DNA from: a virus
Taxonomy: Duplodnaviria; Heunggongvirae; Uroviricota; Caudoviricetes
Direction: 5' to 3' (one strand)
Virus record (IMG/VR): IMGVR_UViG_3300034156_000107
DNA length: 64,000 bases
Below are positions 1 through 64,000 of this stretch, one piece after another (the first letter of the stretch is position 1; each line of letters starts with the position of its first letter). The notes beneath the pieces are model-generated. The model was not told the DNA's origin. It searched no databases and saw nothing but the letters and a program-made list of their open reading frames with translations. The position numbers were made by a program, and so were the translations under genes.

Positions 1-8
1 GTGTTAAT

Positions 9-233
9 ATGTTTTGCATGTTGGATAATGTGGATATGCCACTGAATGAAGTGGTTGATCTCAATGCAGCAAATATGTACCTGATTGGCTTCATTCTTAT
101 CACGATGATAACGCTTGCTATCACGTTTAATGCTAATTTTCTGGTTATGTTACTTTGTATGGCAGGCAATGGCATATTGAGTCATCTTCTTTGTAAAAAG
201 TCTAAGAAAGCAGCACATGATAAGATAAAGTAG
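9..233 (+). CDS. small hydrophobic protein, possibly N-terminally truncated by the window edge
   Basis: ORF at the window start with a hydrophobic core (LIGFILITMITLAITF); no promoter is visible inside the window. Confidence 0.3.
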   Translation: MFCMLDNVDMPLNEVVDLNAANMYLIGFILITMITLAITFNANFLVMLLCMAGNGILSHLLCKKSKKAAHDKIK

Positions 234-403
234 TAGTATTAGAATATTAAATATGTTCACAAAAAAAATTGATTTACACTTTTATACTATTGCTTATTAT
301 TTTCCTTTTTATAGTGTAAATCGTGAAAAGGTGATTTGTAATTTATATTGACTATTTTTTTTTATATTGTATATTTATATTATAATAAGAATAATAATAA
401 TAT

Positions 404-1537
404 ATGAAAAATAAATCAATGGTTCTTTTGTCTCTTTTAACAGTAAGTATTACGCAAGCTACTTATATGGTTAAAGTAAATTTAGGTGACGAAATAACAT
501 TTTATCAATGGACAAACGACTCTCCATTACTTGGATCTTGGGTCAATTCTGGGGCTGTTTATGATTGTTCTAACTGGTCACCTCTTGTTGAATCCATGAC
601 GACTGGCATGTCTTTTACACAAACAGCAACAGATTGCAAGCAAAATCAAACACAAACTGCTCAAGATAGAGAAATTGATACTGTTACTGGCACCGTTCGT
701 GATATAGGACTTCCTTATACTAATACACAACATATTCCAGCGAGTGATACTCGATTAGCGGTTGGAACTTTAGAAACATGGATAGCTGCATTACCTGAAT
801 TTACATCTTGGGTTGATAACGGTGGCGTTACTAATTGTACAAACTGGTCCCCTGCGACTTCAACAGTGACAATCAATCAAGACTTTACTCAAACAGCCAC
901 AGACTGTACACAAGCTCAAACTCGTTCTAAACAAGATCGTGAACAAGAAACAACGACAGGGGCTTTCAGACATGTTGGTGCTGTTGTAACAGAATCAAAA
1001 AACCTTGTGGCATCGTCTACTCGATTAGCGAAAGGAGCAAAAGAAACATGGGTAGCCATTGCTTCTACTTCTACAGCGTGGGTTAATAATGGTGCATTAA
1101 CAGGTTGTTCTAACTGGTCACCAGCCACATCAACTGTCCCTGCTAACCAAGGATTTACTCAAACGGCTACAGACTGTAAACAACCACAAACTAGCACTAG
1201 ACAAGATCGTGAACAAGAAACAACAACCTTAGCTATTCGTAATAAAGGTGTTGCAGTTACTGAAAACCAAAACATTACAACAACATCTACCAGAACAGCT
1301 ACTGGCACTAAAGTGGCTCAGCAATGTTTGTATGATACTTATAACTATAATTGGTCACATGGTTTTGCTTACACAACTACAATCGTATGGGCTGGACAAG
1401 TCTTGTTTGACAACTCTTGGACTAGTGAACTTGGGGCTTATTCTTCTATGGTTATTGGCGGCTTTAAGTATAGTCGTGGTGCAGATGGTCCTGATTATCC
1501 GGGGATGTCTTATTACATTTGTAGAGAGCCTATTTAA
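404..1537 (+). CDS. secreted modular repeat protein (signal peptide, 3 tandem ~80 aa Cys-containing repeats, conserved C-terminal YYICREP domain)
   Basis: Signal peptide MKNKSMVLLSLLTVSITQA. Repeats contain NWSPATSTV...FTQTATDC...QDREQETTTG. C-terminus GGFKYSRG...YYICREPI. AT-rich upstream region. Confidence 0.8.
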   Translation: MKNKSMVLLSLLTVSITQATYMVKVNLGDEITFYQWTNDSPLLGSWVNSGAVYDCSNWSPLVESMTTGMSFTQTATDCKQNQTQTAQDREIDTVTGTVRDIGLPYTNTQHIPASDTRLAVGTLETWIAALPEFTSWVDNGGVTNCTNWSPATSTVTINQDFTQTATDCTQAQTRSKQDREQETTTGAFRHVGAVVTESKNLVASSTRLAKGAKETWVAIASTSTAWVNNGALTGCSNWSPATSTVPANQGFTQTATDCKQPQTSTRQDREQETTTLAIRNKGVAVTENQNITTTSTRTATGTKVAQQCLYDTYNYNWSHGFAYTTTIVWAGQVLFDNSWTSELGAYSSMVIGGFKYSRGADGPDYPGMSYYICREPI

Positions 1538-1599
1538 AAATTTAGAAAAGTCCAATGATGGGCTTTTTTACTTACAGCCTTAAACGTTATAATTTATAG

Positions 1600-1629
1600 G
1601 TTTACAGAAGCCTTGATTTTTGGTATAAT
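1600..1629 (+). promoter_or_regulatory. T4-early-like promoter (-35 GTTTAC, 17 nt spacer, extended -10 TGGTATAAT)
   Basis: gtttacagaagccttgatttTGGTATAAT lies 28 nt upstream of the ATG at 1658. Confidence 0.55.
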
Positions 1630-1657
1630 GATACCATCTTAAAAAGGTGTAATCGTT

Positions 1658-2383
1658 ATGTCTAAAATCAACAGTAGCAAAAGTAATGGCACATTGTTTG
1701 AGCAGATTGGCTTGGCGTTCATCGCTACTGCCGGTCAGCCTTACTTTGCCAATAACGGCTACATCGCCACCTCCGACGCAGACATTGCTCGTTGGGTTGA
1801 GAACGACTATGACCTTTTCACCAAATACCTTAAACCAGATGGCTTTCGTCGTGGTTGGGGCGTTCAAGGTAAAATTCACATCGGCAACATTCGTATTGAC
1901 CCAGACTTCTTTGACATGGAGACAGGTAGCCTTTACGAATTCAAATATCAGGAAAGCAGTGGTTCGATGATTGAAAAGCTTTACAAAAACTTTTTGACCT
2001 ATCAAGCCATTAAAGATCCTTCGTTCATTGTTCATCATGGCGTTGGTTTCAGTGACCGGTTCTTTTCTTGCTTGAATGAACATCGCCAGTTCATGAAACA
2101 CCCTGACTTGACCCAGTTCATTACATTTAATCAGTTTGTTCAAGAAAAACTTGGTTTGTCGATTGACGTAAGTGAGTCTCATATGTCGATTGCTACTGAT
2201 AAGGCTGCAACAGCGGCTGTTCGTCGCAAGCATGTTAAGTTAAAGGATTACGTTGAACGTGTTGTTTACGACACAAAAAGCAACAAGGAAATTGCTCGCT
2301 TCAAAACACTGCAACTGCTTGAAGACGCATCGAATGATGGCTTCAAGGATGACAATTTCTTTAAAAAATGCTCTTTCAACTAA
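1658..2383 (+). CDS. hypothetical protein
   Basis: 241 aa ORF with RBS aaaggtg and an own promoter. Confidence 0.8.
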   Translation: MSKINSSKSNGTLFEQIGLAFIATAGQPYFANNGYIATSDADIARWVENDYDLFTKYLKPDGFRRGWGVQGKIHIGNIRIDPDFFDMETGSLYEFKYQESSGSMIEKLYKNFLTYQAIKDPSFIVHHGVGFSDRFFSCLNEHRQFMKHPDLTQFITFNQFVQEKLGLSIDVSESHMSIATDKAATAAVRRKHVKLKDYVERVVYDTKSNKEIARFKTLQLLEDASNDGFKDDNFFKKCSFN

Positions 2384-2396
2384 TTAGGAACTTTTT

Positions 2397-2684
2397 ATGA
2401 CTGCCTTGCAAACTGCTGAATTGATTGAATCACCGTTTATGAAAGTGAACAAAGGTCTAGAAATTGTGGGCAACTGGCCTAAGCATATTCGTGCATTGGC
2501 TGATGGCACTGCTGTTGAAGAACTTCGTTGTGCTTGTTTTTACTACATCCATAAAAAGACGCCAAAATTGCAGTCTGAAATTATGACTGATGACATTACT
2601 GACAGTGTAATTAACGTTATCAATATTATTGAAAAATTGGCGAATGAAATCCTTGGCAGAGACGGGCCAATTGTGGTAGAATAA
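2397..2684 (+). CDS. hypothetical protein
   Basis: 95 aa ORF 13 nt after the previous stop, on the same strand. Confidence 0.6.
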   Translation: MTALQTAELIESPFMKVNKGLEIVGNWPKHIRALADGTAVEELRCACFYYIHKKTPKLQSEIMTDDITDSVINVINIIEKLANEILGRDGPIVVE

Positions 2685-2716
2685 CCTATCTTAAACAAAC
2701 CAGCGAGATTAAAACA

Positions 2717-3100
2717 ATGGAACTCACTTTGAAAGCCATTCAAATTGCAAAAGAAGCCCATGAGTCGGTTGTCACTGCACAGAAGACTTACAAAAGAACT
2801 CAGGGGCTTATTCGTGAAGCTATCGCCGCTGAACACCCGCTTAGTTCGTTGGTCGGTAAAGACTACATTTATACGCGAGCTATGTGGGGCACACCCAACA
2901 AAGGCGTTACTGATGCGGACTACCTTAAACAACACGAGCATATGCAAGCCTATCAGCTTGAGTTTGGTGACAATCCAGAAAACCATTATGGTTTTGAACA
3001 AGGTGCCATTTACGCTTGTTATGTGTGTCTGGAACATGATTCCAGTTTTGACGAAGAACATCCAGAATTTTGGGAACTCTTGTTCGTCAAAGTCAACTAA
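2717..3100 (+). CDS. hypothetical protein
   Basis: 127 aa ORF, followed by a terminator at 3118-3143. Confidence 0.7.
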   Translation: MELTLKAIQIAKEAHESVVTAQKTYKRTQGLIREAIAAEHPLSSLVGKDYIYTRAMWGTPNKGVTDADYLKQHEHMQAYQLEFGDNPENHYGFEQGAIYACYVCLEHDSSFDEEHPEFWELLFVKVN

Positions 3101-3117
3101 CACGGCTACATCGTATA

Positions 3118-3143
3118 AGGCATCCTTCGGGGTGCCTTTTTTA
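3118..3143 (+). terminator. intrinsic terminator
   Basis: Hairpin aggcatcc-ttcg-ggggtgcct followed by TTTTTT. Confidence 0.7.
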
Positions 3144-3201
3144 TTGAATACTGTTTCTATTTGTGGTATAATAGTCCATCTTAACGAAAAGAGTATTTGC
3201 C

Positions 3202-3717
3202 ATGCATAATGACAGCACGCTCATGTATTGCTTATTGCTACTTGCTGTGTTTGCTTTTGTGATTTACCACGTAGGTATGCACAGAATCAATCATGAATTC
3301 AAGAATCCTCCCGATACAGGTGATTGGGTCAACTTCTTTGATGAATACAAAGACATGATGTCTTCTGTTATTCAAGGACCACTTCAGTATGCTGATAGCT
3401 GGCTTGGCCGCCATGTCATTTACAAATACCTCGATGACAAAGCAACCGTTAATGGTCGTAAAATTGATTGTTGTTCAGTTAAAATCAAGTTTATGTTGAA
3501 AACCTACAAAGATGGTCGCCGGGAAATTCATGCTGACACTGAAAGCCATTACGGCAAACCAGAATTTTACAATGGTGAAGTTCATGAAAATTATGATGTG
3601 GGTGGCAAAAGTTTTGTCGCGGATGTGAATAACTTTAATCAGATGTGGAAAGAAATCCTTGAATATCATTTTTCTGTCAAACTTGATGGAAAGACTGACA
3701 AAATCAAGATGTCTTAA
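3202..3717 (+). CDS. hypothetical protein with N-terminal TM helix
   Basis: Promoter tgtggtataat and RBS aaaagag; hydrophobic N-terminus LLLLAVFAFVIY; terminator at 3733-3758. Confidence 0.75.
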   Translation: MHNDSTLMYCLLLLAVFAFVIYHVGMHRINHEFKNPPDTGDWVNFFDEYKDMMSSVIQGPLQYADSWLGRHVIYKYLDDKATVNGRKIDCCSVKIKFMLKTYKDGRREIHADTESHYGKPEFYNGEVHENYDVGGKSFVADVNNFNQMWKEILEYHFSVKLDGKTDKIKMS

Positions 3718-3732
3718 ATAACCTTCATTTAA

Positions 3733-3758
3733 AAACATCCTTCGGGATGTTTTTTTTG
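3733..3758 (+). terminator. intrinsic terminator
   Basis: Hairpin acatccttcgggatgt plus a T-run. Confidence 0.7.
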
Positions 3759-3806
3759 CTTATTTTTTAATGATGTGTTATTATCAGGCATTATTGGAGA
3801 AATCAT

Positions 3807-4028
3807 ATGTCAGTATTAACGTTACGAGTGGTTAAAAGTGGCTCAATAGGTTCAATAGACACATTCAAAGTTCAACAGCGGAAGTTCATTTTCTGGGTTG
3901 ATTTTAAAGAAGGTGGCGTTGTTCGCACGTTCGATAGTCTCGTTTTGGCGAATATGTATGCTCAATTGAAAGCACGGTCAATGAAAGGCAAGTTTATTGA
4001 TCGCAAAATAAAAAGCAATGTGGTATAA
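3807..4028 (+). CDS. hypothetical protein
   Basis: 73 aa ORF with RBS ggaga and a tgtgttattat -10-like element upstream. Confidence 0.6.
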   Translation: MSVLTLRVVKSGSIGSIDTFKVQQRKFIFWVDFKEGGVVRTFDSLVLANMYAQLKARSMKGKFIDRKIKSNVV

Positions 4029-4052
4029 TAGGTCATTCTTACGGAGAACGAC

Positions 4053-4550
4053 ATGAAATACATTAAAATTAAAGACACTGTTGTTGTTTTTGACGAAGTG
4101 ACCAATCACGGTTTTATGGCTCGATTGTTGGGTAACGAAGACGAAGTTCAGTCAGCCGGTTTTGTCAAAGTGTTCCCTACATCGGGCAACACTATCCGTC
4201 TCAGTGTGGGTGGACGAAGCAACACCTTGAAAATCGACTCCAATCCTGCTGACAAAGCCATTGTTGAAGAACACTTTAAAATGTCGGCTGATAGTCCTGT
4301 TAACTTTATCAGCACAGAAGACACCTTCATTCTTTTTCCAATGAATGCACCTTTTGATGTTGTTGATGCCATGAAGACCATCTGGCCCGGTGCTGAATTC
4401 GTTCATGGTCAACTGTCTTTTGAAACCGTTGAAAGTGATGACTTCCGTTATAACTCTGGCTATAAGGCTGTTCCGAAGTTTTCAAATGTCGTAGGCACTG
4501 TCAGCAATGACCTGCTGTTTACCATTGATTTCAATATTCGGGCAGATTAA
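4053..4550 (+). CDS. hypothetical protein
   Basis: 165 aa ORF with RBS acggaga. Confidence 0.7.
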   Translation: MKYIKIKDTVVVFDEVTNHGFMARLLGNEDEVQSAGFVKVFPTSGNTIRLSVGGRSNTLKIDSNPADKAIVEEHFKMSADSPVNFISTEDTFILFPMNAPFDVVDAMKTIWPGAEFVHGQLSFETVESDDFRYNSGYKAVPKFSNVVGTVSNDLLFTIDFNIRAD

Positions 4551-4623
4551 TCTGCCTTTTCCTATACATCAAGCTCATTTAATGGTATAATTGAGCCATC
4601 TTAAATAACATAGGTATTTCGAT

Positions 4624-4902
4624 ATGGCTTTCTTCAGTGTTATCAAGCAAGTTGAGTTTAAAACCGTTCAAGATGTTTTGAAATCGGCTCCTTTTGCTGT
4701 TCGTCCACGAATGGATAAAGGTGATATTGCTTTGTTTATATACTTTGAAGATGCTCATAAAAATATGATTGAAATTGGATCGATTACTCTTTCTGTTGCT
4801 TTCATGGCTGACAAGGAAAATTTTGGCGGAAAAACCATCGAAGAATGGATTGCTGATCATGCAGATGAAGTTATTCCATCGGGTGTTTTTAAAAATAATT
4901 AA
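4624..4902 (+). CDS. hypothetical protein
   Basis: Promoter ggtataat; terminator aaccagcttcggctggtt+T at 4928-4950. Confidence 0.7.
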   Translation: MAFFSVIKQVEFKTVQDVLKSAPFAVRPRMDKGDIALFIYFEDAHKNMIEIGSITLSVAFMADKENFGGKTIEEWIADHADEVIPSGVFKNN

Positions 4903-5102
4903 AAAAAGATAAGTTTCCACCTTAATCAAACCAGCTTCGGCTGGTTTTTTACTGGTCACAGAAAAAGTTATGGGTTTACCTGTCACTTTAAATCAAATTA
5001 ATTACCTCATTTTTGCTTATAAACGCTTTTTGAGAATGATTAGCATTATTGACAAATACAAATATTGTGATAGTATATGACCAACAAACAGAGGGTATGT
5101 AT

Positions 5103-5456
5103 ATGAAAAATAACAATTTATTAATCGCTGCAGTTTTACCAATTGTTTATGGTGCTTACAAATATTACACTGACAAAGACTTTAAAGCTAAAGTAACAAC
5201 CAATTTAGATAAAATTTATAATTCAGTTGATAGTGGAGCACAAAAGTTGAAAAGACGTGTAGGGCACGCAGAAATAGAGCTTAAATCATTTTTCAATGAA
5301 GCCTATGATGAGTTAAAGCTTACAGATGAGCAAATCGAAGACATTCACGAGGTCTTGAACAATAAAACGTCTGGTCTTGTGAATCGCGTCAAAAAGCTTC
5401 TTAACGAAGAGCAGAGAAAAATTTATGAATCTTCATTACACACATTGAAAAAGTGA
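5103..5456 (+). CDS. hypothetical protein with N-terminal hydrophobic segment
   Basis: TTGACA-N16-TAGTAT promoter and RBS agaggg. Start chosen at MKNNNLLIAAVLPIVYG, in frame with track ORF 5049. Confidence 0.55.
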   Translation: MKNNNLLIAAVLPIVYGAYKYYTDKDFKAKVTTNLDKIYNSVDSGAQKLKRRVGHAEIELKSFFNEAYDELKLTDEQIEDIHEVLNNKTSGLVNRVKKLLNEEQRKIYESSLHTLKK

Positions 5457-5568
5457 ATATTCATATATAACAGAGGTCGTAATAACCTTTTGGACGGCTG
5501 TTCATAAACGATTGTATCCATCTACAATTGATTACAAAAAATAAACTTTCCTTTGGAGGCAAAATTCT

Positions 5569-5712
5569 ATGAATACACAACAGAATCAATCTCAAAATAA
5601 AAATGAACAAGGTAAGCAAAATCTGAAACAACCACAACCACAAACTGGGACTAAGCAAACACAGGCAAAACCTGCCGAGAAGGCACAAAGTCCTACTCAA
5701 AAACACAAGTAG
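5569..5712 (+). CDS. small Q/K-rich peptide (47 aa)
   Basis: Strong RBS ggagg 8 nt before the ATG. Sequence MNTQQNQSQNKNEQGKQ...; below the ORF-track length cutoff. Confidence 0.4.
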   Translation: MNTQQNQSQNKNEQGKQNLKQPQPQTGTKQTQAKPAEKAQSPTQKHK

Positions 5713-6085
5713 GACATAAATAAGTGTTAACCCTATGACCTTCGGGCCACAATCAAAGTCTATTACTATGTAGACTTAAGAAAGAAAACTATTTGAAATT
5801 TCAAATACACGAAAACCCAGTTATTCTGGGTTTTTTTGTGTGGCAATGAATATCTATTTTTACGGGTTTTTGTATGTGACGGTTTATTTTTATAATACGG
5901 AATTATGTCACTTCTTGTTTTTTTTGTAGAAATAAATTATTTTACAACAATAATAACCCAAAAAAACCTTAATAAAGCTATTAATCTCCATTAAAAATAA
6001 CATAATTAAAAAATTCCTCGTTTTAAATATATTAATTAATTATAAAATTTAAAAAAACAGTCTATATTAATAGTATTATATGTGG

Positions 6086-6098
6086 TATTATAGTATTA
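6086..6098 (+). promoter_or_regulatory. TATTATAGTATTA upstream motif of the secreted-protein gene class
   Basis: The same or near-same 13-mer recurs 30-40 nt upstream of the secreted genes at 6122, 39825, 56479(-), 32735(-) and 7509. Confidence 0.35.
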
Positions 6099-6121
6099 AT
6101 ACAACAACAATATATATAAAT

Positions 6122-7255
6122 ATGAAAAAAGCAATAATACTTTCATTATCAGCCTTAGCAGTGAGTGTTTCACAAGCTGCGTATATGGTAAAAGTTAACT
6201 TAGGTGAAGAAGTCACGTTTTTTCAGTGGGCTGCAGAACAACCAGTTCTAGGACCGTGGGTTGACACTGGACCAGTTTATGACTGTTCAGACTGGACACC
6301 AGACCCTTCAACTATTACTGTTAACATGAATTTTACACAAACAGCGACTGATTGCAAACAAAATCAAGAACAAACTGCTCAAGATAGAGAAATTGATACT
6401 GTTTCTGGCACCGTGCGTGATAGTGGTGATCCTTATGTCAATACTCAATATATTACAGTAGGCAATACTCGTGCTGCAGTTGGCTTGTTAGAATCATGGG
6501 TTGCTGCATTACCTGAATTTACATCTTGGGTTAATAATGGTGCATTAACAGGTTGTTCTAACTGGTCACCTGCGACTTCAACAGTGACAATCAATCAAGA
6601 TTTCACTCAAACAGCCACAGACTGTACACAAGCTCAAACTCGTTCTAAACAAGATCGTGAACAAGAAACAACCACAGGTTCTTTTAGAAATGTTGGTGCT
6701 GTCGTAACAGAATCACAAAACCTTGTGGCATCTTCTACTCGATTAGCGAAAGGATCAAAAGAAACATGGGTAGCCATTGCCTCTACTTCTACAGCGTGGG
6801 TTAATAATGGTGCATTAACAGGTTGTTCTAACTGGTCACCAGCCACATCAACTGTCAATGCTAACCAAGCGTTTACTCAGACAGCAACAGACTGCAAACA
6901 ACCACAAACTAGCACTAGACAAGATCGTGAGCAAGAAACAACAACCTTAGCTATTCGTAATAAAGGCGTTGCGGTTACTGAAAACCAAAATCTCACTACA
7001 TCATCTACTAGATCAGCTATTGGTACTAAATCTTCTACTATATGTCGTTTTAATGAAGTAACAGACAATGTAACGAATTATGGCTCTATTGCTAGCTACT
7101 CATTCACATGGGATGGCGAGTGGTTTTATATGGGCGATGGTGGTCCAGTGTTAAATTATAATGGTTATAGATATACTATTTCATCCTTTGTAAAAACTGT
7201 ATATTCTACTTATCTTCAAACTCATTACTATACTATATGTAGAACACCTCTATAA
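6122..7255 (+). CDS. secreted modular repeat protein, paralogue of 404..1537
   Basis: Signal peptide MKKAIILSLSALAVSVSQA. About 480 bp of the repeat core is roughly 93-95% identical in DNA to 841-1320. C-terminus YYTICRTPL. Confidence 0.8.
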   Translation: MKKAIILSLSALAVSVSQAAYMVKVNLGEEVTFFQWAAEQPVLGPWVDTGPVYDCSDWTPDPSTITVNMNFTQTATDCKQNQEQTAQDREIDTVSGTVRDSGDPYVNTQYITVGNTRAAVGLLESWVAALPEFTSWVNNGALTGCSNWSPATSTVTINQDFTQTATDCTQAQTRSKQDREQETTTGSFRNVGAVVTESQNLVASSTRLAKGSKETWVAIASTSTAWVNNGALTGCSNWSPATSTVNANQAFTQTATDCKQPQTSTRQDREQETTTLAIRNKGVAVTENQNLTTSSTRSAIGTKSSTICRFNEVTDNVTNYGSIASYSFTWDGEWFYMGDGGPVLNYNGYRYTISSFVKTVYSTYLQTHYYTICRTPL

Positions 7256-7265
7256 TTGAACTAAA

Positions 7266-7300
7266 AAGAAACAAAGCCCGAAAGGGCTTTTTCTTTGTTT
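7266..7300 (+). terminator. intrinsic terminator
   Basis: aaagcccgaaagggcttttt embedded in a longer imperfect stem. Confidence 0.65.
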
Positions 7301-7508
7301 TTAACTATATTTTATGATGTTATGTAAAACGGATTCTTACTAATACCGACACATAAACTAAAACGGATTAATACACACAAAAAAGTGCCTAAAAAAACAC
7401 GTCCATTATTTTTCATATTATGATAATATTTATATTTACTTAATTTAATTGATTATTTTAAAAATTAAATAAGACAACTCTTGATATTCATTTTGGCTTA
7501 CTTTATGT

Positions 7509-9026
7509 TTGTTATTTACATGTTATTATAGTATTAGAATGATAATTAATGATGAGCCTATTATGACAGATATTAAAATGTTAATGATTGAAAACCTTGT
7601 TACAGGTCAGTTAACCAACTTTTCACCCATGACAATAGATCAAAGTATTAATCAATTAAAAAATCAAGAACGTTTAAATAATGAGATTAGTACTCTCTTT
7701 GACAACATTTCGCCCACTGATAGATTTGTTATTCAAGGTTCCTTTCAAAAACCAGTAGACACCATTAAAGAGCTTCAGTTATCCTCGATTTCCACTGGGC
7801 TTGTCGCTCTTGCTACTCAAGAACTTGAATTTGCCAATCATGGATCAGATTATGTTAGTTTGTCACTTATAAAAAAGGCTTATGATAAGTTTGACGACAA
7901 TGTAGCATTATCAGAAAAAGGACAGGCGTTACTTAATAAATATAACTTACAACCTAGTCAACTTACAGCATTTGATTCAGATGAGTTAATGAACAATATT
8001 AAAAACAGTCAACAAAACTTGTCAGTTAGTTACCTTACACAAAAAACTAATACATTCATGATACATGCACTCCCGTCCTTTAAACCAGAAGATAACAGTC
8101 CATTGAGTGGGGTTAATTCACCACAACAAAAAATTGAAATATTACGATCAGTTAATCCTGAAATTTCTTGTTCTACGTTTAAAAGTGGAATCACCCACGT
8201 TGGACAAGATTTTGGCGGTACCGGTATAGGTGTCATTATTTCATCTGGTATGGTTAAAATGGCTTCATCTTCTGATATGGGATCGCGTGTTGATTCTAAT
8301 GGTGAGCGATCCGCTCTTGGTCAGTCTGCTGTCTCACAATTAGAAGTAGAAGAAGTCTTCAACAACCGTGTCAGTGGAGAAGGATACAATGAAGTTATTG
8401 TGAAAAATCCTATGATTGCTGGTGTTTACATCAATTTGGACAATCAAGAATATGATGATCAAAAACGTACTTTTGCACAAAAACTAAATCCAGAGCATGT
8501 ATTTCAAATAGCCAACCATTTGAAAATGATGGCTAATGACGACTTTAAAAGCTTGCCTATTTATACCATATATAAGGGGGAAATTAGAGAGTCTCAATTA
8601 AACATAACAGCACTTAGCCGATTTTTACCAGAAGCTTTAAAAGGTGATGTTGCAAAATATAATGATGACAAGTACAGAGAAAACCTCACGTCAGAAGATA
8701 TTATGAAAAGAAAAGAATGGAAAAGTTTAACGAATGATGAGTTTGTTGCTATTGCTTATCATCGTGGAGACAGCCTGAACCATAAAGACCTTCATCATAA
8801 AGGCCAAGAGCATGAATTAACCAATTTAAGAAAATTAGAAATTTTGGATAAACATCAACATTCGCTGAAAGGTGATTTAGCCTCACTCAAAATAAATGAT
8901 AGACGATTAGATAATGTAGAAGAATATTTGAATGTGAATTTATCATCACTTGATAATTTGAATCATCAGAAATCTGTTGATTACATTCCAAGCTATCAAC
9001 ATAAGCACAAAAATAAGATAAATTAA
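7509..9026 (+). CDS. large hypothetical protein (505 aa) in the AT-rich island
   Basis: Long ORF with the upstream motif ttattatagtatta. True start uncertain (alternative ATGs at 7536 and 7563). Confidence 0.55.
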   Translation: MLFTCYYSIRMIINDEPIMTDIKMLMIENLVTGQLTNFSPMTIDQSINQLKNQERLNNEISTLFDNISPTDRFVIQGSFQKPVDTIKELQLSSISTGLVALATQELEFANHGSDYVSLSLIKKAYDKFDDNVALSEKGQALLNKYNLQPSQLTAFDSDELMNNIKNSQQNLSVSYLTQKTNTFMIHALPSFKPEDNSPLSGVNSPQQKIEILRSVNPEISCSTFKSGITHVGQDFGGTGIGVIISSGMVKMASSSDMGSRVDSNGERSALGQSAVSQLEVEEVFNNRVSGEGYNEVIVKNPMIAGVYINLDNQEYDDQKRTFAQKLNPEHVFQIANHLKMMANDDFKSLPIYTIYKGEIRESQLNITALSRFLPEALKGDVAKYNDDKYRENLTSEDIMKRKEWKSLTNDEFVAIAYHRGDSLNHKDLHHKGQEHELTNLRKLEILDKHQHSLKGDLASLKINDRRLDNVEEYLNVNLSSLDNLNHQKSVDYIPSYQHKHKNKIN

Positions 9027-9107
9027 TGAATACTGCTTGGACATAGGCTTGTTTTTAGGCTTATTTTGACGTACAATTGAGCAATCTTAATGAGAAGGTA
9101 ACTAATC

Positions 9108-9818
9108 ATGCGTAACTCAACTGTTTACTTGAATATTCCCATGCAAGCTCGTTGGGCTTGGCTGGAAGCTGAAAAAGCAGAATACAATGCCTTGATGAAG
9201 CAACCGGGTACTGCTTACCATGACCACATCTATAACACCATTCAGAATGATTTCTCCAATAAGCTGAAAGTCTCGAATGTAGCTGTTCTGATTCGTCTTG
9301 TTAAGTCTCTCTCTACTACCACTTTCCGTAAAGATGCACCTGATGATTGGTCGATTGCTTTCACTGAAATTCATCGGGCGATCAAAAGATTCTCGCTAAC
9401 CACAGATGAGACTACTGAACTATCTCAGTATATTGAAGTGCCACGCACCATTGAAAAAGACTTTTTTGCGACTGAATGGCGAGTGGTGACTGGTGTTTCT
9501 TCCGGTCTACAAACTGATGTTTTGGGCCGTGAAAAAAGTTTTATCTTCCTAGATATGGACTCAGAAACAAACCGAAAACGAGCACCCACAGCTTCATGTT
9601 TAAAGCTCTGGGAAGGTTTTCCAGACGCTAATGGCGATCTTCCGGGTGTTAAGCCTGCTTTGGCAGATGCTTTGGCAATGGCCGCGTCTAAAGACATGTA
9701 TTCAGCTCTCTTAGCCGTAATGAATTCAGGTGTGAAACTGCCTGATGACGTTCAAGAACAACTGGATAAAGCATTTGATAAAGCCAATGGCGATTATTTC
9801 TACAAAACAACGAATTAA
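9108..9818 (+). CDS. hypothetical protein
   Basis: 236 aa ORF with RBS gagaagg. Confidence 0.75.
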   Translation: MRNSTVYLNIPMQARWAWLEAEKAEYNALMKQPGTAYHDHIYNTIQNDFSNKLKVSNVAVLIRLVKSLSTTTFRKDAPDDWSIAFTEIHRAIKRFSLTTDETTELSQYIEVPRTIEKDFFATEWRVVTGVSSGLQTDVLGREKSFIFLDMDSETNRKRAPTASCLKLWEGFPDANGDLPGVKPALADALAMAASKDMYSALLAVMNSGVKLPDDVQEQLDKAFDKANGDYFYKTTN

Positions 9819-9829
9819 TTGAAAAAAGT

Positions 9830-9860
9830 GCTTTACACAAAACCCGATTTTCGCTATACT
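9830..9860 (+). promoter_or_regulatory. cassette promoter GCTTTACA-N17-TATACT (copy 1)
   Basis: gctttacacaaaacccgattttcgcTATACT is followed by the conserved leader acacaaacag. Confidence 0.55.
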
Positions 9861-9894
9861 CATCCTACACAAACAGAAACAACGGAGAAACACC

Positions 9895-10035
9895 ATGACA
9901 CAAGTAGCACTGACCAAAGAACAAGAAATCGAACAAGCCTACGCTCAACTGCAGGCTCAGGAACGCCAAGCCAAAGAAGCGGCTTGGAAGCAAGCAGACA
10001 AAGAGCTGGAACATCAGAAACCATCGTCGGTTTAA
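9895..10035 (+). CDS. small charged helical peptide, cassette copy 1 (46 aa)
   Basis: MTQVALTKEQEIEQAYAQLQAQERQAKEAAWKQ.... The track ORF 9819-10040 is in the wrong frame and reads through the leader. Confidence 0.55.
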   Translation: MTQVALTKEQEIEQAYAQLQAQERQAKEAAWKQADKELEHQKPSSV

Positions 10036-10052
10036 ACTGACCACAAAATAAA

Positions 10053-10076
10053 AGCGGCCTCCGGGTCGCTTTTTTC
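10053..10076 (+). terminator. intrinsic terminator
   Basis: gcggcc-tccg-ggtcgc followed by TTTTTT. Confidence 0.6.
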
Positions 10077-10134
10077 ATTTCTTTATTTATTTATTTTTTT
10101 TGATATAATGAATTTAATTAACATTCAAGTATAT

Positions 10135-10953
10135 ATGAAAATAGTTCATAATAAAAATACAAAAGTTACAGAAAACGTTGATAAAATAACATATGAACAT
10201 GAACTCACGACATTGGAAAAATATGTAGAAATAACATCAGAACTTTCATCGGTTGAGAATAAAGCAGAATTAGTGACTTCTTGGCTTGTGCTTTCATCTG
10301 CTATTTTAGGGGCATTTGTTTTTCTTAATATATTTTTGGCTTTTATTTATCACAGTGATTCTGTAATATTGGATACATCTCTCTTATTTTATGGTTGTCT
10401 ATGTGTTTTGGCCTTCACAGCTAAAGATTCCTTATACTTGTTATTAGTTTTAAATATTACAAAGTCAAACTTTACGATGCGAGATAAATTGAATAAGATT
10501 GAACAACATCACCTTGTATCTGGTCGATATTTGATGTTGACCAAATGTATTATTGTTATTTTAAGTGTCTTATTGTTATTTAGTTTTGCGGCTTATTTTA
10601 CATCTTATCTTCCGCATCCATTTTTAACTTCTTTATTTATTTACTTGTCATTACTTACTGCTATTAATATTGTTAGAAAGAATATCCATTTTGTTTTTCA
10701 TATTTCTTTTGCTATTCTTACAGCTTTATTATGTGTATATAACCTTTTTGTATTGGCTGATGTAAGGAATGAAAGATATGATGAAGAAAATCAATACAAT
10801 GAATCTCAACCTCAATCTGATATAGAAAGCGATAGTGATGATAGTGCTGACAGTATTCGAGAATTTATTGACAGTGGTATGTATGAAATGATGCAAGAAC
10901 AAGAACGTAGAAATGACTTAGTATATAAACCTGAGCCGTTACCAACAAAATAA
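10135..10953 (+). CDS. multi-pass membrane protein with acidic C-terminal tail
   Basis: The -10 gatataat overlaps the track start at 10108, so the start was moved to the in-frame ATG at 10135. Four hydrophobic segments. Confidence 0.7.
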   Translation: MKIVHNKNTKVTENVDKITYEHELTTLEKYVEITSELSSVENKAELVTSWLVLSSAILGAFVFLNIFLAFIYHSDSVILDTSLLFYGCLCVLAFTAKDSLYLLLVLNITKSNFTMRDKLNKIEQHHLVSGRYLMLTKCIIVILSVLLLFSFAAYFTSYLPHPFLTSLFIYLSLLTAINIVRKNIHFVFHISFAILTALLCVYNLFVLADVRNERYDEENQYNESQPQSDIESDSDDSADSIREFIDSGMYEMMQEQERRNDLVYKPEPLPTK

Positions 10954-10993
10954 AAGATCGATATATTCAAAAGTCCATAAAAAAAGAAGCCTC

Positions 10994-11017
10994 ACCGGGC
11001 TTTTTTCTTTTATATAT
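10994..11017 (+). terminator. intrinsic terminator
   Basis: aagcctcaccgggctt followed by TTTTTT. Confidence 0.6.
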
Positions 11018-11053
11018 TTTGCTATAATATAATTAATTAACATTCAATTATAT

Positions 11054-11830
11054 ATGAAAATTCGCAATGAAAATATCATCAATAAACTCAAAAAAAGTCA
11101 ACACAAACCGCATCAAGAAGCAATACATGATGAAATAAAATTAAAAAAATATGAAGAATTAAAAGCTGATTTATGTCCTATGGAAGACATATCAGACATG
11201 ATTTACACTTGGTTTTTGGTTTCATTTAGCATTATAGGTGTTATTATCTTTTTAGATGTTTTCTTATCTTTTTTTAGTGACAGAACAGAATTTAATATTG
11301 ATTTTTCAACAATGCCCTATATTATTTCATCTATTTTCATTTTAGCCGCCAGTGTATTTTTTATGTTCTATTTGAATTCAAAAATAACACAATCTGATTT
11401 AACGCTTGATGAAAAAATAGATAAACTTGAAAATAACAAACTTGTTTCTGGTTTAAATTTGACGTTTGTTAAAGTCATGATATTTAATTTGTTTATTTTA
11501 TTGTTATTTAGTTTTTATTGCTATTTTGATTCTGAAATCAAAAATCCTTTTGGAAATTCTTTTATTATTTATTTATTGCTTATGATATTTGTCAATATCG
11601 TTAAAAAGAATGTTTCTTTTTTCTATCACATTATTTTTGCGATTATAAGTTTCATATTGTATATTTTTAATTACATTGCATTTGGTGACCTATCTTATTC
11701 GGAAGACTACAACGAAGATGACACTCATCAAACTCAAGCGGTTGATCCTGATGAAAAGATTAATTTTGATGAATATAGAATTAACGAAGATGATGTTGAA
11801 CCCGATCAAAAACTGGAAAAACCAGAGTAA
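11054..11830 (+). CDS. multi-pass membrane protein, tandem paralogue of 10135..10953
   Basis: Same promoter/leader (tataat...attaacattcaa.tatatATGAAAAT). Similar TM layout and acidic tail. Confidence 0.7.
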   Translation: MKIRNENIINKLKKSQHKPHQEAIHDEIKLKKYEELKADLCPMEDISDMIYTWFLVSFSIIGVIIFLDVFLSFFSDRTEFNIDFSTMPYIISSIFILAASVFFMFYLNSKITQSDLTLDEKIDKLENNKLVSGLNLTFVKVMIFNLFILLLFSFYCYFDSEIKNPFGNSFIIYLLLMIFVNIVKKNVSFFYHIIFAIISFILYIFNYIAFGDLSYSEDYNEDDTHQTQAVDPDEKINFDEYRINEDDVEPDQKLEKPE

Positions 11831-11834
11831 ATAA

Positions 11835-11856
11835 AAAGACCTTCGGGTCTTTTTTC
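11835..11856 (+). terminator. intrinsic terminator
   Basis: aagaccttcgggtctt followed by TTTTT. Confidence 0.7.
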
Positions 11857-11909
11857 TTGCCTAAAACCTATGGATTTGGTATAATAGTCCTCTAATTCAG
11901 GAGATTGTT

Positions 11910-12644
11910 ATGATTATCGACCCAGTTGTTAAAAGTGATTATTCCGACAATCTGTTGAAAATGTCTTATACGTTTTCGATGGAAGGCCATTCATCAGTCA
12001 TTTCCTTGCGTGAAGGTGATTTGGTTGCCTTCATGCACAAATACACTCCAGAAATTGATGTGGAAGCTTTTAAAGCCTCATCAATCAAGCGAATGCTCAA
12101 CACCCAGCGTTACGACTTGCGGGTAAAAATTCGTTACATGCTCGATAAGGTGATGGAACCTGTTTTTTGTGTATCTCTTTACGACATGTCATTTTCTGAT
12201 AGTGATTTTTTCTCGATTGACGGATTTAAAGATTTCATAGAAGAAAACAAATTTCCAGAATTCTTTGAAATGGCTGAAAGCATCATTGACACCATTTACA
12301 AAGATGGTGCCCACTACATCACCCGCAACATTGATTTTAAAGACCGCTTCTGGTCGTTTGATACTGGTGCCGTTGTCGAGACTGAATATCACTCGTTTAC
12401 GTTGAAAGAAAAGGCCATTGAAGCGATTGCTGCTCACATTCGTCAAGATGTTGAATTGAATGGTGAATCAACCTTGGAGAAAGCTGAGAAATCCGCCCAA
12501 GTGGAATACATGCCCATGTCGTTTGATAGCTTTAAAATTCAGTGGCCGATGGATTTAGAGCTTTTAAAACAAAGTGATTTGAGTTATAATACACTCAGTA
12601 AATTTCTCCACAAATACAATCTGCCCAAAAAAATAGAGGTCTAA
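11910..12644 (+). CDS. hypothetical protein
   Basis: Promoter ttggtataat; 244 aa. Confidence 0.75.
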   Translation: MIIDPVVKSDYSDNLLKMSYTFSMEGHSSVISLREGDLVAFMHKYTPEIDVEAFKASSIKRMLNTQRYDLRVKIRYMLDKVMEPVFCVSLYDMSFSDSDFFSIDGFKDFIEENKFPEFFEMAESIIDTIYKDGAHYITRNIDFKDRFWSFDTGAVVETEYHSFTLKEKAIEAIAAHIRQDVELNGESTLEKAEKSAQVEYMPMSFDSFKIQWPMDLELLKQSDLSYNTLSKFLHKYNLPKKIEV

Positions 12645-12645
12645 C

Positions 12646-13386
12646 ATGCACATCAGTAAACAGCTTCAAGTTCCTTATGTAGTCGAGATTGCCTCGCTTT
12701 GCTATTCGATTACATTGAACAACCGTTCTGTTGTGGTGCTGAAAGGTGCTGACCTTATCAACTTCATGGAAATTCATGTTCCAGAAATTGACATGGAACC
12801 TTATGCTGCTTTTGCGACTGAATACCTTAAACGCCGTCAATCTAGCGACCTTCACAGTGCGTTGCGTTATGCAATTAACCCAATAACCGAAGAACATTTC
12901 TATTCGGCATTGTATGACCTGTCTTTTGACATGTCGGAACACAGCAGTGATGGGCCACGTTTTGTTGAGTTCAAAGAACAGAGCATGGATAGCTTCTTGG
13001 GAGCCGTATCTGGCCTTTACGAGAGTGTAAAGAACCAATCGAAACCGTGTTTCAAGCCTGTTGAGCCTGTTTCTGGTGCGGTGGGTGGTAAATGGTCTTT
13101 TGACAATGGCACCATGACACTGGCTGATGATGAATTGGTGATGACGCTGACTGAACAGACCGTCCGGCAGATGGCCGAGCATTTTAAGCGTGACTTCGTT
13201 GTGAATGGTCAAGAGAACTTGAAATCGTTTGAAAATGGCATCATTAATCGTCATGAATATATTTCTTTGGAATATTTTCTTGAACATTTTGAACAAGATG
13301 TTGAAAAATTCAAAGCTGATGGCATGACCTTTGAAGGCTTTGTTGAATTGATGACCAGCTATAAAATTTGCGATAAATATGAATAA
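12646..13386 (+). CDS. hypothetical protein, tandem paralogue of 11910..12644
   Basis: Start 2 nt after the previous stop. Shared motifs such as PEIDxE and a similar length. Confidence 0.75.
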   Translation: MHISKQLQVPYVVEIASLCYSITLNNRSVVVLKGADLINFMEIHVPEIDMEPYAAFATEYLKRRQSSDLHSALRYAINPITEEHFYSALYDLSFDMSEHSSDGPRFVEFKEQSMDSFLGAVSGLYESVKNQSKPCFKPVEPVSGAVGGKWSFDNGTMTLADDELVMTLTEQTVRQMAEHFKRDFVVNGQENLKSFENGIINRHEYISLEYFLEHFEQDVEKFKADGMTFEGFVELMTSYKICDKYE

Positions 13387-13389
13387 ATA

Positions 13390-13420
13390 GCTTTACACAA
13401 AACTTGTTTTTAGCTATAAT
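13390..13420 (+). promoter_or_regulatory. cassette promoter GCTTTACA-N17-TATAAT (copy 2)
   Basis: gctttacacaaaacttgtttttagcTATAAT. Confidence 0.55.
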
Positions 13421-13454
13421 AACCCTACACAAACAGCAATATCGGAGAGACACC

Positions 13455-13589
13455 ATGACCCAAGTAGTATTGACCAAAGAGCAAGAAATCGAACAAGCCT
13501 ACGCTCAACTGCAGGCTCAGGAAAAACAAGCCAAAGAAGCTGCTTGGAAACAAGCGGAATCCGACCAAAACAAAGGCAAAGATCTGTAA
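13455..13589 (+). CDS. small charged helical peptide, cassette copy 2 (44 aa)
   Basis: MTQVVLTKEQEIEQAYAQLQAQEKQAKEAAWKQAESDQNKGKDL. The track ORF 13404 carries an N-terminal extension running through the leader. Confidence 0.6.
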   Translation: MTQVVLTKEQEIEQAYAQLQAQEKQAKEAAWKQAESDQNKGKDL

Positions 13590-13609
13590 TCAGGTCTAGC
13601 CCACAAACT

Positions 13610-13635
13610 AAAAGCCCTTTCGAGGGCTTTTTTCG
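13610..13635 (+). terminator. intrinsic terminator
   Basis: aaagccctttcgagggcttt followed by TTTT. The hairpin is identical to the one at 16312. Confidence 0.75.
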
Positions 13636-13714
13636 TTTCCGATATTGATTAAAACTACCATGTTTTGATATGATATGCTATAATTGATATTCATTGAAAG
13701 AGAGTGATTAAAAG

Positions 13715-13987
13715 ATGACCACAAAAAAGACATTTATTGTTGTAGACAATGATGAGCATTTGGATGATTTTGACCATCATGCTCTCAATTTCAACCATGA
13801 GCGTGATGTCGATAAGGTTGCTGGGGTGATTTTGCGGGATACTCGTAAAGCTCTTGGTTATCTGCCTGTCTTCTATTATGACCGTGAAGGTTATATTACA
13901 GGTTTTGAAGGTTGGGGCGGTGATGAAGGCGAAGTGGCTGTTGTTCCTGATGACGTTGATTTGTCTGAAACCTTTGTGACACTTTAA
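13715..13987 (+). CDS. hypothetical acidic protein
   Basis: Promoter gctataat; 90 aa. Confidence 0.65.
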   Translation: MTTKKTFIVVDNDEHLDDFDHHALNFNHERDVDKVAGVILRDTRKALGYLPVFYYDREGYITGFEGWGGDEGEVAVVPDDVDLSETFVTL

Positions 13988-13996
13988 GGTTTAAAT

Positions 13997-14332
13997 ATGA
14001 CGAAGTATCGTTACAGTGCCCGAGCTGGTCAAGAACATGGTCAGGGTGGTCTTGTGGTCAAACTTTATACTGATGAACCCAATACAGAACCTGTTATCAC
14101 TGTAAAAGCGTTTGTCACTCAGCTTGAACAAAAAGATGTCATACCTATTTTAGAGCTGACACTAAGCGTTTTACGTGTTCCTGATGATTCTCATTATTCG
14201 GTTATGCATCAAGAAGCTGTAAGACTTGCGGAGTCTATTGAAAAAGAATTTAAAGCAGGAAAACATAATCCCACTTCGCTTATTCTTTTAGTCCATCAGT
14301 CATTAGTTAATGGCATAGCTGGAGCTATTTAA
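13997..14332 (+). CDS. hypothetical protein
   Basis: 111 aa ORF 9 nt after the previous stop. Confidence 0.65.
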   Translation: MTKYRYSARAGQEHGQGGLVVKLYTDEPNTEPVITVKAFVTQLEQKDVIPILELTLSVLRVPDDSHYSVMHQEAVRLAESIEKEFKAGKHNPTSLILLVHQSLVNGIAGAI

Positions 14333-14394
14333 TTTTCATTGATTTTTGTCTTTTTTCTTGGTATAATCCATTATCTTATTAAAGGTAACGACTT

Positions 14395-14832
14395 ATGCCT
14401 AATCCAGAATTGCGGTTCACCGGCTTTAAAGACCCTACCGGGCTTGATATTTTTGAAGGTGACTACCTTGTCATTAAACTCAGTGATCTATCCACAGAAC
14501 AGATTGAAAAACGTCAACTTGATAAGTTGATGGAACAGTATGACATTCAATACATGCAGGCGTATATTAAGCCTACTGGTCAACTTCGTTATGATATTGA
14601 AATTACCTTTGTTGATTCAAATCATCAAGCCTTGACTGACGTGAAGTATTATTTCTCTCTGGAGAAAAGTGGCATGACCGAAGAAGAGTTTTTTGCTGAT
14701 TATGGCAAATCGTCTTCTCTTGATGAAGTCTACACTGTTTTGGTTATGGCACAATTTCAAATGTTTAAAGGCATTATCAAAGACAACCTTTGGTTTAAAG
14801 TTCCCGCACTGCATGTCATGGAGTCAAAATAA
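14395..14832 (+). CDS. hypothetical protein
   Basis: Promoter cttggtataat; 145 aa. Confidence 0.7.
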   Translation: MPNPELRFTGFKDPTGLDIFEGDYLVIKLSDLSTEQIEKRQLDKLMEQYDIQYMQAYIKPTGQLRYDIEITFVDSNHQALTDVKYYFSLEKSGMTEEEFFADYGKSSSLDEVYTVLVMAQFQMFKGIIKDNLWFKVPALHVMESK

Positions 14833-15296
14833 TGATTGAATCAGGTTTGTTCGACAACAATCAACATCCTATTTGTCAGGGACAGCACTTTCTGTTCACT
14901 ATTCCTGATGAAGTCTTGAATAGCAATTTCAGCACGTTTTATGGAAGCCATCTTGGTCAACACATGCAGAAAATCGCTGTTCGCCATTACCTTATCTATG
15001 TTATTCCAACGGAATTTTTATCTGTTCGTTTGATGACTTGCTTACTGAAAGATGATATGACGCCTGTTACCATTGCCGAAGATGAGAAAGCCTTTGAGCG
15101 TGACGCGGCCTATTATGCTCATGATGGCATTGATATTGATACTGTTGATAAAAATGAAGTGTGTGTTTCGTATGCCGAAGATGCGTTCACTTTTGTGCGT
15201 TATCTTGTAGCAAAAGGATGGCTAACTTATGAACCTAATCCAGCGGTTGACCTGTCAAAAATTAAAGTCGGATACAAGCATTTTTATTCAGCATAA
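14832..15296 (+). CDS. hypothetical protein
   Basis: Stop and start codons overlap (taATGa); 154 aa. Confidence 0.7.
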   Translation: MIESGLFDNNQHPICQGQHFLFTIPDEVLNSNFSTFYGSHLGQHMQKIAVRHYLIYVIPTEFLSVRLMTCLLKDDMTPVTIAEDEKAFERDAAYYAHDGIDIDTVDKNEVCVSYAEDAFTFVRYLVAKGWLTYEPNPAVDLSKIKVGYKHFYSA

Positions 15297-15314
15297 TTAT
15301 AGGAGTTAATTTTA

Positions 15315-15569
15315 ATGCAACTTAGATATTTACAAACTTATACAGAAGGCTGTAATAGTATTGAGCATGTTTTGGTTGCTCTTGACAAAATCATTCAGAC
15401 AGAACCTGTGTTTCAAGAGAAAATTAACGCTTCTGTTAACAGGCCATTACGAATTAAACCTTTGCTACAAGTCACGCTGGTTGATGGTTCAAAACATTTT
15501 GTTTCTTCTAAGGAATTGTTAAGTTTGGTCAAGTTTGAACCTGTCAGCTTTCTTAAAGATGATGAATAG
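15315..15569 (+). CDS. hypothetical protein
   Basis: RBS ataggag; 84 aa. Confidence 0.6.
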   Translation: MQLRYLQTYTEGCNSIEHVLVALDKIIQTEPVFQEKINASVNRPLRIKPLLQVTLVDGSKHFVSSKELLSLVKFEPVSFLKDDE

Positions 15570-15663
15570 CTATTAAGACACTCAATGCTTGCTTAAAAAG
15601 CATTTTTTTGATAGAATATCCCCATCGAATGAAATAAATAACATATTCAATAGGTGATAAGCA

Positions 15664-16086
15664 ATGGAAGTTCGACTTCAAGAAAATATTGAATTTAGCA
15701 CTGCTGCTGATTTCAATAAGGTGTTGACTAACTTTGAAACCTTGGCGGGCATGTTGGGTAAACGCATGGCACCAACGACGCTTTTCATGATTCCATTTTA
15801 CTCCATAAATGATGAAATTATTTTCGCCACTACCATTATGGGGCAGCGTGAATATATCCGTCATCAGCGGGGCAATCGGAACTTCAAGAATAAAGAAGTG
15901 TTGGACTGTTATGCAATGGTTCATGACTTGCTGGAAAATGATTTGGATACCCTTATCAAAAACCTGTCTCAACCTGAATTAGTAGCTTATGCGTTGGACA
16001 TCAGCACTGACATGATTACTGGTGTGGTTAAGCTGCATAAAGATGGCGTGCCGTATGTGACAGTAACACGACAGTTTTTAGGTTAA
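15664..16086 (+). CDS. hypothetical protein
   Basis: Promoter gatagaat; 140 aa. Confidence 0.7.
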   Translation: MEVRLQENIEFSTAADFNKVLTNFETLAGMLGKRMAPTTLFMIPFYSINDEIIFATTIMGQREYIRHQRGNRNFKNKEVLDCYAMVHDLLENDLDTLIKNLSQPELVAYALDISTDMITGVVKLHKDGVPYVTVTRQFLG

Positions 16087-16092
16087 AAAAAG

Positions 16093-16132
16093 CTTTACAG
16101 ATAATCCACTTTTAGATATAATAACCCCACAC
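16093..16132 (+). promoter_or_regulatory. cassette promoter GCTTTACA...TATAAT (copy 3)
   Basis: gctttacagataatccacttttagaTATAAT followed by the leader cacacaaacagcaatatcggaga. Confidence 0.5.
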
Positions 16133-16156
16133 AAACAGCAATATCGGAGAAACACC

Positions 16157-16291
16157 ATGACCCAAGCAACTATGACCAAAGAACAAGAAATCGACCAAGC
16201 CTACGCTCAGATGAAGGCTCAGGAACAAAAAGCCAAGAATGCCGCATGGGAACAAGCGGAATCCGCCCAGAACAAAGGCAAAGACATGTAA
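16157..16291 (+). CDS. small charged helical peptide, cassette copy 3 (44 aa)
   Basis: MTQATMTKEQEIDQAYAQMKAQEQKAKNAAWEQAESAQNKGKDM; below the ORF-track length cutoff. Confidence 0.55.
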   Translation: MTQATMTKEQEIDQAYAQMKAQEQKAKNAAWEQAESAQNKGKDM

Positions 16292-16311
16292 CTCGGTTCA
16301 GCCAACAAACA

Positions 16312-16337
16312 AAAAGCCCTTTCGAGGGCTTTTTTTA
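16312..16337 (+). terminator. intrinsic terminator
   Basis: aaagccctttcgagggct followed by TTTTTTT. Confidence 0.75.
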
Positions 16338-16407
16338 TGTCTTCATTTTTTATTTACAAAATTCATGTTTTCTGCTATAATCATATTTCTATTACAGGCG
16401 ACCCATT

Positions 16408-16611
16408 ATGACAACTAAAAAATCACTGCTTACAGAAAATCCTGAACTGGCAAAGGCTTTTGACTTGATTGCCAAAGAATGTCTGGATATTGAAACGTTG
16501 GAAACTCGCAACAGCGATTCTCTCGATTTTTATGATTGCTCTGTGTGGAGTATTCGTAATGCGTTGGCACAGGCTTATGCGTTAGGTCAAGCTGCAGGAA
16601 AAGCTAAATAA
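16408..16611 (+). CDS. hypothetical protein
   Basis: Promoter tgctataat; 67 aa. Confidence 0.6.
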   Translation: MTTKKSLLTENPELAKAFDLIAKECLDIETLETRNSDSLDFYDCSVWSIRNALAQAYALGQAAGKAK

Positions 16612-16702
16612 CCTGTAAAAAAAGTTGCTAATTGAGTCGTTTTTTGATATAATAGCTTCATTGAAAAGGCAATAAATACACTCGTTTAACAGAGGGTTCC
16701 TT

Positions 16703-16927
16703 ATGTGCAGTAAAACAGATGCTGATGGTTTTCTGCCTTGCCCATTTTGTGGTGGCACTGAAATTCACATGGAAACATGGAGCCGTCAACGAGGTGAGTG
16801 GCTGGGTAAAGTCACCAATGAATGCTGTGGTTACACGTTTATTGTGTTGAACGTGGTCGGTTCCACCAAGAAAGAAATGATTGAATTTTACAAAAGACAG
16901 TGGAATAAAAGACCAGAAAAAGCTTGA
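16703..16927 (+). CDS. Lar-family-like restriction-alleviation zinc-finger protein (candidate)
   Basis: LPCPFCGG...CCGY zinc knuckle and a C-terminal ...EFYKRQWNKRP resembling the Lar consensus CPFCG...AIEAWNRR. Own promoter gatataat and RBS agagggt. Confidence 0.5.
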   Translation: MCSKTDADGFLPCPFCGGTEIHMETWSRQRGEWLGKVTNECCGYTFIVLNVVGSTKKEMIEFYKRQWNKRPEKA

Positions 16928-16952
16928 TTTGTTGAGATGGATTTGGTAGAAT
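16925..16952 (+). promoter_or_regulatory. promoter (TTGATT-N16-TGGTAGAAT) driving the ncRNA locus
   Basis: ttgatttgttgagatggatTTGGTAGAAT sits directly upstream of about 480 nt with no ORF. Confidence 0.45.
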
Positions 16953-17253
16953 AGCCACATTGAAACAGAGTAAAGAATTCGGAGCCTGCGTAAAAGTGGG
17001 TTGGGTGGCAGCGGTGTCGCGGGCAAGCCACTAACGAGACATGAGAGAAATCTCTGTCTCACGGTAGAGAGGGGAATTAAAGTGTGGTTTGCTTTGATTA
17101 AAACGGCTGGGTGAGTCGGCTCCTTTCTGCTAACCTGATTAAATGTTACACACTAGTAGAGTGAAGAATTATGGCCCAAGAGGTTATGATTAAAACAGAT
17201 GGGTGATCTGGCTTCCTTTGCTAAACCAAATTTAAAAGTTCATACAGTAGTAG

Positions 17254-17399
17254 CTCAATGGATGTTTAAAGTAGGCCGCGACTTGCAAGGAGATTCTAGA
17301 CTCTTTTCTTGACGGTTTGGCCGATGATAAACTAGCTTTTCGACAAGCAGAGCGTGCCCACAAGGCAAGGCGTTGGTTCGATTCCAGCCTATTGTACCA
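17254..17399 (+). ncRNA. tRNA-like element with encoded CCA and a large internal insertion/degenerate anticodon arm
   Basis: 5' ACAGTAG pairs with 3' CTATTGT (6 WC pairs + 1 GU). T-arm is GTTGG-TTCGATT-CCAGC. Discriminator A, then CCA at 17397-17399. The 5' side has the D-like motif TAGCTCAATGG. About 75 extra nt sit between the D and T regions. Confidence 0.4.
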
Positions 17400-17408
17400 A
17401 CAACCGAA

Positions 17409-17441
17409 AACAACTTGTTGAAAGACAGGTTGTTTTTTTTT
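17409..17441 (+). terminator. intrinsic terminator
   Basis: caacttgttg-aaaga-caggttg followed by TTTTTTTTT. Confidence 0.65.
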
Positions 17442-17541
17442 GCCTAAAATATTTGAATAATCAGAAATTACTTCAAAAAACACTTTCTTTGATTGTTCAT
17501 ATTTGTTATAATAGACCTTCAATATTTGGAGATACCCGAAA

Positions 17542-17739
17542 ATGATGACTAATACGACTTCTCAAATCAAAGTGGTTAAAAACGAAGGTGACTTCAAGCG
17601 GGCAATGGATGCTGGCTTTGCCATCAACCTGTTCGAATGTTCGGAAACAGAAATGTGGCTTGTCTTGCCAATGGAAAAAGCTGACATGAAAATGCACGCT
17701 AAACATCACGGCTTCACTCCAGTCGCTGTTACTCAATAA
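17542..17739 (+). CDS. hypothetical protein
   Basis: Promoter tgttataat and RBS ggaga; 65 aa. Confidence 0.65.
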   Translation: MMTNTTSQIKVVKNEGDFKRAMDAGFAINLFECSETEMWLVLPMEKADMKMHAKHHGFTPVAVTQ

Positions 17740-17764
17740 TTTAACAACACAAGGATATAAGCAA

Positions 17765-17974
17765 ATGGTTGATATTTTGAGCTTGGCCGAAAAGAAAATT
17801 TGCATTTGTGGCAAATGCAAGGCTACTTTGTCTTTCTCGCCGGATGACGTGACTTCTTTTGTTGAACGAAAATACATTGGACAGGCCCAAAAAAAATACT
17901 TCCTGATGTGCCCGAACTGTAATCACAAGATTGTTTCCGCACTGTCGTGGTTTCCTCCTGAATTTTGTGAATAA
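17765..17974 (+). CDS. zinc-ribbon protein
   Basis: CICGKC...CPNCNH four-Cys motif; RBS aaggat. Confidence 0.6.
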   Translation: MVDILSLAEKKICICGKCKATLSFSPDDVTSFVERKYIGQAQKKYFLMCPNCNHKIVSALSWFPPEFCE

Positions 17975-18081
17975 TCGTTAGTAAGAATCGTCCTTTGGGC
18001 GATTTTTATTTTCAATTAATCTTGTTTTTAATCATTTTTTTTGTTATAATTACGTCACTTCATTAAACAGAGAGTAATATT

Positions 18082-18507
18082 ATGAATCCAGTTATCATCA
18101 ACAGCCCATTGAACTCTTACGATGTTGGTCAACGTGATGCGGCTATTTCTGTCATCAACACCAACCTCACAGCCCCCGAATTCGACGCGGTTTTCCGTGA
18201 CGCCATCAATGACTATCTGGAAGGCTGGTTGTCTTTTGAACCAGAAGTCCAACGCACTCTGGCGATTGCACAATCTGTTGAAAATACCGACTCTCATACA
18301 GTTGCCCTTACTGTTTTCAATAATGCATTTATGAAACAGGAAGCTTTTGGTGACGCCAACAAAGTCTTTGAGCATGAAGGCCAGAAACTTTTGCTGACCC
18401 ACTTCATTGAAAACGAAAAGCTGCCCGCAGATTTCTCTGTTATGAGCTTGGCAGAATGGTTGGAAATGAAGACAGAAGAAACCACTACTGGCTTTCAGCC
18501 TGAGTAA
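18082..18507 (+). CDS. hypothetical acidic protein
   Basis: Promoter tttgttataat; terminator at 18533-18563. Confidence 0.7.
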   Translation: MNPVIINSPLNSYDVGQRDAAISVINTNLTAPEFDAVFRDAINDYLEGWLSFEPEVQRTLAIAQSVENTDSHTVALTVFNNAFMKQEAFGDANKVFEHEGQKLLLTHFIENEKLPADFSVMSLAEWLEMKTEETTTGFQPE

Positions 18508-18660
18508 TTTTTCACCGGCTTCAACGTTTTTAAAACCCTAGGTTAAGTGATCTGGGGTTTTTTGTATCTATTAATTTTAGTGTCGAAAACCTCATTTTTG
18601 CTTGATTTAAAATAGGATCTATCGTATAATACCCCATATCTTAGAACGGAGTTATTACAG

Positions 18661-18954
18661 ATGATTACTAAACAAACAGGCTTCATCATTCTTGGTTCGA
18701 CTGATTGCTATGATTCTCGCAGTGAGAACTTTGTTCAAGGTATTTTCAAGGATGAAGAATCGGCAAAAGCCACTGTTGAACATCATCGCCGTCAGAAATC
18801 TGTAGCGTCAAAGTTCTCAGAAACAGGAAAATATACAGTGAAGCCAGTTGACTATGAACTCATCAATGATGGTCGTATTCTCATCGCTGGTCGGGTTCTG
18901 GATAATGATATATTCCTGTTGCGTGGCGAAGACGAATATTTTTCTTTTGCCTAA
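18661..18954 (+). CDS. hypothetical protein
   Basis: Promoter atcgtataat and RBS acggag. Confidence 0.65.
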   Translation: MITKQTGFIILGSTDCYDSRSENFVQGIFKDEESAKATVEHHRRQKSVASKFSETGKYTVKPVDYELINDGRILIAGRVLDNDIFLLRGEDEYFSFA

Positions 18955-18979
18955 TTAACTTGATTTTGGAGATTTTTAG

Positions 18980-19162
18980 ATGATTACCAACACCGTTGAC
19001 ATCAAAAAACATCGTCGTATTGGATGGACACTGTGGACAGCTCAGGCCGTTTCTTTGTTTGTTGCCTTTGTGCTGGGCTATGCTCCAGCTTTGATCACCT
19101 GTTTGATCTTGGCTTTGTGGATTGGGTTGCGTAGTGGTGATCGATTCGGTGACGAATACTGA
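18980..19162 (+). CDS. small membrane protein
   Basis: RBS tggag; two hydrophobic helices. Confidence 0.5.
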   Translation: MITNTVDIKKHRRIGWTLWTAQAVSLFVAFVLGYAPALITCLILALWIGLRSGDRFGDEY

Positions 19163-19204
19163 AAAATTCGTTGACAAATCTTTTCGTTTGCACTAACATA
19201 GTCT

Positions 19205-19300
19205 CAACAGTGTTACATCCTATCATGATGATGTCGATCATTGACGGTGTATCCATTATGCTTCAAACACCAAAACTCTTATTGGACGCTCTAAGGGTTT
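19205..19300 (+). ncRNA. candidate small RNA unit 1 (promoter TTGACA-N17-TAACAT to intrinsic terminator)
   Basis: About 95 nt transcript ending in the hairpin ctctta-ttggacgc-tctaaggg followed by TTTTTTT. Only a spurious ORF overlaps it. Confidence 0.3.
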
Positions 19301-19356
19301 TTTTGTGTCTAAAATTTAAGAAAGTTGTTGTAATATTCGATTCATTTGTGTATAAT

Positions 19357-19466
19357 TGATCTTAATCGAGCCATATCCACTGTTGTTAACTTGATTTTCA
19401 ATACGTTATGGCCTTCAGCGACAGCAATTCAAACCCTTATAGGACGCTTTAAGGGTTTTTTTGTGC
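19357..19466 (+). ncRNA. candidate small RNA unit 2 (promoter TGTGTATAAT to intrinsic terminator)
   Basis: The 3' part (caaacccttataggacgctttaagggttttttt) is a near-copy of the 3' end of unit 1. A possible 14-aa ORF MAFSDSNSNPYRTL lies inside. Confidence 0.3.
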
Positions 19467-19554
19467 CTGAAATTTGAGAAATCAATTGTGAGTTTTTTCC
19501 ATTTGTTGTATAATAGCTTTAATCTAATCCATACATGTATTGAGGAATTTATTC

Positions 19555-19962
19555 ATGGCATTCGCTTACTCTGCTGCTTATCTCTCCCAAGGTTCCAATA
19601 AACTTTTCGAAGATCTTGGCGTAGAAAAAGGTAAACTCCACATGACCACTTGCTTTGACACCACGGCTCAGATGCAGCCTTCTGACAATATTGATATTGT
19701 ATACAAATCGGCATTGATCGCGGCCATCACAGAATGGAATACTCCGAGTGGTGTATACGTGGTTGCTGAACTGGATGATTGCTTGTGGAGTTCAATTTTG
19801 AATCAGCATTATATTTCCCTCGGTGCTGTTGAAGATTTGCCACATAAGCCCCATATCACGTTGATGAAATCATCTTCGCCAGAATTGGTTGAACAGCTTC
19901 AGTCACTGGTTGGTGAAACCGTCTACTTTGACAGTCATACCATTAAAGTAAAAGGACTTTAA
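19555..19962 (+). CDS. 2H phosphoesterase superfamily protein (two HxT motifs); candidate cyclic-nucleotide or 2',3'-cyclic phosphodiesterase
   Basis: LHMTTCF and PHITLMK give two H-x-T-x motifs about 70 aa apart, the hallmark of LigT/CPDase enzymes and of anti-CBASS Acb1-type enzymes. RBS gagga, promoter ttgtataat. Confidence 0.55.
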   Translation: MAFAYSAAYLSQGSNKLFEDLGVEKGKLHMTTCFDTTAQMQPSDNIDIVYKSALIAAITEWNTPSGVYVVAELDDCLWSSILNQHYISLGAVEDLPHKPHITLMKSSSPELVEQLQSLVGETVYFDSHTIKVKGL

Positions 19963-20012
19963 TTCCAGAAGCTTTTGTGGTCTAATGCTTCATCAAATTT
20001 GAGGTTTTCTCC

Positions 20013-20534
20013 ATGACCGAAAAAACAGTCCGCTTTGTCCATATCTACCATCCAGCCTATTTGGGTGGTGATGTTTATGCGATTAGTCAACCTCATTTGC
20101 ATGAAACAGCAGAAAAGTCTGTTAATATGGCTATTAATGGCATGAAAGAAGGTAGACTGATGCATGATTGCGTTCAAGTTGAGTGGACGGCGGATGATGA
20201 TGAAACGGTTTATACAATCCCCCAAGACTATACGGTTCCAGAAGGTTGTATTGTTCGTTTTATGAACGTGGAGCGACCTAACCATATTCAACCCGATAGT
20301 TTTGTGGCAGGTCAAGTGGGTTTGTATGCCACAGCAGAAGCCGCTAAGGCACAAGCAGAGCGTATTAGTCTTGGCTTCTGGATGGATCGTCATTATGTCG
20401 CTGTTGCAGTTCCTGTTATCTTTAAAGGGCTACCGATGGCTGATGGTTGGGTTAAACATGACCGTGTAAATTACACCGCCGTTCACCGTGAAGAATTGCG
20501 TGTGGTTGATATGACACCTACACCAAGCTATTAA
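20013..20534 (+). CDS. hypothetical protein
   Basis: 173 aa ORF, apparently co-transcribed with 19555; RBS gagg. Confidence 0.7.
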   Translation: MTEKTVRFVHIYHPAYLGGDVYAISQPHLHETAEKSVNMAINGMKEGRLMHDCVQVEWTADDDETVYTIPQDYTVPEGCIVRFMNVERPNHIQPDSFVAGQVGLYATAEAAKAQAERISLGFWMDRHYVAVAVPVIFKGLPMADGWVKHDRVNYTAVHREELRVVDMTPTPSY

Positions 20535-20650
20535 AATTCGACAAAAGGAAGTTTTTATAGCCTAATTCCATCTTGGTTTTGGGCTTTTTTCTTTACAATT
20601 TCCTCATTGTTTGGTATAATAGACCTCACAAACCAACGATGAGGTGCAAC

Positions 20651-20767
20651 ATGAAAAATCTTAACGCAACGATTGTTCGTCTTGTTAAAACCTGTAAGTC
20701 GGTAAAAAAAGCTCTCACTCCTGTCCAAGACAGTAGCTACAAATTCAGCCAAAATTATTTCGAGTAA
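20651..20767 (+). CDS. small protein (38 aa)
   Basis: Promoter gtttggtataat and RBS gaggtg. The upstream part of track ORF 20573 overlaps the promoter. Confidence 0.4.
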   Translation: MKNLNATIVRLVKTCKSVKKALTPVQDSSYKFSQNYFE

Positions 20768-20773
20768 TCATTG

Positions 20774-20938
20774 ATGTCTATTTCTACACATGCCGAAGCC
20801 GTGGTCTTGTTGCAATCTTTGCAAGAACAACTCAATGATCCGGCTCATGCTCTTTGGCTTTCCGAAAATCCTGAATATCTTTCTAGGATTAATGCATTGG
20901 TGTCTGAAATTCGATCTAAATTAAAAAATAGGAGTTAA
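20774..20938 (+). CDS. small protein (54 aa)
   Basis: ATG 6 nt after the previous stop. MSISTHAEAVVLLQSLQEQLNDPAHALWLSENPEYLSRINALVSEIRSKLKNRS; below the ORF-track length cutoff. Confidence 0.45.
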   Translation: MSISTHAEAVVLLQSLQEQLNDPAHALWLSENPEYLSRINALVSEIRSKLKNRS

Positions 20939-20946
20939 TATTTACT

Positions 20947-21147
20947 ATGCGTTTAAAACCTAATTTTCTACGAACCGTTGATCCTAAAAATTTCAACAAT
21001 GCTAATTTTGATGTAAATGTAATGTCCATTTCAAGTCGCCAACGACTTGATTCTAACTTATCCCTCATTGTTGTTGATGGTCGTGAACATCATGTTTACA
21101 CCTCTGAATTGAAAGAGTTAGTTAATCTTCCAGATTCTTATAGCTGA
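20947..21147 (+). CDS. hypothetical protein
   Basis: RBS aggag; 66 aa. Confidence 0.55.
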   Translation: MRLKPNFLRTVDPKNFNNANFDVNVMSISSRQRLDSNLSLIVVDGREHHVYTSELKELVNLPDSYS

Positions 21148-21148
21148 T

Positions 21149-21964
21149 ATGACTGACCATCAGAAATCACTCACAGAAGCCTATCGTGAGTTTGGTGAAG
21201 ACTTGAATAGCTCTGCCACTGTGGTAGAGCTTCGTCGTATGCGTAATATTAATGCTGACACTATGTTCTACACCTCAACTCGCGTTAGTCATCCTTGTTT
21301 TGAAAATGAATTCAGTGTTACTACCCCTGTGGCTTATCTGAATCGGACTGAACTTTATTTGCCTGCCATTCAGCTTTTCAAAGATATTCAAAAAACAGAT
21401 TTTTCAAACATTCACAATGTTCTGGATGTGGTGCTTACCTCGGGTATTGAATGTTGTATATTTTCGGAAGGTGATCACCAGTTCAAAAGTTATTTGACGA
21501 TGAAAGATTCATTTTTTTCAGGTATTCAGTCTTGCTATGATTTTGCGGTAAAACATTATGGGCTTCTTCGCATTCAAGAGCATGAGAAACGTAAACGAAT
21601 GCTGAGTATGCATTTGAATTTTGAACTTGGTGTGTGCCGTGAAGGTGCTTTTGTCCAAGCAAAATTTACGGTGCCTACTCGTTACAAGCCTTTTGACATT
21701 ATGCTTTATGAGCTGAACCAAAGATTTTACCTCTCGGTACCGAAAGAATCAAAAGACGTTCAACACCCAGAGAATGAAACGTTTGTTTTTGAGGGTGAAC
21801 ATGCACAAGCTGATATCTATAAACTCGTTCATGAGCGGTATAGACATCGTGTCTTTTATTCCAACTTTAAGAAGCAATTTGACCGATATTATGATGATGA
21901 TATTCAACTAGATGGTATTGACTTGTGGTCAACCGTTCAGCTTATGGACGCAATAAAAATGTAG
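21149..21964 (+). CDS. hypothetical protein
   Basis: 271 aa ORF abutting the previous gene. Confidence 0.75.
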   Translation: MTDHQKSLTEAYREFGEDLNSSATVVELRRMRNINADTMFYTSTRVSHPCFENEFSVTTPVAYLNRTELYLPAIQLFKDIQKTDFSNIHNVLDVVLTSGIECCIFSEGDHQFKSYLTMKDSFFSGIQSCYDFAVKHYGLLRIQEHEKRKRMLSMHLNFELGVCREGAFVQAKFTVPTRYKPFDIMLYELNQRFYLSVPKESKDVQHPENETFVFEGEHAQADIYKLVHERYRHRVFYSNFKKQFDRYYDDDIQLDGIDLWSTVQLMDAIKM

Positions 21965-22023
21965 TCACCATTGACGAAAACAACATTTTGATCTATAATT
22001 GTCGGACACATTAGGAGTATAGA

Positions 22024-22506
22024 ATGCAAGAATTGGCATCAGTAATTAAAGAATTTATGTTGAAACGAGGTGAAACCATCTCGGTTGCTGAAAGCCTCAC
22101 CAGTGGCTATCTGCAGGCTCATATGTCCGCAGTAGCAGGATCTTCCAAGTATTTCTCGGGTGGTATCACCGCCTACAATATCGACATGAAGGTTAAGTTT
22201 TTGAATGTTGATCGAGCGAACGCTGAAATCTGTGATTGCGTCAGTGAACAAACAGCTATTGAAATGGCGAAAGGTGTTGTTGAACTTTTTGATACTGATT
22301 ATGGTGTTGCGACCACGGGTTATGTGGATAAAGAGAACTCGAAAGGAATGGCCCATGCTTATTTTGCCATCTACTCACGCAGAGATCGCAAATTGCACAG
22401 CTTCTTTATGTCTTGCACCCATTTGGAAGAAAGAACAGCAATTCAGGCATATTTTGCTAGACTTGCGACCGAAAAGTTGGTAAAATTCTTAACAGTTGAC
22501 CTCTAA
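22024..22506 (+). CDS. CinA C-terminal domain protein (PncC-type NMN amidohydrolase family)
   Basis: ISVAESLTSGYLQAHMSAVAGSSKYFSGGITAYNIDMKVKFLNV aligns with E. coli PncC [45 protein letters not shown]. Length 160 aa. Promoter gatctataat and RBS aggagt. Confidence 0.8.
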   Translation: MQELASVIKEFMLKRGETISVAESLTSGYLQAHMSAVAGSSKYFSGGITAYNIDMKVKFLNVDRANAEICDCVSEQTAIEMAKGVVELFDTDYGVATTGYVDKENSKGMAHAYFAIYSRRDRKLHSFFMSCTHLEERTAIQAYFARLATEKLVKFLTVDL

Positions 22507-22532
22507 CCAATTTTAAAAAGGCTCTCTTAATC

Positions 22533-22979
22533 ATGCAAACTATCAAAGCAGCAACCAATCAAGAACTGGTTTTGGTACGTGGTCACTCGGGCAGTGGTAA
22601 ATCCACTTTCGCAGGTTCTTTTGTTCCTTTCGGCTACAAGCATTTTGAAAACGACAGTTTCTTTGTCGGTGAAGACGGCGTTTACACCTTCGATTTTGCA
22701 TTCCATCAGGTTGCCAAGGACGAGTGTGTCAAGAAAGCCGTTCAAGCTTTGCTGGATGGTGAATCGGTGGTGGTGAGCAACACCTTCACCAAAGTGGTTG
22801 AAATGGACTCGCTGGTTTCTTTCGCCAAAGAGTTGGGCATTGATATTCGAATTTTCGAAATGGAAAACGATTATGCCAACACCCACAACGTACCAGAAGC
22901 TGTTATTGTCGAAAAGAAGGCCGCTTTTGAGCCGATTGAGACTGCTTTGAAGGTCAAAGGTGATTATGTAATCGTTTGA
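22533..22979 (+). CDS. P-loop kinase resembling the 5'-kinase domain of T4 polynucleotide kinase (no phosphatase domain)
   Basis: Walker A GHSGSGKST matches T4 Pnk GCPGSGKST. The downstream HFENDSF and VVSNTF segments parallel Pnk NRDDYR and ISDTNL. Starts 26 nt after the CinA gene; terminator follows. Confidence 0.65.
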   Translation: MQTIKAATNQELVLVRGHSGSGKSTFAGSFVPFGYKHFENDSFFVGEDGVYTFDFAFHQVAKDECVKKAVQALLDGESVVVSNTFTKVVEMDSLVSFAKELGIDIRIFEMENDYANTHNVPEAVIVEKKAAFEPIETALKVKGDYVIV

Positions 22980-23126
22980 TCGAATACGCTTTAAAATGAG
23001 CCTCACAGATGTGGGGCTTTTTATTTCTCAAAATTATCTTTTTTGGTTAAGCCGTATAGAAAAGAATTGCCTAAAATCTTATTTTTGTGTATAATTGCAC
23101 CATAAACAAAGAAAAGGAATAGACAC

Positions 23127-23381
23127 ATGATTCGTTTTGCTCAAATCTATCGGAACAATGATGACAAATGGTTTCTGCAGATTGCCAAGAAATACGATCT
23201 CACTGTGGTCGATACTGCTTGGCAAGACAGTGACGAACTGGGTGATGCCTGCTTGACGCCTTCGGTTGACATCGAAGCTGAGATTATTGCTTGTTCCAGT
23301 GAAGCTGACGCTATGCTTCAGTTGTCGGTTCATTATGCCAACGAATACCACAAGCATACAGCCATCAAAGCTCCTTACTAA
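23127..23381 (+). CDS. hypothetical protein
   Basis: Promoter tttgtgtataat; 84 aa. Confidence 0.65.
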   Translation: MIRFAQIYRNNDDKWFLQIAKKYDLTVVDTAWQDSDELGDACLTPSVDIEAEIIACSSEADAMLQLSVHYANEYHKHTAIKAPY

Positions 23382-23412
23382 AACCACGTATACTCAGCAG
23401 TGATTATCCAAC

Positions 23413-23862
23413 ATGGCTAAGAAGATTAAACCAAAGTTTACACTTCCAGAACCACCAAGCGTTGACGTTCTTCGTTTGGAAACGGTTGATGGTTGTGGTA
23501 TCTACAAGAGTAAGCCTAACACTACGGGATCTTCTTGGGGAGCGGTGACTACTACTGAAGAATCCCTTTGGTGCCTAGTTACCAATAACTTTCAAGATAG
23601 CTCATTACATCCTAATCCTTGCCAAGAGTTTGGTCTTGAGATGGATTACTGGCCTGAACTTTTTTGTGGGTTTTCCAACTTGGATCAATACCGTAACTGG
23701 TTGTTTAATCCTTATTGGAGACGGGCATTTGCAGAACGTGGTGTAAAAATGGTTACTTACAAAGTTCCACGGGAAGAAGTAAAATTTGGTCGTAAACAAA
23801 TCCTGTTTAATAAAAGCATGGCGACGAAAATCAAAGAAGAATCTTTGTCTAATTACTTTTAA
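23413..23862 (+). CDS. hypothetical protein
   Basis: 149 aa ORF. Confidence 0.65.
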   Translation: MAKKIKPKFTLPEPPSVDVLRLETVDGCGIYKSKPNTTGSSWGAVTTTEESLWCLVTNNFQDSSLHPNPCQEFGLEMDYWPELFCGFSNLDQYRNWLFNPYWRRAFAERGVKMVTYKVPREEVKFGRKQILFNKSMATKIKEESLSNYF

Positions 23863-23925
23863 TTAAAAAAACTCATAAATGTATTTTTTGTGGTATAATC
23901 ATTCAAATTATTGAGGAATGCCAGA

Positions 23926-24414
23926 ATGTCAAATTTTGAAGTCGGTGATGTGGTTATCAATCTGAATCAACTCCACCTTTGGAATAACACCTATTACGCT
24001 AACCGTTTTATTTCAGCTATGCGGGAAACTGTGACGGCAGTGAATGGCGATCTATTTACCACTGATCGTAAGCAATCTTTGTCTGAACCGGTTTCTGATA
24101 AAAGCATGGACGCTCAACGTATTTTCCGTCAAGAAGATGGCCGTTGCATTGCGGATTCCAGCAGCTTTCGCTATAACCTGACCAAACATCCAGAAAGCAT
24201 TCTTTACCGTGTGAATGCCTATTTCGACGCAGGTTACGAAAAATTCAAAGCGGACGACAAAGAAGCCATTAATGACATTGAAAATCAAATTGCAGTGCTT
24301 CAACAAAAATTGAATGATATCTATTCTGGTAATCGTCCACTGACATCCAAGCAAACAGTTCGGGAACACCATGACGAGTGTGTAAAGGCTGTTATGGCAC
24401 AATTGAAAATCTGA
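23926..24414 (+). CDS. hypothetical protein
   Basis: Promoter tttgtggtataat and RBS gagga. Start chosen at MSNFEVGD, in frame with track ORF 23911. Confidence 0.7.
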   Translation: MSNFEVGDVVINLNQLHLWNNTYYANRFISAMRETVTAVNGDLFTTDRKQSLSEPVSDKSMDAQRIFRQEDGRCIADSSSFRYNLTKHPESILYRVNAYFDAGYEKFKADDKEAINDIENQIAVLQQKLNDIYSGNRPLTSKQTVREHHDECVKAVMAQLKI

Positions 24415-24443
24415 CGTTTGGAAACAAAGATGGTTTAAAAAAG

Positions 24444-24473
24444 CTTTGACATCGATCTCTAATTATCGTATAA
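24444..24473 (+). promoter_or_regulatory. promoter TTTGAC-N18-TATAAT
   Basis: gctttgacatcgatctctaattatcgTATAAT. The transcript would start near 24480. Confidence 0.5.
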
Positions 24474-24479
24474 TTGTTG

Positions 24480-24806
24480 CATCCGATACGGGATCAATTC
24501 TGTTCTCGTATGGCACATTCTGTTGTCAATTTTTTTGACATTGGGAGCATTGGGAGGTCTAATGTGCAGACACCCATTTCGCTGGGATTGGCCTCGACCA
24601 GTGAGGACTGCAAGGGGGAAACGCTATTAACTTTCTTCGCTAGAAAGGATCGAAAGATTATGGTAAAAGTGTTCTGTTTGCGACAGCACTGCAATCTGAC
24701 TCGCTCAGATTGTATTAGAGAGATCCTTCGATGAAGTTTTCTTTAATACAATTTCAATGAATCAAAATAAACATAAACCCTTTTGGTGTGAGCCATTAGG
24801 GTTTTT
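24480..24806 (+). other. promoter-to-terminator transcript without a convincing ORF (candidate ncRNA or small-peptide mRNA)
   Basis: Starts with a 10-bp hairpin (ccgatacggga/tctcgtatgg). GC-rich segment at 24560-24640. Perfect hairpin aatctga-ctcgc-tcagatt. The only ORF (track 24474, TTG start, no RBS) is Cys/Arg-rich. Terminator accct...agggt followed by TTTTTT at 24778-24806. Confidence 0.3.
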
Positions 24807-25003
24807 TATTGTTCTTTTTTCTTTAAATCTTCTAAAAACCTGTTCTGGTGGATTTACAAACTTTGAATTTTCTGCTAAAATAAAGGATCAAATTTCATTT
24901 ATGTTATTTTTGAAAAAACTTAGAAATGATTGAAAAAACTGTTGTCATGGATTGAGTTCGTTGGTATAATTACCCCACACAAACAGAGACGGAGTTACAC
25001 AAG

Positions 25004-25357
25004 ATGACCACTTCCAAAGTAGCAGTTGCGAACGCCGACCGCACTACCGAAGATCTGACCAATGCTCTTGAAAAACTTCGCCAGATGATGGTTGCTGACT
25101 ACAACAGCGATGGTTACAACCTTGGCTATAATGTGGAATTTGAATTCCGTCAAAAATATGTTCGCCTTATTCACACCGATGGCAAAAGCAAAAGTGGTAG
25201 CTGTGCCGGGTGGATTGTTATCGAACGTGACAATAAACAATTTGAGTTCGGTGCTTTGTTGAAATCTGCTGGTCGCCAAGGACCAGCTAAAAACTTCTCA
25301 CGCGGCAATGTGTTTGACCTCGAAGGGAAGACCATTCGCTGGACTGGTATCCAGTAA
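25004..25357 (+). CDS. hypothetical protein, tandem paralogue family (copy 1 of 3)
   Basis: Promoter ggtataat plus leader ccacacaaacagagacggagttacacaag. Terminator aaaaggggcttcggccctttttt. Confidence 0.75.
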   Translation: MTTSKVAVANADRTTEDLTNALEKLRQMMVADYNSDGYNLGYNVEFEFRQKYVRLIHTDGKSKSGSCAGWIVIERDNKQFEFGALLKSAGRQGPAKNFSRGNVFDLEGKTIRWTGIQ

Positions 25358-25368
25358 CACTAACTATA

Positions 25369-25394
25369 GAAAAGGGGCTTCGGCCCTTTTTTTG
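25369..25394 (+). terminator. intrinsic terminator
   Basis: aaaggggc-ttcg-gcccttttttt; repeated after each paralogue. Confidence 0.75.
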
Positions 25395-25496
25395 ATCTTT
25401 ATTTTTATTATTTTTCATATAGTATCGAAAAATGTTGTTTTTGATGAAAAACGTTGTTATAATTACCCTACACAAACAGAGATGGAGTTACACAAG

Positions 25497-25847
25497 ATGA
25501 CCACTTCCCAAGTAGCTGTTGCAAACGCCGACCGCACTACCGAAGAATTGACCGAAGGTCTTGAAAAGCTTCGTAAACTCATGATTGCGGACTATGATCG
25601 CACTGGTTTCAACATGGGTTATGACATTGAGTTTGAATTTGGATCGAAATACATCCGGGTTATTCACAACAATGGCCGTGGTAGCCGTAGCTGTTCAGGT
25701 TTTGTCTGCTGCGACCGTAACCACAAAAAGTTCGAATTTGGTGCCTTGCTGAAAGACGCTGGCTGGAAGGCTCCGGCCATGAACAAGGCTCGCGGTAGTG
25801 TGTTTGCACTCGAAGGCAAAACGATTGCATGGACGGGCATCCAGTAA
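25497..25847 (+). CDS. hypothetical protein, tandem paralogue family (copy 2 of 3)
   Basis: Same leader cacaaacagagatggagttacacaagATG. Track ORF 25308 extended upstream through the promoter. Confidence 0.75.
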   Translation: MTTSQVAVANADRTTEELTEGLEKLRKLMIADYDRTGFNMGYDIEFEFGSKYIRVIHNNGRGSRSCSGFVCCDRNHKKFEFGALLKDAGWKAPAMNKARGSVFALEGKTIAWTGIQ

Positions 25848-26065
25848 AACTGACCAGATAAAAGGGGCTTCGGCCCTTTTTTTGATCTTTTATTTTCATT
25901 AATTGGCTCTGTTGGCTTGCTTGGATCTCTTTTTTTATGGTAAAATTAAGGATCTTTTTCTAACTACTTATTCATAAAACATTTTAAAAATTTGACTAAA
26001 AATGTTGTTTTTGATTATTTTCTTTGTTATAATTATCACACACAAACAGAGATGGAGTTACAGCG

Positions 26066-26431
26066 ATGAACACTTCCCAAGCAGTTGCAAAAGTAGTTAC
26101 TCACGCTGACACCGAGAACAAAACTGTTGAAGAACTTCTTGAAGCAATGGAAACTCTTCGTCAAATCATGGTTGAAAACTATGGTGACAACTCAGGTCGT
26201 AATGAATATGATGTCTATTTCGAAGCTGGTTCCAAATACACTCGCCTCTACTACAAAACCAGTTGCCAACGCATGTGCCTTGGCTTTATCGTGAACACCA
26301 AGAGCCACAAGAAGTTCCCATTTGGCACGCTCTTGATGTCAGCCGGTTGGAAAGCACCAGCAGTCAATAAAGGGCGTGGCAACATCTTTAATCTTGAAGG
26401 TAAAACTGTTCAGTGGACAGGCATTCAATAA
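26066..26431 (+). CDS. hypothetical protein, tandem paralogue family (copy 3 of 3)
   Basis: Same leader. Conserved C-terminus GKT(I/V)xWTGIQ in all three copies. Confidence 0.75.
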   Translation: MNTSQAVAKVVTHADTENKTVEELLEAMETLRQIMVENYGDNSGRNEYDVYFEAGSKYTRLYYKTSCQRMCLGFIVNTKSHKKFPFGTLLMSAGWKAPAVNKGRGNIFNLEGKTVQWTGIQ

Positions 26432-26551
26432 TTCGAATGTCGCTAACAAAAGAAAGGGCTTCGGCCCTTTTTTGCTATCTTCTTTTTCATTATATCTATC
26501 ATTGTTGAGCGATTTATGATATTATAGTCCAAACATTTCGAGGTTTTTTAA

Positions 26552-27790
26552 TTGAAAATTACAACAATGATTGATGACATAGAAAAAATTCTAGAAGAAT
26601 CATCAGAACGGCTAAATTTAAAGCAGATTAACACTAAAGAACAACCGTGCAAGGCTGATGCTGATAATCAATTTTCTTTTAGTTCGATGGGACTTAATGA
26701 TAAAATTAAAATATATTTAATTGCCCATAAAGATGTTAGTGTTGTCTATGATTTCTTAAAACTGTCACATAAGACAATTAAAAACATCGAAAAAGCTCGA
26801 AATTTCATTGCAAATATTATTCCAGAAGAAACATCAGTTCAGCATATTATTAACAAAATACAAATTCATACTGATGACAAAATTGAACTCTCTATCATTG
26901 GTTGTGGGTGTACAAGTTTTAGAGTGCTTCTTCGTGATGGCTTGGTATCATTTTCTATATCACACGTCAGCAATTCATATAGCAAGGAAACCTATAATTT
27001 TGAAAACTATGATGATTTTGATGATTTAGTTAATACAGCCGTTAATAAAATCATTCCGTCTTTTATTGAAACCATAGGATTTTCATCAGGAGACAAAAAC
27101 TCACCAGACGTTGTAGATTTTATTGAAAAAACAGCCGAACAAATGTTTTTTGAAAAAGAGTTAAACCCACTTTTCAATTATATTAAGCCAAATGAGCTGG
27201 TTCATTTAGTTTGTTCTGATTTAAATTTAAATTTGAATGATGTCATGCAGTCATTAAACTACAAAGAAAATGACTCTATGAAAAGTCTTAATATTCCTAA
27301 TAATTTAACAACTATGATATCTTCTATTGCTCAACATCTGGTTAATATTGATGGCATTAAATATAAATTTGATCAACTCATTAGCCTTATCATTCTTTAT
27401 AATAATATTACTAATAAAAAAGAAAAATTTTCAGTTACTTTTTATCCAGTGCAAAAGAAAGATTTCTTTAAAGGTAATTCTTTTAATCGGTCTTACTATG
27501 TACTTAATATCAGTGAAACATTAACAATTTACATTGGTCATAAACTAGGTGATGGTAAAAAAGATGACATAGCTTATTTAGATGATAGTGATGATTTTAA
27601 ATTGTTCTCATTTGTTTATTTAAAAGACTTAATGAATTATGACTACTATGAATACTTAACTAACGATATTGATTATGTTTACAATGCTATTTTAACAGAT
27701 CTTCGGTCTATTATTAAAAAGGTTCTCTGCAAAGAGGATGACACTATTAGTTTCCGAGATCTTGAAGTTTATAAAATGGCTGTATTTTAA
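26552..27790 (+). CDS. hypothetical protein (about 410 aa), AT-rich
   Basis: Long ORF after promoter gatattatag. TTG start at 26552 with RBS gagg, or ATG at 26567. Confidence 0.7.
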   Translation: MKITTMIDDIEKILEESSERLNLKQINTKEQPCKADADNQFSFSSMGLNDKIKIYLIAHKDVSVVYDFLKLSHKTIKNIEKARNFIANIIPEETSVQHIINKIQIHTDDKIELSIIGCGCTSFRVLLRDGLVSFSISHVSNSYSKETYNFENYDDFDDLVNTAVNKIIPSFIETIGFSSGDKNSPDVVDFIEKTAEQMFFEKELNPLFNYIKPNELVHLVCSDLNLNLNDVMQSLNYKENDSMKSLNIPNNLTTMISSIAQHLVNIDGIKYKFDQLISLIILYNNITNKKEKFSVTFYPVQKKDFFKGNSFNRSYYVLNISETLTIYIGHKLGDGKKDDIAYLDDSDDFKLFSFVYLKDLMNYDYYEYLTNDIDYVYNAILTDLRSIIKKVLCKEDDTISFRDLEVYKMAVF

Positions 27791-27900
27791 AAATTAATAA
27801 CATTTATTCTACCATTACATCTAGACACCTTGATGTCTACAAGAGGCTTGTGGTATAATTCTCAATCTATTATTTATCTTAATTTTGACGTGAGGCGATA

Positions 27901-29124
27901 ATGAACATTAGTGAAAAAATCAATGAATTGGAAATCAATATTAAATCATTTATTGCGGAAAATAATCTTCCTGTTTTAATTCCAAATAATAATTATCGCA
28001 TTTCTTTGGATGGCGAAAATCAATGCGTTTTTGCTCAGAGTGGTAATTCACATCTTTATTTGATTGCACATGAAGATGTTCAAATCATGGAAGATTTTCT
28101 TAACTTAAGCCCTAATACAGTTAACAAGATAAATAAAATTCGGGCTTTTATTCGTGATATGTATGATGACACCAATAATTTCAAACATAAACGGTTGAAA
28201 GTTAAAATTGATCCAGATCAAAGTGTTGAGTTTTCGATTATCGGCCTTGGACTTGGTGGTCTTAGAATTGAATTAAAAGCCACTGAGCTTGTTGTTTCTT
28301 GGATTTATGGCGATAACGTTAGCGTCATTTATTCTCTCGATGATGACATTGAACAGAAAGTAAATGAAGCATTGGATCTTGTTATACCAACAATATTAAC
28401 TAAGCTTGGATTTTTGAAATGCTCAGAACACTCAGAAGAAGTTATTGATTTTATGAATAAATCTACTGATGATTTAATTGTTGAACATTTTTCAAAATTT
28501 GGATTTGATTATATTCATCAAAATGAATTGATTGCAAATGCATGTTCATCGACCAAAATTAGTTTGGATGACCTTAACAACTATAATAAAAAAAATGAAA
28601 AACCTAATCTTATTAAAATACCCCATATGATGATGTCTATTTTACCAAAAATCATGAGTAATATTTCATCAGATATTTCAGTGCATTCAAAATTTAAACA
28701 ACTCCTTAGTCTTATTTATTTTTACGACTATTTAAAACCAACAAACTCAGAAGCTCTCTTGATTTTTAAAGAATATTCAAAATTTGATTTAGCCCCATCA
28801 GCTAGTTTTCAATCTGGATATTTCACTCTTTTAATGGGTGGTCTTCTTAGACTTGATGTAGGGCACCAATTAAAACCAGATCCAGATGATGAAGAACATC
28901 TATTTGATAGCCCAAGTGAAAATGGTTATGCCTATATGTTTGAAATTTATCTTTATGATGTAGAAGCACCTGATGCTTTTTACAAATACTTTTGTAATGA
29001 CCTTGATTATATTTACAATGTTATATTGACTAAAGTTAGAAACTTAATTAATTCAGCTATCTTAAATGTCGATGAGCCACTTACAGCCAGACAAATTGAA
29101 GTTTTTAAAATGGCGACTGTTTAA
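27901..29124 (+). CDS. hypothetical protein, tandem paralogue of 26552..27790
   Basis: Shared architecture and C-terminal ...DLDY(V/I)YN(A/V)ILT...(E/Q)(V/I)(Y/F)KMA. RBS gagg. Confidence 0.75.
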   Translation: MNISEKINELEINIKSFIAENNLPVLIPNNNYRISLDGENQCVFAQSGNSHLYLIAHEDVQIMEDFLNLSPNTVNKINKIRAFIRDMYDDTNNFKHKRLKVKIDPDQSVEFSIIGLGLGGLRIELKATELVVSWIYGDNVSVIYSLDDDIEQKVNEALDLVIPTILTKLGFLKCSEHSEEVIDFMNKSTDDLIVEHFSKFGFDYIHQNELIANACSSTKISLDDLNNYNKKNEKPNLIKIPHMMMSILPKIMSNISSDISVHSKFKQLLSLIYFYDYLKPTNSEALLIFKEYSKFDLAPSASFQSGYFTLLMGGLLRLDVGHQLKPDPDDEEHLFDSPSENGYAYMFEIYLYDVEAPDAFYKYFCNDLDYIYNVILTKVRNLINSAILNVDEPLTARQIEVFKMATV

Positions 29125-29137
29125 CTGTTAACAAAAT

Positions 29138-29179
29138 AACCAATCACAATTGTATTTTTTTGATTGTGATTGGTTTTCA
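29138..29179 (+). terminator. long hairpin terminator
   Basis: aaccaatcacaat-tgtattttttt-gattgtgattggtt, then TTTT. Confidence 0.55.
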
Positions 29180-29220
29180 TTGATTGTATAATCATGGTTC
29201 AAATCAAAAGGATTACAGAA

Positions 29221-29529
29221 ATGGCTGCTATTATTCGTCACTTGTTTGCAAATGAAGAAATGACTTGGCGAGCAAAATCGGTTTTTGGTGACATCGTTGA
29301 AGAAGCCTACCTTTGTTTCAACAAAGAAGATGATGGCGATAATTCTGTTTTTGAAGGCTATAATGATAAGCTGACACTCTCATTAGAAAACACACAACTT
29401 CTTCGTAATTGCCTCGATTCCGAGAAACCCATTGCTATCAAGTTCAAGAATGGTCGTATTGTTGAAATGGCTTCTCATGACATGTTGATGCTTGAACGTA
29501 TTGACCAAGAGCCTTTGCTGGTGGTTTGA
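29221..29529 (+). CDS. hypothetical protein
   Basis: Promoter gattgtataat overlaps the track start at 29170, so the start was moved to ATG 29221 (RBS aaaagga). Confidence 0.65.
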   Translation: MAAIIRHLFANEEMTWRAKSVFGDIVEEAYLCFNKEDDGDNSVFEGYNDKLTLSLENTQLLRNCLDSEKPIAIKFKNGRIVEMASHDMLMLERIDQEPLLVV

Positions 29530-29564
29530 TCTTTCTCTCAATGATGTATGTAGGCAATTTTTTT

Positions 29565-29594
29565 GTTTACATACGTTGTTTTTTACGCTATACT
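29565..29594 (+). promoter_or_regulatory. T4-early-type promoter GTTTAC-N17-TATACT
   Basis: gtttacatacgttgttttttacgcTATACT. Confidence 0.5.
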
Positions 29595-29599
29595 ACCTG

Positions 29600-29860
29600 T
29601 GAATTTTAGCACTTCTGCGAAAACTTATTGAGAAGTAATTTTTCGCAGTGGTGGCGGAATTCCACCTCGTTGGCAGAGGACTAATGTGAAGGGAGTTGGG
29701 GGCAGAACCCAATGAAATGTCACAAGGACAATACACCTTGTGTAACTCTAATGAGACAAATTGCCTTGGCGACCCGCCAGTTAAACGCACCTGCGGAATC
29801 AGGTCGAGGGGTTGAAAATTATTAACAATCGTTGTCCTTGGATAGTGATTGTGTTATACT
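29600..29860 (+). promoter_or_regulatory. long structured 5' leader or ncRNA upstream of the EF-hand gene
   Basis: About 260 nt without an ORF, containing three hairpins: 9-bp ctgcgaaaa/ttttcgcag, ggtgg-cggaatt-ccacc and cacaagg-acaataca-ccttgtg. A second promoter tgttatact follows at about 29853. The same region carries an annotated antisense ORF (29593..29790 -). Confidence 0.35.
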
Positions 29861-29891
29861 ACATTACATTCAAAAAGTGGAGTATTCAAAC

Positions 29892-30206
29892 ATGTCTCAG
29901 TTGACCGAAATTGCAGAATTAGAAGACAAATCTGCATTGTCTTCATTGTTGTCGCAACCCGGTGTCTTAATTGATATTGATCGGTCAGGCAGTATCACAG
30001 CCGAGGAAATGGAATCTTTTCTCAATGAACTATCAATGATTACTGCAGCTTCTGAAAAGAAAGATCGTTGGTTGAACTTTAGTCACAAACTCCGTAACAA
30101 AGGCAAAGAAATGAAACCTCGTGTTTGTAGTAAGCGAAACGAGATCCGTTTTAAGCTGACCGAAATTAATCCTAAATATGAGTTTATGTTTACGGATGGA
30201 GAATGA
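29892..30206 (+). CDS. EF-hand calcium-binding protein
   Basis: Canonical 12-residue EF loop DIDRSGSITAEE (DxDxSGxIxxxE) flanked by helices. RBS aaagtggag. Confidence 0.6.
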   Translation: MSQLTEIAELEDKSALSSLLSQPGVLIDIDRSGSITAEEMESFLNELSMITAASEKKDRWLNFSHKLRNKGKEMKPRVCSKRNEIRFKLTEINPKYEFMFTDGE

Positions 30207-30218
30207 ACTATAAGTTAT

Positions 30219-30248
30219 AAAAAAAACCAGCTACTGCTGGTTTTTTAT
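30219..30248. terminator. bidirectional intrinsic terminator
   Basis: aaaaaaccagctactgctggtttttt with A/T runs on both sides, between convergent genes. Confidence 0.65.
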
Positions 30249-30257
30249 TGTCTTTAC

Positions 30258-30773
30258 TTATTTCAATTCATCATATGTTTTATTAATTAGTAATGTTGAC
30301 GGCCCATATGAACATGATATTTCATATACTTTATCATAAAATGCAGGTCTTACTACAAGATGCATATCTCTTGTTGCATCTGCTGAAAATGTTCCTATGT
30401 TTTCTGCTGTCAAAAATTGAGTGTAATAAGTTCCATTATTTAGATGGACATCAATTAAAATAACTTGACTATATCTTGAAGACTTGTCTGCAAGCTCAGC
30501 AGATGTAGAAAACCCGCCATCAGTTTTGTATCCAATGTTGTAATATATAATATCTGGATACTTCGATATCGTTGGATAACCATTCATCAACTCAGGTGTA
30601 GAGAAGTTTTCAGGACACTCTTCCGGTTCAGCAGGTGGAGTAGGTTCTGTACTTCCGCTATCTTTATCAATAAATGAAATGGGTTCAGGCAGTTTGAAAT
30701 AATAACTATATTCAGCAAATGAACTTAATGGTAATAATGTTAGTAGTGCAACAGTAAATTTTATTAATCTCAT
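30258..30773 (-). CDS. secreted protein of the signal-peptide family (Pro-rich linker)
   Basis: Signal peptide MRLIKFTVALLTLLPLSSFA, then the family N-terminal motif EYSYYFKLPEPISFIDKD and linker TPPAEPEECPE. Confidence 0.7.
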   Translation of the reverse strand: MRLIKFTVALLTLLPLSSFAEYSYYFKLPEPISFIDKDSGSTEPTPPAEPEECPENFSTPELMNGYPTISKYPDIIYYNIGYKTDGGFSTSAELADKSSRYSQVILIDVHLNNGTYYTQFLTAENIGTFSADATRDMHLVVRPAFYDKVYEISCSYGPSTLLINKTYDELK

Positions 30774-30837
30774 AATATTCTAATTGTTTTATATTATTTT
30801 ATATATCAAAAATATTAAGTCAATTTCATTAGATAAT

Positions 30838-30866
30838 AAAAAACCAGCATTAGCTGGTTTTTTATC
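30838..30866. terminator. bidirectional intrinsic terminator
   Basis: aaaaccagcattagctggtttttt. Confidence 0.6.
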
Positions 30867-30874
30867 TACTTATT

Positions 30875-31909
30875 TTAGTTTTTTGATTTTACATAAATTT
30901 CTTTCAAGCTGCTCACATCAAAGTGTGGAGCGGTTGCATAAGAGAAGCTTGGACAAATTCTATTTGGTCCAACTATTCCATTACCACCACAAGGACCACC
31001 CGCACCATACACAGGCCACAATCCGAATGTGTCTGTCATATCAGTAGCTCTCTGACCCGGCCAACCAGCCGCTTCTGGATAGAGTGTTTTCGATCCGATA
31101 GATGTATTGACTGAGAAACCACCTGCAATGTTTTGCCCCTTGTTAAAGGTGCTGAATGTCTGCCATGTACCAAACATACTAGTCCATGTTGCGTTAGCAT
31201 TCTTAACCATCATCGCAGAACTTATATTCGTAGAACCACTTGGTATTACTGGATACGCTGTTGTATCGTTTGAATAACTGAGTATTTTACCCGTTTTCAT
31301 TGCCACATCTTGGAAGTTACGCTTAGCAGATCCAGCCGGTAATTGTGTCCAACGACCCACCAATATCCAGTTCCCTCCAGCAGTATTCATATCAACATAA
31401 GCTTTAGCTTTGTTTCCTAAACCATCAGTAATGTCATAAATACCACTTTGACCTGCCACTGGGTTCATGATCATTAGATAACTTGTAGATGTTCCTACAG
31501 CATTCTTGGTATTCGTTAAGTTGCTCAATTCTTTACCAGATGCTTCATCGTTATACGCAACACCTTTATCACGAATTTCACCTGTTACAGCATTTTTTTC
31601 TTGTTTGATATAACTTTCATATTTCATACCCTTACAGTTTGTTGCTGTCTGAGTGTAGGTTGTATTAATCAACTCATCGGCTGGCAATGGTGCCCAGTTT
31701 GTGCATCCGTATCTATATAATGGATCTTCTTTTGGTAAATCAACTAAACCTAATGACTTTGGAGTGATTTCTAACCACTCAACTGGTTTGAATTTTACTT
31801 CAACAGTCCCCATTATTACTTCATATTTTGCATATGATAGTCCGCAAAAAAGAGCAATTGACGCCATTGATAATATTTTTATGTTTTTATTAGTTGTCTT
31901 CATATTCAT
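30875..31909 (-). CDS. secreted protein with one TQTATNC repeat unit and a fibrinogen-C-like (FReD) domain
   Basis: Signal peptide. CTNWAPLP...YTQTATNC. SGIYDI...AYVDMNTAGGNWILVGRW matches the fibrinogen-C hallmark SGVYxI...VYCDMxTDGGGWTVIQRR. Gly/Asn-rich C-terminal part. Confidence 0.7.
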   Translation of the reverse strand: MNMKTTNKNIKILSMASIALFCGLSYAKYEVIMGTVEVKFKPVEWLEITPKSLGLVDLPKEDPLYRYGCTNWAPLPADELINTTYTQTATNCKGMKYESYIKQEKNAVTGEIRDKGVAYNDEASGKELSNLTNTKNAVGTSTSYLMIMNPVAGQSGIYDITDGLGNKAKAYVDMNTAGGNWILVGRWTQLPAGSAKRNFQDVAMKTGKILSYSNDTTAYPVIPSGSTNISSAMMVKNANATWTSMFGTWQTFSTFNKGQNIAGGFSVNTSIGSKTLYPEAAGWPGQRATDMTDTFGLWPVYGAGGPCGGNGIVGPNRICPSFSYATAPHFDVSSLKEIYVKSKN

Positions 31910-32027
31910 ACTTTGTTCTTATTATTTTAAGTATTATAATATTTTTATTGTATATTTCAAGTCTTATATAAAAATAAAAGACCTTATGGCCGTTTTATTT
32001 TTTTAATGGTAAATCCTCTCTTATCTC

Positions 32028-32735
32028 TTAAATAGCTATTCGACAGACTTGATAAGTTGATTGCTCTGCATTAACAAGTGGTCCCATATAATATCTGTAT
32101 CCACCAGAAACTACAGATGTAAGGTTTGTATGAACAGGGTTGTCAAAAACTGTTACACCTTTCCAATAAATTGCGGTACCCCATCCATATCCAAAATAAT
32201 TGTCATATCCTAAATAATAATAAGAATTATTACTATAATCACTATAATTGTGCCATTTATAGTCACATTCTGGTTGAGCTTTTGTTCCTGTATTTGTTCT
32301 GCTTGATGATACAACAATGATTTGATCTTCTGTGGATTGTATTCCCTTGTATCTAATAGCTTTCGTTGTTGATTCTTGTTCTCGTTCCTGTATTGAACGT
32401 GTTTGTGATTGCTGACAATTTGTAGCTGTTTGATTGAAGGATTCTCCCAAATTTACAGTAGATGGTTCAGGTGACCAATTATTACAACCAGTAATTGCTC
32501 CACTATCAATCCATTCGCTATATTCTGGGCTGATTACCAACCAATTTTCAGACGGTGTTTCTGGAATTGTTGGTATCTCTGGATCTGTTGGTGCTTCAGT
32601 GGTTGGTTTAAATTGAATAGATCCTGTTTGTATGTGTCCACCATTATTAGATTCAAGTGGAAAATTTAACATATATCCAGCTTGAATTATGTTTATTGAT
32701 AGTGCTGCTAATGACGCAACTATTATTCTTTTCAT
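32028..32735 (-). CDS. secreted modular protein (Pro/Thr linker, one repeat unit, C-terminal Y-rich YxVCR domain)
   Basis: Signal peptide MKRIIVASLAALSINIIQA. Linker PTDPEIPTIPETP. Repeat CNNWSPEPSTV...NQTATNCQQSQTRSIQEREQESTT. C-terminus GGYRYYMG...YQVCRIAI. Confidence 0.75.
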   Translation of the reverse strand: MKRIIVASLAALSINIIQAGYMLNFPLESNNGGHIQTGSIQFKPTTEAPTDPEIPTIPETPSENWLVISPEYSEWIDSGAITGCNNWSPEPSTVNLGESFNQTATNCQQSQTRSIQEREQESTTKAIRYKGIQSTEDQIIVVSSSRTNTGTKAQPECDYKWHNYSDYSNNSYYYLGYDNYFGYGWGTAIYWKGVTVFDNPVHTNLTSVVSGGYRYYMGPLVNAEQSTYQVCRIAI

Positions 32736-32917
32736 ATATTGTTATTAGTTTGTTATATATTATAGTATCATACAATAACATATTTAAAACCATTATGTCT
32801 TGATTTAATAAATTGTATACATTTTAATTATATGTTTTCATGAATGAATTTTTATTGCTTATTTTTCTATTTCCTGTATAATATGCAATTATTAATTCAA
32901 ATACAGGACACAGCAAA

Positions 32918-33184
32918 ATGCCCCGCACATCAGAAGACGCTTTTCAAAACAGTCAACACTACAGCATTTGCGACAATACCGGTTTTGTTGAAGCTAACGC
33001 TAGCTTCATTTACCGTGGACACTTGATTTCCTTCTCGACTATCGGGTATAATAAACCCATTCAGCAGAACCATGTTTTGGTTATCGGTAGCAATGGTAAC
33101 AGCGACATTATTAAAGAATTCGATAGCGTCGAGTCGGCCATCGTCAACATCAATAACTGGTTGAGCAACCATAATCCGAGCTAA
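32918..33184 (+). CDS. hypothetical protein
   Basis: Promoter cctgtataat; 88 aa. Confidence 0.6.
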   Translation: MPRTSEDAFQNSQHYSICDNTGFVEANASFIYRGHLISFSTIGYNKPIQQNHVLVIGSNGNSDIIKEFDSVESAIVNINNWLSNHNPS

Positions 33185-33213
33185 TCAGTAATCATTTTCT
33201 TAGGAGACTTATC

Positions 33214-33975
33214 ATGCTTCGTAACGTAACCATTCAGGGCAGATACATTGAAGGCACTTGGCTGCTTTTGGAATCATTCAATGAGTTGACTGAATACATG
33301 GAGTTCACTTCGGGCCGTGTGGTTCAGCAAATCACCCGCCTGTTGAGAAGCAAGGTCAGCCCTGAACGTTGGGATCACATGATTACTCGCACACCAGAAG
33401 GCAGTATATTGGCGGCTTCCATCATCTATTGCCAAGCCCACGGCAAAAGCCCATTGATTGAAATGGATGGAATCATTCAGCAAAAGTTTTTGAACATGGC
33501 TAATAATATTTCCCAAGGCAAAAAGCTTCTGGTTAACCCGTTGGGTGGTTATTGCTACATGACAGACGACATTTCCATTCTGTCGGAAGAAGCCTTTGAA
33601 ACAGGCTTTCAGTTGACTTACACCATCAATGAAAACACTCAATACATCAATCTGGAAAATGATCCAGAACTTGAAGAACGCACACGTCAGTATTTGGGTG
33701 AACGAGATCCGAATTACTCCTACATCTTGAACCTTCACAAGTTCAGTAAAGACGATTTGATCAAGGTGTTCACCGAATTCAAAGAAAATGGCGGTTCGAT
33801 TGTTCATGTGTACACCACAGGCACCAACGTGCCACAGATGTATGAATGCTTTGACGCAGCCAAAGAAGCTGGCTTGAATGACTTTGTTTTTGAATTCAAT
33901 GCTGGAACTGAAAACGGTATTGCAGAGTTCATCAGTCATATCAAACCTTTGTGCAATCTTACTTTGGTAGTGTGA
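33214..33975 (+). CDS. hypothetical protein
   Basis: RBS taggag; terminator at 33986-34010. Confidence 0.75.
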   Translation: MLRNVTIQGRYIEGTWLLLESFNELTEYMEFTSGRVVQQITRLLRSKVSPERWDHMITRTPEGSILAASIIYCQAHGKSPLIEMDGIIQQKFLNMANNISQGKKLLVNPLGGYCYMTDDISILSEEAFETGFQLTYTINENTQYINLENDPELEERTRQYLGERDPNYSYILNLHKFSKDDLIKVFTEFKENGGSIVHVYTTGTNVPQMYECFDAAKEAGLNDFVFEFNAGTENGIAEFISHIKPLCNLTLVV

Positions 33976-34034
33976 TAACGGAAAAATAACCCCTTCCTTG
34001 GGGTTTTATTAAATTCAATTAGGAGTGACAGATA

Positions 34035-34622
34035 ATGACTATGACCGCTATTGAACTTCGCAAAGACCTCCTTATTTGGGTGGATCTTGAAACGACTGGC
34101 TTGGATATTGCTGACAAGTTGTCGGGTGCTCAGTGTCATAAAATCCTTGAAGTCGGTATTCATATTACCGATTCGAAATTCAATATCATTGATGAAGGCT
34201 TTGAAGTGGTTATTCATCATGACGTTGAAGAAGCCAAAGCACTGGCAAATGATTACGTTCGCAATATGCACATCACCAGTGGCTTGTGGGATCGTGTTGA
34301 CGCATCGCCTGTTTCGTTGGCCGAAGCAGAAAAAATGATTTTGGCTTATATCGCTCAATTCAACATCGCTCCGGGTTCCAGTCCAATTTGTGGTAACAGT
34401 GTTTCGCTGGATCGCAACTTTATCATGGCCCAAATGTCAACCTTTGCGAGCATCCTGCATTACCGCATCATTGACGTAAGCACTCTTAAAGAAATCGTGT
34501 GGCGTGTGAAACCAGAAGTGGGTATGATGGTTAAAAAGCAAGAAAAACATCGTGGACTTGAAGACATTAAAGAGTCCATTGCGGAATATAAAATTTATGA
34601 AGAGTTCTTTTTTGTAAAATAA
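34035..34622 (+). CDS. dexA: DEDDh 3'-5' exonuclease of the oligoribonuclease / T4 DexA family
   Basis: LIWVDLETTGLD...ILEVG...HITSGL...SPICGNSVSLDRNFI...HYRIIDVSTLKEIVWR...HRGLEDIKESIAEY aligns motif by motif with E. coli Orn (LIWIDLEMTGLD...SPICGNSIGQDRRFL...HYRYLDVSTLKELARR...HQAMDDIRESVAEL). RBS aggagt. Confidence 0.85.
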   Translation: MTMTAIELRKDLLIWVDLETTGLDIADKLSGAQCHKILEVGIHITDSKFNIIDEGFEVVIHHDVEEAKALANDYVRNMHITSGLWDRVDASPVSLAEAEKMILAYIAQFNIAPGSSPICGNSVSLDRNFIMAQMSTFASILHYRIIDVSTLKEIVWRVKPEVGMMVKKQEKHRGLEDIKESIAEYKIYEEFFFVK

Positions 34623-34654
34623 CATAGAATTGTTTAAACTCTACAATACACCTT

Positions 34655-34677
34655 AAAACCTCTTCGGAGGTTTTTTC
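34655..34677 (+). terminator. intrinsic terminator
   Basis: aaacctcttcggaggtttttt. Confidence 0.75.
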
Positions 34678-34755
34678 TATTCAGATGAATTAAATCCTTT
34701 TTTTTTGAAACCATTTTGTGTTATACTCATTTCATAATTTAAAGAGGCTTTACCC

Positions 34756-35208
34756 ATGAAAGAACATCAAAACCTGATTACTGCTACCAACGTCTATGCT
34801 TGCATTGTAAACGTCAACAAACTGAAACGAGCATTGGAAGAAAGCCCCGAAGGCTTTATTGAACGCTTGACTTCTTTGCTGCCAGATACGGGTGAAGACT
34901 TGATTAAGGCTGATCTGGAAGAAGTGTCTGAAGCCTATATCTCTGACCCTTGCAAAGAACATCTGCAAAACCTGATGGAATTCATCATGGAAATTGACCA
35001 TGTAATCATTTTTGATAAAGTGGCTCTTGAAACCACTGAACTCAACAAACTGGCTCAGTATGCTGCAGATACTTTTCTGGATGATGACTATCCACGAGAA
35101 ACTGAACTGAGCACTTCACGGGTTAATCAGCAAATGAAGGGCAATGAAGCTGCAATTAAAGCGGCTACTGCTGCCTTTGAGAAATCCCTTCGTGAAAAGT
35201 TCATGTAA
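34756..35208 (+). CDS. hypothetical acidic protein
   Basis: Promoter tgtgttatact; terminator at 35226-35251. Confidence 0.7.
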   Translation: MKEHQNLITATNVYACIVNVNKLKRALEESPEGFIERLTSLLPDTGEDLIKADLEEVSEAYISDPCKEHLQNLMEFIMEIDHVIIFDKVALETTELNKLAQYAADTFLDDDYPRETELSTSRVNQQMKGNEAAIKAATAAFEKSLREKFM

Positions 35209-35318
35209 ATAAATCATCAATGAAAAAAAGGTCACTTCGGTGGCCTTTTTGTTTCTTAAAAATGTTGTTTTTAATGATGGCTTTTGGTATAATAGCTTAT
35301 CAACTCGATAGGTGACTT

Positions 35319-35609
35319 ATGAGCCAAGTATACGAATTTCCACTGTTGACCGAATCTGAATACAACGCAATGTGCATCCTGCGTCAACAACAGTCCATCT
35401 CTATCGACAAGATTGAGGACAAATCGTATGTTGATTGCATGAACACCATCATTCCCGGTCGGAGTATTTTCAACAAACTGATTAAGAAAGATCTTTGTTA
35501 TGAAACCATTGAAGACCCGATGCCAGATGGCACCGAATTTACACCGTCTATTGACTTGACTGATAAAGGTGTGGCAATGTGCCATGAGCTTGAAAAATAC
35601 ATGAAATAG
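35319..35609 (+). CDS. hypothetical protein
   Basis: Promoter tttggtataat; 96 aa. Confidence 0.65.
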   Translation: MSQVYEFPLLTESEYNAMCILRQQQSISIDKIEDKSYVDCMNTIIPGRSIFNKLIKKDLCYETIEDPMPDGTEFTPSIDLTDKGVAMCHELEKYMK

Positions 35610-35718
35610 TGGAATATTTTTCACTTTTAAAAAGTTTTTAAAAAATATCATTTTTGCTATTTACTTAATGTGTTTTTTGTTGTATAATAAAAGTCTAATA
35701 AACAAAGGTATTTATATT

Positions 35719-35850
35719 ATGCAAGGTTCATTTGGTGACGCAACAGAACGTTTCCGTGGTGGCAAAAAACGTGACACAGAAAAAGCAAAAACTCATGAGC
35801 AAGACAAAAACTGGCGAAAGAAGCGTCGTGATCGTCACGTTAACGAATAA
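35719..35850 (+). CDS. small basic protein (43 aa)
   Basis: Promoter ttgttgtataat overlaps the track start, so the start was moved to ATG 35719 (MQGSFGDATERFRGGKKRD...). Confidence 0.45.
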   Translation: MQGSFGDATERFRGGKKRDTEKAKTHEQDKNWRKKRRDRHVNE

Positions 35851-35868
35851 CGAATTTTACAATTTTGG

Positions 35869-35938
35869 CTGTTTGTAGTTCAGTTGGCAGAACTCCGTCG
35901 AAAAACGGTAGTCGTGGGTTCGAATCCCATCATACAGC
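35869..35938 (+). tRNA. tRNA-like element (canonical acceptor, D and T arms; truncated non-canonical anticodon arm)
   Basis: Acceptor CTGTTTG/CATACAG (6 bp + T.T). D-arm GTTC-AGTTGGCA-GAAC. T-arm GTGGG-TTCGAAT-CCCAT. Discriminator C. Only 20 nt sit between the D and T arms (4-bp stem CCGT/ACGG, 6-nt loop). No encoded CCA. Terminator at 35950. Confidence 0.5.
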
Positions 35939-35949
35939 CTTTATACACT

Positions 35950-35975
35950 AAGACCACTTTCGAGTGGTTTTTTTA
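35950..35975 (+). terminator. intrinsic terminator
   Basis: agaccactttcgagtggt followed by TTTTTTT. Confidence 0.7.
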
Positions 35976-36134
35976 TTGATTTTTTATATTATGTAATGAT
36001 AATCATTCTCATTTTTTTATTGACTTGACTTATTGCTGTGTTACACTATTGAATACTTTTCTATCATTATGATAAAGAATACTAAACGAATATAGATTGC
36101 GTTTTTTGCATCTAGCTATTAGGAGAATTAAATA

Positions 36135-36446
36135 ATGAAAAAGATAATGTTTGCCTGTTTACTGGTCGTCCCATTAACATCTATTGCGGTGATTGCTAAT
36201 ACCACTGATGTCATTAAATCCCGAAATGATCAGTTAGCCGAATTGGTTAAAGACTCATTTTACTCTGATGTGTCTCGTTTGAACTTGACGCCCGATCAAT
36301 ACACCACTATTGTTAGAAAAATCAGGACTACTAATGATGGGCTGACGACTGAAATTAAAGAAGTCCTTGATGATGACCAAAAAGATACATTTGAAACCAT
36401 TATGGAAGAGAAAAAAGCATCTATGGGTGATAAAATAGGCTTTTAA
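36135..36446 (+). CDS. small secreted protein
   Basis: Signal peptide MKKIMFACLLVVPLTSIAVIA; RBS aggaga. Confidence 0.65.
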   Translation: MKKIMFACLLVVPLTSIAVIANTTDVIKSRNDQLAELVKDSFYSDVSRLNLTPDQYTTIVRKIRTTNDGLTTEIKEVLDDDQKDTFETIMEEKKASMGDKIGF

Positions 36447-36633
36447 AATTTCAATAAATTTACTTACCTTAAAAAAGAAGCCTGCAATGGTTTCTTTTTA
36501 TTTTACTTTTATATAATTAATTTTTATAATAATATCTTTTTTTAGATTAATCATATATTTAAGAATCTCTCTTGCCTTTTTACTTTAATACTATTTAATA
36601 AGAAATAAACAGTTCATTAATTCTGAGGTAAAA

Positions 36634-37518
36634 ATGACAAAGAAATATATTTTAGTGCTAATTGCTCTATCCAGTTTAGGCACTATATCGCAAGCTGATT
36701 ATCAAATTAGAATTCCAATTCAACAGGCAATCTCTTTCAAGGATGTTACTTCTGGGGGTGGATCAGGCGGTAGTGGCGGCAATGGTAATGGTGGCAGCAA
36801 CGGTGGTGGTGGATTAGTTTTTACTGACCCTACTATATTAGCTGCTTATGAGGAAAAGTGTGGAGCATTTCCTAACAAAATAAATCCGTTGGCTGATCCT
36901 ATACGAGACTATGACATTAGTTGTGGTGATTATTCAAATAGAGATCTTTCTGGTTATGTGCTTGATAAAACAGGTATGCTTTTTACTAATTTTGCAAATT
37001 CAATATTAGATGGAGCTATATTAGGTGATTCTAGCTTGGCTAACAGTAATCTATCAGGAGCATCCTTAATAGGTGCTCAGTTTACCGTAAATGGCGAAAG
37101 CACTACATTAACGAATGCTGATATTAGTAATGCTAACTTAACAAATGCTTATATGAACAAATCATATTTAGAAAAAACTAATTTTACTGACTCTAATTTA
37201 ACAGGTGCTGTATTAACTAACACTAGTTTTGTTGGTGCAAACTTGAAAAATGCTAACTTAACGAATACTAATTTTGACACTTCCTATGTTATTGATACGA
37301 ATTTTACTAGTTCAAATTTTACAGGAGCCACATTAACTAATACTGCATTTATTAATACTAATTTTACTAACGCAAATTTGATTGGAGCTGATCTCAGCAC
37401 CAGTGCGTTCAGCAATGTTGATTTCACTAATATCTTGTATGATGCGACCACAAAATGGCCTTCATGGTACACACCACCACAATCTAGTAATGGATATCAG
37501 TTCACACCGCAATGGTAA
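36634..37518 (+). CDS. secreted pentapeptide-repeat protein with Gly-Ser linker
   Basis: Signal peptide, then the family motif ADYQIRIPIQQAISFKD. Linker GGGSGGSGGNGNGGSNGGGG. Long run of A(N/D)LxN/T pentapeptide repeats (NANLTNANLTNTNFD...). Confidence 0.8.
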   Translation: MTKKYILVLIALSSLGTISQADYQIRIPIQQAISFKDVTSGGGSGGSGGNGNGGSNGGGGLVFTDPTILAAYEEKCGAFPNKINPLADPIRDYDISCGDYSNRDLSGYVLDKTGMLFTNFANSILDGAILGDSSLANSNLSGASLIGAQFTVNGESTTLTNADISNANLTNAYMNKSYLEKTNFTDSNLTGAVLTNTSFVGANLKNANLTNTNFDTSYVIDTNFTSSNFTGATLTNTAFINTNFTNANLIGADLSTSAFSNVDFTNILYDATTKWPSWYTPPQSSNGYQFTPQW

Positions 37519-37697
37519 GAAAAAGATTGACAAATTTGAAAAAGTGTTGTCTAAAACAACAACCAAAATGATTGAGATCTTCAATTATCAACCATTTTGA
37601 ATAAGGCATTTTAACCAAATGTCTTATTTTTTTGTCTTAAGTTGCGTTGTTGAACCTTTTGGGCTAAAATATTTTTAAATTAACATGGGACTTTCTA

Positions 37698-38153
37698 ATG
37701 ATTTTAACTATCGAACTTGTACCTAAATCTTGCTGGTTTTCTAACTTGCGAGATCACCTCACGGAAGCACAATGGAAAGAAGTCAAGCTTAGCACATTTA
37801 AGGCTGCAGATAATCGTTGTGAAATCTGTCATGGTGTTGGGGATAAGTGGCCGGTAGAATGCCATGAGGTTTGGGAATATGACGATATCAATAAGGTACA
37901 GCGTCTGGCAAGAACTGTTGCTCTTTGCCCATCATGTCATCAAGTTAAGCATATAGGTATGGCGATGGTTACTGGTCGTTACAATCATGCAAAATCACAT
38001 TTCTCAGCTATCAATAAAGTCCCTATGAGACAAGCAGAACGCTATATTGATAAAGCCTTCAACTTGTTTAATGACCGATCAAAGTTTGAATGGACACTAG
38101 ACATTTCTTGGATTAACCAAAACTTCGGATTCACTATTAAAGAAAAACGTTAA
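37698..38153 (+). CDS. HNH-like zinc-finger protein (possible small nuclease)
   Basis: CEICHG...ECHEVWEY...N...CPSCHQVKH matches the CxxC...H...N...CxxC..H HNH layout. Confidence 0.45.
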   Translation: MILTIELVPKSCWFSNLRDHLTEAQWKEVKLSTFKAADNRCEICHGVGDKWPVECHEVWEYDDINKVQRLARTVALCPSCHQVKHIGMAMVTGRYNHAKSHFSAINKVPMRQAERYIDKAFNLFNDRSKFEWTLDISWINQNFGFTIKEKR

Positions 38154-38215
38154 TATATTGACTTTTTAAAGACTTTAAATAAACTATAGTAATAACATTT
38201 TGGAGTATTAGTATT

Positions 38216-38500
38216 ATGTTTTTTTCTTTATTTTTAATATCTTATTTGATAGCAAGTTTAACATTAAGTATCGTTTATTATGACTATTATGCTGCATTTT
38301 ATTTGGTTGCTGTTAATCTTATCATGATGATATTAATTATGAAAGATAGAATCTTTGTTAATTTATACAAAAAATTAGAGAAAAAAGATCCTTCTATTTC
38401 AATAGGTCTAGGCATTTTTCAGTGTGTCTACATGATTTTAATTTTGCCTATTCTTTTCTTTAAAATCATGACAAGTATTGTTTCATATTTTGTTTCTTGA
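38216..38500 (+). CDS. small membrane protein
   Basis: Three hydrophobic helices; AT-rich. Confidence 0.5.
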   Translation: MFFSLFLISYLIASLTLSIVYYDYYAAFYLVAVNLIMMILIMKDRIFVNLYKKLEKKDPSISIGLGIFQCVYMILILPILFFKIMTSIVSYFVS

Positions 38501-38581
38501 TTAAAAAAAAATACGATATTGCTTGCCCCAAAATCATATTCTTGATAGAATAGTCTCATCAAAACCTAGAAGGTGATTGTT

Positions 38582-38815
38582 ATGACTATCCGTTCCCGTG
38601 AAGAAATGGCTCGAAAAGTTCAAATTGACCTCGGAGGTCAATCAGGAAATTCTTTTGCCCTTATGGCTATTGCCGAAAATATCGGTAAGCAACTGGGTGT
38701 TCCGAAAGATGAGCGTGATTCTATTACCAAGGACATGATGTCAAGTGACTACGAACATCTGGTTGCCACACTGGAAAAGCATTACGGTGATTATATCGAC
38801 ATTTACGAGGTGTAA
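38582..38815 (+). CDS. hypothetical protein
   Basis: Promoter tcttgatagaat and RBS aaggtga; ATG at 38582 in frame with track ORF 38573. Confidence 0.6.
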   Translation: MTIRSREEMARKVQIDLGGQSGNSFALMAIAENIGKQLGVPKDERDSITKDMMSSDYEHLVATLEKHYGDYIDIYEV

Positions 38816-38914
38816 TCTATTTTTTAGTGTGGTTTTCACTTAAAAATGATAGCCACACTCATAAAACTCTGTTATAATACATCTACACAATCAGCAAGAG
38901 CAAGGATATAAATC

Positions 38915-39238
38915 ATGTTCCCTCATTCAATCGTCACTGCCGATGTCATCAAGGTTGACTACGACTCAGCTAAGTTCGTGGTTGATGGGAAAAATGGAAA
39001 AGAAGAAGTGGCTACACGCTTTTTCTGCACCATCCTTGTTCGGGGTGGTTTCATCTTCCGCCATACCAGTCAACTGCTGGATGAGGTAACCGCCTCCAAT
39101 GTCACCGAAAAGATTTACTCCCATGTCTTCAATGACAAGGGCACTGTAAATATGAAATTTTGGCAAGAATACCAATCGACATCCAGCACGCCACTGCTTG
39201 AAAAAATGCAGCTTGAAGCTCATCTCGAAACAGCGTAA
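38915..39238 (+). CDS. hypothetical protein
   Basis: Promoter ctgttataat and RBS aaggat. Confidence 0.65.
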   Translation: MFPHSIVTADVIKVDYDSAKFVVDGKNGKEEVATRFFCTILVRGGFIFRHTSQLLDEVTASNVTEKIYSHVFNDKGTVNMKFWQEYQSTSSTPLLEKMQLEAHLETA

Positions 39239-39290
39239 ACTACTACTTCTTTGGGAGTGTTAAACTCCCACATCTCTTTTAAGGATTACC

Positions 39291-39689
39291 ATGACACAAG
39301 TTACTCAGCTAGAACGCGAAGTTATCTCCAGTATTGCAAAACTGGGCTATCGTTCAGTCAAGACCTCCGAAATTCACACCATTTCTGACATCATTAAAAA
39401 AGCACAAGTGAATGCCGTTCTGTTGAACTTGAAACGGAAAGGCATGGTTACTATTATGGTTGATGGCATTGCTTCGCTTACCGTCCAAGGGCTTAACTCT
39501 TTCAACACCAACTATGGTGAGCAAGCCATTTCTGATGTTCAAAGTGCTCATAATGCTAAAATGCTCTTTGGTCGCCCGATGAGCCGTAATGAATTGACAT
39601 TTGTGAACAAGTGCATCGACATTCGTAATCAGGGTGTCAAAGTAGGTAAAACCATCAAAGGGATTAAGGTATGGCTCAACCGCCGTTAA
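39291..39689 (+). CDS. hypothetical protein, possible winged-helix DNA-binding fold
   Basis: RBS aaggat; helix-rich N-terminus; terminator at 39706-39737. Confidence 0.65.
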   Translation: MTQVTQLEREVISSIAKLGYRSVKTSEIHTISDIIKKAQVNAVLLNLKRKGMVTIMVDGIASLTVQGLNSFNTNYGEQAISDVQSAHNAKMLFGRPMSRNELTFVNKCIDIRNQGVKVGKTIKGIKVWLNRR

Positions 39690-39793
39690 TTTGACGGTTA
39701 CTGTAAAAAAAGAGAAGCTTAGGCTTCTTTTTTTTGTACATTTTGTTTATACATTTTGTTAAGTCATATAATTGACACATATGAAATTACTTG

Positions 39794-39806
39794 TATTATA
39801 GTATTA
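39794..39806 (+). promoter_or_regulatory. TATTATAGTATTA upstream motif (secreted-gene class)
   Basis: The same 13-mer as at 6086, 19 nt before the ATG at 39825. Confidence 0.35.
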
Positions 39807-39824
39807 ACAATAATAATAAAAATC

Positions 39825-40769
39825 ATGTACATTAAAAAATTGCTCTTAGTTCCTGCACTTTCATTGTTAGGAATGAATTCTTTCGCAGAATATCAAATAC
39901 AATATCCAGATGTTCCCGTTATCTTTAAAGATCTTGGTAAATGGGTTCCGGCTAATCCTATAATCTCTACTTGGGTTAATGTAGGCACTCCACATGATTG
40001 TCAAAGTGCTTCGCCACTTGAGAACACACAACAACTGGGTTTGTCATATGAAAAAACATTTTCAGGCTGCAAACAAGCACAAGAAAGAACTGTAACTACT
40101 TCTGAAAAACAGACGTTTACAGGTGCTGTTCGTAATCAAGTGAGCACAAAAGAAACACAAGTGTTAACTAATGCTAGTTATAAAGTTAATTCTATTGGAA
40201 CTACTGATTTTGGTCAATGGTTACAAACTGCTCCAGTTTATACAGGTTGGGTAAATCTTGAATCTCCACATGATTGTACAAGTGCTATACCACTTGAAAA
40301 TACACAAACACTTAATTCAACTTATGTAAAAACATTTTCTGGTTGCACACAGTCACAGGAACGCACTGTCACAACTTCTGAAAAGAATACTGTTACAGGT
40401 GTTGTTCGTAACGTAGTTAATACTAAGGAAAATCAAGTTCTCACTAATGTAACTTATACTGCAAATGCAATAGGAACAAAGGTTGTTAAAGAATGTGGTT
40501 ACTCAGCAGTCAGTGGACATGCTTACAGATGGTATGATATTGCCACTTATGATGGTTATACAACTACTTATGGAATGGGGTTACAATGGGATGGTTCTAC
40601 TAAAATTGATACCACAAACATTAGTAAGACTTACCCTAAAGCAGCAACTTTTGTGAATGGTGGTTATACTTATACTCGCGGTGCATTTAAAGAAAAAGGT
40701 TCACATTATGACGGTCTACGTTCATACTATTATTACTATGAAGTGTGTAGAGAACCAATTGCACCATAA
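39825..40769 (+). CDS. secreted modular repeat protein (2 repeats, C-terminal YYYYEVCREP domain)
   Basis: Signal peptide MYIKKLLLVPALSLLGMNSFA, then the family motif EYQIQYPDVPVIFKD. Repeats contain PHDC(Q/T)SA(S/I)PLENTQ...SGC(K/T)Q(A/S)QERTVTTSEK. C-terminus GGYTYTRG...YYYYEVCREPIAP. Confidence 0.75.
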   Translation: MYIKKLLLVPALSLLGMNSFAEYQIQYPDVPVIFKDLGKWVPANPIISTWVNVGTPHDCQSASPLENTQQLGLSYEKTFSGCKQAQERTVTTSEKQTFTGAVRNQVSTKETQVLTNASYKVNSIGTTDFGQWLQTAPVYTGWVNLESPHDCTSAIPLENTQTLNSTYVKTFSGCTQSQERTVTTSEKNTVTGVVRNVVNTKENQVLTNVTYTANAIGTKVVKECGYSAVSGHAYRWYDIATYDGYTTTYGMGLQWDGSTKIDTTNISKTYPKAATFVNGGYTYTRGAFKEKGSHYDGLRSYYYYYEVCREPIAP

Positions 40770-40779
40770 TTGAAAAACA

Positions 40780-40806
40780 AAAAGAAGCTTCGGCTTCTTT
40801 TTTCTT
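40780..40806 (+). terminator. intrinsic terminator
   Basis: aaagaagcttcggcttcttttttc. Confidence 0.75.
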
Positions 40807-40895
40807 GCTTAAAATAAGATTTTTAGGTATAATGACCTTATTGAAATCCACTATAAATATTGCCGAAAGGCATACTTTTAAAACGGAATATTAAC

Positions 40896-41396
40896 ATGAC
40901 AGAAACTACAGCAGAATATCAGAAAATCCGCAGTGATGTGCTCAGCCACCTTCGCCGGAAAGGTTACTACACCCAACCCAGTGTTCGGGCGTATCCTGTC
41001 ACCATTCAAGTCCTTAAAGATTTGATTGCAGAACGATTGGTTACTGAGAATGAGCAATACACTGGTAGTCAACGGTTGTTTAATTCCACTGATCTGATGC
41101 CTTCGACGGTGGTGGTTCGTAAGCAGTTTGTTCAAAATCTCAAAGCTGGTAATTATTTTGGTCATTCTGGTGAGTTTGTTTCTGCTTTGAATGAACGCTT
41201 TGATGAAGTTAATAACAAAAGCTTTTTAAAAGTGGGTGTTGTTGCCGCTGTTGAAGTCAAATACATACCTAAGAACTTATGGGAAAAGCTGATTGGTCAT
41301 AAGACTGAGCAGGCTGTTTTCATTACTTTGAATGATGGTAAAATCATCAAAACATTTTACAACAACATTTACCAAGTTGTTCGCACTCACCCCTAA
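40896..41396 (+). CDS. hypothetical protein
   Basis: Promoter ttaggtataat. ATG at 40896 (MTETTAEYQK...) is in frame with the TTG-start track ORF 40860. Confidence 0.6.
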   Translation: MTETTAEYQKIRSDVLSHLRRKGYYTQPSVRAYPVTIQVLKDLIAERLVTENEQYTGSQRLFNSTDLMPSTVVVRKQFVQNLKAGNYFGHSGEFVSALNERFDEVNNKSFLKVGVVAAVEVKYIPKNLWEKLIGHKTEQAVFITLNDGKIIKTFYNNIYQVVRTHP

Positions 41397-41463
41397 ATAA
41401 AAGACTTGCCTGAAAACAAGATTTTTGCTAATATAGCGTTATCAAAATCAAGGAGTTACAAAC

Positions 41464-41868
41464 ATGCATCCAGTAGACGCCCAACTCATTAAAGACCACG
41501 GCAATGTTTCCGATGACTATGAGACTTGGGTTTCCAGTAACGGTGTCGATGACTTCGTTAAAACCGAATTTACGTGCGGCAATTGCTTCATGCTTGCTTT
41601 GGCACTCCATTACAAAACTCAGTGGCCTATCAAGGCTAAAATGATTGATGGTGATGTTGTTCACTGCTACGTTGTGAACCCAGACGGTAAAGCGGTTGAT
41701 ATTTACGGTGTCCGTCCTACTGAACAGGCTCCGACTCGTTATGACGCGGACTTGACAGAAGGCTTCACGGTTATCGACGCTCGCCCAGAAACGCCTTGGC
41801 CTTCGAACAAAGACTACCAGTGGGCAGAAGAACTGGTAAGCAAGTTCCCGGCTCACTTCGGTCTGTAA
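41464..41868 (+). CDS. hypothetical protein (ordered Cys...His...Asp residues; possible small peptidase-like fold)
   Basis: RBS aaggag. CGNCFMLALALH ... VVHCY ... DIYG. Terminator at 41881-41908. Confidence 0.65.
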   Translation: MHPVDAQLIKDHGNVSDDYETWVSSNGVDDFVKTEFTCGNCFMLALALHYKTQWPIKAKMIDGDVVHCYVVNPDGKAVDIYGVRPTEQAPTRYDADLTEGFTVIDARPETPWPSNKDYQWAEELVSKFPAHFGL

Positions 41869-41997
41869 TTCAATTTGTCAAAAGACGCCTTTCGAGGCGT
41901 TTTTTTCCTCTAACTCATCAAAATATTTAAAATAAGTGTTGTTCATCAGATTGTTATTCGGTATAATTCACACATTAACTAGAACGGAATAAATACT

Positions 41998-42282
41998 ATG
42001 CAAACCACTATCAAGTTCAAAGAAAACGCTGACCAAACCAAACTGAAATCTATCAAGGTTTCCAGCGACCAATTCCATGAAATGTCGGATACTCAGCAAA
42101 TCATGGTAGACATTCGCCAGTTGGTATTGAAAACCGTTGATCAGACTGTTCCTGACTATGCTGATAAGTTGGTCATCGAAGACCTTGAAACGGCTGCAAA
42201 CAAAATTCGTCTGCACTTCGTTGATATGCGTCAATACATGCTTAAAGACGAAGATTTGGCTGACAATAGCGATTACCTGTAA
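41998..42282 (+). CDS. hypothetical protein
   Basis: Promoter ttcggtataat; 94 aa. Confidence 0.65.
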   Translation: MQTTIKFKENADQTKLKSIKVSSDQFHEMSDTQQIMVDIRQLVLKTVDQTVPDYADKLVIEDLETAANKIRLHFVDMRQYMLKDEDLADNSDYL

Positions 42283-42319
42283 TCGCTTTTAACCCTCTCA
42301 TTTTCTGTATAGGTGTACT

Positions 42320-42844
42320 ATGAATCAGCCAGATATTCAACTTGTCACATCCAAAATCACCATGCTCTTGAAGGTTGTTGAAAATATCCAAGGCGTTAGT
42401 CTGAAAGGGTGTTTCTTGGACATTGCTAAATTGCGTGGCTTTTTGGCTGACTCTGATTATTCCAGTGCGTTGTCTTATGTTATCCATACACAAGAAACCA
42501 TCGCAAGTTTCAAACCGCATTTGGACATTGTTCAGATTTTTGAAAAAATTGAACGATATCTTTTGATTAACCTGCTTTATTTTGAACGTTATTATCAACA
42601 AGATATGGCTTATATTGTTATTGATACTTACGAAGCAGTTTCTCGTTACTCTCGAGAGTTCCAACTGGCAATGGAATATGAAGATACAGAGATTAAACGC
42701 AAAGCATTGAACGAAGTGATTGAAGGTCTTCAGGCCGATCCCTTCAAAGGCAGTGACATGATTATCACGTTGATTAATCTTCTTCTGGATTCCAACGAAC
42801 GAGTAGGTCCACTGCTGAGCCGTGTTAATAAGGATTTAGCTTAA
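42320..42844 (+). CDS. hypothetical protein
   Basis: 174 aa ORF. Confidence 0.65.
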   Translation: MNQPDIQLVTSKITMLLKVVENIQGVSLKGCFLDIAKLRGFLADSDYSSALSYVIHTQETIASFKPHLDIVQIFEKIERYLLINLLYFERYYQQDMAYIVIDTYEAVSRYSREFQLAMEYEDTEIKRKALNEVIEGLQADPFKGSDMIITLINLLLDSNERVGPLLSRVNKDLA

Positions 42845-42950
42845 TATCATTGTCGAATAGATTGATTTTTTTATTCTAAAAACTTGTTTATGATAGGTGA
42901 CAGTGTTATAATTGTCTCTCTTAAACGAAATCAACCAAGGATACAAGACC

Positions 42951-43178
42951 ATGAAAGAATTGACCTCCTTCGAATTCTACAAAGCCCGTCAAGAACTGCC
43001 AGTCGGTGCTTATCGCGTTATTGAAGAAGATGAAACTGTCAGTATTGCAGTGGTTGAATCTCACGATATTAAATGGTTTGACGAAGACGAATATCTTGAA
43101 ATTGAACGCCGCGAATGTGAAGATCGCATGTGGGCTAATGATGGCATGGACTTGATTTACGGCTGCGAAGAAGACTAA
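42951..43178 (+). CDS. hypothetical acidic protein
   Basis: Promoter tgttataat and RBS aaggat; ATG at 42951 in frame with track ORF 42912. Confidence 0.6.
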   Translation: MKELTSFEFYKARQELPVGAYRVIEEDETVSIAVVESHDIKWFDEDEYLEIERRECEDRMWANDGMDLIYGCEED

Positions 43179-43274
43179 TTTAAGAAACAAATTGAAAAAG
43201 CTCAGAAATGGGCTTTTTTTTCGTCTCTAATACTGCTATACTTGCGTTATCAAAACTTATTAAGGAAAACATTC

Positions 43275-43907
43275 ATGTCGCTTACTCAAATCATTGAAGC
43301 TGTTCAGGCATCTCAGAAAACCCAACAAGAAATCCGTTCACAGTTGCTGCCAGTTTCTGATGCTCAAACGGTGTTCTTTGATGATCAAGACACTACCATC
43401 TCTTTGCTGGAAATAGCCGAATCCCTGAGTTGTTCGGATGATTCTGGTTTGTCTGATAAAGCTGTTGACATGCGTGATGAAATTGTCGCTTTGTTGAAAG
43501 CTTATAATGATGAAGTGGAAGAATGTGTTAAAGAAAATAGCACTTACAATGCCGGTATTCATGGCAAAGAACGTCTTGAAGTGCTGAACATGGAAAAAAT
43601 TGTAGCGACTGCTCAAGAAAAAGCATTGACCATGAAAGTGCAAATCAACACCCTCAAATTTACAGATGAACACATGAAGGCGTTCCGCGAAATTTATTTC
43701 GAACTCGGTGTTACTCACTTCTTGAAAGAAGAACTCCGTGATGTGATCTACTTCGACCCAAAAGTAAGCCCTTATCTGCGAGATCTTATTGCAGAACGCT
43801 TCTTGGTGCGGTTTCCTGACTATGTAAATCCAAAAGGTTATATGAATGTGACTTCCGTTGACTTCATTAACCACCTTGAACGTATTCAGAAGGCTGCTGT
43901 TAATTAA
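43275..43907 (+). CDS. hypothetical protein
   Basis: Promoter gctatact and RBS aaggaaa. Start moved to ATG 43275. Terminator at 43927-43951. Confidence 0.7.
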   Translation: MSLTQIIEAVQASQKTQQEIRSQLLPVSDAQTVFFDDQDTTISLLEIAESLSCSDDSGLSDKAVDMRDEIVALLKAYNDEVEECVKENSTYNAGIHGKERLEVLNMEKIVATAQEKALTMKVQINTLKFTDEHMKAFREIYFELGVTHFLKEELRDVIYFDPKVSPYLRDLIAERFLVRFPDYVNPKGYMNVTSVDFINHLERIQKAAVN

Positions 43908-43993
43908 AAGAATACATGTATCAATTAAAGGGCTTCGGCCCTTTTTTTTATTTCTAATTTATGGTATATTACACGTCTTAATGGGAGATTTTT

Positions 43994-44230
43994 ATGTCAA
44001 ATAATGGTTGGACAGAGGTTGTTCCACAAGAAGTTGGTTCATATTACTTCTATGGTGATATTTCGTTTAAAAAAGATGATCCAAATTTTAAAGCAGAACT
44101 TTCAATTTTACACATCCATAAAATTTCGAATGGCATCATGCATGTGATTGCGGGTCAGTTCTTTTTTCCTGATGACAACGGTGGTTATGGTTTGTTTAAA
44201 AAAGTTGATTTGGATCTTCCAAAGTTGTAA
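43994..44230 (+). CDS. hypothetical protein
   Basis: Promoter atggtatat and RBS gggag. Confidence 0.6.
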   Translation: MSNNGWTEVVPQEVGSYYFYGDISFKKDDPNFKAELSILHIHKISNGIMHVIAGQFFFPDDNGGYGLFKKVDLDLPKL

Positions 44231-44257
44231 GACGCATTTAACTTAGGAGTTATTGTT

Positions 44258-44752
44258 ATGTTAGAAGTCATTAAAAATTCTATGATTACAAGTTATTCAA
44301 GCATGTTAAAAACTCCTGATATGTCTTTGGTTATTGGCGATTTATCCAATAATGAGTTTGATATTGTTACTCTTGAAGAACTTTCCACGTTATTTGAAGA
44401 AGATAATGGTCAAGACTTGATGTTAGGGCTATTTGATCACGCAGTTGCAACAGATGTATTTAAGTTGTTTACAAGTGAAACTTATTTGAACGCATTAGAA
44501 GGTTCGGGTGATTTGGTGTTTGTTGGTCGCTATCATTTGGGTGAGCAAGACCTTATTATTTGGTCTGAAACCAATGCTACTGGTCAGGAATTACTTTCAG
44601 AACAGTTTGAAGTTCTTCATGATTTTATCTATATTTCTAGTTTTTTTGTGAATAAAGCTATGTTGGATGATAAAACAAATGAATTCAATGATAATTTCAT
44701 TGAATGCCCTCAAATTAAAGAAGCTTTGTATAAAGTCATTCTTGACGAATAA
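44258..44752 (+). CDS. hypothetical acidic protein
   Basis: RBS taggag; 164 aa. Confidence 0.7.
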   Translation: MLEVIKNSMITSYSSMLKTPDMSLVIGDLSNNEFDIVTLEELSTLFEEDNGQDLMLGLFDHAVATDVFKLFTSETYLNALEGSGDLVFVGRYHLGEQDLIIWSETNATGQELLSEQFEVLHDFIYISSFFVNKAMLDDKTNEFNDNFIECPQIKEALYKVILDE

Positions 44753-44833
44753 TGGTAATTTGAAAAAAAGCTGTTTAAAAATCAATTTTTTGTGCTATAA
44801 TAGCTTCACTTAAATATAAACAGGATTTTCCAA

Positions 44834-45466
44834 ATGAACGCCCAAAAAGCTCAACAACTCGCCAAAGATACCGCAGTTAAAATTGATAACCTTCAAGACA
44901 ATCGGCTTCCGGTTGTTGAAGTTTTGGATATTTATGCCGAAGATGGTTTTGTGATCGGGTCTGCAGAAATCCTTGAAGCTTTCACCAAGTTCAATACTCA
45001 AAACCTTCCGAAACGAGTTGAAGAACTGAAAAAGTCGATTATTGCTTCCATGAACGAGATGAACAAGCTTGTTGAGGCAGAAAAGGCCAAAGTGACCTTG
45101 CATAACCAAAAGATTGATTTGGAAGTGGGCAGCCTGACGGCCACTCTGTTGGACAACATCCGTGATGTGCCTGAAAGCCGATTGACTCGAAAACTTCGGA
45201 TTGGTAAAAAAATCATTTCAGAAGCGGATCAGCCACTTTTGAAAGAAGCTTATCGAAACCTTGGATTCAAACATATCTCCATTGAACCAATCAGTGACTA
45301 TATCTACTTTGATCCAGAAGCTGATGAAATCCGTCAACCGTTTCTGAGAGAGTTTCATCGTCTGACTGATAACAAATATCCTTCACTCAGTCAGTATGTT
45401 CAATATGATAATTCTCGGATTGAAAATATGGATGTGCTGTTGCATGTGGTTGGACTGAACACCTAA
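44834..45466 (+). CDS. hypothetical protein, distant paralogue of 43275..43907
   Basis: Promoter tgtgctataat. Shared C-terminal pattern IYFDP...RxxxxRF..L.D.Y. Confidence 0.7.
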   Translation: MNAQKAQQLAKDTAVKIDNLQDNRLPVVEVLDIYAEDGFVIGSAEILEAFTKFNTQNLPKRVEELKKSIIASMNEMNKLVEAEKAKVTLHNQKIDLEVGSLTATLLDNIRDVPESRLTRKLRIGKKIISEADQPLLKEAYRNLGFKHISIEPISDYIYFDPEADEIRQPFLREFHRLTDNKYPSLSQYVQYDNSRIENMDVLLHVVGLNT

Positions 45467-45602
45467 TCAGTCATTATGTAGTAAAAGGGGCTTCTGCTCC
45501 TTTTTGCATTTTTCCGTAATATAATACAGTTTTTGTTGATAGTTTTTTGTGTTTGGTGTATAATCAGGTTTCTTTCTTAAAACATATTTTTTGGAGTTTC
45601 AC

Positions 45603-46127
45603 ATGGCTAATAAAACAATCAAGGCAACATTGATTATCGAAGACAAAAACATTAGTGTTGACGAACTCAACGATCTGTTTTCCGGTGCGACCAACAAGAT
45701 CAAAGGATTGAGCTTCTTGCTCAGGGATCAAGCCCACAAAGCAAATACGCTCTGTAAATATCTGTTGACGGCGATTAAGGATGATAAATCAGCCGCCATC
45801 GAAATTGACGAAATCGACATGCCAAAGTCGCTGCCTGCCATTGTGAAGCTGGCCGCAAAAGTCGGTAACAAAATTGACCCTGCTGTTTACCGTGAACCCC
45901 ACGATATTTTCTGCCGAGAGCTTGAAAAAGCAGATGTTGTTTATGTTTGCACTCATTTCTTGGGCATGAAACTGTTTGTCACTCGTATGGAAGATACGAA
46001 AGGCGAGCAAAAAGGGCGTCACAACAAAGAATGGCTCGAAAACTTTGTTGATATTAACTTCAACAAAGATCGTAAAGGCTTGTGCCTTGATGTAAGTGCG
46101 GTTTTCCTGAGTTCTCAACCCGAGTAA
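45603..46127 (+). CDS. hypothetical protein
   Basis: Promoter tggtgtataat and RBS ttggag; ATG at 45603 in frame with the TTG track start. Confidence 0.7.
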   Translation: MANKTIKATLIIEDKNISVDELNDLFSGATNKIKGLSFLLRDQAHKANTLCKYLLTAIKDDKSAAIEIDEIDMPKSLPAIVKLAAKVGNKIDPAVYREPHDIFCRELEKADVVYVCTHFLGMKLFVTRMEDTKGEQKGRHNKEWLENFVDINFNKDRKGLCLDVSAVFLSSQPE

Positions 46128-46152
46128 TTGGTTGACGATTTTTTCAAAAAAC

Positions 46153-46192
46153 TGTATAATCAAGGAGATCTTCGGATCTCCTTTTTTTTGAG
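46153..46192 (+). promoter_or_regulatory. -10-like CTGTATAAT immediately followed by a terminator hairpin (candidate attenuator)
   Basis: ctgtataat-caaggagatcttcggatctcc-TTTTTTTT, only 10 nt before the ATG at 46202. Confidence 0.35.
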
Positions 46193-46201
46193 ATTAAAAT
46201 T

Positions 46202-46666
46202 ATGAACTTACAACTTAGACACCGTTGTCTTCAGTTTGAAACGGAAGGGACTATTGTTTACGACCCCGACCGTGGAACCATGAAGAAAAACATTGAACAT
46301 TGGGCTGTTATCACGATAGAACCGGATATCGCGGCCTACTATCGCCATCAGTTTTATCAACGGTATGGTATCGAGTTGGATAAACCTAACTGGGATGTTC
46401 ATTGCTCAGTGCTGAAAGGGTATACCAATACAGATACATCTAAGCCGTGGGGCTGGCTTGACCAACAACCTGTTGAACTGCATTACACCCATGAATTGTT
46501 CTGGAATGATTCGCATGTGTGGATAAACTGTTATTCAGCCGAGTTTTTCAAAATTCGTGAATACTATAACGTGTTGGGCACAGACCAAGGCCATATCACT
46601 ATTGGGAAGTTTAAGCATTATCAAAAAGACAGGCTAAAACCCTTCAAAAACTACGTTCCAGATTGA
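46202..46666 (+). CDS. hypothetical protein
   Basis: 154 aa ORF. Confidence 0.7.
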   Translation: MNLQLRHRCLQFETEGTIVYDPDRGTMKKNIEHWAVITIEPDIAAYYRHQFYQRYGIELDKPNWDVHCSVLKGYTNTDTSKPWGWLDQQPVELHYTHELFWNDSHVWINCYSAEFFKIREYYNVLGTDQGHITIGKFKHYQKDRLKPFKNYVPD

Positions 46667-46714
46667 TTTATTTCTAAGTTTTTGCTATAATCAAAGCCTA
46701 CTTGGAGTGTTCCC

Positions 46715-47086
46715 ATGATCAAACAAATTAAAGACAGCGTTCCTAATGAACTCTCGGAAGAATACCTGTCTCCAAAATCTATTTTTCTGGCGGTCGCTTT
46801 GTGGCGAACGTTTGGCGGTGAAATCCAAATTCGCACGGAAGATGATTTGTCGATAAAAAATATCGAACATGCGTGGCTGTCTCTGGATGGTTGCCAAATC
46901 GACATTGATGGAGCTTATCCACCTATCGTAGCACTTGATGAAAGTGATGAAGACCTTGTGTTAGGTTTAGACGAAACCACGGCCCTTGAGTTTGTGAGAA
47001 CACTCGTTGAAATCAGTGATAAAGAATGGGAAAAAGAAGTTAAAAAAGCCATTAAAATTGTTAAACGTTGCTATATTGAGGAATAA
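46715..47086 (+). CDS. hypothetical acidic protein
   Basis: Promoter ttttgctataat and RBS ggagtg. Confidence 0.65.
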   Translation: MIKQIKDSVPNELSEEYLSPKSIFLAVALWRTFGGEIQIRTEDDLSIKNIEHAWLSLDGCQIDIDGAYPPIVALDESDEDLVLGLDETTALEFVRTLVEISDKEWEKEVKKAIKIVKRCYIEE

Positions 47087-47088
47087 AA

Positions 47089-47511
47089 ATGATCATTCTT
47101 TTGCAAATTATGCTGTTGCGATTGTTCATTTTCATGAAGTTGAAAACAGAGGTCGAGTTTTCATACTTGAACACTGATTTTTTCAGGCGAGTAGGTTGTC
47201 GGATTAAATTTAACAGAACAACCAGCCAACCTGTTATTCATCCTTCATCTGGCAAGGTGTTGTATTATAAATATGATCATAACTCCTTGACGATTACTCT
47301 TTTTAAAGGTGGCATGGTGGTTGACCACTGGAAAGGTGATAAATTGTATACTTATCACAGTGTTGACTTCCAGTCATTGAACTCATCAAGTGCTTTTGTT
47401 AAAATTAGATACATGAGTTCGTTTTATGTAAAATTTGTGGAAACGATTTTACACACCATGCAAAAAAAAGATGAAAAAGTGCTTGAACTCGACGTAAAAA
47501 ATTCTGTATAA
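47089..47511 (+). CDS. hypothetical protein
   Basis: Starts 2 nt after the previous stop; 140 aa. Confidence 0.6.
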   Translation: MIILLQIMLLRLFIFMKLKTEVEFSYLNTDFFRRVGCRIKFNRTTSQPVIHPSSGKVLYYKYDHNSLTITLFKGGMVVDHWKGDKLYTYHSVDFQSLNSSSAFVKIRYMSSFYVKFVETILHTMQKKDEKVLELDVKNSV

Positions 47512-47646
47512 TAACCACTCACTTGGGCTGAAAAGCCCTTCGTATAAAGCTTCATCGCAAGTGCTAAGTAGCAGAGAACAATAACAAAACCTGCCTATTG
47601 AATACGACAAAACTGCCGATATTTATTCTCAGACAGGAGATTCACC

Positions 47647-47799
47647 ATGCTTAAAACCAAACGTATGCTTTTATTATTCCTTGCCTTGGGCTTTACTGGG
47701 GGTGGGGATCACCATCAACACCATGACCGATCACCTTCGCAATCTAAGGTTCGTCGGTGGTCTTCACTGCACTACAAAAACAAACATTCGCAGCATTAA
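47647..47799 (+). CDS. small His-rich peptide with N-terminal hydrophobic segment (50 aa)
   Basis: Strong RBS gacaggag. MLKTKRMLLLFLALGFTGGGDHHQHHDRSPSQ...; below the ORF-track length cutoff. Confidence 0.45.
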   Translation: MLKTKRMLLLFLALGFTGGGDHHQHHDRSPSQSKVRRWSSLHYKNKHSQH

Positions 47800-47936
47800 A
47801 TCTAATTTTTCTGTTGTATCTAAGCCAAATACTTGGTATAATTAACCCATCGAAGCAGCAAGGGGCGAGCAACCCAATAAGCCTTTCCCCTTGCGATTGC
47901 TCATTCGACCTTAATTGAAACGAGAAGGATACGACC

Positions 47937-48275
47937 ATGAAAGTAATGAAAATTGTTTTTGCTGCTCTTGCCCTTGTAATGATGACTGGCTGCATGTCAA
48001 CCTCTCAGTATGGCTCCTACAAAGAACGTCAAATTGAACGCAAGTGCATCGTGAATGCTGACAAACAAGCTCAAAATGCCTACATTCGCCGTCAAACTGA
48101 TGTTCGGTTTGCAGACTCTCAGAAGGAAGCCATGCGAGCTAACCAAATGTTTCAGAAAAAGATTGCCAGCATTGAAACCAGCAAAGACCGTTGTTTGTCC
48201 AATGGTCAGCGTCGGGTGTTTGAAGAACAGCTTCGCCGCACGACTAACCGCATGTATAACCGTAGCTACTACTGA
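47937..48275 (+). CDS. lipoprotein
   Basis: Lipobox LVMMTGC after a signal peptide. Preceded by a roughly 100-nt leader with competing hairpins. Terminator at 48289-48317. Confidence 0.7.
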   Translation: MKVMKIVFAALALVMMTGCMSTSQYGSYKERQIERKCIVNADKQAQNAYIRRQTDVRFADSQKEAMRANQMFQKKIASIETSKDRCLSNGQRRVFEEQLRRTTNRMYNRSYY

Positions 48276-48369
48276 TAGTAGACAGCTTAAAAAAGCCCGC
48301 CAAGTGCGGGTTTTTTGTTTATATTTTTTAAGTTTTATGGTATAATTTGACAAATTTTGGAGGTTAATC

Positions 48370-48669
48370 ATGCCTTATCATACTGCAGCACCTACCAAAG
48401 CCGTTATTCATGAATCCTATAAACTGGTTTTTGAAGCTAATGGCTATACCGCTTATGAGTGGAGTGGTCGCCTATTCCTTTATCGTAAAGGTCTTTCGTT
48501 GGCTCAACTGGTTAATGGTTTTGAAAGCTTGAAGAAAAGTTATCGAAATAGCTTTGAAATCTGGATCGACAAAGTGAAAGAAAAGGATCTCGCCAAAATT
48601 GAAAGCATTAAGGCTGATATGGCGTTGATGATTAAAGATTGTGAAACCATTTTGGATGTTCATTCTTAA
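48370..48669 (+). CDS. hypothetical protein
   Basis: Promoter ttatggtataat and RBS ggaggt. Confidence 0.65.
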   Translation: MPYHTAAPTKAVIHESYKLVFEANGYTAYEWSGRLFLYRKGLSLAQLVNGFESLKKSYRNSFEIWIDKVKEKDLAKIESIKADMALMIKDCETILDVHS

Positions 48670-48747
48670 TCATTTTTAAGGTTTTATTGTCTTTTAATCA
48701 GATAACGTGTATAATTCATTCATTAATTGATTTGAAGGCGATTAGAA

Positions 48748-49158
48748 ATGCTCACAGTTAAAGACATTCGTAGTATTTACCCAGCTAAAATAGCTTACAC
48801 AGAACATAATATGATTCGTGCAAACATTGCATTGGATTTTATGTGGGAAGAACGCTGTGCTGAGCGTGGAATCAATTATACAGGTGATCGGTCTGGTAGC
48901 TGCAAGTTTGCCGCTTTGCTTGCTCGTAGCCTGTTTGGTGGCCGTCTAGTGGGCAATCAAGAGCATGTTTTCACTGTCAGTGGTTGTGACATCATTGATC
49001 TTAATATTGTCCAGAAAGACGTGATTGACTTAAATCATATGGCCCATGTTCGTCTGGATACTGCTTTAATCCATAAAGATTATCGTGATGCCCTTTATTC
49101 CTGCTTACCCCGTGTTCAGAAATGGGAACAATGGGTTTTGGAGGAATTGAATAAATAA
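48748..49158 (+). CDS. hypothetical protein (ordered Cys-His-Asp residues)
   Basis: Promoter aacgtgtataat. GSCKFAALLA ... NQEHVF ... DLN. Confidence 0.65.
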   Translation: MLTVKDIRSIYPAKIAYTEHNMIRANIALDFMWEERCAERGINYTGDRSGSCKFAALLARSLFGGRLVGNQEHVFTVSGCDIIDLNIVQKDVIDLNHMAHVRLDTALIHKDYRDALYSCLPRVQKWEQWVLEELNK

Positions 49159-49222
49159 CTAGACTATAATTCAGTTTTTTGGTAAAATAACCCTATCATA
49201 ACGACATAAAGGATACGCCACC

Positions 49223-49777
49223 ATGACGCAAGTTAAAATCAATTTGAATAATGCAAAAGATGCTCAGTCAGCCATTAATGCTGTGTTGTCTATTCAGTTG
49301 AAACTGGAAAAAATTGTAGCGGCACTGCAGCATACCAATGCTACTCCTGACTACAAATACCTGATCAATTATATGGTCGGCCCGGTTGGTATGGCTATCT
49401 CGGTTAGTTCAACTGAGTTGACAGAAGAAGGTTGCCATTTGGGCAATCGTTTGGCGGATGCTGGTGTTTTGGAACTCAAACATGAGAACCCTTACGCTGA
49501 AATTTCTACGGCAACGCTTGATTACATGATTGATGAACACATGAAAAACAATACGCTGGTTATTAAAGGTTCTGATATTCGTTATTACCCAAAAGAACCT
49601 GTCAAAAAACAACGTTGGGCCGCATTGACTGATGATGTTAAAATCATCGTGACCAAGCTGGAACTGACTAATGAAGACCATCAGGAATTCCGTGAACGTC
49701 AAATGAAAGAAGCTCTTGCTGCTGTTGCAAAGCTTGGCTACACCATTGATGAAACCGGGACACTGGTTGTTGTTTAA
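49223..49777 (+). CDS. hypothetical protein, paralogue of 62820..63395
   Basis: RBS aaaggat. Shared segment L(V/T)IKGSD(I/V)R(Y/F). Confidence 0.7.
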   Translation: MTQVKINLNNAKDAQSAINAVLSIQLKLEKIVAALQHTNATPDYKYLINYMVGPVGMAISVSSTELTEEGCHLGNRLADAGVLELKHENPYAEISTATLDYMIDEHMKNNTLVIKGSDIRYYPKEPVKKQRWAALTDDVKIIVTKLELTNEDHQEFRERQMKEALAAVAKLGYTIDETGTLVVV

Positions 49778-49796
49778 AACAGTTGAACGATACAAA

Positions 49797-49826
49797 AAGG
49801 CCGACTAGTTCGGTCTTTTTTTTTGT
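49797..49826 (+). terminator. intrinsic terminator
   Basis: aaggccgactagttcggtctt followed by TTTTTTTT. Confidence 0.65.
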
Positions 49827-49946
49827 CTATAAAAAATCTATAATTACAGAATGTTATTTTAAAACGGAATTATGACCATCTTAAAAAACCATGTTGTTTA
49901 TTTTCTGTATTTGTTATATAATTTGGAAAATTGGAGACTTTAAAAT

Positions 49947-50513
49947 ATGTGTATATCCATTAGAAAAATTGGGCTTGGTTATGATGTTCAGGCAGTTTAC
50001 AAAGAAAAGCTAGCTGACAATTATAATTATGAATCTTTGCCCAAAAACAAGATGTTTCATAATTTTTTTACGCTGGATCGTGAAAATGTTCGATTTGTTA
50101 TTGGATCTGACAGCAACAATGGCATTTCTATGATGGCTTATACGGAATCTGTTGACACCAATAAGATTAATGACATTTATGTGCGTTATCTGGAATTGTT
50201 CTTTAAGAATCAATACGCCCCAATGCCGGAACATGCTAGAAAATCCATGTCCTCTGATAAAGAGATTACTATTTTAAATGGGGCCAGTGATTCATCAGGT
50301 GATATGGTCATTTTGGGCACGATGATTGATCCAAAAGATCCTGAAAAAACGGTTTGGATGGCTATTTTACTTTCTCCAACAAGATTAGGATATAGAGTCC
50401 CTACCAGAACGCAATACAGTCGTACATCTTCTGGTGATAGGGCAAGCTCGATAGACCTTTGGGATGTAATCGGTACAGCAGGGACGGTTGCAGGGCTTTT
50501 TAGCCTGTTCTAA
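49947..50513 (+). CDS. hypothetical protein
   Basis: Promoter tttgttatataat and RBS ggagac; 188 aa. Confidence 0.7.
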   Translation: MCISIRKIGLGYDVQAVYKEKLADNYNYESLPKNKMFHNFFTLDRENVRFVIGSDSNNGISMMAYTESVDTNKINDIYVRYLELFFKNQYAPMPEHARKSMSSDKEITILNGASDSSGDMVILGTMIDPKDPEKTVWMAILLSPTRLGYRVPTRTQYSRTSSGDRASSIDLWDVIGTAGTVAGLFSLF

Positions 50514-50532
50514 TGATTAAAATGCAAGCACA

Positions 50533-50562
50533 AAAAAAGGTGTCCGTAGACACCTTTTCTTT
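50533..50562. terminator. bidirectional intrinsic terminator
   Basis: aaaaaaaggtgtccgtagacacctttt, between the convergent genes 49947(+) and 50580(-). Confidence 0.65.
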
Positions 50563-50579
50563 TTCAACTTACCGGAGAA

Positions 50580-50702
50580 TTACATCTCCTTGAGGTAAGC
50601 ACGCTTATCGCGTTTGTTTTTGTCTTTACGTTTTTTGTCTACATGAGTAGCCGCCTTATTGACGGTGTTCATGTGTTTCGCTACGAAGTTTTGAATTTGC
50701 AT
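50580..50702 (-). CDS. small basic protein (40 aa) on the minus strand
   Basis: Reverse-complement ATG with RBS GGTGA 5 nt upstream. MQIQNFVAKHMNTVNKAATHVDKKRKDKNKRDKRAYLKEM. Own minus-strand TGGTATAAT promoter at about 50756-50768. Confidence 0.5.
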   Translation of the reverse strand: MQIQNFVAKHMNTVNKAATHVDKKRKDKNKRDKRAYLKEM

Positions 50703-50755
50703 GGTATCACCTCAATAAGTTTTGTTTGGTTGTTTTGTTTCAGTGGGATTATTAT

Positions 50756-50768
50756 ACCAACATTTTAT
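50756..50768 (-). promoter_or_regulatory. minus-strand extended -10 promoter TGGTATAAT
   Basis: The reverse complement of ttattatacca reads tggtataataa, about 55 nt upstream of the minus-strand ATG. Confidence 0.4.
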
Positions 50769-50871
50769 GGGTTTGAAAAGTGTTTTTTGATTTATTTTTA
50801 AGAAAAAGCTCCTTTTTATCTTGGCAGTTATTTGCTATAATAGCTGAAATCATTCAGTGAAGGTCGTTATC

Positions 50872-51042
50872 ATGGCTAGTTGCAAATGTGTTAAATGTGG
50901 TGGCACTGACAAAAAGGCTATCTGTGAAAACACCATGTTCGCCCTGAAAGGTGCTGTTTACATTCAAGAAAAATTTGGTGTTTGGTTGTTTGTCATTGCC
51001 CTTTTAATTGCTTCTTGTGGCATGTTTGGTCTTTTTAATTAA
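50872..51042 (+). CDS. small zinc-ribbon/membrane protein
   Basis: Promoter tttgctataat. CKCVKCGG motif, then a hydrophobic C-terminal helix. Confidence 0.45.
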   Translation: MASCKCVKCGGTDKKAICENTMFALKGAVYIQEKFGVWLFVIALLIASCGMFGLFN

Positions 51043-51106
51043 CGATTTATATTGACTTAAACATGATTTTTAGTTAAAATAGCCATTCAAATTTTGGAGT
51101 TCTACC

Positions 51107-51613
51107 ATGCTGACTGCTATCAAAGAAAAAGTATTCCTGACCTTTCAAACACTGTTTCCTGCGGAAATGTATCAGATGTCGCAAGCTGCAGTGAAAGCCG
51201 CTGAGCAAGAACGGCGTGAACGTGAAAACGCCTTTGAACATGTTGTCTTTCAAGAATTGGTTAACAAACCCGTTATTGCTGTGGGCAATGACTGGTCTAA
51301 TCCGGTTATCGGCATCGGGCTTGAAGTTCAAGGCGTTTCCAAGGCTAACCGGCCCCACCTTGTCATCAAAGACTATGTGTCTGGTGAAGAAGTCATGCCA
51401 TACGGTGCTGTGATGGAATACAACGAAACTCGTTTTGACGCCATCATGAAACTGACCCCGGCTGAAATAACCAGTCTGGTTTATCGTTATTCTACCCCGC
51501 AAACTGTGCGTGAGGATCAGAAAGATAAACGCGATTCGCGGGAAGTCATTCTTCAAAAACTGACTACCAATGGTTTCTTTGAGGCTATCGCCGCTGTCAA
51601 GACCGATGAATAA
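51107..51613 (+). CDS. hypothetical protein
   Basis: Promoter tagttaaaat and RBS ttggag. Terminator at 51613-51634. Confidence 0.7.
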   Translation: MLTAIKEKVFLTFQTLFPAEMYQMSQAAVKAAEQERRERENAFEHVVFQELVNKPVIAVGNDWSNPVIGIGLEVQGVSKANRPHLVIKDYVSGEEVMPYGAVMEYNETRFDAIMKLTPAEITSLVYRYSTPQTVREDQKDKRDSREVILQKLTTNGFFEAIAAVKTDE

Positions 51614-51716
51614 GACCGCTTAGGCGGTTTTTTCATTTTAATGAAAAATGTTGTTGTCAAAAATGATATTTTCCATTATAATCTGTTCATCAAAACACAT
51701 CACCAAGGATTAAAAA

Positions 51717-52034
51717 ATGCCTTTCAAATTTGAGAAAAAAGCATTGGTCTACGTTTCTGACACCCTGACCAGCACCAAGCGTGTTTGGGTCAATTGCACG
51801 ACTGATATGCTTTATGCTCAGGGTGAAGCTTCTGCAATGCTGAAATCTCAGTTCTACGCACTGGACTGCATTTCTTGCTGGGGTGGTCGTGATAAGGTTG
51901 ATGAGCAATGTTCTGATGGTTCGCTGACTTCTTCGTGGGAAGTCCCCGCCGAGTTCGTTCCAGCCATGCAGCACATGATCATGAAGTTCAAATGGGAAGA
52001 AGAAAATTTCTTCTTGAAAGCTGCGAAAAGCTGA
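51717..52034 (+). CDS. hypothetical protein
   Basis: Promoter ttccattataat preceded by aaaatgttgttgtcaaaaatga. Terminator at 52049-52071. Confidence 0.65.
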   Translation: MPFKFEKKALVYVSDTLTSTKRVWVNCTTDMLYAQGEASAMLKSQFYALDCISCWGGRDKVDEQCSDGSLTSSWEVPAEFVPAMQHMIMKFKWEEENFFLKAAKS

Positions 52035-52094
52035 AAATTAGCCATATCAACCCTCTTCGGAGGGTTTTTTGATTATTATACAGGAGAACTTGCT

Positions 52095-52286
52095 ATGAAT
52101 GTATGGACAGATGAACATCCAACAGAACCCGGTTATTACTGGATTAAACGGGCTGTGACTGGTAGTAAAGATATTATTTATCTGACGAAAGAAATGTTGG
52201 TTCTTGAAGTCGGCAGTCGCAAACCTATCTCATCTTATTACGACATTCAAGCATGGGGATCTAAAGTCGATGAGCCGGATGAATAA
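52095..52286 (+). CDS. hypothetical protein
   Basis: RBS caggaga; 63 aa. Confidence 0.55.
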   Translation: MNVWTDEHPTEPGYYWIKRAVTGSKDIIYLTKEMLVLEVGSRKPISSYYDIQAWGSKVDEPDE

Positions 52287-52407
52287 TCATCCATTTTTTT
52301 TGAAAATAAGAAAAAATACGGTGCTTTTTCATTTGAAAATGAGTTTTTTGTTGTAATTTTCCTCGTTCTTTGTTAAAATAAACAAACGAAATTAGGAATT
52401 ACCGACA

Positions 52408-52806
52408 ATGTTTACTAACGAATTTTTAAATAGCCCGATGGGACAAGCTGCAATGGATTACGCCGAACAGGTGTATGCGTCCAGCTATAAGGCCGAAGAA
52501 TTCACCCTCGCCCAAAACCCAGAAATGCTTGATGAGCTGGTTTCTTATCACATGGAACCAGTTTACAAGCATCAACCGGCTGACCCCTTGTTCCTTGATG
52601 ATGATGAGTTTTTTGACTCGCCTGACAGCCCAGATTTGGAAATCATCCATGAAGGTATGAGCCGTGAGCAAGCCGAAGCAATGGCAAAGGTTTCGACCTA
52701 TGTTTGGCTCGTTAACTACAAGGGTGAAGGTGAAGGTTTCATTCTCAAAGAACTGGCCTCAAAACTGAGCCGCTTCAATGGTAAATGGAACTACTCCGAA
52801 GATTGA
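52408..52806 (+). CDS. hypothetical acidic protein
   Basis: RBS aggaat; 132 aa. Confidence 0.65.
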   Translation: MFTNEFLNSPMGQAAMDYAEQVYASSYKAEEFTLAQNPEMLDELVSYHMEPVYKHQPADPLFLDDDEFFDSPDSPDLEIIHEGMSREQAEAMAKVSTYVWLVNYKGEGEGFILKELASKLSRFNGKWNYSED

Positions 52807-52917
52807 AATCAGATTTAAAGACAGCAATCTAGCAATAGGTTGCTTTTTTTTGCAAAAAATATATTCCTAAAAAAGCTTTGTTATGTTATAATCGACAAAA
52901 TTTAAAGGATATCAACC

Positions 52918-53496
52918 ATGAACGAACATTCAGTTTTGAATACGAAAGATGAACAGTTGGCTCAAGAAGTCGGTATTGCGGTAGCTCGCACTATGTTCAA
53001 AGACCACCAGAACACTAAATATCAGTCATTCTTGTTCTCTTGGAAGACGCATGGCAGTATCGTGGCTGAAATGGCATCGGGCAAACTGTTTGTTTATTTC
53101 CGCTCTATTCCAGCGAACTATGCAGCTTTGCAAGCTATCACGGCAGACGCCGCACTTAATGAATGGAATAAATTGGTCAGTAATTCACCCGACTCGTTGC
53201 CTGTTGCTGTTTTCACCGTTGACGATATTGTGGAGCAATCAAAACAGTATTTCCATCGTTTCTACGAAACACTTGAAATTGAATTCGCACGGAAATACAC
53301 GCAAGAACATACAAAAGCTAATGACCTTGACTGGAAGGTTGTTTTCAATCATTTGCACACGCCGCTTTATGTGTATAACAAAGGCATTGAAAAACTGGAA
53401 GAGATTGTGCGAGATAAAGGTTTTTCAGTAGAAGAATCTGACATTATTTTCAAAAATGTTCGGCCTTACTTGAAACGTCTTTACATCGAAGATTAA
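52918..53496 (+). CDS. hypothetical protein
   Basis: Promoter tgttatgttataat and RBS aaaggat. Confidence 0.7.
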   Translation: MNEHSVLNTKDEQLAQEVGIAVARTMFKDHQNTKYQSFLFSWKTHGSIVAEMASGKLFVYFRSIPANYAALQAITADAALNEWNKLVSNSPDSLPVAVFTVDDIVEQSKQYFHRFYETLEIEFARKYTQEHTKANDLDWKVVFNHLHTPLYVYNKGIEKLEEIVRDKGFSVEESDIIFKNVRPYLKRLYIED

Positions 53497-53498
53497 AA

Positions 53499-53530
53499 AA
53501 AGACCTAGCTTCGGCTAGGTTTTTTGTTTT
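53499..53530 (+). terminator. intrinsic terminator (duplicated at 54049-54080)
   Basis: agacctagcttcggctaggt followed by TTTTT. Confidence 0.75.
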
Positions 53531-53590
53531 AATGTTTGCGTATTTTTCAGTTTTTTGATATCATTGCTCTCTACATTACAGAGGATACAC

Positions 53591-54031
53591 ATGATGGGCG
53601 TAGGTAAATATTCTCCAACTGTCAGCACTTCCTATCGTAAAGATCAAGGTTGGTATGAAAAGAATGGCGGCGGTTTTGGCAATGGTAAAAACCCTGATTC
53701 CGATTACGATGATGATGGATACGATTCGTATGGCTATAATGCCGATGGTCGTGACCGTGCTGGTCATCATGAAAATGATTATTCTTCTAGTTTTGAATGG
53801 AATGGTAATTCAGAATGTTACCCACTGAATGAGGATGTGCAATCGGAATGGGGTGGTCGCTGTATTCTTGCCATGCGTAAAGCCCGTGAAGAAGCTGCTG
53901 CTAATCCAGAAATGCAAGAAGCCTTCCGTCAACTTGCAGAAGTTCAAGACATTCTCCGAAAAGCTGCTGAGCTTGAACGTGGGCTGAAAGCCGATATTAC
54001 AAAGGCTTATCCTGACCTTTTGCTAGATTGA
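53591..54031 (+). CDS. Gly/Tyr/Asp-rich hypothetical protein (paralogue A)
   Basis: RBS agagga. MMGVGKYSPTVSTSYRKDQGWYEKNGGGFGNG...; track ORF 53555 ran upstream through the promoter. Confidence 0.7.
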   Translation: MMGVGKYSPTVSTSYRKDQGWYEKNGGGFGNGKNPDSDYDDDGYDSYGYNADGRDRAGHHENDYSSSFEWNGNSECYPLNEDVQSEWGGRCILAMRKAREEAAANPEMQEAFRQLAEVQDILRKAAELERGLKADITKAYPDLLLD

Positions 54032-54141
54032 TTTTGTCAATACGATTAAAGACCTAGCTTCGGCTAGGTTTTTTTGTTTTAATGGTTGCTTATTTTTCAG
54101 TTTTTTGATAGTATAGACTTCTAATTAAAGAGGATACACAC

Positions 54142-54714
54142 ATGGGCGTTGGAAAATATTCCCCAACTGTTAGCCGCTCTTACAGTCAAGACCAAGAATG
54201 GTTTGAGAAAAACGGCGGTGGCTTTGGTAATGGGCTGATGCCAGAATCTCAATTTGATAATCAGGGTTATGATTCGTATGGCTATTCCGGTTATACTGAA
54301 CTTGACCGGGCGGGTTACAGTGAGAATGATTACCTGAATGATTCTTATGGTGATGAACAACGCGGTATCTATGACCGTGTTCGTGATTTGTGGGATCATT
54401 ACAATGTGCCCACCATCCTCGATATGGCGATGATTGTTGCTACAAAAGTTGAAAATGACAAGCTGTTCGCCTTTAACCATGCGAAAATGGTGACGGTCAT
54501 CAATATCTACGAAGCTGCCAGCACAGCCAAGAACCAGCTAGATCAAACCTTCAAAATGGGGGCTGGTGCCGAAGGCAATGACATGTATCAAAAAGAGTTC
54601 AACGAATTTTTCAAGGAAGTCGCCAAAAACATTGCTGAACATAGTGTTTTCTTGGAAGAATTTTACGACAAATTTCTGACTGATTTCGTTCAACTTCAAA
54701 AAGCTTTTAAATAA
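54142..54714 (+). CDS. Gly/Tyr/Asp-rich hypothetical protein (paralogue B)
   Basis: The whole unit (terminator, promoter, RBS, N-terminus MGVGKYSPTVSRSY...) is a diverged tandem duplicate of 53499-54031. Confidence 0.7.
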   Translation: MGVGKYSPTVSRSYSQDQEWFEKNGGGFGNGLMPESQFDNQGYDSYGYSGYTELDRAGYSENDYLNDSYGDEQRGIYDRVRDLWDHYNVPTILDMAMIVATKVENDKLFAFNHAKMVTVINIYEAASTAKNQLDQTFKMGAGAEGNDMYQKEFNEFFKEVAKNIAEHSVFLEEFYDKFLTDFVQLQKAFK

Positions 54715-54787
54715 CAAAAATGTTGAAAATGTTTGTTATGTTTCGCAAACAATGCTATAATCAATTTTCAATTTAAGAGGTGTCACC

Positions 54788-55021
54788 ATGAAAAGCCAAC
54801 TTCAAGAAGACCAAGCAGAATCTCAATCGAACAACACTGTCGAAGCCAAAGCGGTTGCCATGCTGATGGCTCGTAATGAACGTCTCATTTCGCTGTTGGG
54901 TTGCCTTGTTGAAAGTGTGACTGCTGACACGGCAGGTAAAGAAATCAGTGAACAACTGAAAGCTGACCTTGATCTGGCTAACCTGACGCTTGATGAGTAT
55001 GAAAAAACCCCGCTTTATTAA
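54788..55021 (+). CDS. hypothetical protein
   Basis: Promoter caatgctataat and RBS agaggtg. Confidence 0.6.
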   Translation: MKSQLQEDQAESQSNNTVEAKAVAMLMARNERLISLLGCLVESVTADTAGKEISEQLKADLDLANLTLDEYEKTPLY

Positions 55022-55099
55022 TAGATAAAGCTTGTTTTAAAAGGTAATATTTGCTACACTTGCTTTTCACTAATCTAAACTAAATAAGGATACACATCA

Positions 55100-55954
55100 A
55101 TGCTTAAAAAGATTTTTGCTTCTCTTGTTCTTCTGGCATCAGTTGCCCTCAGTGGGTGTTCTGAAACCGTAGACGCTGGTTTTGTTGGTGTTGTTGAAAA
55201 ACATCCCTACGTTGGTCCGGGTGGTGTAGAGAAAGAATTTTACAAAGGTGGTGATCGCTACTATATCTCGCCAACCTCCATCATGCACCGCTATGACATT
55301 AAACCTATTCAGAAAGAAGAAGCGTTTAATGACTTGCCATCCAGTAGTTCAACTCCGGTAGACTTTAAAGCGGTGGTTCGTTATGAACTTATCCCTGAAC
55401 AGGCTTACATTTACCATGAAAAATTTGGTAATGCGATGTATGATAACAACTTGAAGAAAGACTTTCAAAATATGCTACGTGACTTTGCTCGACAGCATAC
55501 AGTGAAACAACTTACTACGGATCAGACTGTCACTGACGCTGGTGAAGATGCTGTCTACAAAAAGATGGTCGATATTGTGGTCACAAAAGGTATTCCAGTG
55601 CGAATTATGGCAGTGACCATCGGGGCGATTATGCCACCCGATGAAGTGCTTGCAGAGACGGCTCGGACAGAAGCACAAGTTCAACGAGCTTTGACAGAAG
55701 ACTCCCGTGCAGACGCCGAAAAGAAACGTAAGCAGGCTGAAACAAACAAAGCTGACGCTGACAATGAATACATGACCAAGATGAAAATGACACCTGAGCA
55801 ATACTTGCGAGGTCGTGAAATTGACAACCAGCGTGAGATTGTTGAAACGGTCAAAAAGAAAGATAACGTCAACATGTTGATTGTCTTGGGTGGTGGTGGT
55901 TCCCTTCCACAAGGGGTAACAGTTCCACAGCCAATCGTTCAACCAAAGCAGTAA
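55100..55954 (+). CDS. lipoprotein with SPFH/band-7 (HflK/C, QmcA-like) domain
   Basis: Lipobox ALSGC. Band-7-like N-terminus TVDAGFVGVVEKHPYVGPGG. Charged coiled-coil stretch (ARTEAQVQRALTEDSRADAEKKRKQAETNK). SPFH-typical tail NMLIVLGGGGSLP. Confidence 0.7.
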   Translation: MLKKIFASLVLLASVALSGCSETVDAGFVGVVEKHPYVGPGGVEKEFYKGGDRYYISPTSIMHRYDIKPIQKEEAFNDLPSSSSTPVDFKAVVRYELIPEQAYIYHEKFGNAMYDNNLKKDFQNMLRDFARQHTVKQLTTDQTVTDAGEDAVYKKMVDIVVTKGIPVRIMAVTIGAIMPPDEVLAETARTEAQVQRALTEDSRADAEKKRKQAETNKADADNEYMTKMKMTPEQYLRGREIDNQREIVETVKKKDNVNMLIVLGGGGSLPQGVTVPQPIVQPKQ

Positions 55955-55968
55955 ATAAGCAATAAGAA

Positions 55969-55994
55969 AAAAGGCCACTAGTTGGCCTTTTTTG
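55969..55994. terminator. bidirectional intrinsic terminator
   Basis: aaaaaaggccactagttggcctttttt, between convergent genes. Confidence 0.7.
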
Positions 55995-56011
55995 TTGTCT
56001 TTAATTAAGTA

Positions 56012-56479
56012 TTAAAGGTTAGGATAGCGGCATATTTTATAGTAGTTATACTTGGTATCAGCTCTATTAAATGATCCTAATACATAAGTGTATTGACCAG
56101 AAACAAATGGAAAATACTTATTTTGTGTGTATACGCTATCAATCAATATGGCATTAGACCATTTGATATATCTAATCATTCCTGTTGGATAAGGTTTTGA
56201 TGTATTAAATGTCATTGCATAGTTAGAACTTTCTGAATAGTTTTGGCATGTATAACCTGCCCTATCTTCGTCCTTTGGTGGCACTGGTGGTTCAGGAATT
56301 ACAGGGACTTCTGGCTCAGGCGGTATTGGTGGTGTTTCTGGATTTGTAGGCGGTTTGATCTTTGAAAATACGATGTCACCTTCATTTAAGTGAGCTTTTG
56401 GATGAATGACCACTTGATAACTTGCATTCGCTATTGTTGTTACAGCCAATAAAGAGGCTATCATTATTATTTTTTTCAT
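56012..56479 (-). CDS. secreted protein (Pro-rich linker, C-terminal YYKICRYP domain)
   Basis: Signal peptide MKKIIMIASLLAVTTIANA. Linker PPIPPEPEVPVIPEPPVPP. C-terminus SGQYTYVLG...YNYYKICRYPNL. Upstream (minus orientation) motif gtattataatatta. Confidence 0.7.
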   Translation of the reverse strand: MKKIIMIASLLAVTTIANASYQVVIHPKAHLNEGDIVFSKIKPPTNPETPPIPPEPEVPVIPEPPVPPKDEDRAGYTCQNYSESSNYAMTFNTSKPYPTGMIRYIKWSNAILIDSVYTQNKYFPFVSGQYTYVLGSFNRADTKYNYYKICRYPNL

Positions 56480-56498
56480 ATTTTATTTTTATTGTTCT

Positions 56499-56512
56499 TA
56501 ATATTATAATAC
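56499..56512 (-). promoter_or_regulatory. TATTATAATATTA upstream motif (secreted-gene class), minus orientation
   Basis: The reverse complement reads gtattataatatta, about 33 nt upstream of the minus-strand ATG. Confidence 0.3.
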
Positions 56513-56629
56513 ATCTGTTTAATAAAAAAACAACATAGCCAGTAATTACGGAAGTTTTTCTAAAAAAATATTGTCATTTTTCAGTTTTTGTTGTATAATT
56601 ATTCCACACTTATGTTGAGAGGATTTACC

Positions 56630-56884
56630 ATGACTACCGTTCAAACTCCAAAAGAAAGCGTGATTGAAGAAGCTACTGACATGATCGACCGTGTTCTGGC
56701 TGACGCTCGGGCTAAACTGCTGAAAGCGGTTGAATGTGGTGCCCTGAACATCACCGAAGATACATCGACACACATTGCTCTTGGTAAAGTTGTTGCCAAA
56801 GCTGTTTTGCTGGATGCTATCGACAATCAGTTGACTTTGGGTAGCCGTGATAAAGAAGTGAAGAACCTTCGCAGCCAGATTTAA
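56630..56884 (+). CDS. hypothetical protein
   Basis: Promoter ttgttgtataat and RBS gagagga. ATG at 56630 in frame with track ORF 56588. Terminator at 56903-56932. Confidence 0.6.
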   Translation: MTTVQTPKESVIEEATDMIDRVLADARAKLLKAVECGALNITEDTSTHIALGKVVAKAVLLDAIDNQLTLGSRDKEVKNLRSQI

Positions 56885-57011
56885 GCAGTAGCGACGTTCA
56901 AAAAAGCAGGCTTTCGGGGCTGCTTTTTTTTGACTTAAAATAAGATAAATGTTGTTTTTGTTTTTCATCCTTGTTATAATTGCTCCATCAAAACCAAAGG
57001 GGTTTACCATC

Positions 57012-57290
57012 ATGTCTATCACTACTGTAACCGTCACTTTTAAAGTCGATACTGTTCTTCGTGACGATACCACTGACTTCTTTCATTTGGACGCTGAAAT
57101 CCATCATAAGAATGTTTATGAGTTTCAGGTGCTGAGCTATGACAAAGACCGTAAACTGTGTGTGGCGGAACTCTACTTGCACAGTGCAGTAGACGAAAGC
57201 AAACTGCCAACCCTTTTCGATGGTTCCCGACTGTCGGTTAGCGTGGATTGCCGCGAAGTTGAATACTCAGGTTTGACGATTGCTGCATAA
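57012..57290 (+). CDS. hypothetical protein
   Basis: Promoter ccttgttataat preceded by aaatgttgtttttgttttt. RBS aaagggg. Confidence 0.6.
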   Translation: MSITTVTVTFKVDTVLRDDTTDFFHLDAEIHHKNVYEFQVLSYDKDRKLCVAELYLHSAVDESKLPTLFDGSRLSVSVDCREVEYSGLTIAA

Positions 57291-57355
57291 GGTCAACAAG
57301 GTTATTAATCAGCAGTCCTTCTGGGCTGCTTTTTCTTTTTTTAAGGAGTTCACAG

Positions 57356-57538
57356 ATGTTAAAAGAAGATCTTTATCACTGGCAAGACACCCCAGAAGAA
57401 ATGCAAAAATGCGACGAAGTATTCGAAAAATTTAACGCGGCTGGTTTGCTGGATGATTTGAAATACATCATTGATAAACGCATGGCAGACGCCCGTTCAG
57501 AAGAAGCGTATAATAATGCGAATTTTTCCGAAACGTAA
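57356..57538 (+). CDS. hypothetical protein
   Basis: RBS aaggag; 60 aa. Confidence 0.5.
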   Translation: MLKEDLYHWQDTPEEMQKCDEVFEKFNAAGLLDDLKYIIDKRMADARSEEAYNNANFSET

Positions 57539-57653
57539 CAAGCAATCATCTTCAAGAAATTTGTAGATATTTTTCAATAATCTGTTTTTTGACTTGCCTT
57601 CACTGCTGTATTTCGATATAATAGCCCAACTCAAACCAGTAGAGATTTGAACC

Positions 57654-58775
57654 ATGTCCAGCATCTTCCCGCGTATTGAAACCCTTGATGATATGCTTCC
57701 TCACATCAAAGACCGTGCCTATATTTCTGTTAATAAACAGGATAACGGTGCCAACATCGTTTGCTATAACATCAGCAACGGCGACTCTTTCAACACTCCG
57801 GTTGAAAAGGAAGCTCGCGGTATTACCTTTGACGACAACGGTAAAATCCTGTCGCGTCCATTGCACAAATTCTTCAACTTGGCAGAGCGTGCAGAAGTCC
57901 AACCAGCCGTTTTGGATTGGAACACGATGGTCGCCGGGTTTGATAAAATGGATGGCTCCATGATTACCACAGGGCTGTTCAACGGCGAATTTTTTGCTAA
58001 GTCCAAGAAGTCTTTCAAATCGGATGTGGCTGTTTCTGCAGAAAGTTTTGTGTCTCGTAACCAGAAATACTACGAGTTCACCAAATATTGCTCTCAGGCC
58101 CAACTGACCCCTATTTTTGAATTCACTTCGCCAAAACATCGTATCGTTTTGCGTTATGACGAAGACAACATGACACTTCTTCATGTTCGTCACAACATCA
58201 CAGGCGATTACTTAATGCCTGCTGACAAAGACCAACTGGCGTTGTTGTTTGATATTCCTGTTAACAAGCCACTGTTTGGTGAAGAATTTGATTTGGCTGC
58301 TTTATTGAAGTCGCTGAACACTGTTGAAGGGATTGAAGGCTACGTTATTCAGTTCGTTAACGGTAACATGATCAAAATCAAAACCAAATGGTATATGAAC
58401 CTCCATCATGCGGTTAGCTTTGTTCGTGAACGTGATATTGCTCGGTTGGTGGTTGAAGAAAAACTTGATGATTATATCGCTTATTTGTCGCTGAACTCGC
58501 CAACGGCTGATTTGAGTGAGATTTATCGAATCAATGACGCTATCAAAGCTTCGATTGAAGCGTTGTCGAAAGAAGTTGATGATATTGCTGCTGAATTCCA
58601 AGGTGTTGATGTGAAAACTGCAGCAATTCAGCTTAAAGGCCATAAACACTTTGGTTTTGTTATGGGTGCAATTCGTGGTCACAAAAACGACTACCTGTAT
58701 CACTACTCTAAAAACCATCTGGTGGATTGGTCGTTGGAACAAATTGAGCTTGGCGACTTGTCAGCTCCGGTTTAA
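57654..58775 (+). CDS. RNA ligase, T4 Rnl1 family (paralogue A)
   Basis: Nucleotidyltransferase motif I FDKMDGSM (KxDG), motif IV EGIEGYVIQF and motif V MIKIKTKWY. N-terminus YNISNG...ARGITF...PLHKFFNL parallels T4 Rnl1 YRIFSYNY...CRGIMF...PMEKFFNL. Promoter atttcgatataat. Confidence 0.8.
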   Translation: MSSIFPRIETLDDMLPHIKDRAYISVNKQDNGANIVCYNISNGDSFNTPVEKEARGITFDDNGKILSRPLHKFFNLAERAEVQPAVLDWNTMVAGFDKMDGSMITTGLFNGEFFAKSKKSFKSDVAVSAESFVSRNQKYYEFTKYCSQAQLTPIFEFTSPKHRIVLRYDEDNMTLLHVRHNITGDYLMPADKDQLALLFDIPVNKPLFGEEFDLAALLKSLNTVEGIEGYVIQFVNGNMIKIKTKWYMNLHHAVSFVRERDIARLVVEEKLDDYIAYLSLNSPTADLSEIYRINDAIKASIEALSKEVDDIAAEFQGVDVKTAAIQLKGHKHFGFVMGAIRGHKNDYLYHYSKNHLVDWSLEQIELGDLSAPV

Positions 58776-58792
58776 ATCAGTATGAAGAAAGA

Positions 58793-58818
58793 AGCCCTGC
58801 ACTTGCGGGGCTTTTTAA
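58793..58818 (+). terminator. intrinsic terminator
   Basis: gaagccctgcacttgcggggctttttaat. Confidence 0.6.
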
Positions 58819-58892
58819 TAATAATCTATTTTTTGGTTGTTAATATTTAGTGTTTGATGTATAATCAATCCATCAAAACAGAGGTTTATCTC

Positions 58893-59276
58893 ATGACAAC
58901 CATCCGCGATAAAGCAGCTAACGTAGACATCACCAGCAAAGGCTTTCTTGATTTTACTGCCCCATTCCGAAAAGGTCAGCATTCTGTTATTTGCTGGTCT
59001 TTGGTCGAAGATGGTTCTTGTGGCATAGAGGAAACCATTGCTTGTCCACCTAATTTTCAACTGGTGGCTATGATGTTTCCAGACGTTTCGGCTGTTGTTA
59101 TGATGGATCTGGCTCAAAAACTGCGTAGCTTGTTCAACTCTTGGTGGATAACCGAAGAACCCGAAGCGTATGCAGAGCCGCCACGGAATTATTCGCGTTT
59201 TTCTGCCACCATTGAATACACTCGTCTTTATGCTTTCTATCTTGAACAGAAAAAAGCGATGGACGCAAAAGCGTAA
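58893..59276 (+). CDS. hypothetical protein between the two ligase genes
   Basis: Promoter gatgtataat and RBS agaggtt; start moved to ATG 58893. Confidence 0.65.
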   Translation: MTTIRDKAANVDITSKGFLDFTAPFRKGQHSVICWSLVEDGSCGIEETIACPPNFQLVAMMFPDVSAVVMMDLAQKLRSLFNSWWITEEPEAYAEPPRNYSRFSATIEYTRLYAFYLEQKKAMDAKA

Positions 59277-59367
59277 ATATCACAAGAAAAGGCAGTCTTT
59301 GACTGTCTTTTTCGTTGTTTGAAAACAATATTTCATGTATAATCCACTGATTAACCCAGAGGTTTCT

Positions 59368-59685
59368 ATGACTAAATTTCGAATTTCCTATGACCTAACG
59401 AATGGTGTTGCAACCCCAGATGGATTATGTGTCAGTCTGGTGGATGAACTGATTTCTTTGCGTCATCTTGGCGATGTGAGCTACACGACTTCGACGGTCA
59501 GTGTCATCACGGCATTCCGGTTGGCTGCGGCTGAAAAGAAAATCAGCGTTGACGATATTGTCTTTGTTTTTGATGGGGCTGATGTCACAATGGACAACAA
59601 ATTTGAACTGTCGGCTTGGCCTAAACAGGGCGACATTCAAGGCAACATGCTTGGAAAAATCATGCAAGCACGAAAAAAAGTTTGA
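59368..59685 (+). CDS. hypothetical protein between the two ligase genes
   Basis: Promoter catgtataat and RBS agaggtt; start moved to ATG 59368. Confidence 0.6.
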   Translation: MTKFRISYDLTNGVATPDGLCVSLVDELISLRHLGDVSYTTSTVSVITAFRLAAAEKKISVDDIVFVFDGADVTMDNKFELSAWPKQGDIQGNMLGKIMQARKKV

Positions 59686-59741
59686 ATTAAAAATCAGTTT
59701 TTGATATAATCAATTCAGACAATTTAATCGTGGAGATTCAC

Positions 59742-60863
59742 ATGACTTATCAACAAGAACTGTATGCCCAACTGATGAACCTGTTGGTGACGAATCCGGG
59801 GTCGTTCAAATACCGTGATGAAACCTCGGCAGTAGACGGCGGGACTTACCGTGTCTTCAACTATGACATTCCAAAGCACTCCGAATTCAAACTTCCGGGT
59901 GCTAAGGATTGCCGTGGGGTCATGTTCTACATGGGCGGTGATGATCCAGTGCTGGTTGCATTGCCTATGCAGAAATTTTTCTCGCTCGGTGAAACCCCAG
60001 AGACTCAAAAGATCAAGCCAGAAGAAGCGGATCATGCTTACTTGAAGCCGGACGGTTCCTTGCTGACCAGCTATATCTCGCCGGTTAACAATACGCTTTA
60101 CTACAAGAGCAAAAAGAAGCCAACTTTTGCCGATTATGACCTTGTTGAGAAGTCTATCAGCCCTGAGTTGCACGCTGACATTGAGCGTCTGACCCGCACA
60201 GGTATTTCTGTTGACTTGGAATTGACCACGCCCAAAAACCGCGTGTTCATTGAATACACTGATTACGCTGTTCATATCCTAAAAGCCCGTGATATGAGCA
60301 CTGGTGCTTATGTTGATATTCGTTCGGCTGAATTCGCTGCCAAATACCCGGTTATTGCGGCCCATTTGGTGAAACGTATCCCTATCAATGAACTCAACGT
60401 CAATGACCCTGAGATTGAGGGTTATGTGGTTGAATTTGGCACTGACATGTATAAGGTGAAGACAATTCCTTACCTGAAAATGTCGGCAGTTGTCAACATT
60501 CAGGATCGGTCGAAGGAACGTCAGGTTATTTATGAAGCAACCCTTCACGAAATTCTGGATGAAATCCGTTCGTTGTATCACTACCGGACGCACAGCGACA
60601 ACTTCCCACTGGCTGAAATTCTGGCTCGCTTGGATGAAGTAGAAGACTATGCACGTAAAAGCTACCATTACCTTGTTCGCACGGTCGATAGCTTCCACAA
60701 TGAGCATAAAGGTCTGGAACGTGGCGATTACGCTCGTAAAGCCAAAGAAGTGGCTCCATTGCTTCTGTCGGTGTTGATGAGCAAGTTTTCGGGTGATGAG
60801 ATTGATTACAAACAAGCTGCTATCATGGTATTTGCTCGTAAACAAGTGCCTATTCCCGAGTAA
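59742..60863 (+). CDS. rnlA: RNA ligase, T4 Rnl1 family (paralogue B, closer to T4 Rnl1)
   Basis: TYRVFNYDIP...CRGVMFYMGGD...PMQKFFSLGE...YLKPDGSLLTSY...EGYVVEFGTDMYKVKT mirrors T4 Rnl1 TYRIFSYNYA...CRGIMFEMDGE...PMEKFFNLNE...LTKEDGSLVSTY...EGYVAVMKDGSHFKIKS. Promoter gatataat and RBS tggag. Confidence 0.9.
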   Translation: MTYQQELYAQLMNLLVTNPGSFKYRDETSAVDGGTYRVFNYDIPKHSEFKLPGAKDCRGVMFYMGGDDPVLVALPMQKFFSLGETPETQKIKPEEADHAYLKPDGSLLTSYISPVNNTLYYKSKKKPTFADYDLVEKSISPELHADIERLTRTGISVDLELTTPKNRVFIEYTDYAVHILKARDMSTGAYVDIRSAEFAAKYPVIAAHLVKRIPINELNVNDPEIEGYVVEFGTDMYKVKTIPYLKMSAVVNIQDRSKERQVIYEATLHEILDEIRSLYHYRTHSDNFPLAEILARLDEVEDYARKSYHYLVRTVDSFHNEHKGLERGDYARKAKEVAPLLLSVLMSKFSGDEIDYKQAAIMVFARKQVPIPE

Positions 60864-60879
60864 GTGACTGTTTAATAAA

Positions 60880-60908
60880 ACGGCCCTAGTCTTCTAGGGC
60901 TTTTTTAT
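60880..60908 (+). terminator. intrinsic terminator
   Basis: cggccctagtcttctagggcttttttatt. Confidence 0.75.
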
Positions 60909-60992
60909 TTCTATTCAAAAATAGCTTTACGAAAATTATGTTTTTTGCTATAATTCAACTGTTGAAACATACATACTACTCAGGAGCTGAAA

Positions 60993-61280
60993 ATGCCATT
61001 CACTGCAAGCATTGTTAACCGTCATGGTTACGCCCATGCTTTCTGCAAATCCAGCCACGGCCATTACTACATGGGTGGCCCGAAAACTGCAGAAGTGGTT
61101 TTTCAAACGGTAAAAGAGTTCAATGATTTTGTTGAACATCTGGAACATTTGACGGTTGAAGACCCGCGTGTTTCTCAGTATGACCTTGATGTGTTTGGTT
61201 TTGTTAAAGGTCGTGTTCAATTTGATTTGATTACACCGAAAACCGCTAGACCACCAGCACCCATTCATAAACTTAAATAA
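60993..61280 (+). CDS. hypothetical protein
   Basis: Promoter tttttgctataat and RBS aggag; 95 aa. Confidence 0.65.
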   Translation: MPFTASIVNRHGYAHAFCKSSHGHYYMGGPKTAEVVFQTVKEFNDFVEHLEHLTVEDPRVSQYDLDVFGFVKGRVQFDLITPKTARPPAPIHKLK

Positions 61281-61293
61281 TATTGGAGTTGTC

Positions 61294-61605
61294 ATGAAAA
61301 AATTACTGTGCTTTTTGGCTGTACCCTTTTTGCTAACAGGTTGTTTGGATGAATTAAAAACGTCCGAAGCTTCACAGGTAAGCACTGCGAATACAATCAA
61401 GTATCAAAAGGAAATTGATATTGCTCGGGATAACGGCCCGCAAGATATTGTTTGTAGCTCAGGTGGTGTTGTTACCTATAAGCACGAAAATGTTATCTTG
61501 TATCGTAGCATTTATTCAGATACTAGAAACATTGATGTCTATGAACAAGACACTACTGAGAAAGTTGTTGTTTCTGGGGACTGCACCATTCGCCCACATA
61601 AGTAA
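61294..61605 (+). CDS. lipoprotein (tandem paralogue 1)
   Basis: Lipobox LLTGC; RBS ttggag. Confidence 0.7.
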   Translation: MKKLLCFLAVPFLLTGCLDELKTSEASQVSTANTIKYQKEIDIARDNGPQDIVCSSGGVVTYKHENVILYRSIYSDTRNIDVYEQDTTEKVVVSGDCTIRPHK

Positions 61606-61646
61606 CACATATTTTCGTTTATTTAGAACAAATTATTGGAGACTTT

Positions 61647-61940
61647 ATGAAAAAAATATTAGTTGGATTAGCTCTTTCATTGGCACTGTCAGGTTGTGAT
61701 CGTGTACAACCCGCTGCTGTAGATCCTCAAAACAGGGTTATCAGTTATGAACGCGAATATGGCCCGAAAGATATCATTTGCCATTCTGGTTCAGTGGTGA
61801 CTTATGATCACAAAAATGTCATTATTTATCAAAATATTCAGCATAATTCTACCATTCTCGATGTTTATGAGAATGATACTCATGAAAAGATTGGTTTGCC
61901 AGTGGCTCAATGTATTTGGCGACCTCACAAGCAAAGTTAA
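61647..61940 (+). CDS. lipoprotein (tandem paralogue 2)
   Basis: Lipobox ALSGC. Shared core GP(Q/K)DI(V/I)C(S/H)SG(G/S)VVTY.H(E/K)NVI(L/I)Y...DVYE(Q/N)DT.EK. RBS ttggag. Terminator at 61948-61973. Confidence 0.7.
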   Translation: MKKILVGLALSLALSGCDRVQPAAVDPQNRVISYEREYGPKDIICHSGSVVTYDHKNVIIYQNIQHNSTILDVYENDTHEKIGLPVAQCIWRPHKQS

Positions 61941-62034
61941 CTGTTGAAAAAGCCGCTTTCGAGCGGTTTTTTGTTGTCTAATTGTTGATAAATCTGTATA
62001 ATAACGATATAGATAAATCCATGAGGCTACGCGA

Positions 62035-62712
62035 ATGAAACTGACTCACGCTGAAATCATTGTTAAACGCATCATGTTGACTAGTCCGCTTACGTCAAAA
62101 AGTCGTTTGTCCGTATTGTCTCATATTCTTTTGCGTGAGCCTTTCGCACAGTGGGGTGCTGATGGGTGTGTTCATATTCACAAAGTAAAAGACACCAATC
62201 CTCGAAAAGCAGTCATGTCCATGCCGGATCATTTGGTGAAACCGCTTGACATTGACAAGGAAATTCAGAAAATGATGCCTGATTACTATGAGGCTCGATT
62301 GGTAGAGCGTGAACTTGAAATCATGCAATATGCCTTCATGGAAAAGAACATTGATATTTATGCCAAAAAGAACCTGTCGCATCAACCCGGATTGAAAGCA
62401 GAAGTATTGACTGCCAATGCCAGCAATGCTCTCATTTTTAGTATCCCTGACAATGTTGAAGCCAGTTGGAAAAAAGCTGCTCTGGAAGTGGTTGACGCTA
62501 TTATCTTGGCGTTGCGGGAAGAAAAATTTATTACTCGCAACCTTAAAGGTGAAAAAAATGACCCGTTGAAAGCTGAAAACTGGCGAATGGGGTATTGGGC
62601 TAGCATGTATGAAAAATTTCACAACGTTCGTGAAAAACTTTCTCTACCTGTGTCTAATCGTGCAGTTCTCGATATATCGGCAATGTGGGATTCGGTTGTG
62701 AATCCGAAATAA
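62035..62712 (+). CDS. hypothetical protein
   Basis: Promoter aatctgtataat and RBS gagg. Terminator at 62732-62757. Confidence 0.7.
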   Translation: MKLTHAEIIVKRIMLTSPLTSKSRLSVLSHILLREPFAQWGADGCVHIHKVKDTNPRKAVMSMPDHLVKPLDIDKEIQKMMPDYYEARLVERELEIMQYAFMEKNIDIYAKKNLSHQPGLKAEVLTANASNALIFSIPDNVEASWKKAALEVVDAIILALREEKFITRNLKGEKNDPLKAENWRMGYWASMYEKFHNVREKLSLPVSNRAVLDISAMWDSVVNPK

Positions 62713-62819
62713 AAACAGTTCAAACCATTAAAAGACCGCTTTCGAGTGGTTTTTTTATTGTGAAAAACTCATATTTGTTGTATAATAGCCTCATCTTAAC
62801 TCGAACAGGTAAATGAAAA

Positions 62820-63395
62820 ATGTCTACTATTAATGTTGGTAAACTCTCTGAAATCAAATCCAGCTCCGAATTGAAACGCAAGCTTGAACAAATCAAGTCT
62901 GGCATCAAAATGGCCGTGAGCCAGTTGGAAAAGACTGCAGTGGTTATTCCACAAGAATTCCTGTTTACTTTCCGTATGGGTCACAAGATTTTCACCGTTG
63001 TTCCCAACACGGAAGAACTTTCCAAAGGCACCTTCGACTTGGGCCAACAGCTTAAAAAACTGGATCTGGCTGACTTCCAAAAGGTCAACCTGCTGGTGGA
63101 GCTGGAATCTGTTTCGTTGGCCGACCGACTGAACAGCATGAAATCGGATGTGTTGACCATTAAAGGTAGCGATGTTCGTTTTCGTGCAAAACACATCATC
63201 AAGCCAGCACAACCCGGCCAAGAACACCTGAACGCATGGTCGAATTTGACTGATGTTGTTTCGATTGTCGTCACCCGCCTTCCAGAAAATCCAGACGTGC
63301 GTGTTCAAGCCGAATTGGCACACTTGAAAGACGTTATCGAAAATTCGAGTTTTTTCGCAGTAGACAAAGATGAAAATCTTTTGATTAAACTGTAA
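62820..63395 (+). CDS. hypothetical protein, paralogue of 49223..49777
   Basis: Promoter tttgttgtataat; 191 aa. Confidence 0.7.
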   Translation: MSTINVGKLSEIKSSSELKRKLEQIKSGIKMAVSQLEKTAVVIPQEFLFTFRMGHKIFTVVPNTEELSKGTFDLGQQLKKLDLADFQKVNLLVELESVSLADRLNSMKSDVLTIKGSDVRFRAKHIIKPAQPGQEHLNAWSNLTDVVSIVVTRLPENPDVRVQAELAHLKDVIENSSFFAVDKDENLLIKL

Positions 63396-63467
63396 AAAAA
63401 GCTTGTCCAAATAAGAGTTTTTCGGTATACTACACCCATCAAATCAACGAAGTGAAGGAAATCAAAA

Positions 63468-64000
63468 ATGACTAAGACTACTGTTCTCAACCACTCCGCA
63501 ATGTCCGCTAAACTGCGTAGCATCTTCACCGCCAACAAAGACATGAAGGCTGTTTCGAAAATGCTGACCCAAGAATTCACCCTGTCGAAAACCGACGTTC
63601 CAAACGTCATGACGCTCACCATGAAAAACGGTGAAGCTCAATCGGTTACCATCATCGACAACCGTTTTGCAGTCATCAGCTACGCCAAGCCGAAGGGTGC
63701 GAAGGCCAGCACGATTTTCCTAAACAAATCAACGCCTATCACTTCGATGAAAGCCAGCAAAGTGGTTGTGGTTGACCTCGAAGAACGCACTGTCGAAAAC
63801 GGCGACTCGTTCGTAGGCTTCTCGCTGAAAAACGGTGGTAATGTGCCGGTTGACTTCTTGCTGGGTAGCTCGCTGGAACTGGTCGCTGTTCGTAACTACA
63901 TCAACCACACTCAGCTCTATGTTGCCACCCTTGACAACAAAGTGCTGGTAGCCGACAACATCAAAGCAGTTCGTTCCTTCATCAACGCCGAAGTGAAAGT
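63468..64000 (+). CDS. hypothetical protein, 3' end truncated by the window edge
   Basis: Promoter ttttcggtatact and RBS gaagga. The open frame MTKTTVLNHSAMSAKLRSIF... runs with no stop to the window end. Confidence 0.55.
   Translation, partial: MTKTTVLNHSAMSAKLRSIFTANKDMKAVSKMLTQEFTLSKTDVPNVMTLTMKNGEAQSVTIIDNRFAVISYAKPKGAKASTIFLNKSTPITSMKASKVVVVDLEERTVENGDSFVGFSLKNGGNVPVDFLLGSSLELVAVRNYINHTQLYVATLDNKVLVADNIKAVRSFINAEVK

What the first reader, a model, noticed from the sequence alone, without database searches (positions are those of the whole stretch)
57654..60863. Two divergent Rnl1-type RNA ligases in one 3.2-kb block
Both 57654..58775 and 59742..60863 carry the covalent nucleotidyltransferase motifs of T4 RNA ligase 1: KxDG in FDKMDGSM and YLKPDGSL, EGYV, and a K-x-K motif V. 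They also have the Rnl1-specific N-terminal segments. Apart from these motifs they are highly diverged from one another. They are separated by two small genes and each has its own promoter and terminator. T4-like phages normally carry one rnlA. Rnl1 reseals tRNA anticodon loops cut by host anticodon nucleases such as PrrC. A duplicated, diverged pair suggests specialisation for different broken RNA substrates, or one copy may have been recruited to a new function.
Basis: partly seen in the sequence, partly recalled or inferred. Interest (0 to 1): 0.6.

Follow-up and report, generated by a model that had tools for sequence, protein, structure and literature searches.

The report
Two ancient RNA ligase 1 paralogs
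An uncultivated giant phage carries two intact, only 26% identical T4-type RNA ligase 1 genes side by side; no sequenced phage in the collection searched has two, but the idea fits what is known of RNA-repair gene sets in giant phages.

Summary
ORFs 57654..58775 and 59742..60863 (373 aa each) both belong to the T4 Rnl1 family by Pfam, PHROG, the T4 Rnl1 crystal-structure sequences and full-length fold matches. Both keep every catalytic residue checked: R54, K75, F77, K99, D101, G102, K119, E159, E227, G228, K240 and K242 (T4 numbering). Each has a sigma-70-type promoter conserved in relatives and a terminator hairpin.

The word "duplicated" is wrong. The copies are 26% identical and fall on opposite sides of a 100%-bootstrap split of the family. 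Copy 2 groups with T4-type enzymes. Copy 1 groups with RsoM2USA and BcepSauron-type enzymes.

The adjacent pair recurs on at least six other metagenome contigs at 79-91% identity, under strong purifying selection (dN/dS 0.09 and 0.06). A more distant relative carries both types about 194 kb apart. None of 1,687 Rnl1-bearing phage records has two.

The best reading is two active, non-redundant RNA-repair ligases with different substrate ranges. That part is inferred, not shown, and no Pnkp lies in the window. Jumbo phages with several ligase paralogs are already described, so interest is moderate.

In passing: this lineage sits on contigs of 1.5-1.9 Mb, which needs its own follow-up.

The parts
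57594..57622 (+). sigma-70-type promoter of copy 1 (TTGCCT, 17 nt spacer, TATAAT)
   Evidence: 10 of 12 positions. The -35 TTG and the -10 TA.AAT are conserved in L035, L036 and L020.
57654..58775 (+). Rnl1 copy 1, 373 aa. Catalytic residues: K98 (motif I KMDG), E156, E228-G229, K241/K243, R55, K72, F74. RsoM2USA/BcepSauron-type subfamily.
58789..58816 (+). intrinsic terminator hairpin after copy 1, with a U-run
   Evidence: -19.1 kcal/mol, z -4.93, 0 of 200 shuffles fold as well.
58837..58865 (+). promoter of the first intervening gene (TTGTTA, 17 nt spacer, TATAAT)
58893..59276 (+). intervening ORFan, 127 aa. The start is taken at the ATG after a GAGG Shine-Dalgarno, because the longer ORF start lies inside the -10 box.
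   Evidence: No Pfam, PHROG, NCBIfam or phage tblastn hit. It is 70-81% identical in L020, L021, L035 and L036.
59286..59312 (+). terminator hairpin after the first intervening gene
   Evidence: -15 kcal/mol, z -3.55.
59368..59685 (+). intervening ORF, 105 aa, phrog_12026 (unknown function). It evolves fast. A TATAAT at 59338-59343 lies upstream (read by eye).
   Evidence: It is 32-59% identical in relatives whose flanking ligases are 79-91% identical.
59682..59710 (+). promoter of copy 2 (TTGAAT, 17 nt spacer, TATAAT, preceded by TG)
   Evidence: The -35, -10 and GGAG SD are conserved in relatives.
59742..60863 (+). Rnl1 copy 2, 373 aa. Catalytic residues: K102 (motif I KPDG), E160, E226-G227, K238/K240, R58, K78, F79. 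Long-branch clade that groups with the T4-type enzymes.
60882..60907 (+). intrinsic terminator after copy 2
   Evidence: -17.7 kcal/mol, z -5.58.

Best explanation
The block encodes two catalytically competent ATP-dependent RNA ligases of the Rnl1 family. They come from two anciently separated subfamilies, and this lineage of very large uncultivated phages has kept both for a long time. Each gene is transcribed on its own by host sigma-70 RNA polymerase from an early-type promoter. Each enzyme should act by the classic three steps. First the motif-I lysine (K98 in copy 1, K102 in copy 2) is adenylylated. Then AMP is transferred to a 5'-phosphate RNA end. Finally the 3'-OH attacks to seal the break. 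By analogy with T4 Rnl1, the physiological substrates are most likely host or phage tRNAs nicked in the anticodon loop by host defence ribonucleases, after the ends are healed by a kinase-phosphatase encoded elsewhere. Both genes are retained under strong purifying selection, and their C-terminal domains, the tRNA-specificity module in T4 Rnl1, are the most diverged part (21% identity). I therefore infer that the two are non-redundant and cover different broken RNAs or lesion types. Shown: family membership, intact catalytic residues, deep divergence, co-retention, purifying selection, separate transcription signals. Inferred: enzymatic activity, tRNA as the substrate, different specificities.
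For: - **Family and fold.** AF2 models have pLDDT 90.3 and 91.6. Their best Foldseek hits are T4 Rnl1 5tt6/2c5u/9do4 over 374-380 columns, E 6e-22 and 1e-25.
- **Catalytic residues.** R54, K75, F77, K99, D101, G102, S103, K119, E159, R182, E227, G228, K240, K242 and Y246 (T4 numbering) are invariant in T4, both copies and RsoM2USA. They are also invariant across each copy's own family, down to 31-38% identity.
- **C-domain homology.** hhalign of the two family profiles gives probability 100% and E 1.6e-44, with columns 46-366 aligned.
- **Deep split.** An NJ tree of 58 sequences with 100 bootstraps gives a 100% bipartition. One side holds T4, S16, EJP2 and the copy 2 clade. The other holds the copy 1 clade with RsoM2USA, BcepSauron, Moby, phiM12 and CcrBL9.
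- **Co-retention.** The adjacent pair occurs in L001-L004, L020, L021, L035 and L036. Contig Ga0247725_1000001 holds a copy-1 type (68%) and a copy-2 type (70%) about 194 kb apart.
- **Selection.** dN/dS is 0.087 for copy 1 and 0.056 for copy 2 against L020.
- **Domain divergence.** Identity between the copies is 25% in the N-domain and 21% in the C-domain.
- **Transcription signals.**
- **Literature.** The Rnl1 C-domain sets the specificity for tRNA anticodon-loop breaks (PMC6379707). Jumbo phages carry various combinations and paralogs of RNA ligases that are inferred to be non-redundant (PMC7824862).
Against: - There is no biochemical evidence of any kind.
- No Pnkp-type end-healing enzyme and no Rnl2 lie in the 64-kb window or the close loci, and only one odd tRNA gene is present. 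The repair pathway is therefore not visible here.
- Both genes carry the same class of early promoter, so there is no sign of specialisation by timing.
- Divergence of the C-domains does not by itself prove different specificity. C-domains are also the faster-evolving part within each family.
- Neither protein reaches the NCBIfam equivalog cut-off for T4 RnlA: 152 and 147 bits against 242.
- dS exceeds 1, so the dN/dS values are approximate.
- Several related contigs show only one type within 10 kb on either side. That does not show the other type is absent from those genomes.
Confidence: 0.6

Rival explanations
1. The two roles of T4 gp63 have been divided. One copy acts mainly as the RNA ligase. 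The other mainly promotes tail-fibre attachment to the baseplate.
For: T4 gp63 is bifunctional, and mutants separate ligase activity from tail-fibre attachment (PMC3004832). [quoted passage not shown]
Against: A copy dedicated to fibre attachment would be free to lose catalytic residues. Both families instead keep all of them down to 31-38% identity under dN/dS below 0.1. Both genes sit among early-type sigma-70 transcription units, not among late morphogenesis genes. No sequence determinant of the attachment activity is known, so this cannot be excluded.
Confidence: 0.12
2. The second copy is a redundant passenger. A related co-infecting phage donated a mobile early-gene cassette, and the extra copy adds only dosage or nothing.
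For: In L007 (copy 1 at 74%) the three-gene block orf127-orf105-copy 2 is missing between copy 1 and the homolog of 60993..61280. Every gene here is a self-contained promoter-gene-terminator unit. Copy 2 has the highest GC3 of the genes measured (0.51 against 0.46 for copy 1) and a lower codon-usage correlation with the pooled large genes of the window than copy 1 (0.34 against 0.55).
Against: The pair persists across lineages diverged to saturation at synonymous sites (dS above 1), and both members are under strong purifying selection. A relative at 68-70% identity still has both types, at separate loci. The whole 48-64 kb region shares the higher GC, not copy 2 alone.
Confidence: 0.12
3. One copy has been recruited to a task other than repair. 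Examples are processing or circularising phage RNAs, or ligating a different nucleic acid, while the ligase chemistry is kept.
For: The copy 2 clade sits on a long branch and is small, with 46 relatives at E <= 1e-10 against 794 for copy 1. In relatives the two types keep different company. The copy-2 type lies next to a NUDIX gene, TyrRS and a class-I aaRS (PF00749, tRNA-synt_1c). The copy-1 type lies next to an AlkB-like dioxygenase and an Rnl2-type ligase.
Against: Both keep the Rnl1-type C-domain that in T4 directs the enzyme to tRNA (PMC6379707). A neighbourhood of aminoacyl-tRNA synthetase genes points to tRNA biology rather than away from it.
Confidence: 0.12
4. A recent tandem duplication was followed by fast divergence.
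For: The genes are adjacent, on the same strand and of identical length, 373 aa.
Against: Each copy is closer to ligases of other phages than to its neighbour. Copy 1 is 41% identical to RsoM2USA and copy 2 is 27-31% identical to T4-type enzymes, against 21-26% between the copies. The split has 100% bootstrap support.
Confidence: 0.02

Closest known systems
Bacteriophage T4 RNA ligase 1 (gp63, rnlA; PDB 2C5U, 5TT6, 9DO4)
   Same: Same three-part architecture: N-terminal sub-domain, nucleotidyltransferase core with motifs I, III, IV and V, and an all-helical C-domain. All catalytic residues checked are the same. The size is about 373 aa. It is the best sequence and fold match in the PDB for both copies.
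   Different: Identity is only 27-31%. Neither copy reaches the NCBIfam equivalog cut-off. T4 has one Rnl1, next to denA and alc and near pseT (Pnkp). Here two Rnl1 genes sit among ORFans with no Pnkp in view. Foldseek TM is about 0.58 with a large rmsd. I read that as a different relative placement of the two domains in the models, but this was not tested.
Multi-ligase RNA-repair repertoires of jumbo phages (Iyer et al. 2021, PMC7824862): BcepSauron and BcepSaruman with RtcB + Rnl1 + Rnl2; XacN1 with three Rnl2 paralogs
   Same: A very large phage carries more than one RNA ligase. The paralogs are long diverged and are presumed to serve different lesions inflicted by host RNases.
   Different: Here the two ligases are both of the Rnl1 family. 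None of the 1,687 Rnl1-bearing records among 50,697 phage records shows that combination. Close relatives of this phage instead pair the copy-1 type with an Rnl2-type ligase 7 kb away.
Ralstonia jumbo phage RsoM2USA gp480 (AVH85407.1, annotated as hypothetical)
   Same: It is the closest isolate homolog of copy 1: 41.7% over 97% of the length, in the same subfamily and with the same catalytic residues.
   Different: RsoM2USA has a single copy (one place in the record). No copy-2 type was detected in it.

Membership tests
Rnl1 family of ATP-dependent RNA ligases | Covalent nucleotidyltransferase core with motif I KxDG lysine, motif III Glu, motif IV EG and motif V KxK | tested here: met
   K99, D101, G102, E159, E227, G228, K240 and K242 equivalents are invariant in both copies and across both families. 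Pfam PF09511 is above the gathering score for both.
Rnl1 family of ATP-dependent RNA ligases | Rnl1-type N-terminal sub-domain that supplies the Arg54, Lys75 and Phe76/77 contacts to ATP | tested here: met
   R54, K75, F76 and F77 are invariant in alignment A1. Their role comes from PMC6379707.
Rnl1 family of ATP-dependent RNA ligases | The Rnl1-specific all-helical C-terminal domain, the feature that separates Rnl1 from Rnl2-Rnl6 | tested here: met
   The AF2 models are helical from about residue 245 to 360. Foldseek aligns 374-380 columns to T4 Rnl1. phrog_562 matches to profile position 353-366 of 377. hhalign between the two families runs through the C-domain. Pfam PF20819 is only a weak match for copy 2 (E 0.0019, below cut-off) and absent for copy 1.
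Rnl1 family of ATP-dependent RNA ligases | Self-adenylylation and sealing of 3'-OH/5'-PO4 RNA ends, with a preference for tRNA anticodon-loop nicks | not testable with these tools
   Needs purified protein.
T4 RnlA equivalog (NCBIfam TIGR02308) | Whole-protein score at or above the curated cut-off of 242.25 bits | tested here: not met
   152.4 bits for copy 1 and 146.6 bits for copy 2. Both are diverged family members and not equivalogs by NCBI's criterion.
T4-type tRNA repair pathway (Pnkp + Rnl1 against anticodon nucleases) | A polynucleotide kinase-phosphatase encoded by the same genome to heal 2',3'-cyclic phosphate and 5'-OH ends | tested here: inconclusive
   tblastn with T4 Pnkp finds nothing in the window or the close loci, but does find one beside Rnl1 in the T4-like locus L014. 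The window is a small part of a genome of several hundred kb or more.
gp63 tail-fibre attachment catalyst | Promotes joining of long tail fibres to the baseplate | not testable with these tools
   No sequence signature of this activity is known. It is separable from ligase activity in T4 (PMC3004832).

The most novel reading that the evidence does not exclude
The two Rnl1 subfamilies have different tRNA or lesion specificities, set by their diverged C-domains. This phage lineage would then neutralise two different host tRNA-cleaving defence nucleases with two dedicated sealing enzymes. The natural pair, encoded and expressed side by side, would give a direct comparative handle on how the Rnl1 C-domain reads its tRNA. 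No enzyme-tRNA structure yet answers that question.
Probability: 0.4. Interest if true: 0.55.

Novelty: new variant of a known kind. Interest (0 to 1): 0.4.

Why it matters
tRNA-cleaving nucleases such as PrrC, RloC, PARIS AriB, retron effectors and bacterial Schlafens are now recognised as widespread antiphage weapons. Phage countermeasures known so far are extra tRNAs and repair enzymes.

A phage lineage that has kept two anciently diverged Rnl1 ligases suggests that one Rnl1 cannot mend everything. Ligase specificity may itself be a front in this arms race.

Practically, the pair supplies two new and very different Rnl1 scaffolds. T4 Rnl1 is a workhorse of RNA-sequencing library preparation, so new scaffolds have some use. 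The pair also offers a natural experiment on the specificity role of the C-domain.

The concept is not new. Multiple RNA ligases in jumbo phages, presumed non-redundant, were described in 2021. The gain is therefore incremental unless biochemistry shows distinct specificities.

Tried and rejected
- **Megablast of the region and of 24 kb of the window against 50,697 phage records.** No match, so no annotated close relative could be used.
- **IMG/VR scans.** Copy 2 as a single protein found nothing. The family alignment found one locus at 48%. An exact 39-mer from copy 2 is not in IMG/VR.
- **Source contig of the window.** A look-up of the first window gene returned only short contigs of 1.5-7 kb, none of them the megabase contig. 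The window is 100% identical to parts of two contigs of JGI sample 3300034160 but longer than either.
- **Pfam scans of 40 window ORFs of 150 aa or more.** Confident hits were only a pentapeptide-repeat protein, SPFH/Band 7, CinA and an RNase T-type exonuclease. There were also sub-threshold PD-(D/E)XK, DUF7717 and MtrC matches, and no RNA-repair partner.
- **Rfam.** It found only the one tRNA.
- **The two intervening ORFs.** They have no informative homologs. They are not constant neighbours of copy-2-type genes in more distant relatives. I therefore dropped the idea of a three-gene functional module.
- **GTDB genomes.** The best match is 42%, so there is no host clue and no sign that the megabase contigs are known bacteria.
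- **The fern (Adiantum) assembly hit to the copy 2 family.** It lies in ORF-poor DNA, not on a phage contig.
- **dN/dS for the 56949 gene.** The value was discarded because the coordinates I paired were out of frame.
- **Recent-duplication hypothesis.** Rejected on the tree.
- **Pseudo-enzyme hypothesis.** Rejected on residue conservation.
Full report
**What is there.** The region holds four tightly packed genes on the + strand.
- Copy 1, 57654..58775, 373 aa.
- An ORFan of 127 aa. I place its start at ATG 58893, after a GAGG Shine-Dalgarno, because the longer ORF start lies inside the -10 box.
- A 105-aa ORF, 59368..59685, phrog_12026, of unknown function.
- Copy 2, 59742..60863, 373 aa.

Independent JGI gene calls on identical metagenome contigs give the same ligase boundaries.

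**Both large genes are Rnl1 homologs.** The table gives the matches.

| Test | Copy 1 | Copy 2 |
|---|---|---|
| Pfam PF09511 (gathering score 28.3 bits) | 97.4 bits | 34.2 bits |
| phrog_562, near full length | E 6e-73 | E 1.9e-46 |
| T4 Rnl1 PDB chains 2c5u/5tt6/9do4 | E 2e-27 | E 2.4e-34 |

The two proteins share 26% identity, E 4e-16. The window holds no third copy.

**Catalytic competence.** I aligned T4 Rnl1 (taken from NC_000866), both copies and the closest isolate homolog, RsoM2USA gp480. The invariant residues in T4 numbering are:
- the motif-I nucleophile K99 with D101, G102 and S103;
- K119, E159 (motif III), E227-G228 (motif IV) and K240/K242 (motif V);
- the N-sub-domain ATP contacts R54, K75, F76 and F77;
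- Y37, R182 and Y246.

The roles of R54, K75 and F76 are taken from PMC6379707. The essentiality of the other residues is from my memory of the Shuman-laboratory mutagenesis papers, which I could not open. The same residues are invariant across 24 members of the copy 2 family, down to 31% identity. They are also invariant across 33 members of the copy 1 family, down to 38%.

**Fold and C-terminal domain.** AlphaFold2 models built on the family alignments are confident: pLDDT 91.6 for copy 2 and 90.3 for copy 1. Both show a beta-rich N-terminal part followed by an all-helical domain from about residue 245 onward. Foldseek against the PDB ranks the three T4 Rnl1 entries first for both models. 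The alignments cover 374-380 columns, with E 1e-25 and 6e-22. Fungal Trl1-LIG and archaeal Rnl3 enzymes follow at E 1e-11 to 1e-6.

A profile-profile comparison of the two families aligns columns 46-366, through the C-domain, at probability 100%. Both are therefore two-domain Rnl1 enzymes. The C-domain is the most diverged part between them, at 21% identity against 25% for the N-domain. By the strict NCBIfam equivalog model for T4 RnlA, neither copy reaches the cut-off: 152 and 147 bits against 242. They are family members, not close equivalents of the T4 enzyme.

**Transcription units.** Consensus sigma-70 promoters with a perfect TATAAT and a 17-nt spacer lie 30-35 nt upstream of copy 1 (57594-57622), the first small gene (58837-58865) and copy 2 (59682-59710). 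The same holds for most neighbouring genes. The total count of promoter-like sites in the region is not above the shuffled expectation, but their placement is regular.

The -35, -10 and Shine-Dalgarno elements are conserved in relatives whose intergenic DNA is only about 75% identical. Hairpin-plus-U-run terminators follow copy 1 (-19.1 kcal/mol, z -4.9), the first small gene (-15 kcal/mol) and copy 2 (-17.7 kcal/mol, z -5.6). This is the pattern of phage early genes read by host RNA polymerase. Both ligases should be made from the start of infection.

**Not a duplication.** I built a neighbour-joining tree of 58 Rnl1 sequences on 351 trimmed columns with 100 bootstraps. It has a 100%-supported bipartition.
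- One side holds T4, Salmonella phage S16, the Rak2-like phage EJP2 and the copy 2 clade. Together with P0046, its nearest outlier, that clade is supported at 94%.
- The other side holds the copy 1 clade with RsoM2USA, BcepSauron, Moby, phiM12 and CcrBL9.

Copy 1 is 41% identical to RsoM2USA. Copy 2 is 27-31% identical to T4-type enzymes. Each is only 21-26% identical to its neighbour. The copy 1 side is large and the copy 2 clade small: 794 against 46 relatives at E <= 1e-10 in the 5.8-billion-protein search. The pair is therefore made of ancient paralogs or xenologs.

**How far the pair is conserved.**

| Locus or contig | Copy 1 type | Copy 2 type | Arrangement |
|---|---|---|---|
| L001-L004 (three JGI samples of the same population) | 100% | 99.7-100% | adjacent |
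| L020, L021 (two Logan assemblies) | 79% | 88% | adjacent |
| L035 (Ga0308158_10000001) | 85% | 91% | adjacent |
| L036 (Ga0308157_10000028) | 80% | 89% | adjacent |
| Ga0247725_1000001 | 68%, at 622-643 kb | 70%, at 816-837 kb | same strand, about 194 kb apart |
| L007 (290-kb IMG/VR contig) | 74% | none within 10 kb on either side | three-gene block absent |

In L007 the neighbouring genes are syntenic, but the block orf127-orf105-copy 2 is missing. Either the block moved next to copy 1 in the window's sub-lineage, or L007 lost it. Other relatives show only one type within 10 kb on either side, which does not establish absence from the genome.

Between the window and L020, dN/dS is 0.087 for copy 1 and 0.056 for copy 2. 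Synonymous sites are near saturation, so both values are approximate. Co-retention over that depth argues against simple redundancy.

**Rarity.** tblastn of either copy against 50,697 phage records finds 1,687 and 1,565 records. Every record has exactly one place. Each query detects both subfamilies, so a genome with two copies would have shown two places. Within that collection and at that sensitivity, no sequenced phage has two Rnl1 genes.

The concept, however, is not new. Iyer et al. [quoted passage not shown] They note that XacN1 has three Rnl2 paralogs, and they conclude that such ligases are probably non-redundant. Relatives of the present phage pair the copy-1 type with an Rnl2-type ligase (PF09414) 7 kb upstream and an AlkB-like dioxygenase next door. 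The copy-2 type sits beside a NUDIX gene, with a TyrRS gene downstream and a further class-I aaRS gene (PF00749, tRNA-synt_1c) in L018.

**Mechanism proposed.** Both proteins act as ATP-dependent RNA ligases by lysine adenylylation, 5'-phosphate activation and sealing. By analogy with T4, they reseal tRNAs cut by host defence nucleases after end healing. The divergence of the C-domains, together with long-term co-retention, suggests different substrate ranges.

The weak points are these. No Pnkp, Rnl2 or RtcB lies in the window. Both genes have the same promoter class. Nothing here measures specificity.

The main rivals are as follows.
- **A split of the two gp63 activities, ligase and tail-fibre attachment** (PMC3004832). 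Conservation of all catalytic residues in both families argues against it, but it cannot be excluded.
- **Redundant carriage after cassette transfer.** The deep co-retention argues against it.
- **Recruitment of one copy to a non-repair RNA task.**

**Verdict.** This is a real, conserved and, among sequenced phages, so far unseen Rnl1 + Rnl1 pairing. It is a new variant of the known multi-ligase repertoire of giant phages. It is of moderate interest until biochemistry shows whether the two differ in substrate.

**Context worth separate attention.** The window has almost no recognisable genes and no nucleotide match to known phages. Its lineage appears on metagenome contigs of 498 kb (the same length in two samples), 678 kb, 726 kb, 1.54 Mb, 1.86 Mb and 1.92 Mb. 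The 1.54-Mb contig is phage-like at two points 194 kb apart. Nothing closer than 42% identity to copy 1 turned up in GTDB genomes. My literature search found no phage genome above about 1 Mb. I could not test whether these lengths are real or assembly artefacts.

Noticed in passing
L002 (Ga0370506_000001, 1,917,244 bp), L035 (Ga0308158_10000001, 1,859,102 bp), L023 and L037 (Ga0247725_1000001, 1,539,155 bp), L036 (677,834 bp), P0061 (726,387-bp Logan contig), L016 and L039 (497,857 and 497,968 bp): The window's phage lineage sits on extraordinarily long metagenome contigs from independent samples. L002 is 96% identical in DNA to window 47649-64000. The 1.54-Mb contig is phage-like (ORFans, aaRS genes, ligases) at two points 194 kb apart. 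Nothing closer than 42% identity to copy 1 was found in GTDB genomes, and my literature search found no phage above about 1 Mb. These are either phages far above the published record of about 735 kb (from memory), or concatemer or chimeric assemblies, or phage-like regions of unknown replicons.
   Followed up: partly
window 35869-35939 (+): This is the only tRNA gene in the window (Rfam 44 bits). It has a 6-nt anticodon loop, CGAAAA, where 7 nt is normal. ARAGORN cannot assign an anticodon and calls it Phe-like. A terminator follows. It could be a nuclease-resistant or decoy tRNA, or a pseudogene.
   Followed up: partly
window 404-1537 (+) and 6080-7255 (+); also 56012-56479 (-): Two paralogous predicted secreted proteins are 66% identical. 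Each has an N-terminal signal-like segment and three internal repeats of about 60 aa (W..NG..C.NWSP...FTQTATDC.Q.QT..QDRE). Each ends in a Y.ICR.P motif, which the 155-aa protein at 56012-56479 shares. None has a Pfam hit.
   Followed up: partly
window 1-47000 versus 48000-64000: There is a sharp change in composition. Large genes in the first 47 kb have GC3 of 0.18-0.25. Genes around the ligases have GC3 of 0.39-0.51, with copy 2 the highest at 0.51. This suggests a mosaic origin for the early-gene region.
   Followed up: partly
window 59368-59685 (+): The 105-aa gene between the ligases (phrog_12026) evolves much faster than its neighbours. It is 32-59% identical in relatives whose flanking ligases are 79-91% identical. 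Its only isolate homolog is a hypothetical protein of Pseudomonas phage pf16.
   Followed up: partly
L023, L024, L025 (3054-4139 and 8658-9266); L018, L037: In relatives the copy-1-type ligase lies 7 kb from an Rnl2-type ligase (PF09414 + PF21189) and next to an AlkB-like 2OG-Fe(II) oxygenase. The copy-2-type lies between a NUDIX hydrolase and a TyrRS gene, with a further class-I aaRS gene (PF00749) and a nucleoside 2-deoxyribosyltransferase nearby. Upstream is a run of seven or eight ORFs of about 250 aa, with no Pfam hits where scanned.
   Followed up: partly
window 22024-22506, 34035-34622, 36634-37518, 55100-55954: These are the few recognisable genes among more than 40 scanned: CinA/PncC-type NMN amidohydrolase (E 3e-30), an RNase T/DEDDh exonuclease (E 9e-18), a pentapeptide-repeat protein (E 8e-28) and an SPFH/Band 7 protein (E 7e-14).
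   Followed up: no
L133 (Adiantum nelumboides assembly JAKNSL020003210.1, 540802-561977): A fern genome assembly has two adjacent annotated genes (P0042, P0044) that are 45-46% identical to copy 2. The surrounding 21 kb is ORF-poor, with 37% GC, and is not phage-like. This may be a transferred or degraded phage gene in a plant genome, or a local contaminant.
   Followed up: partly
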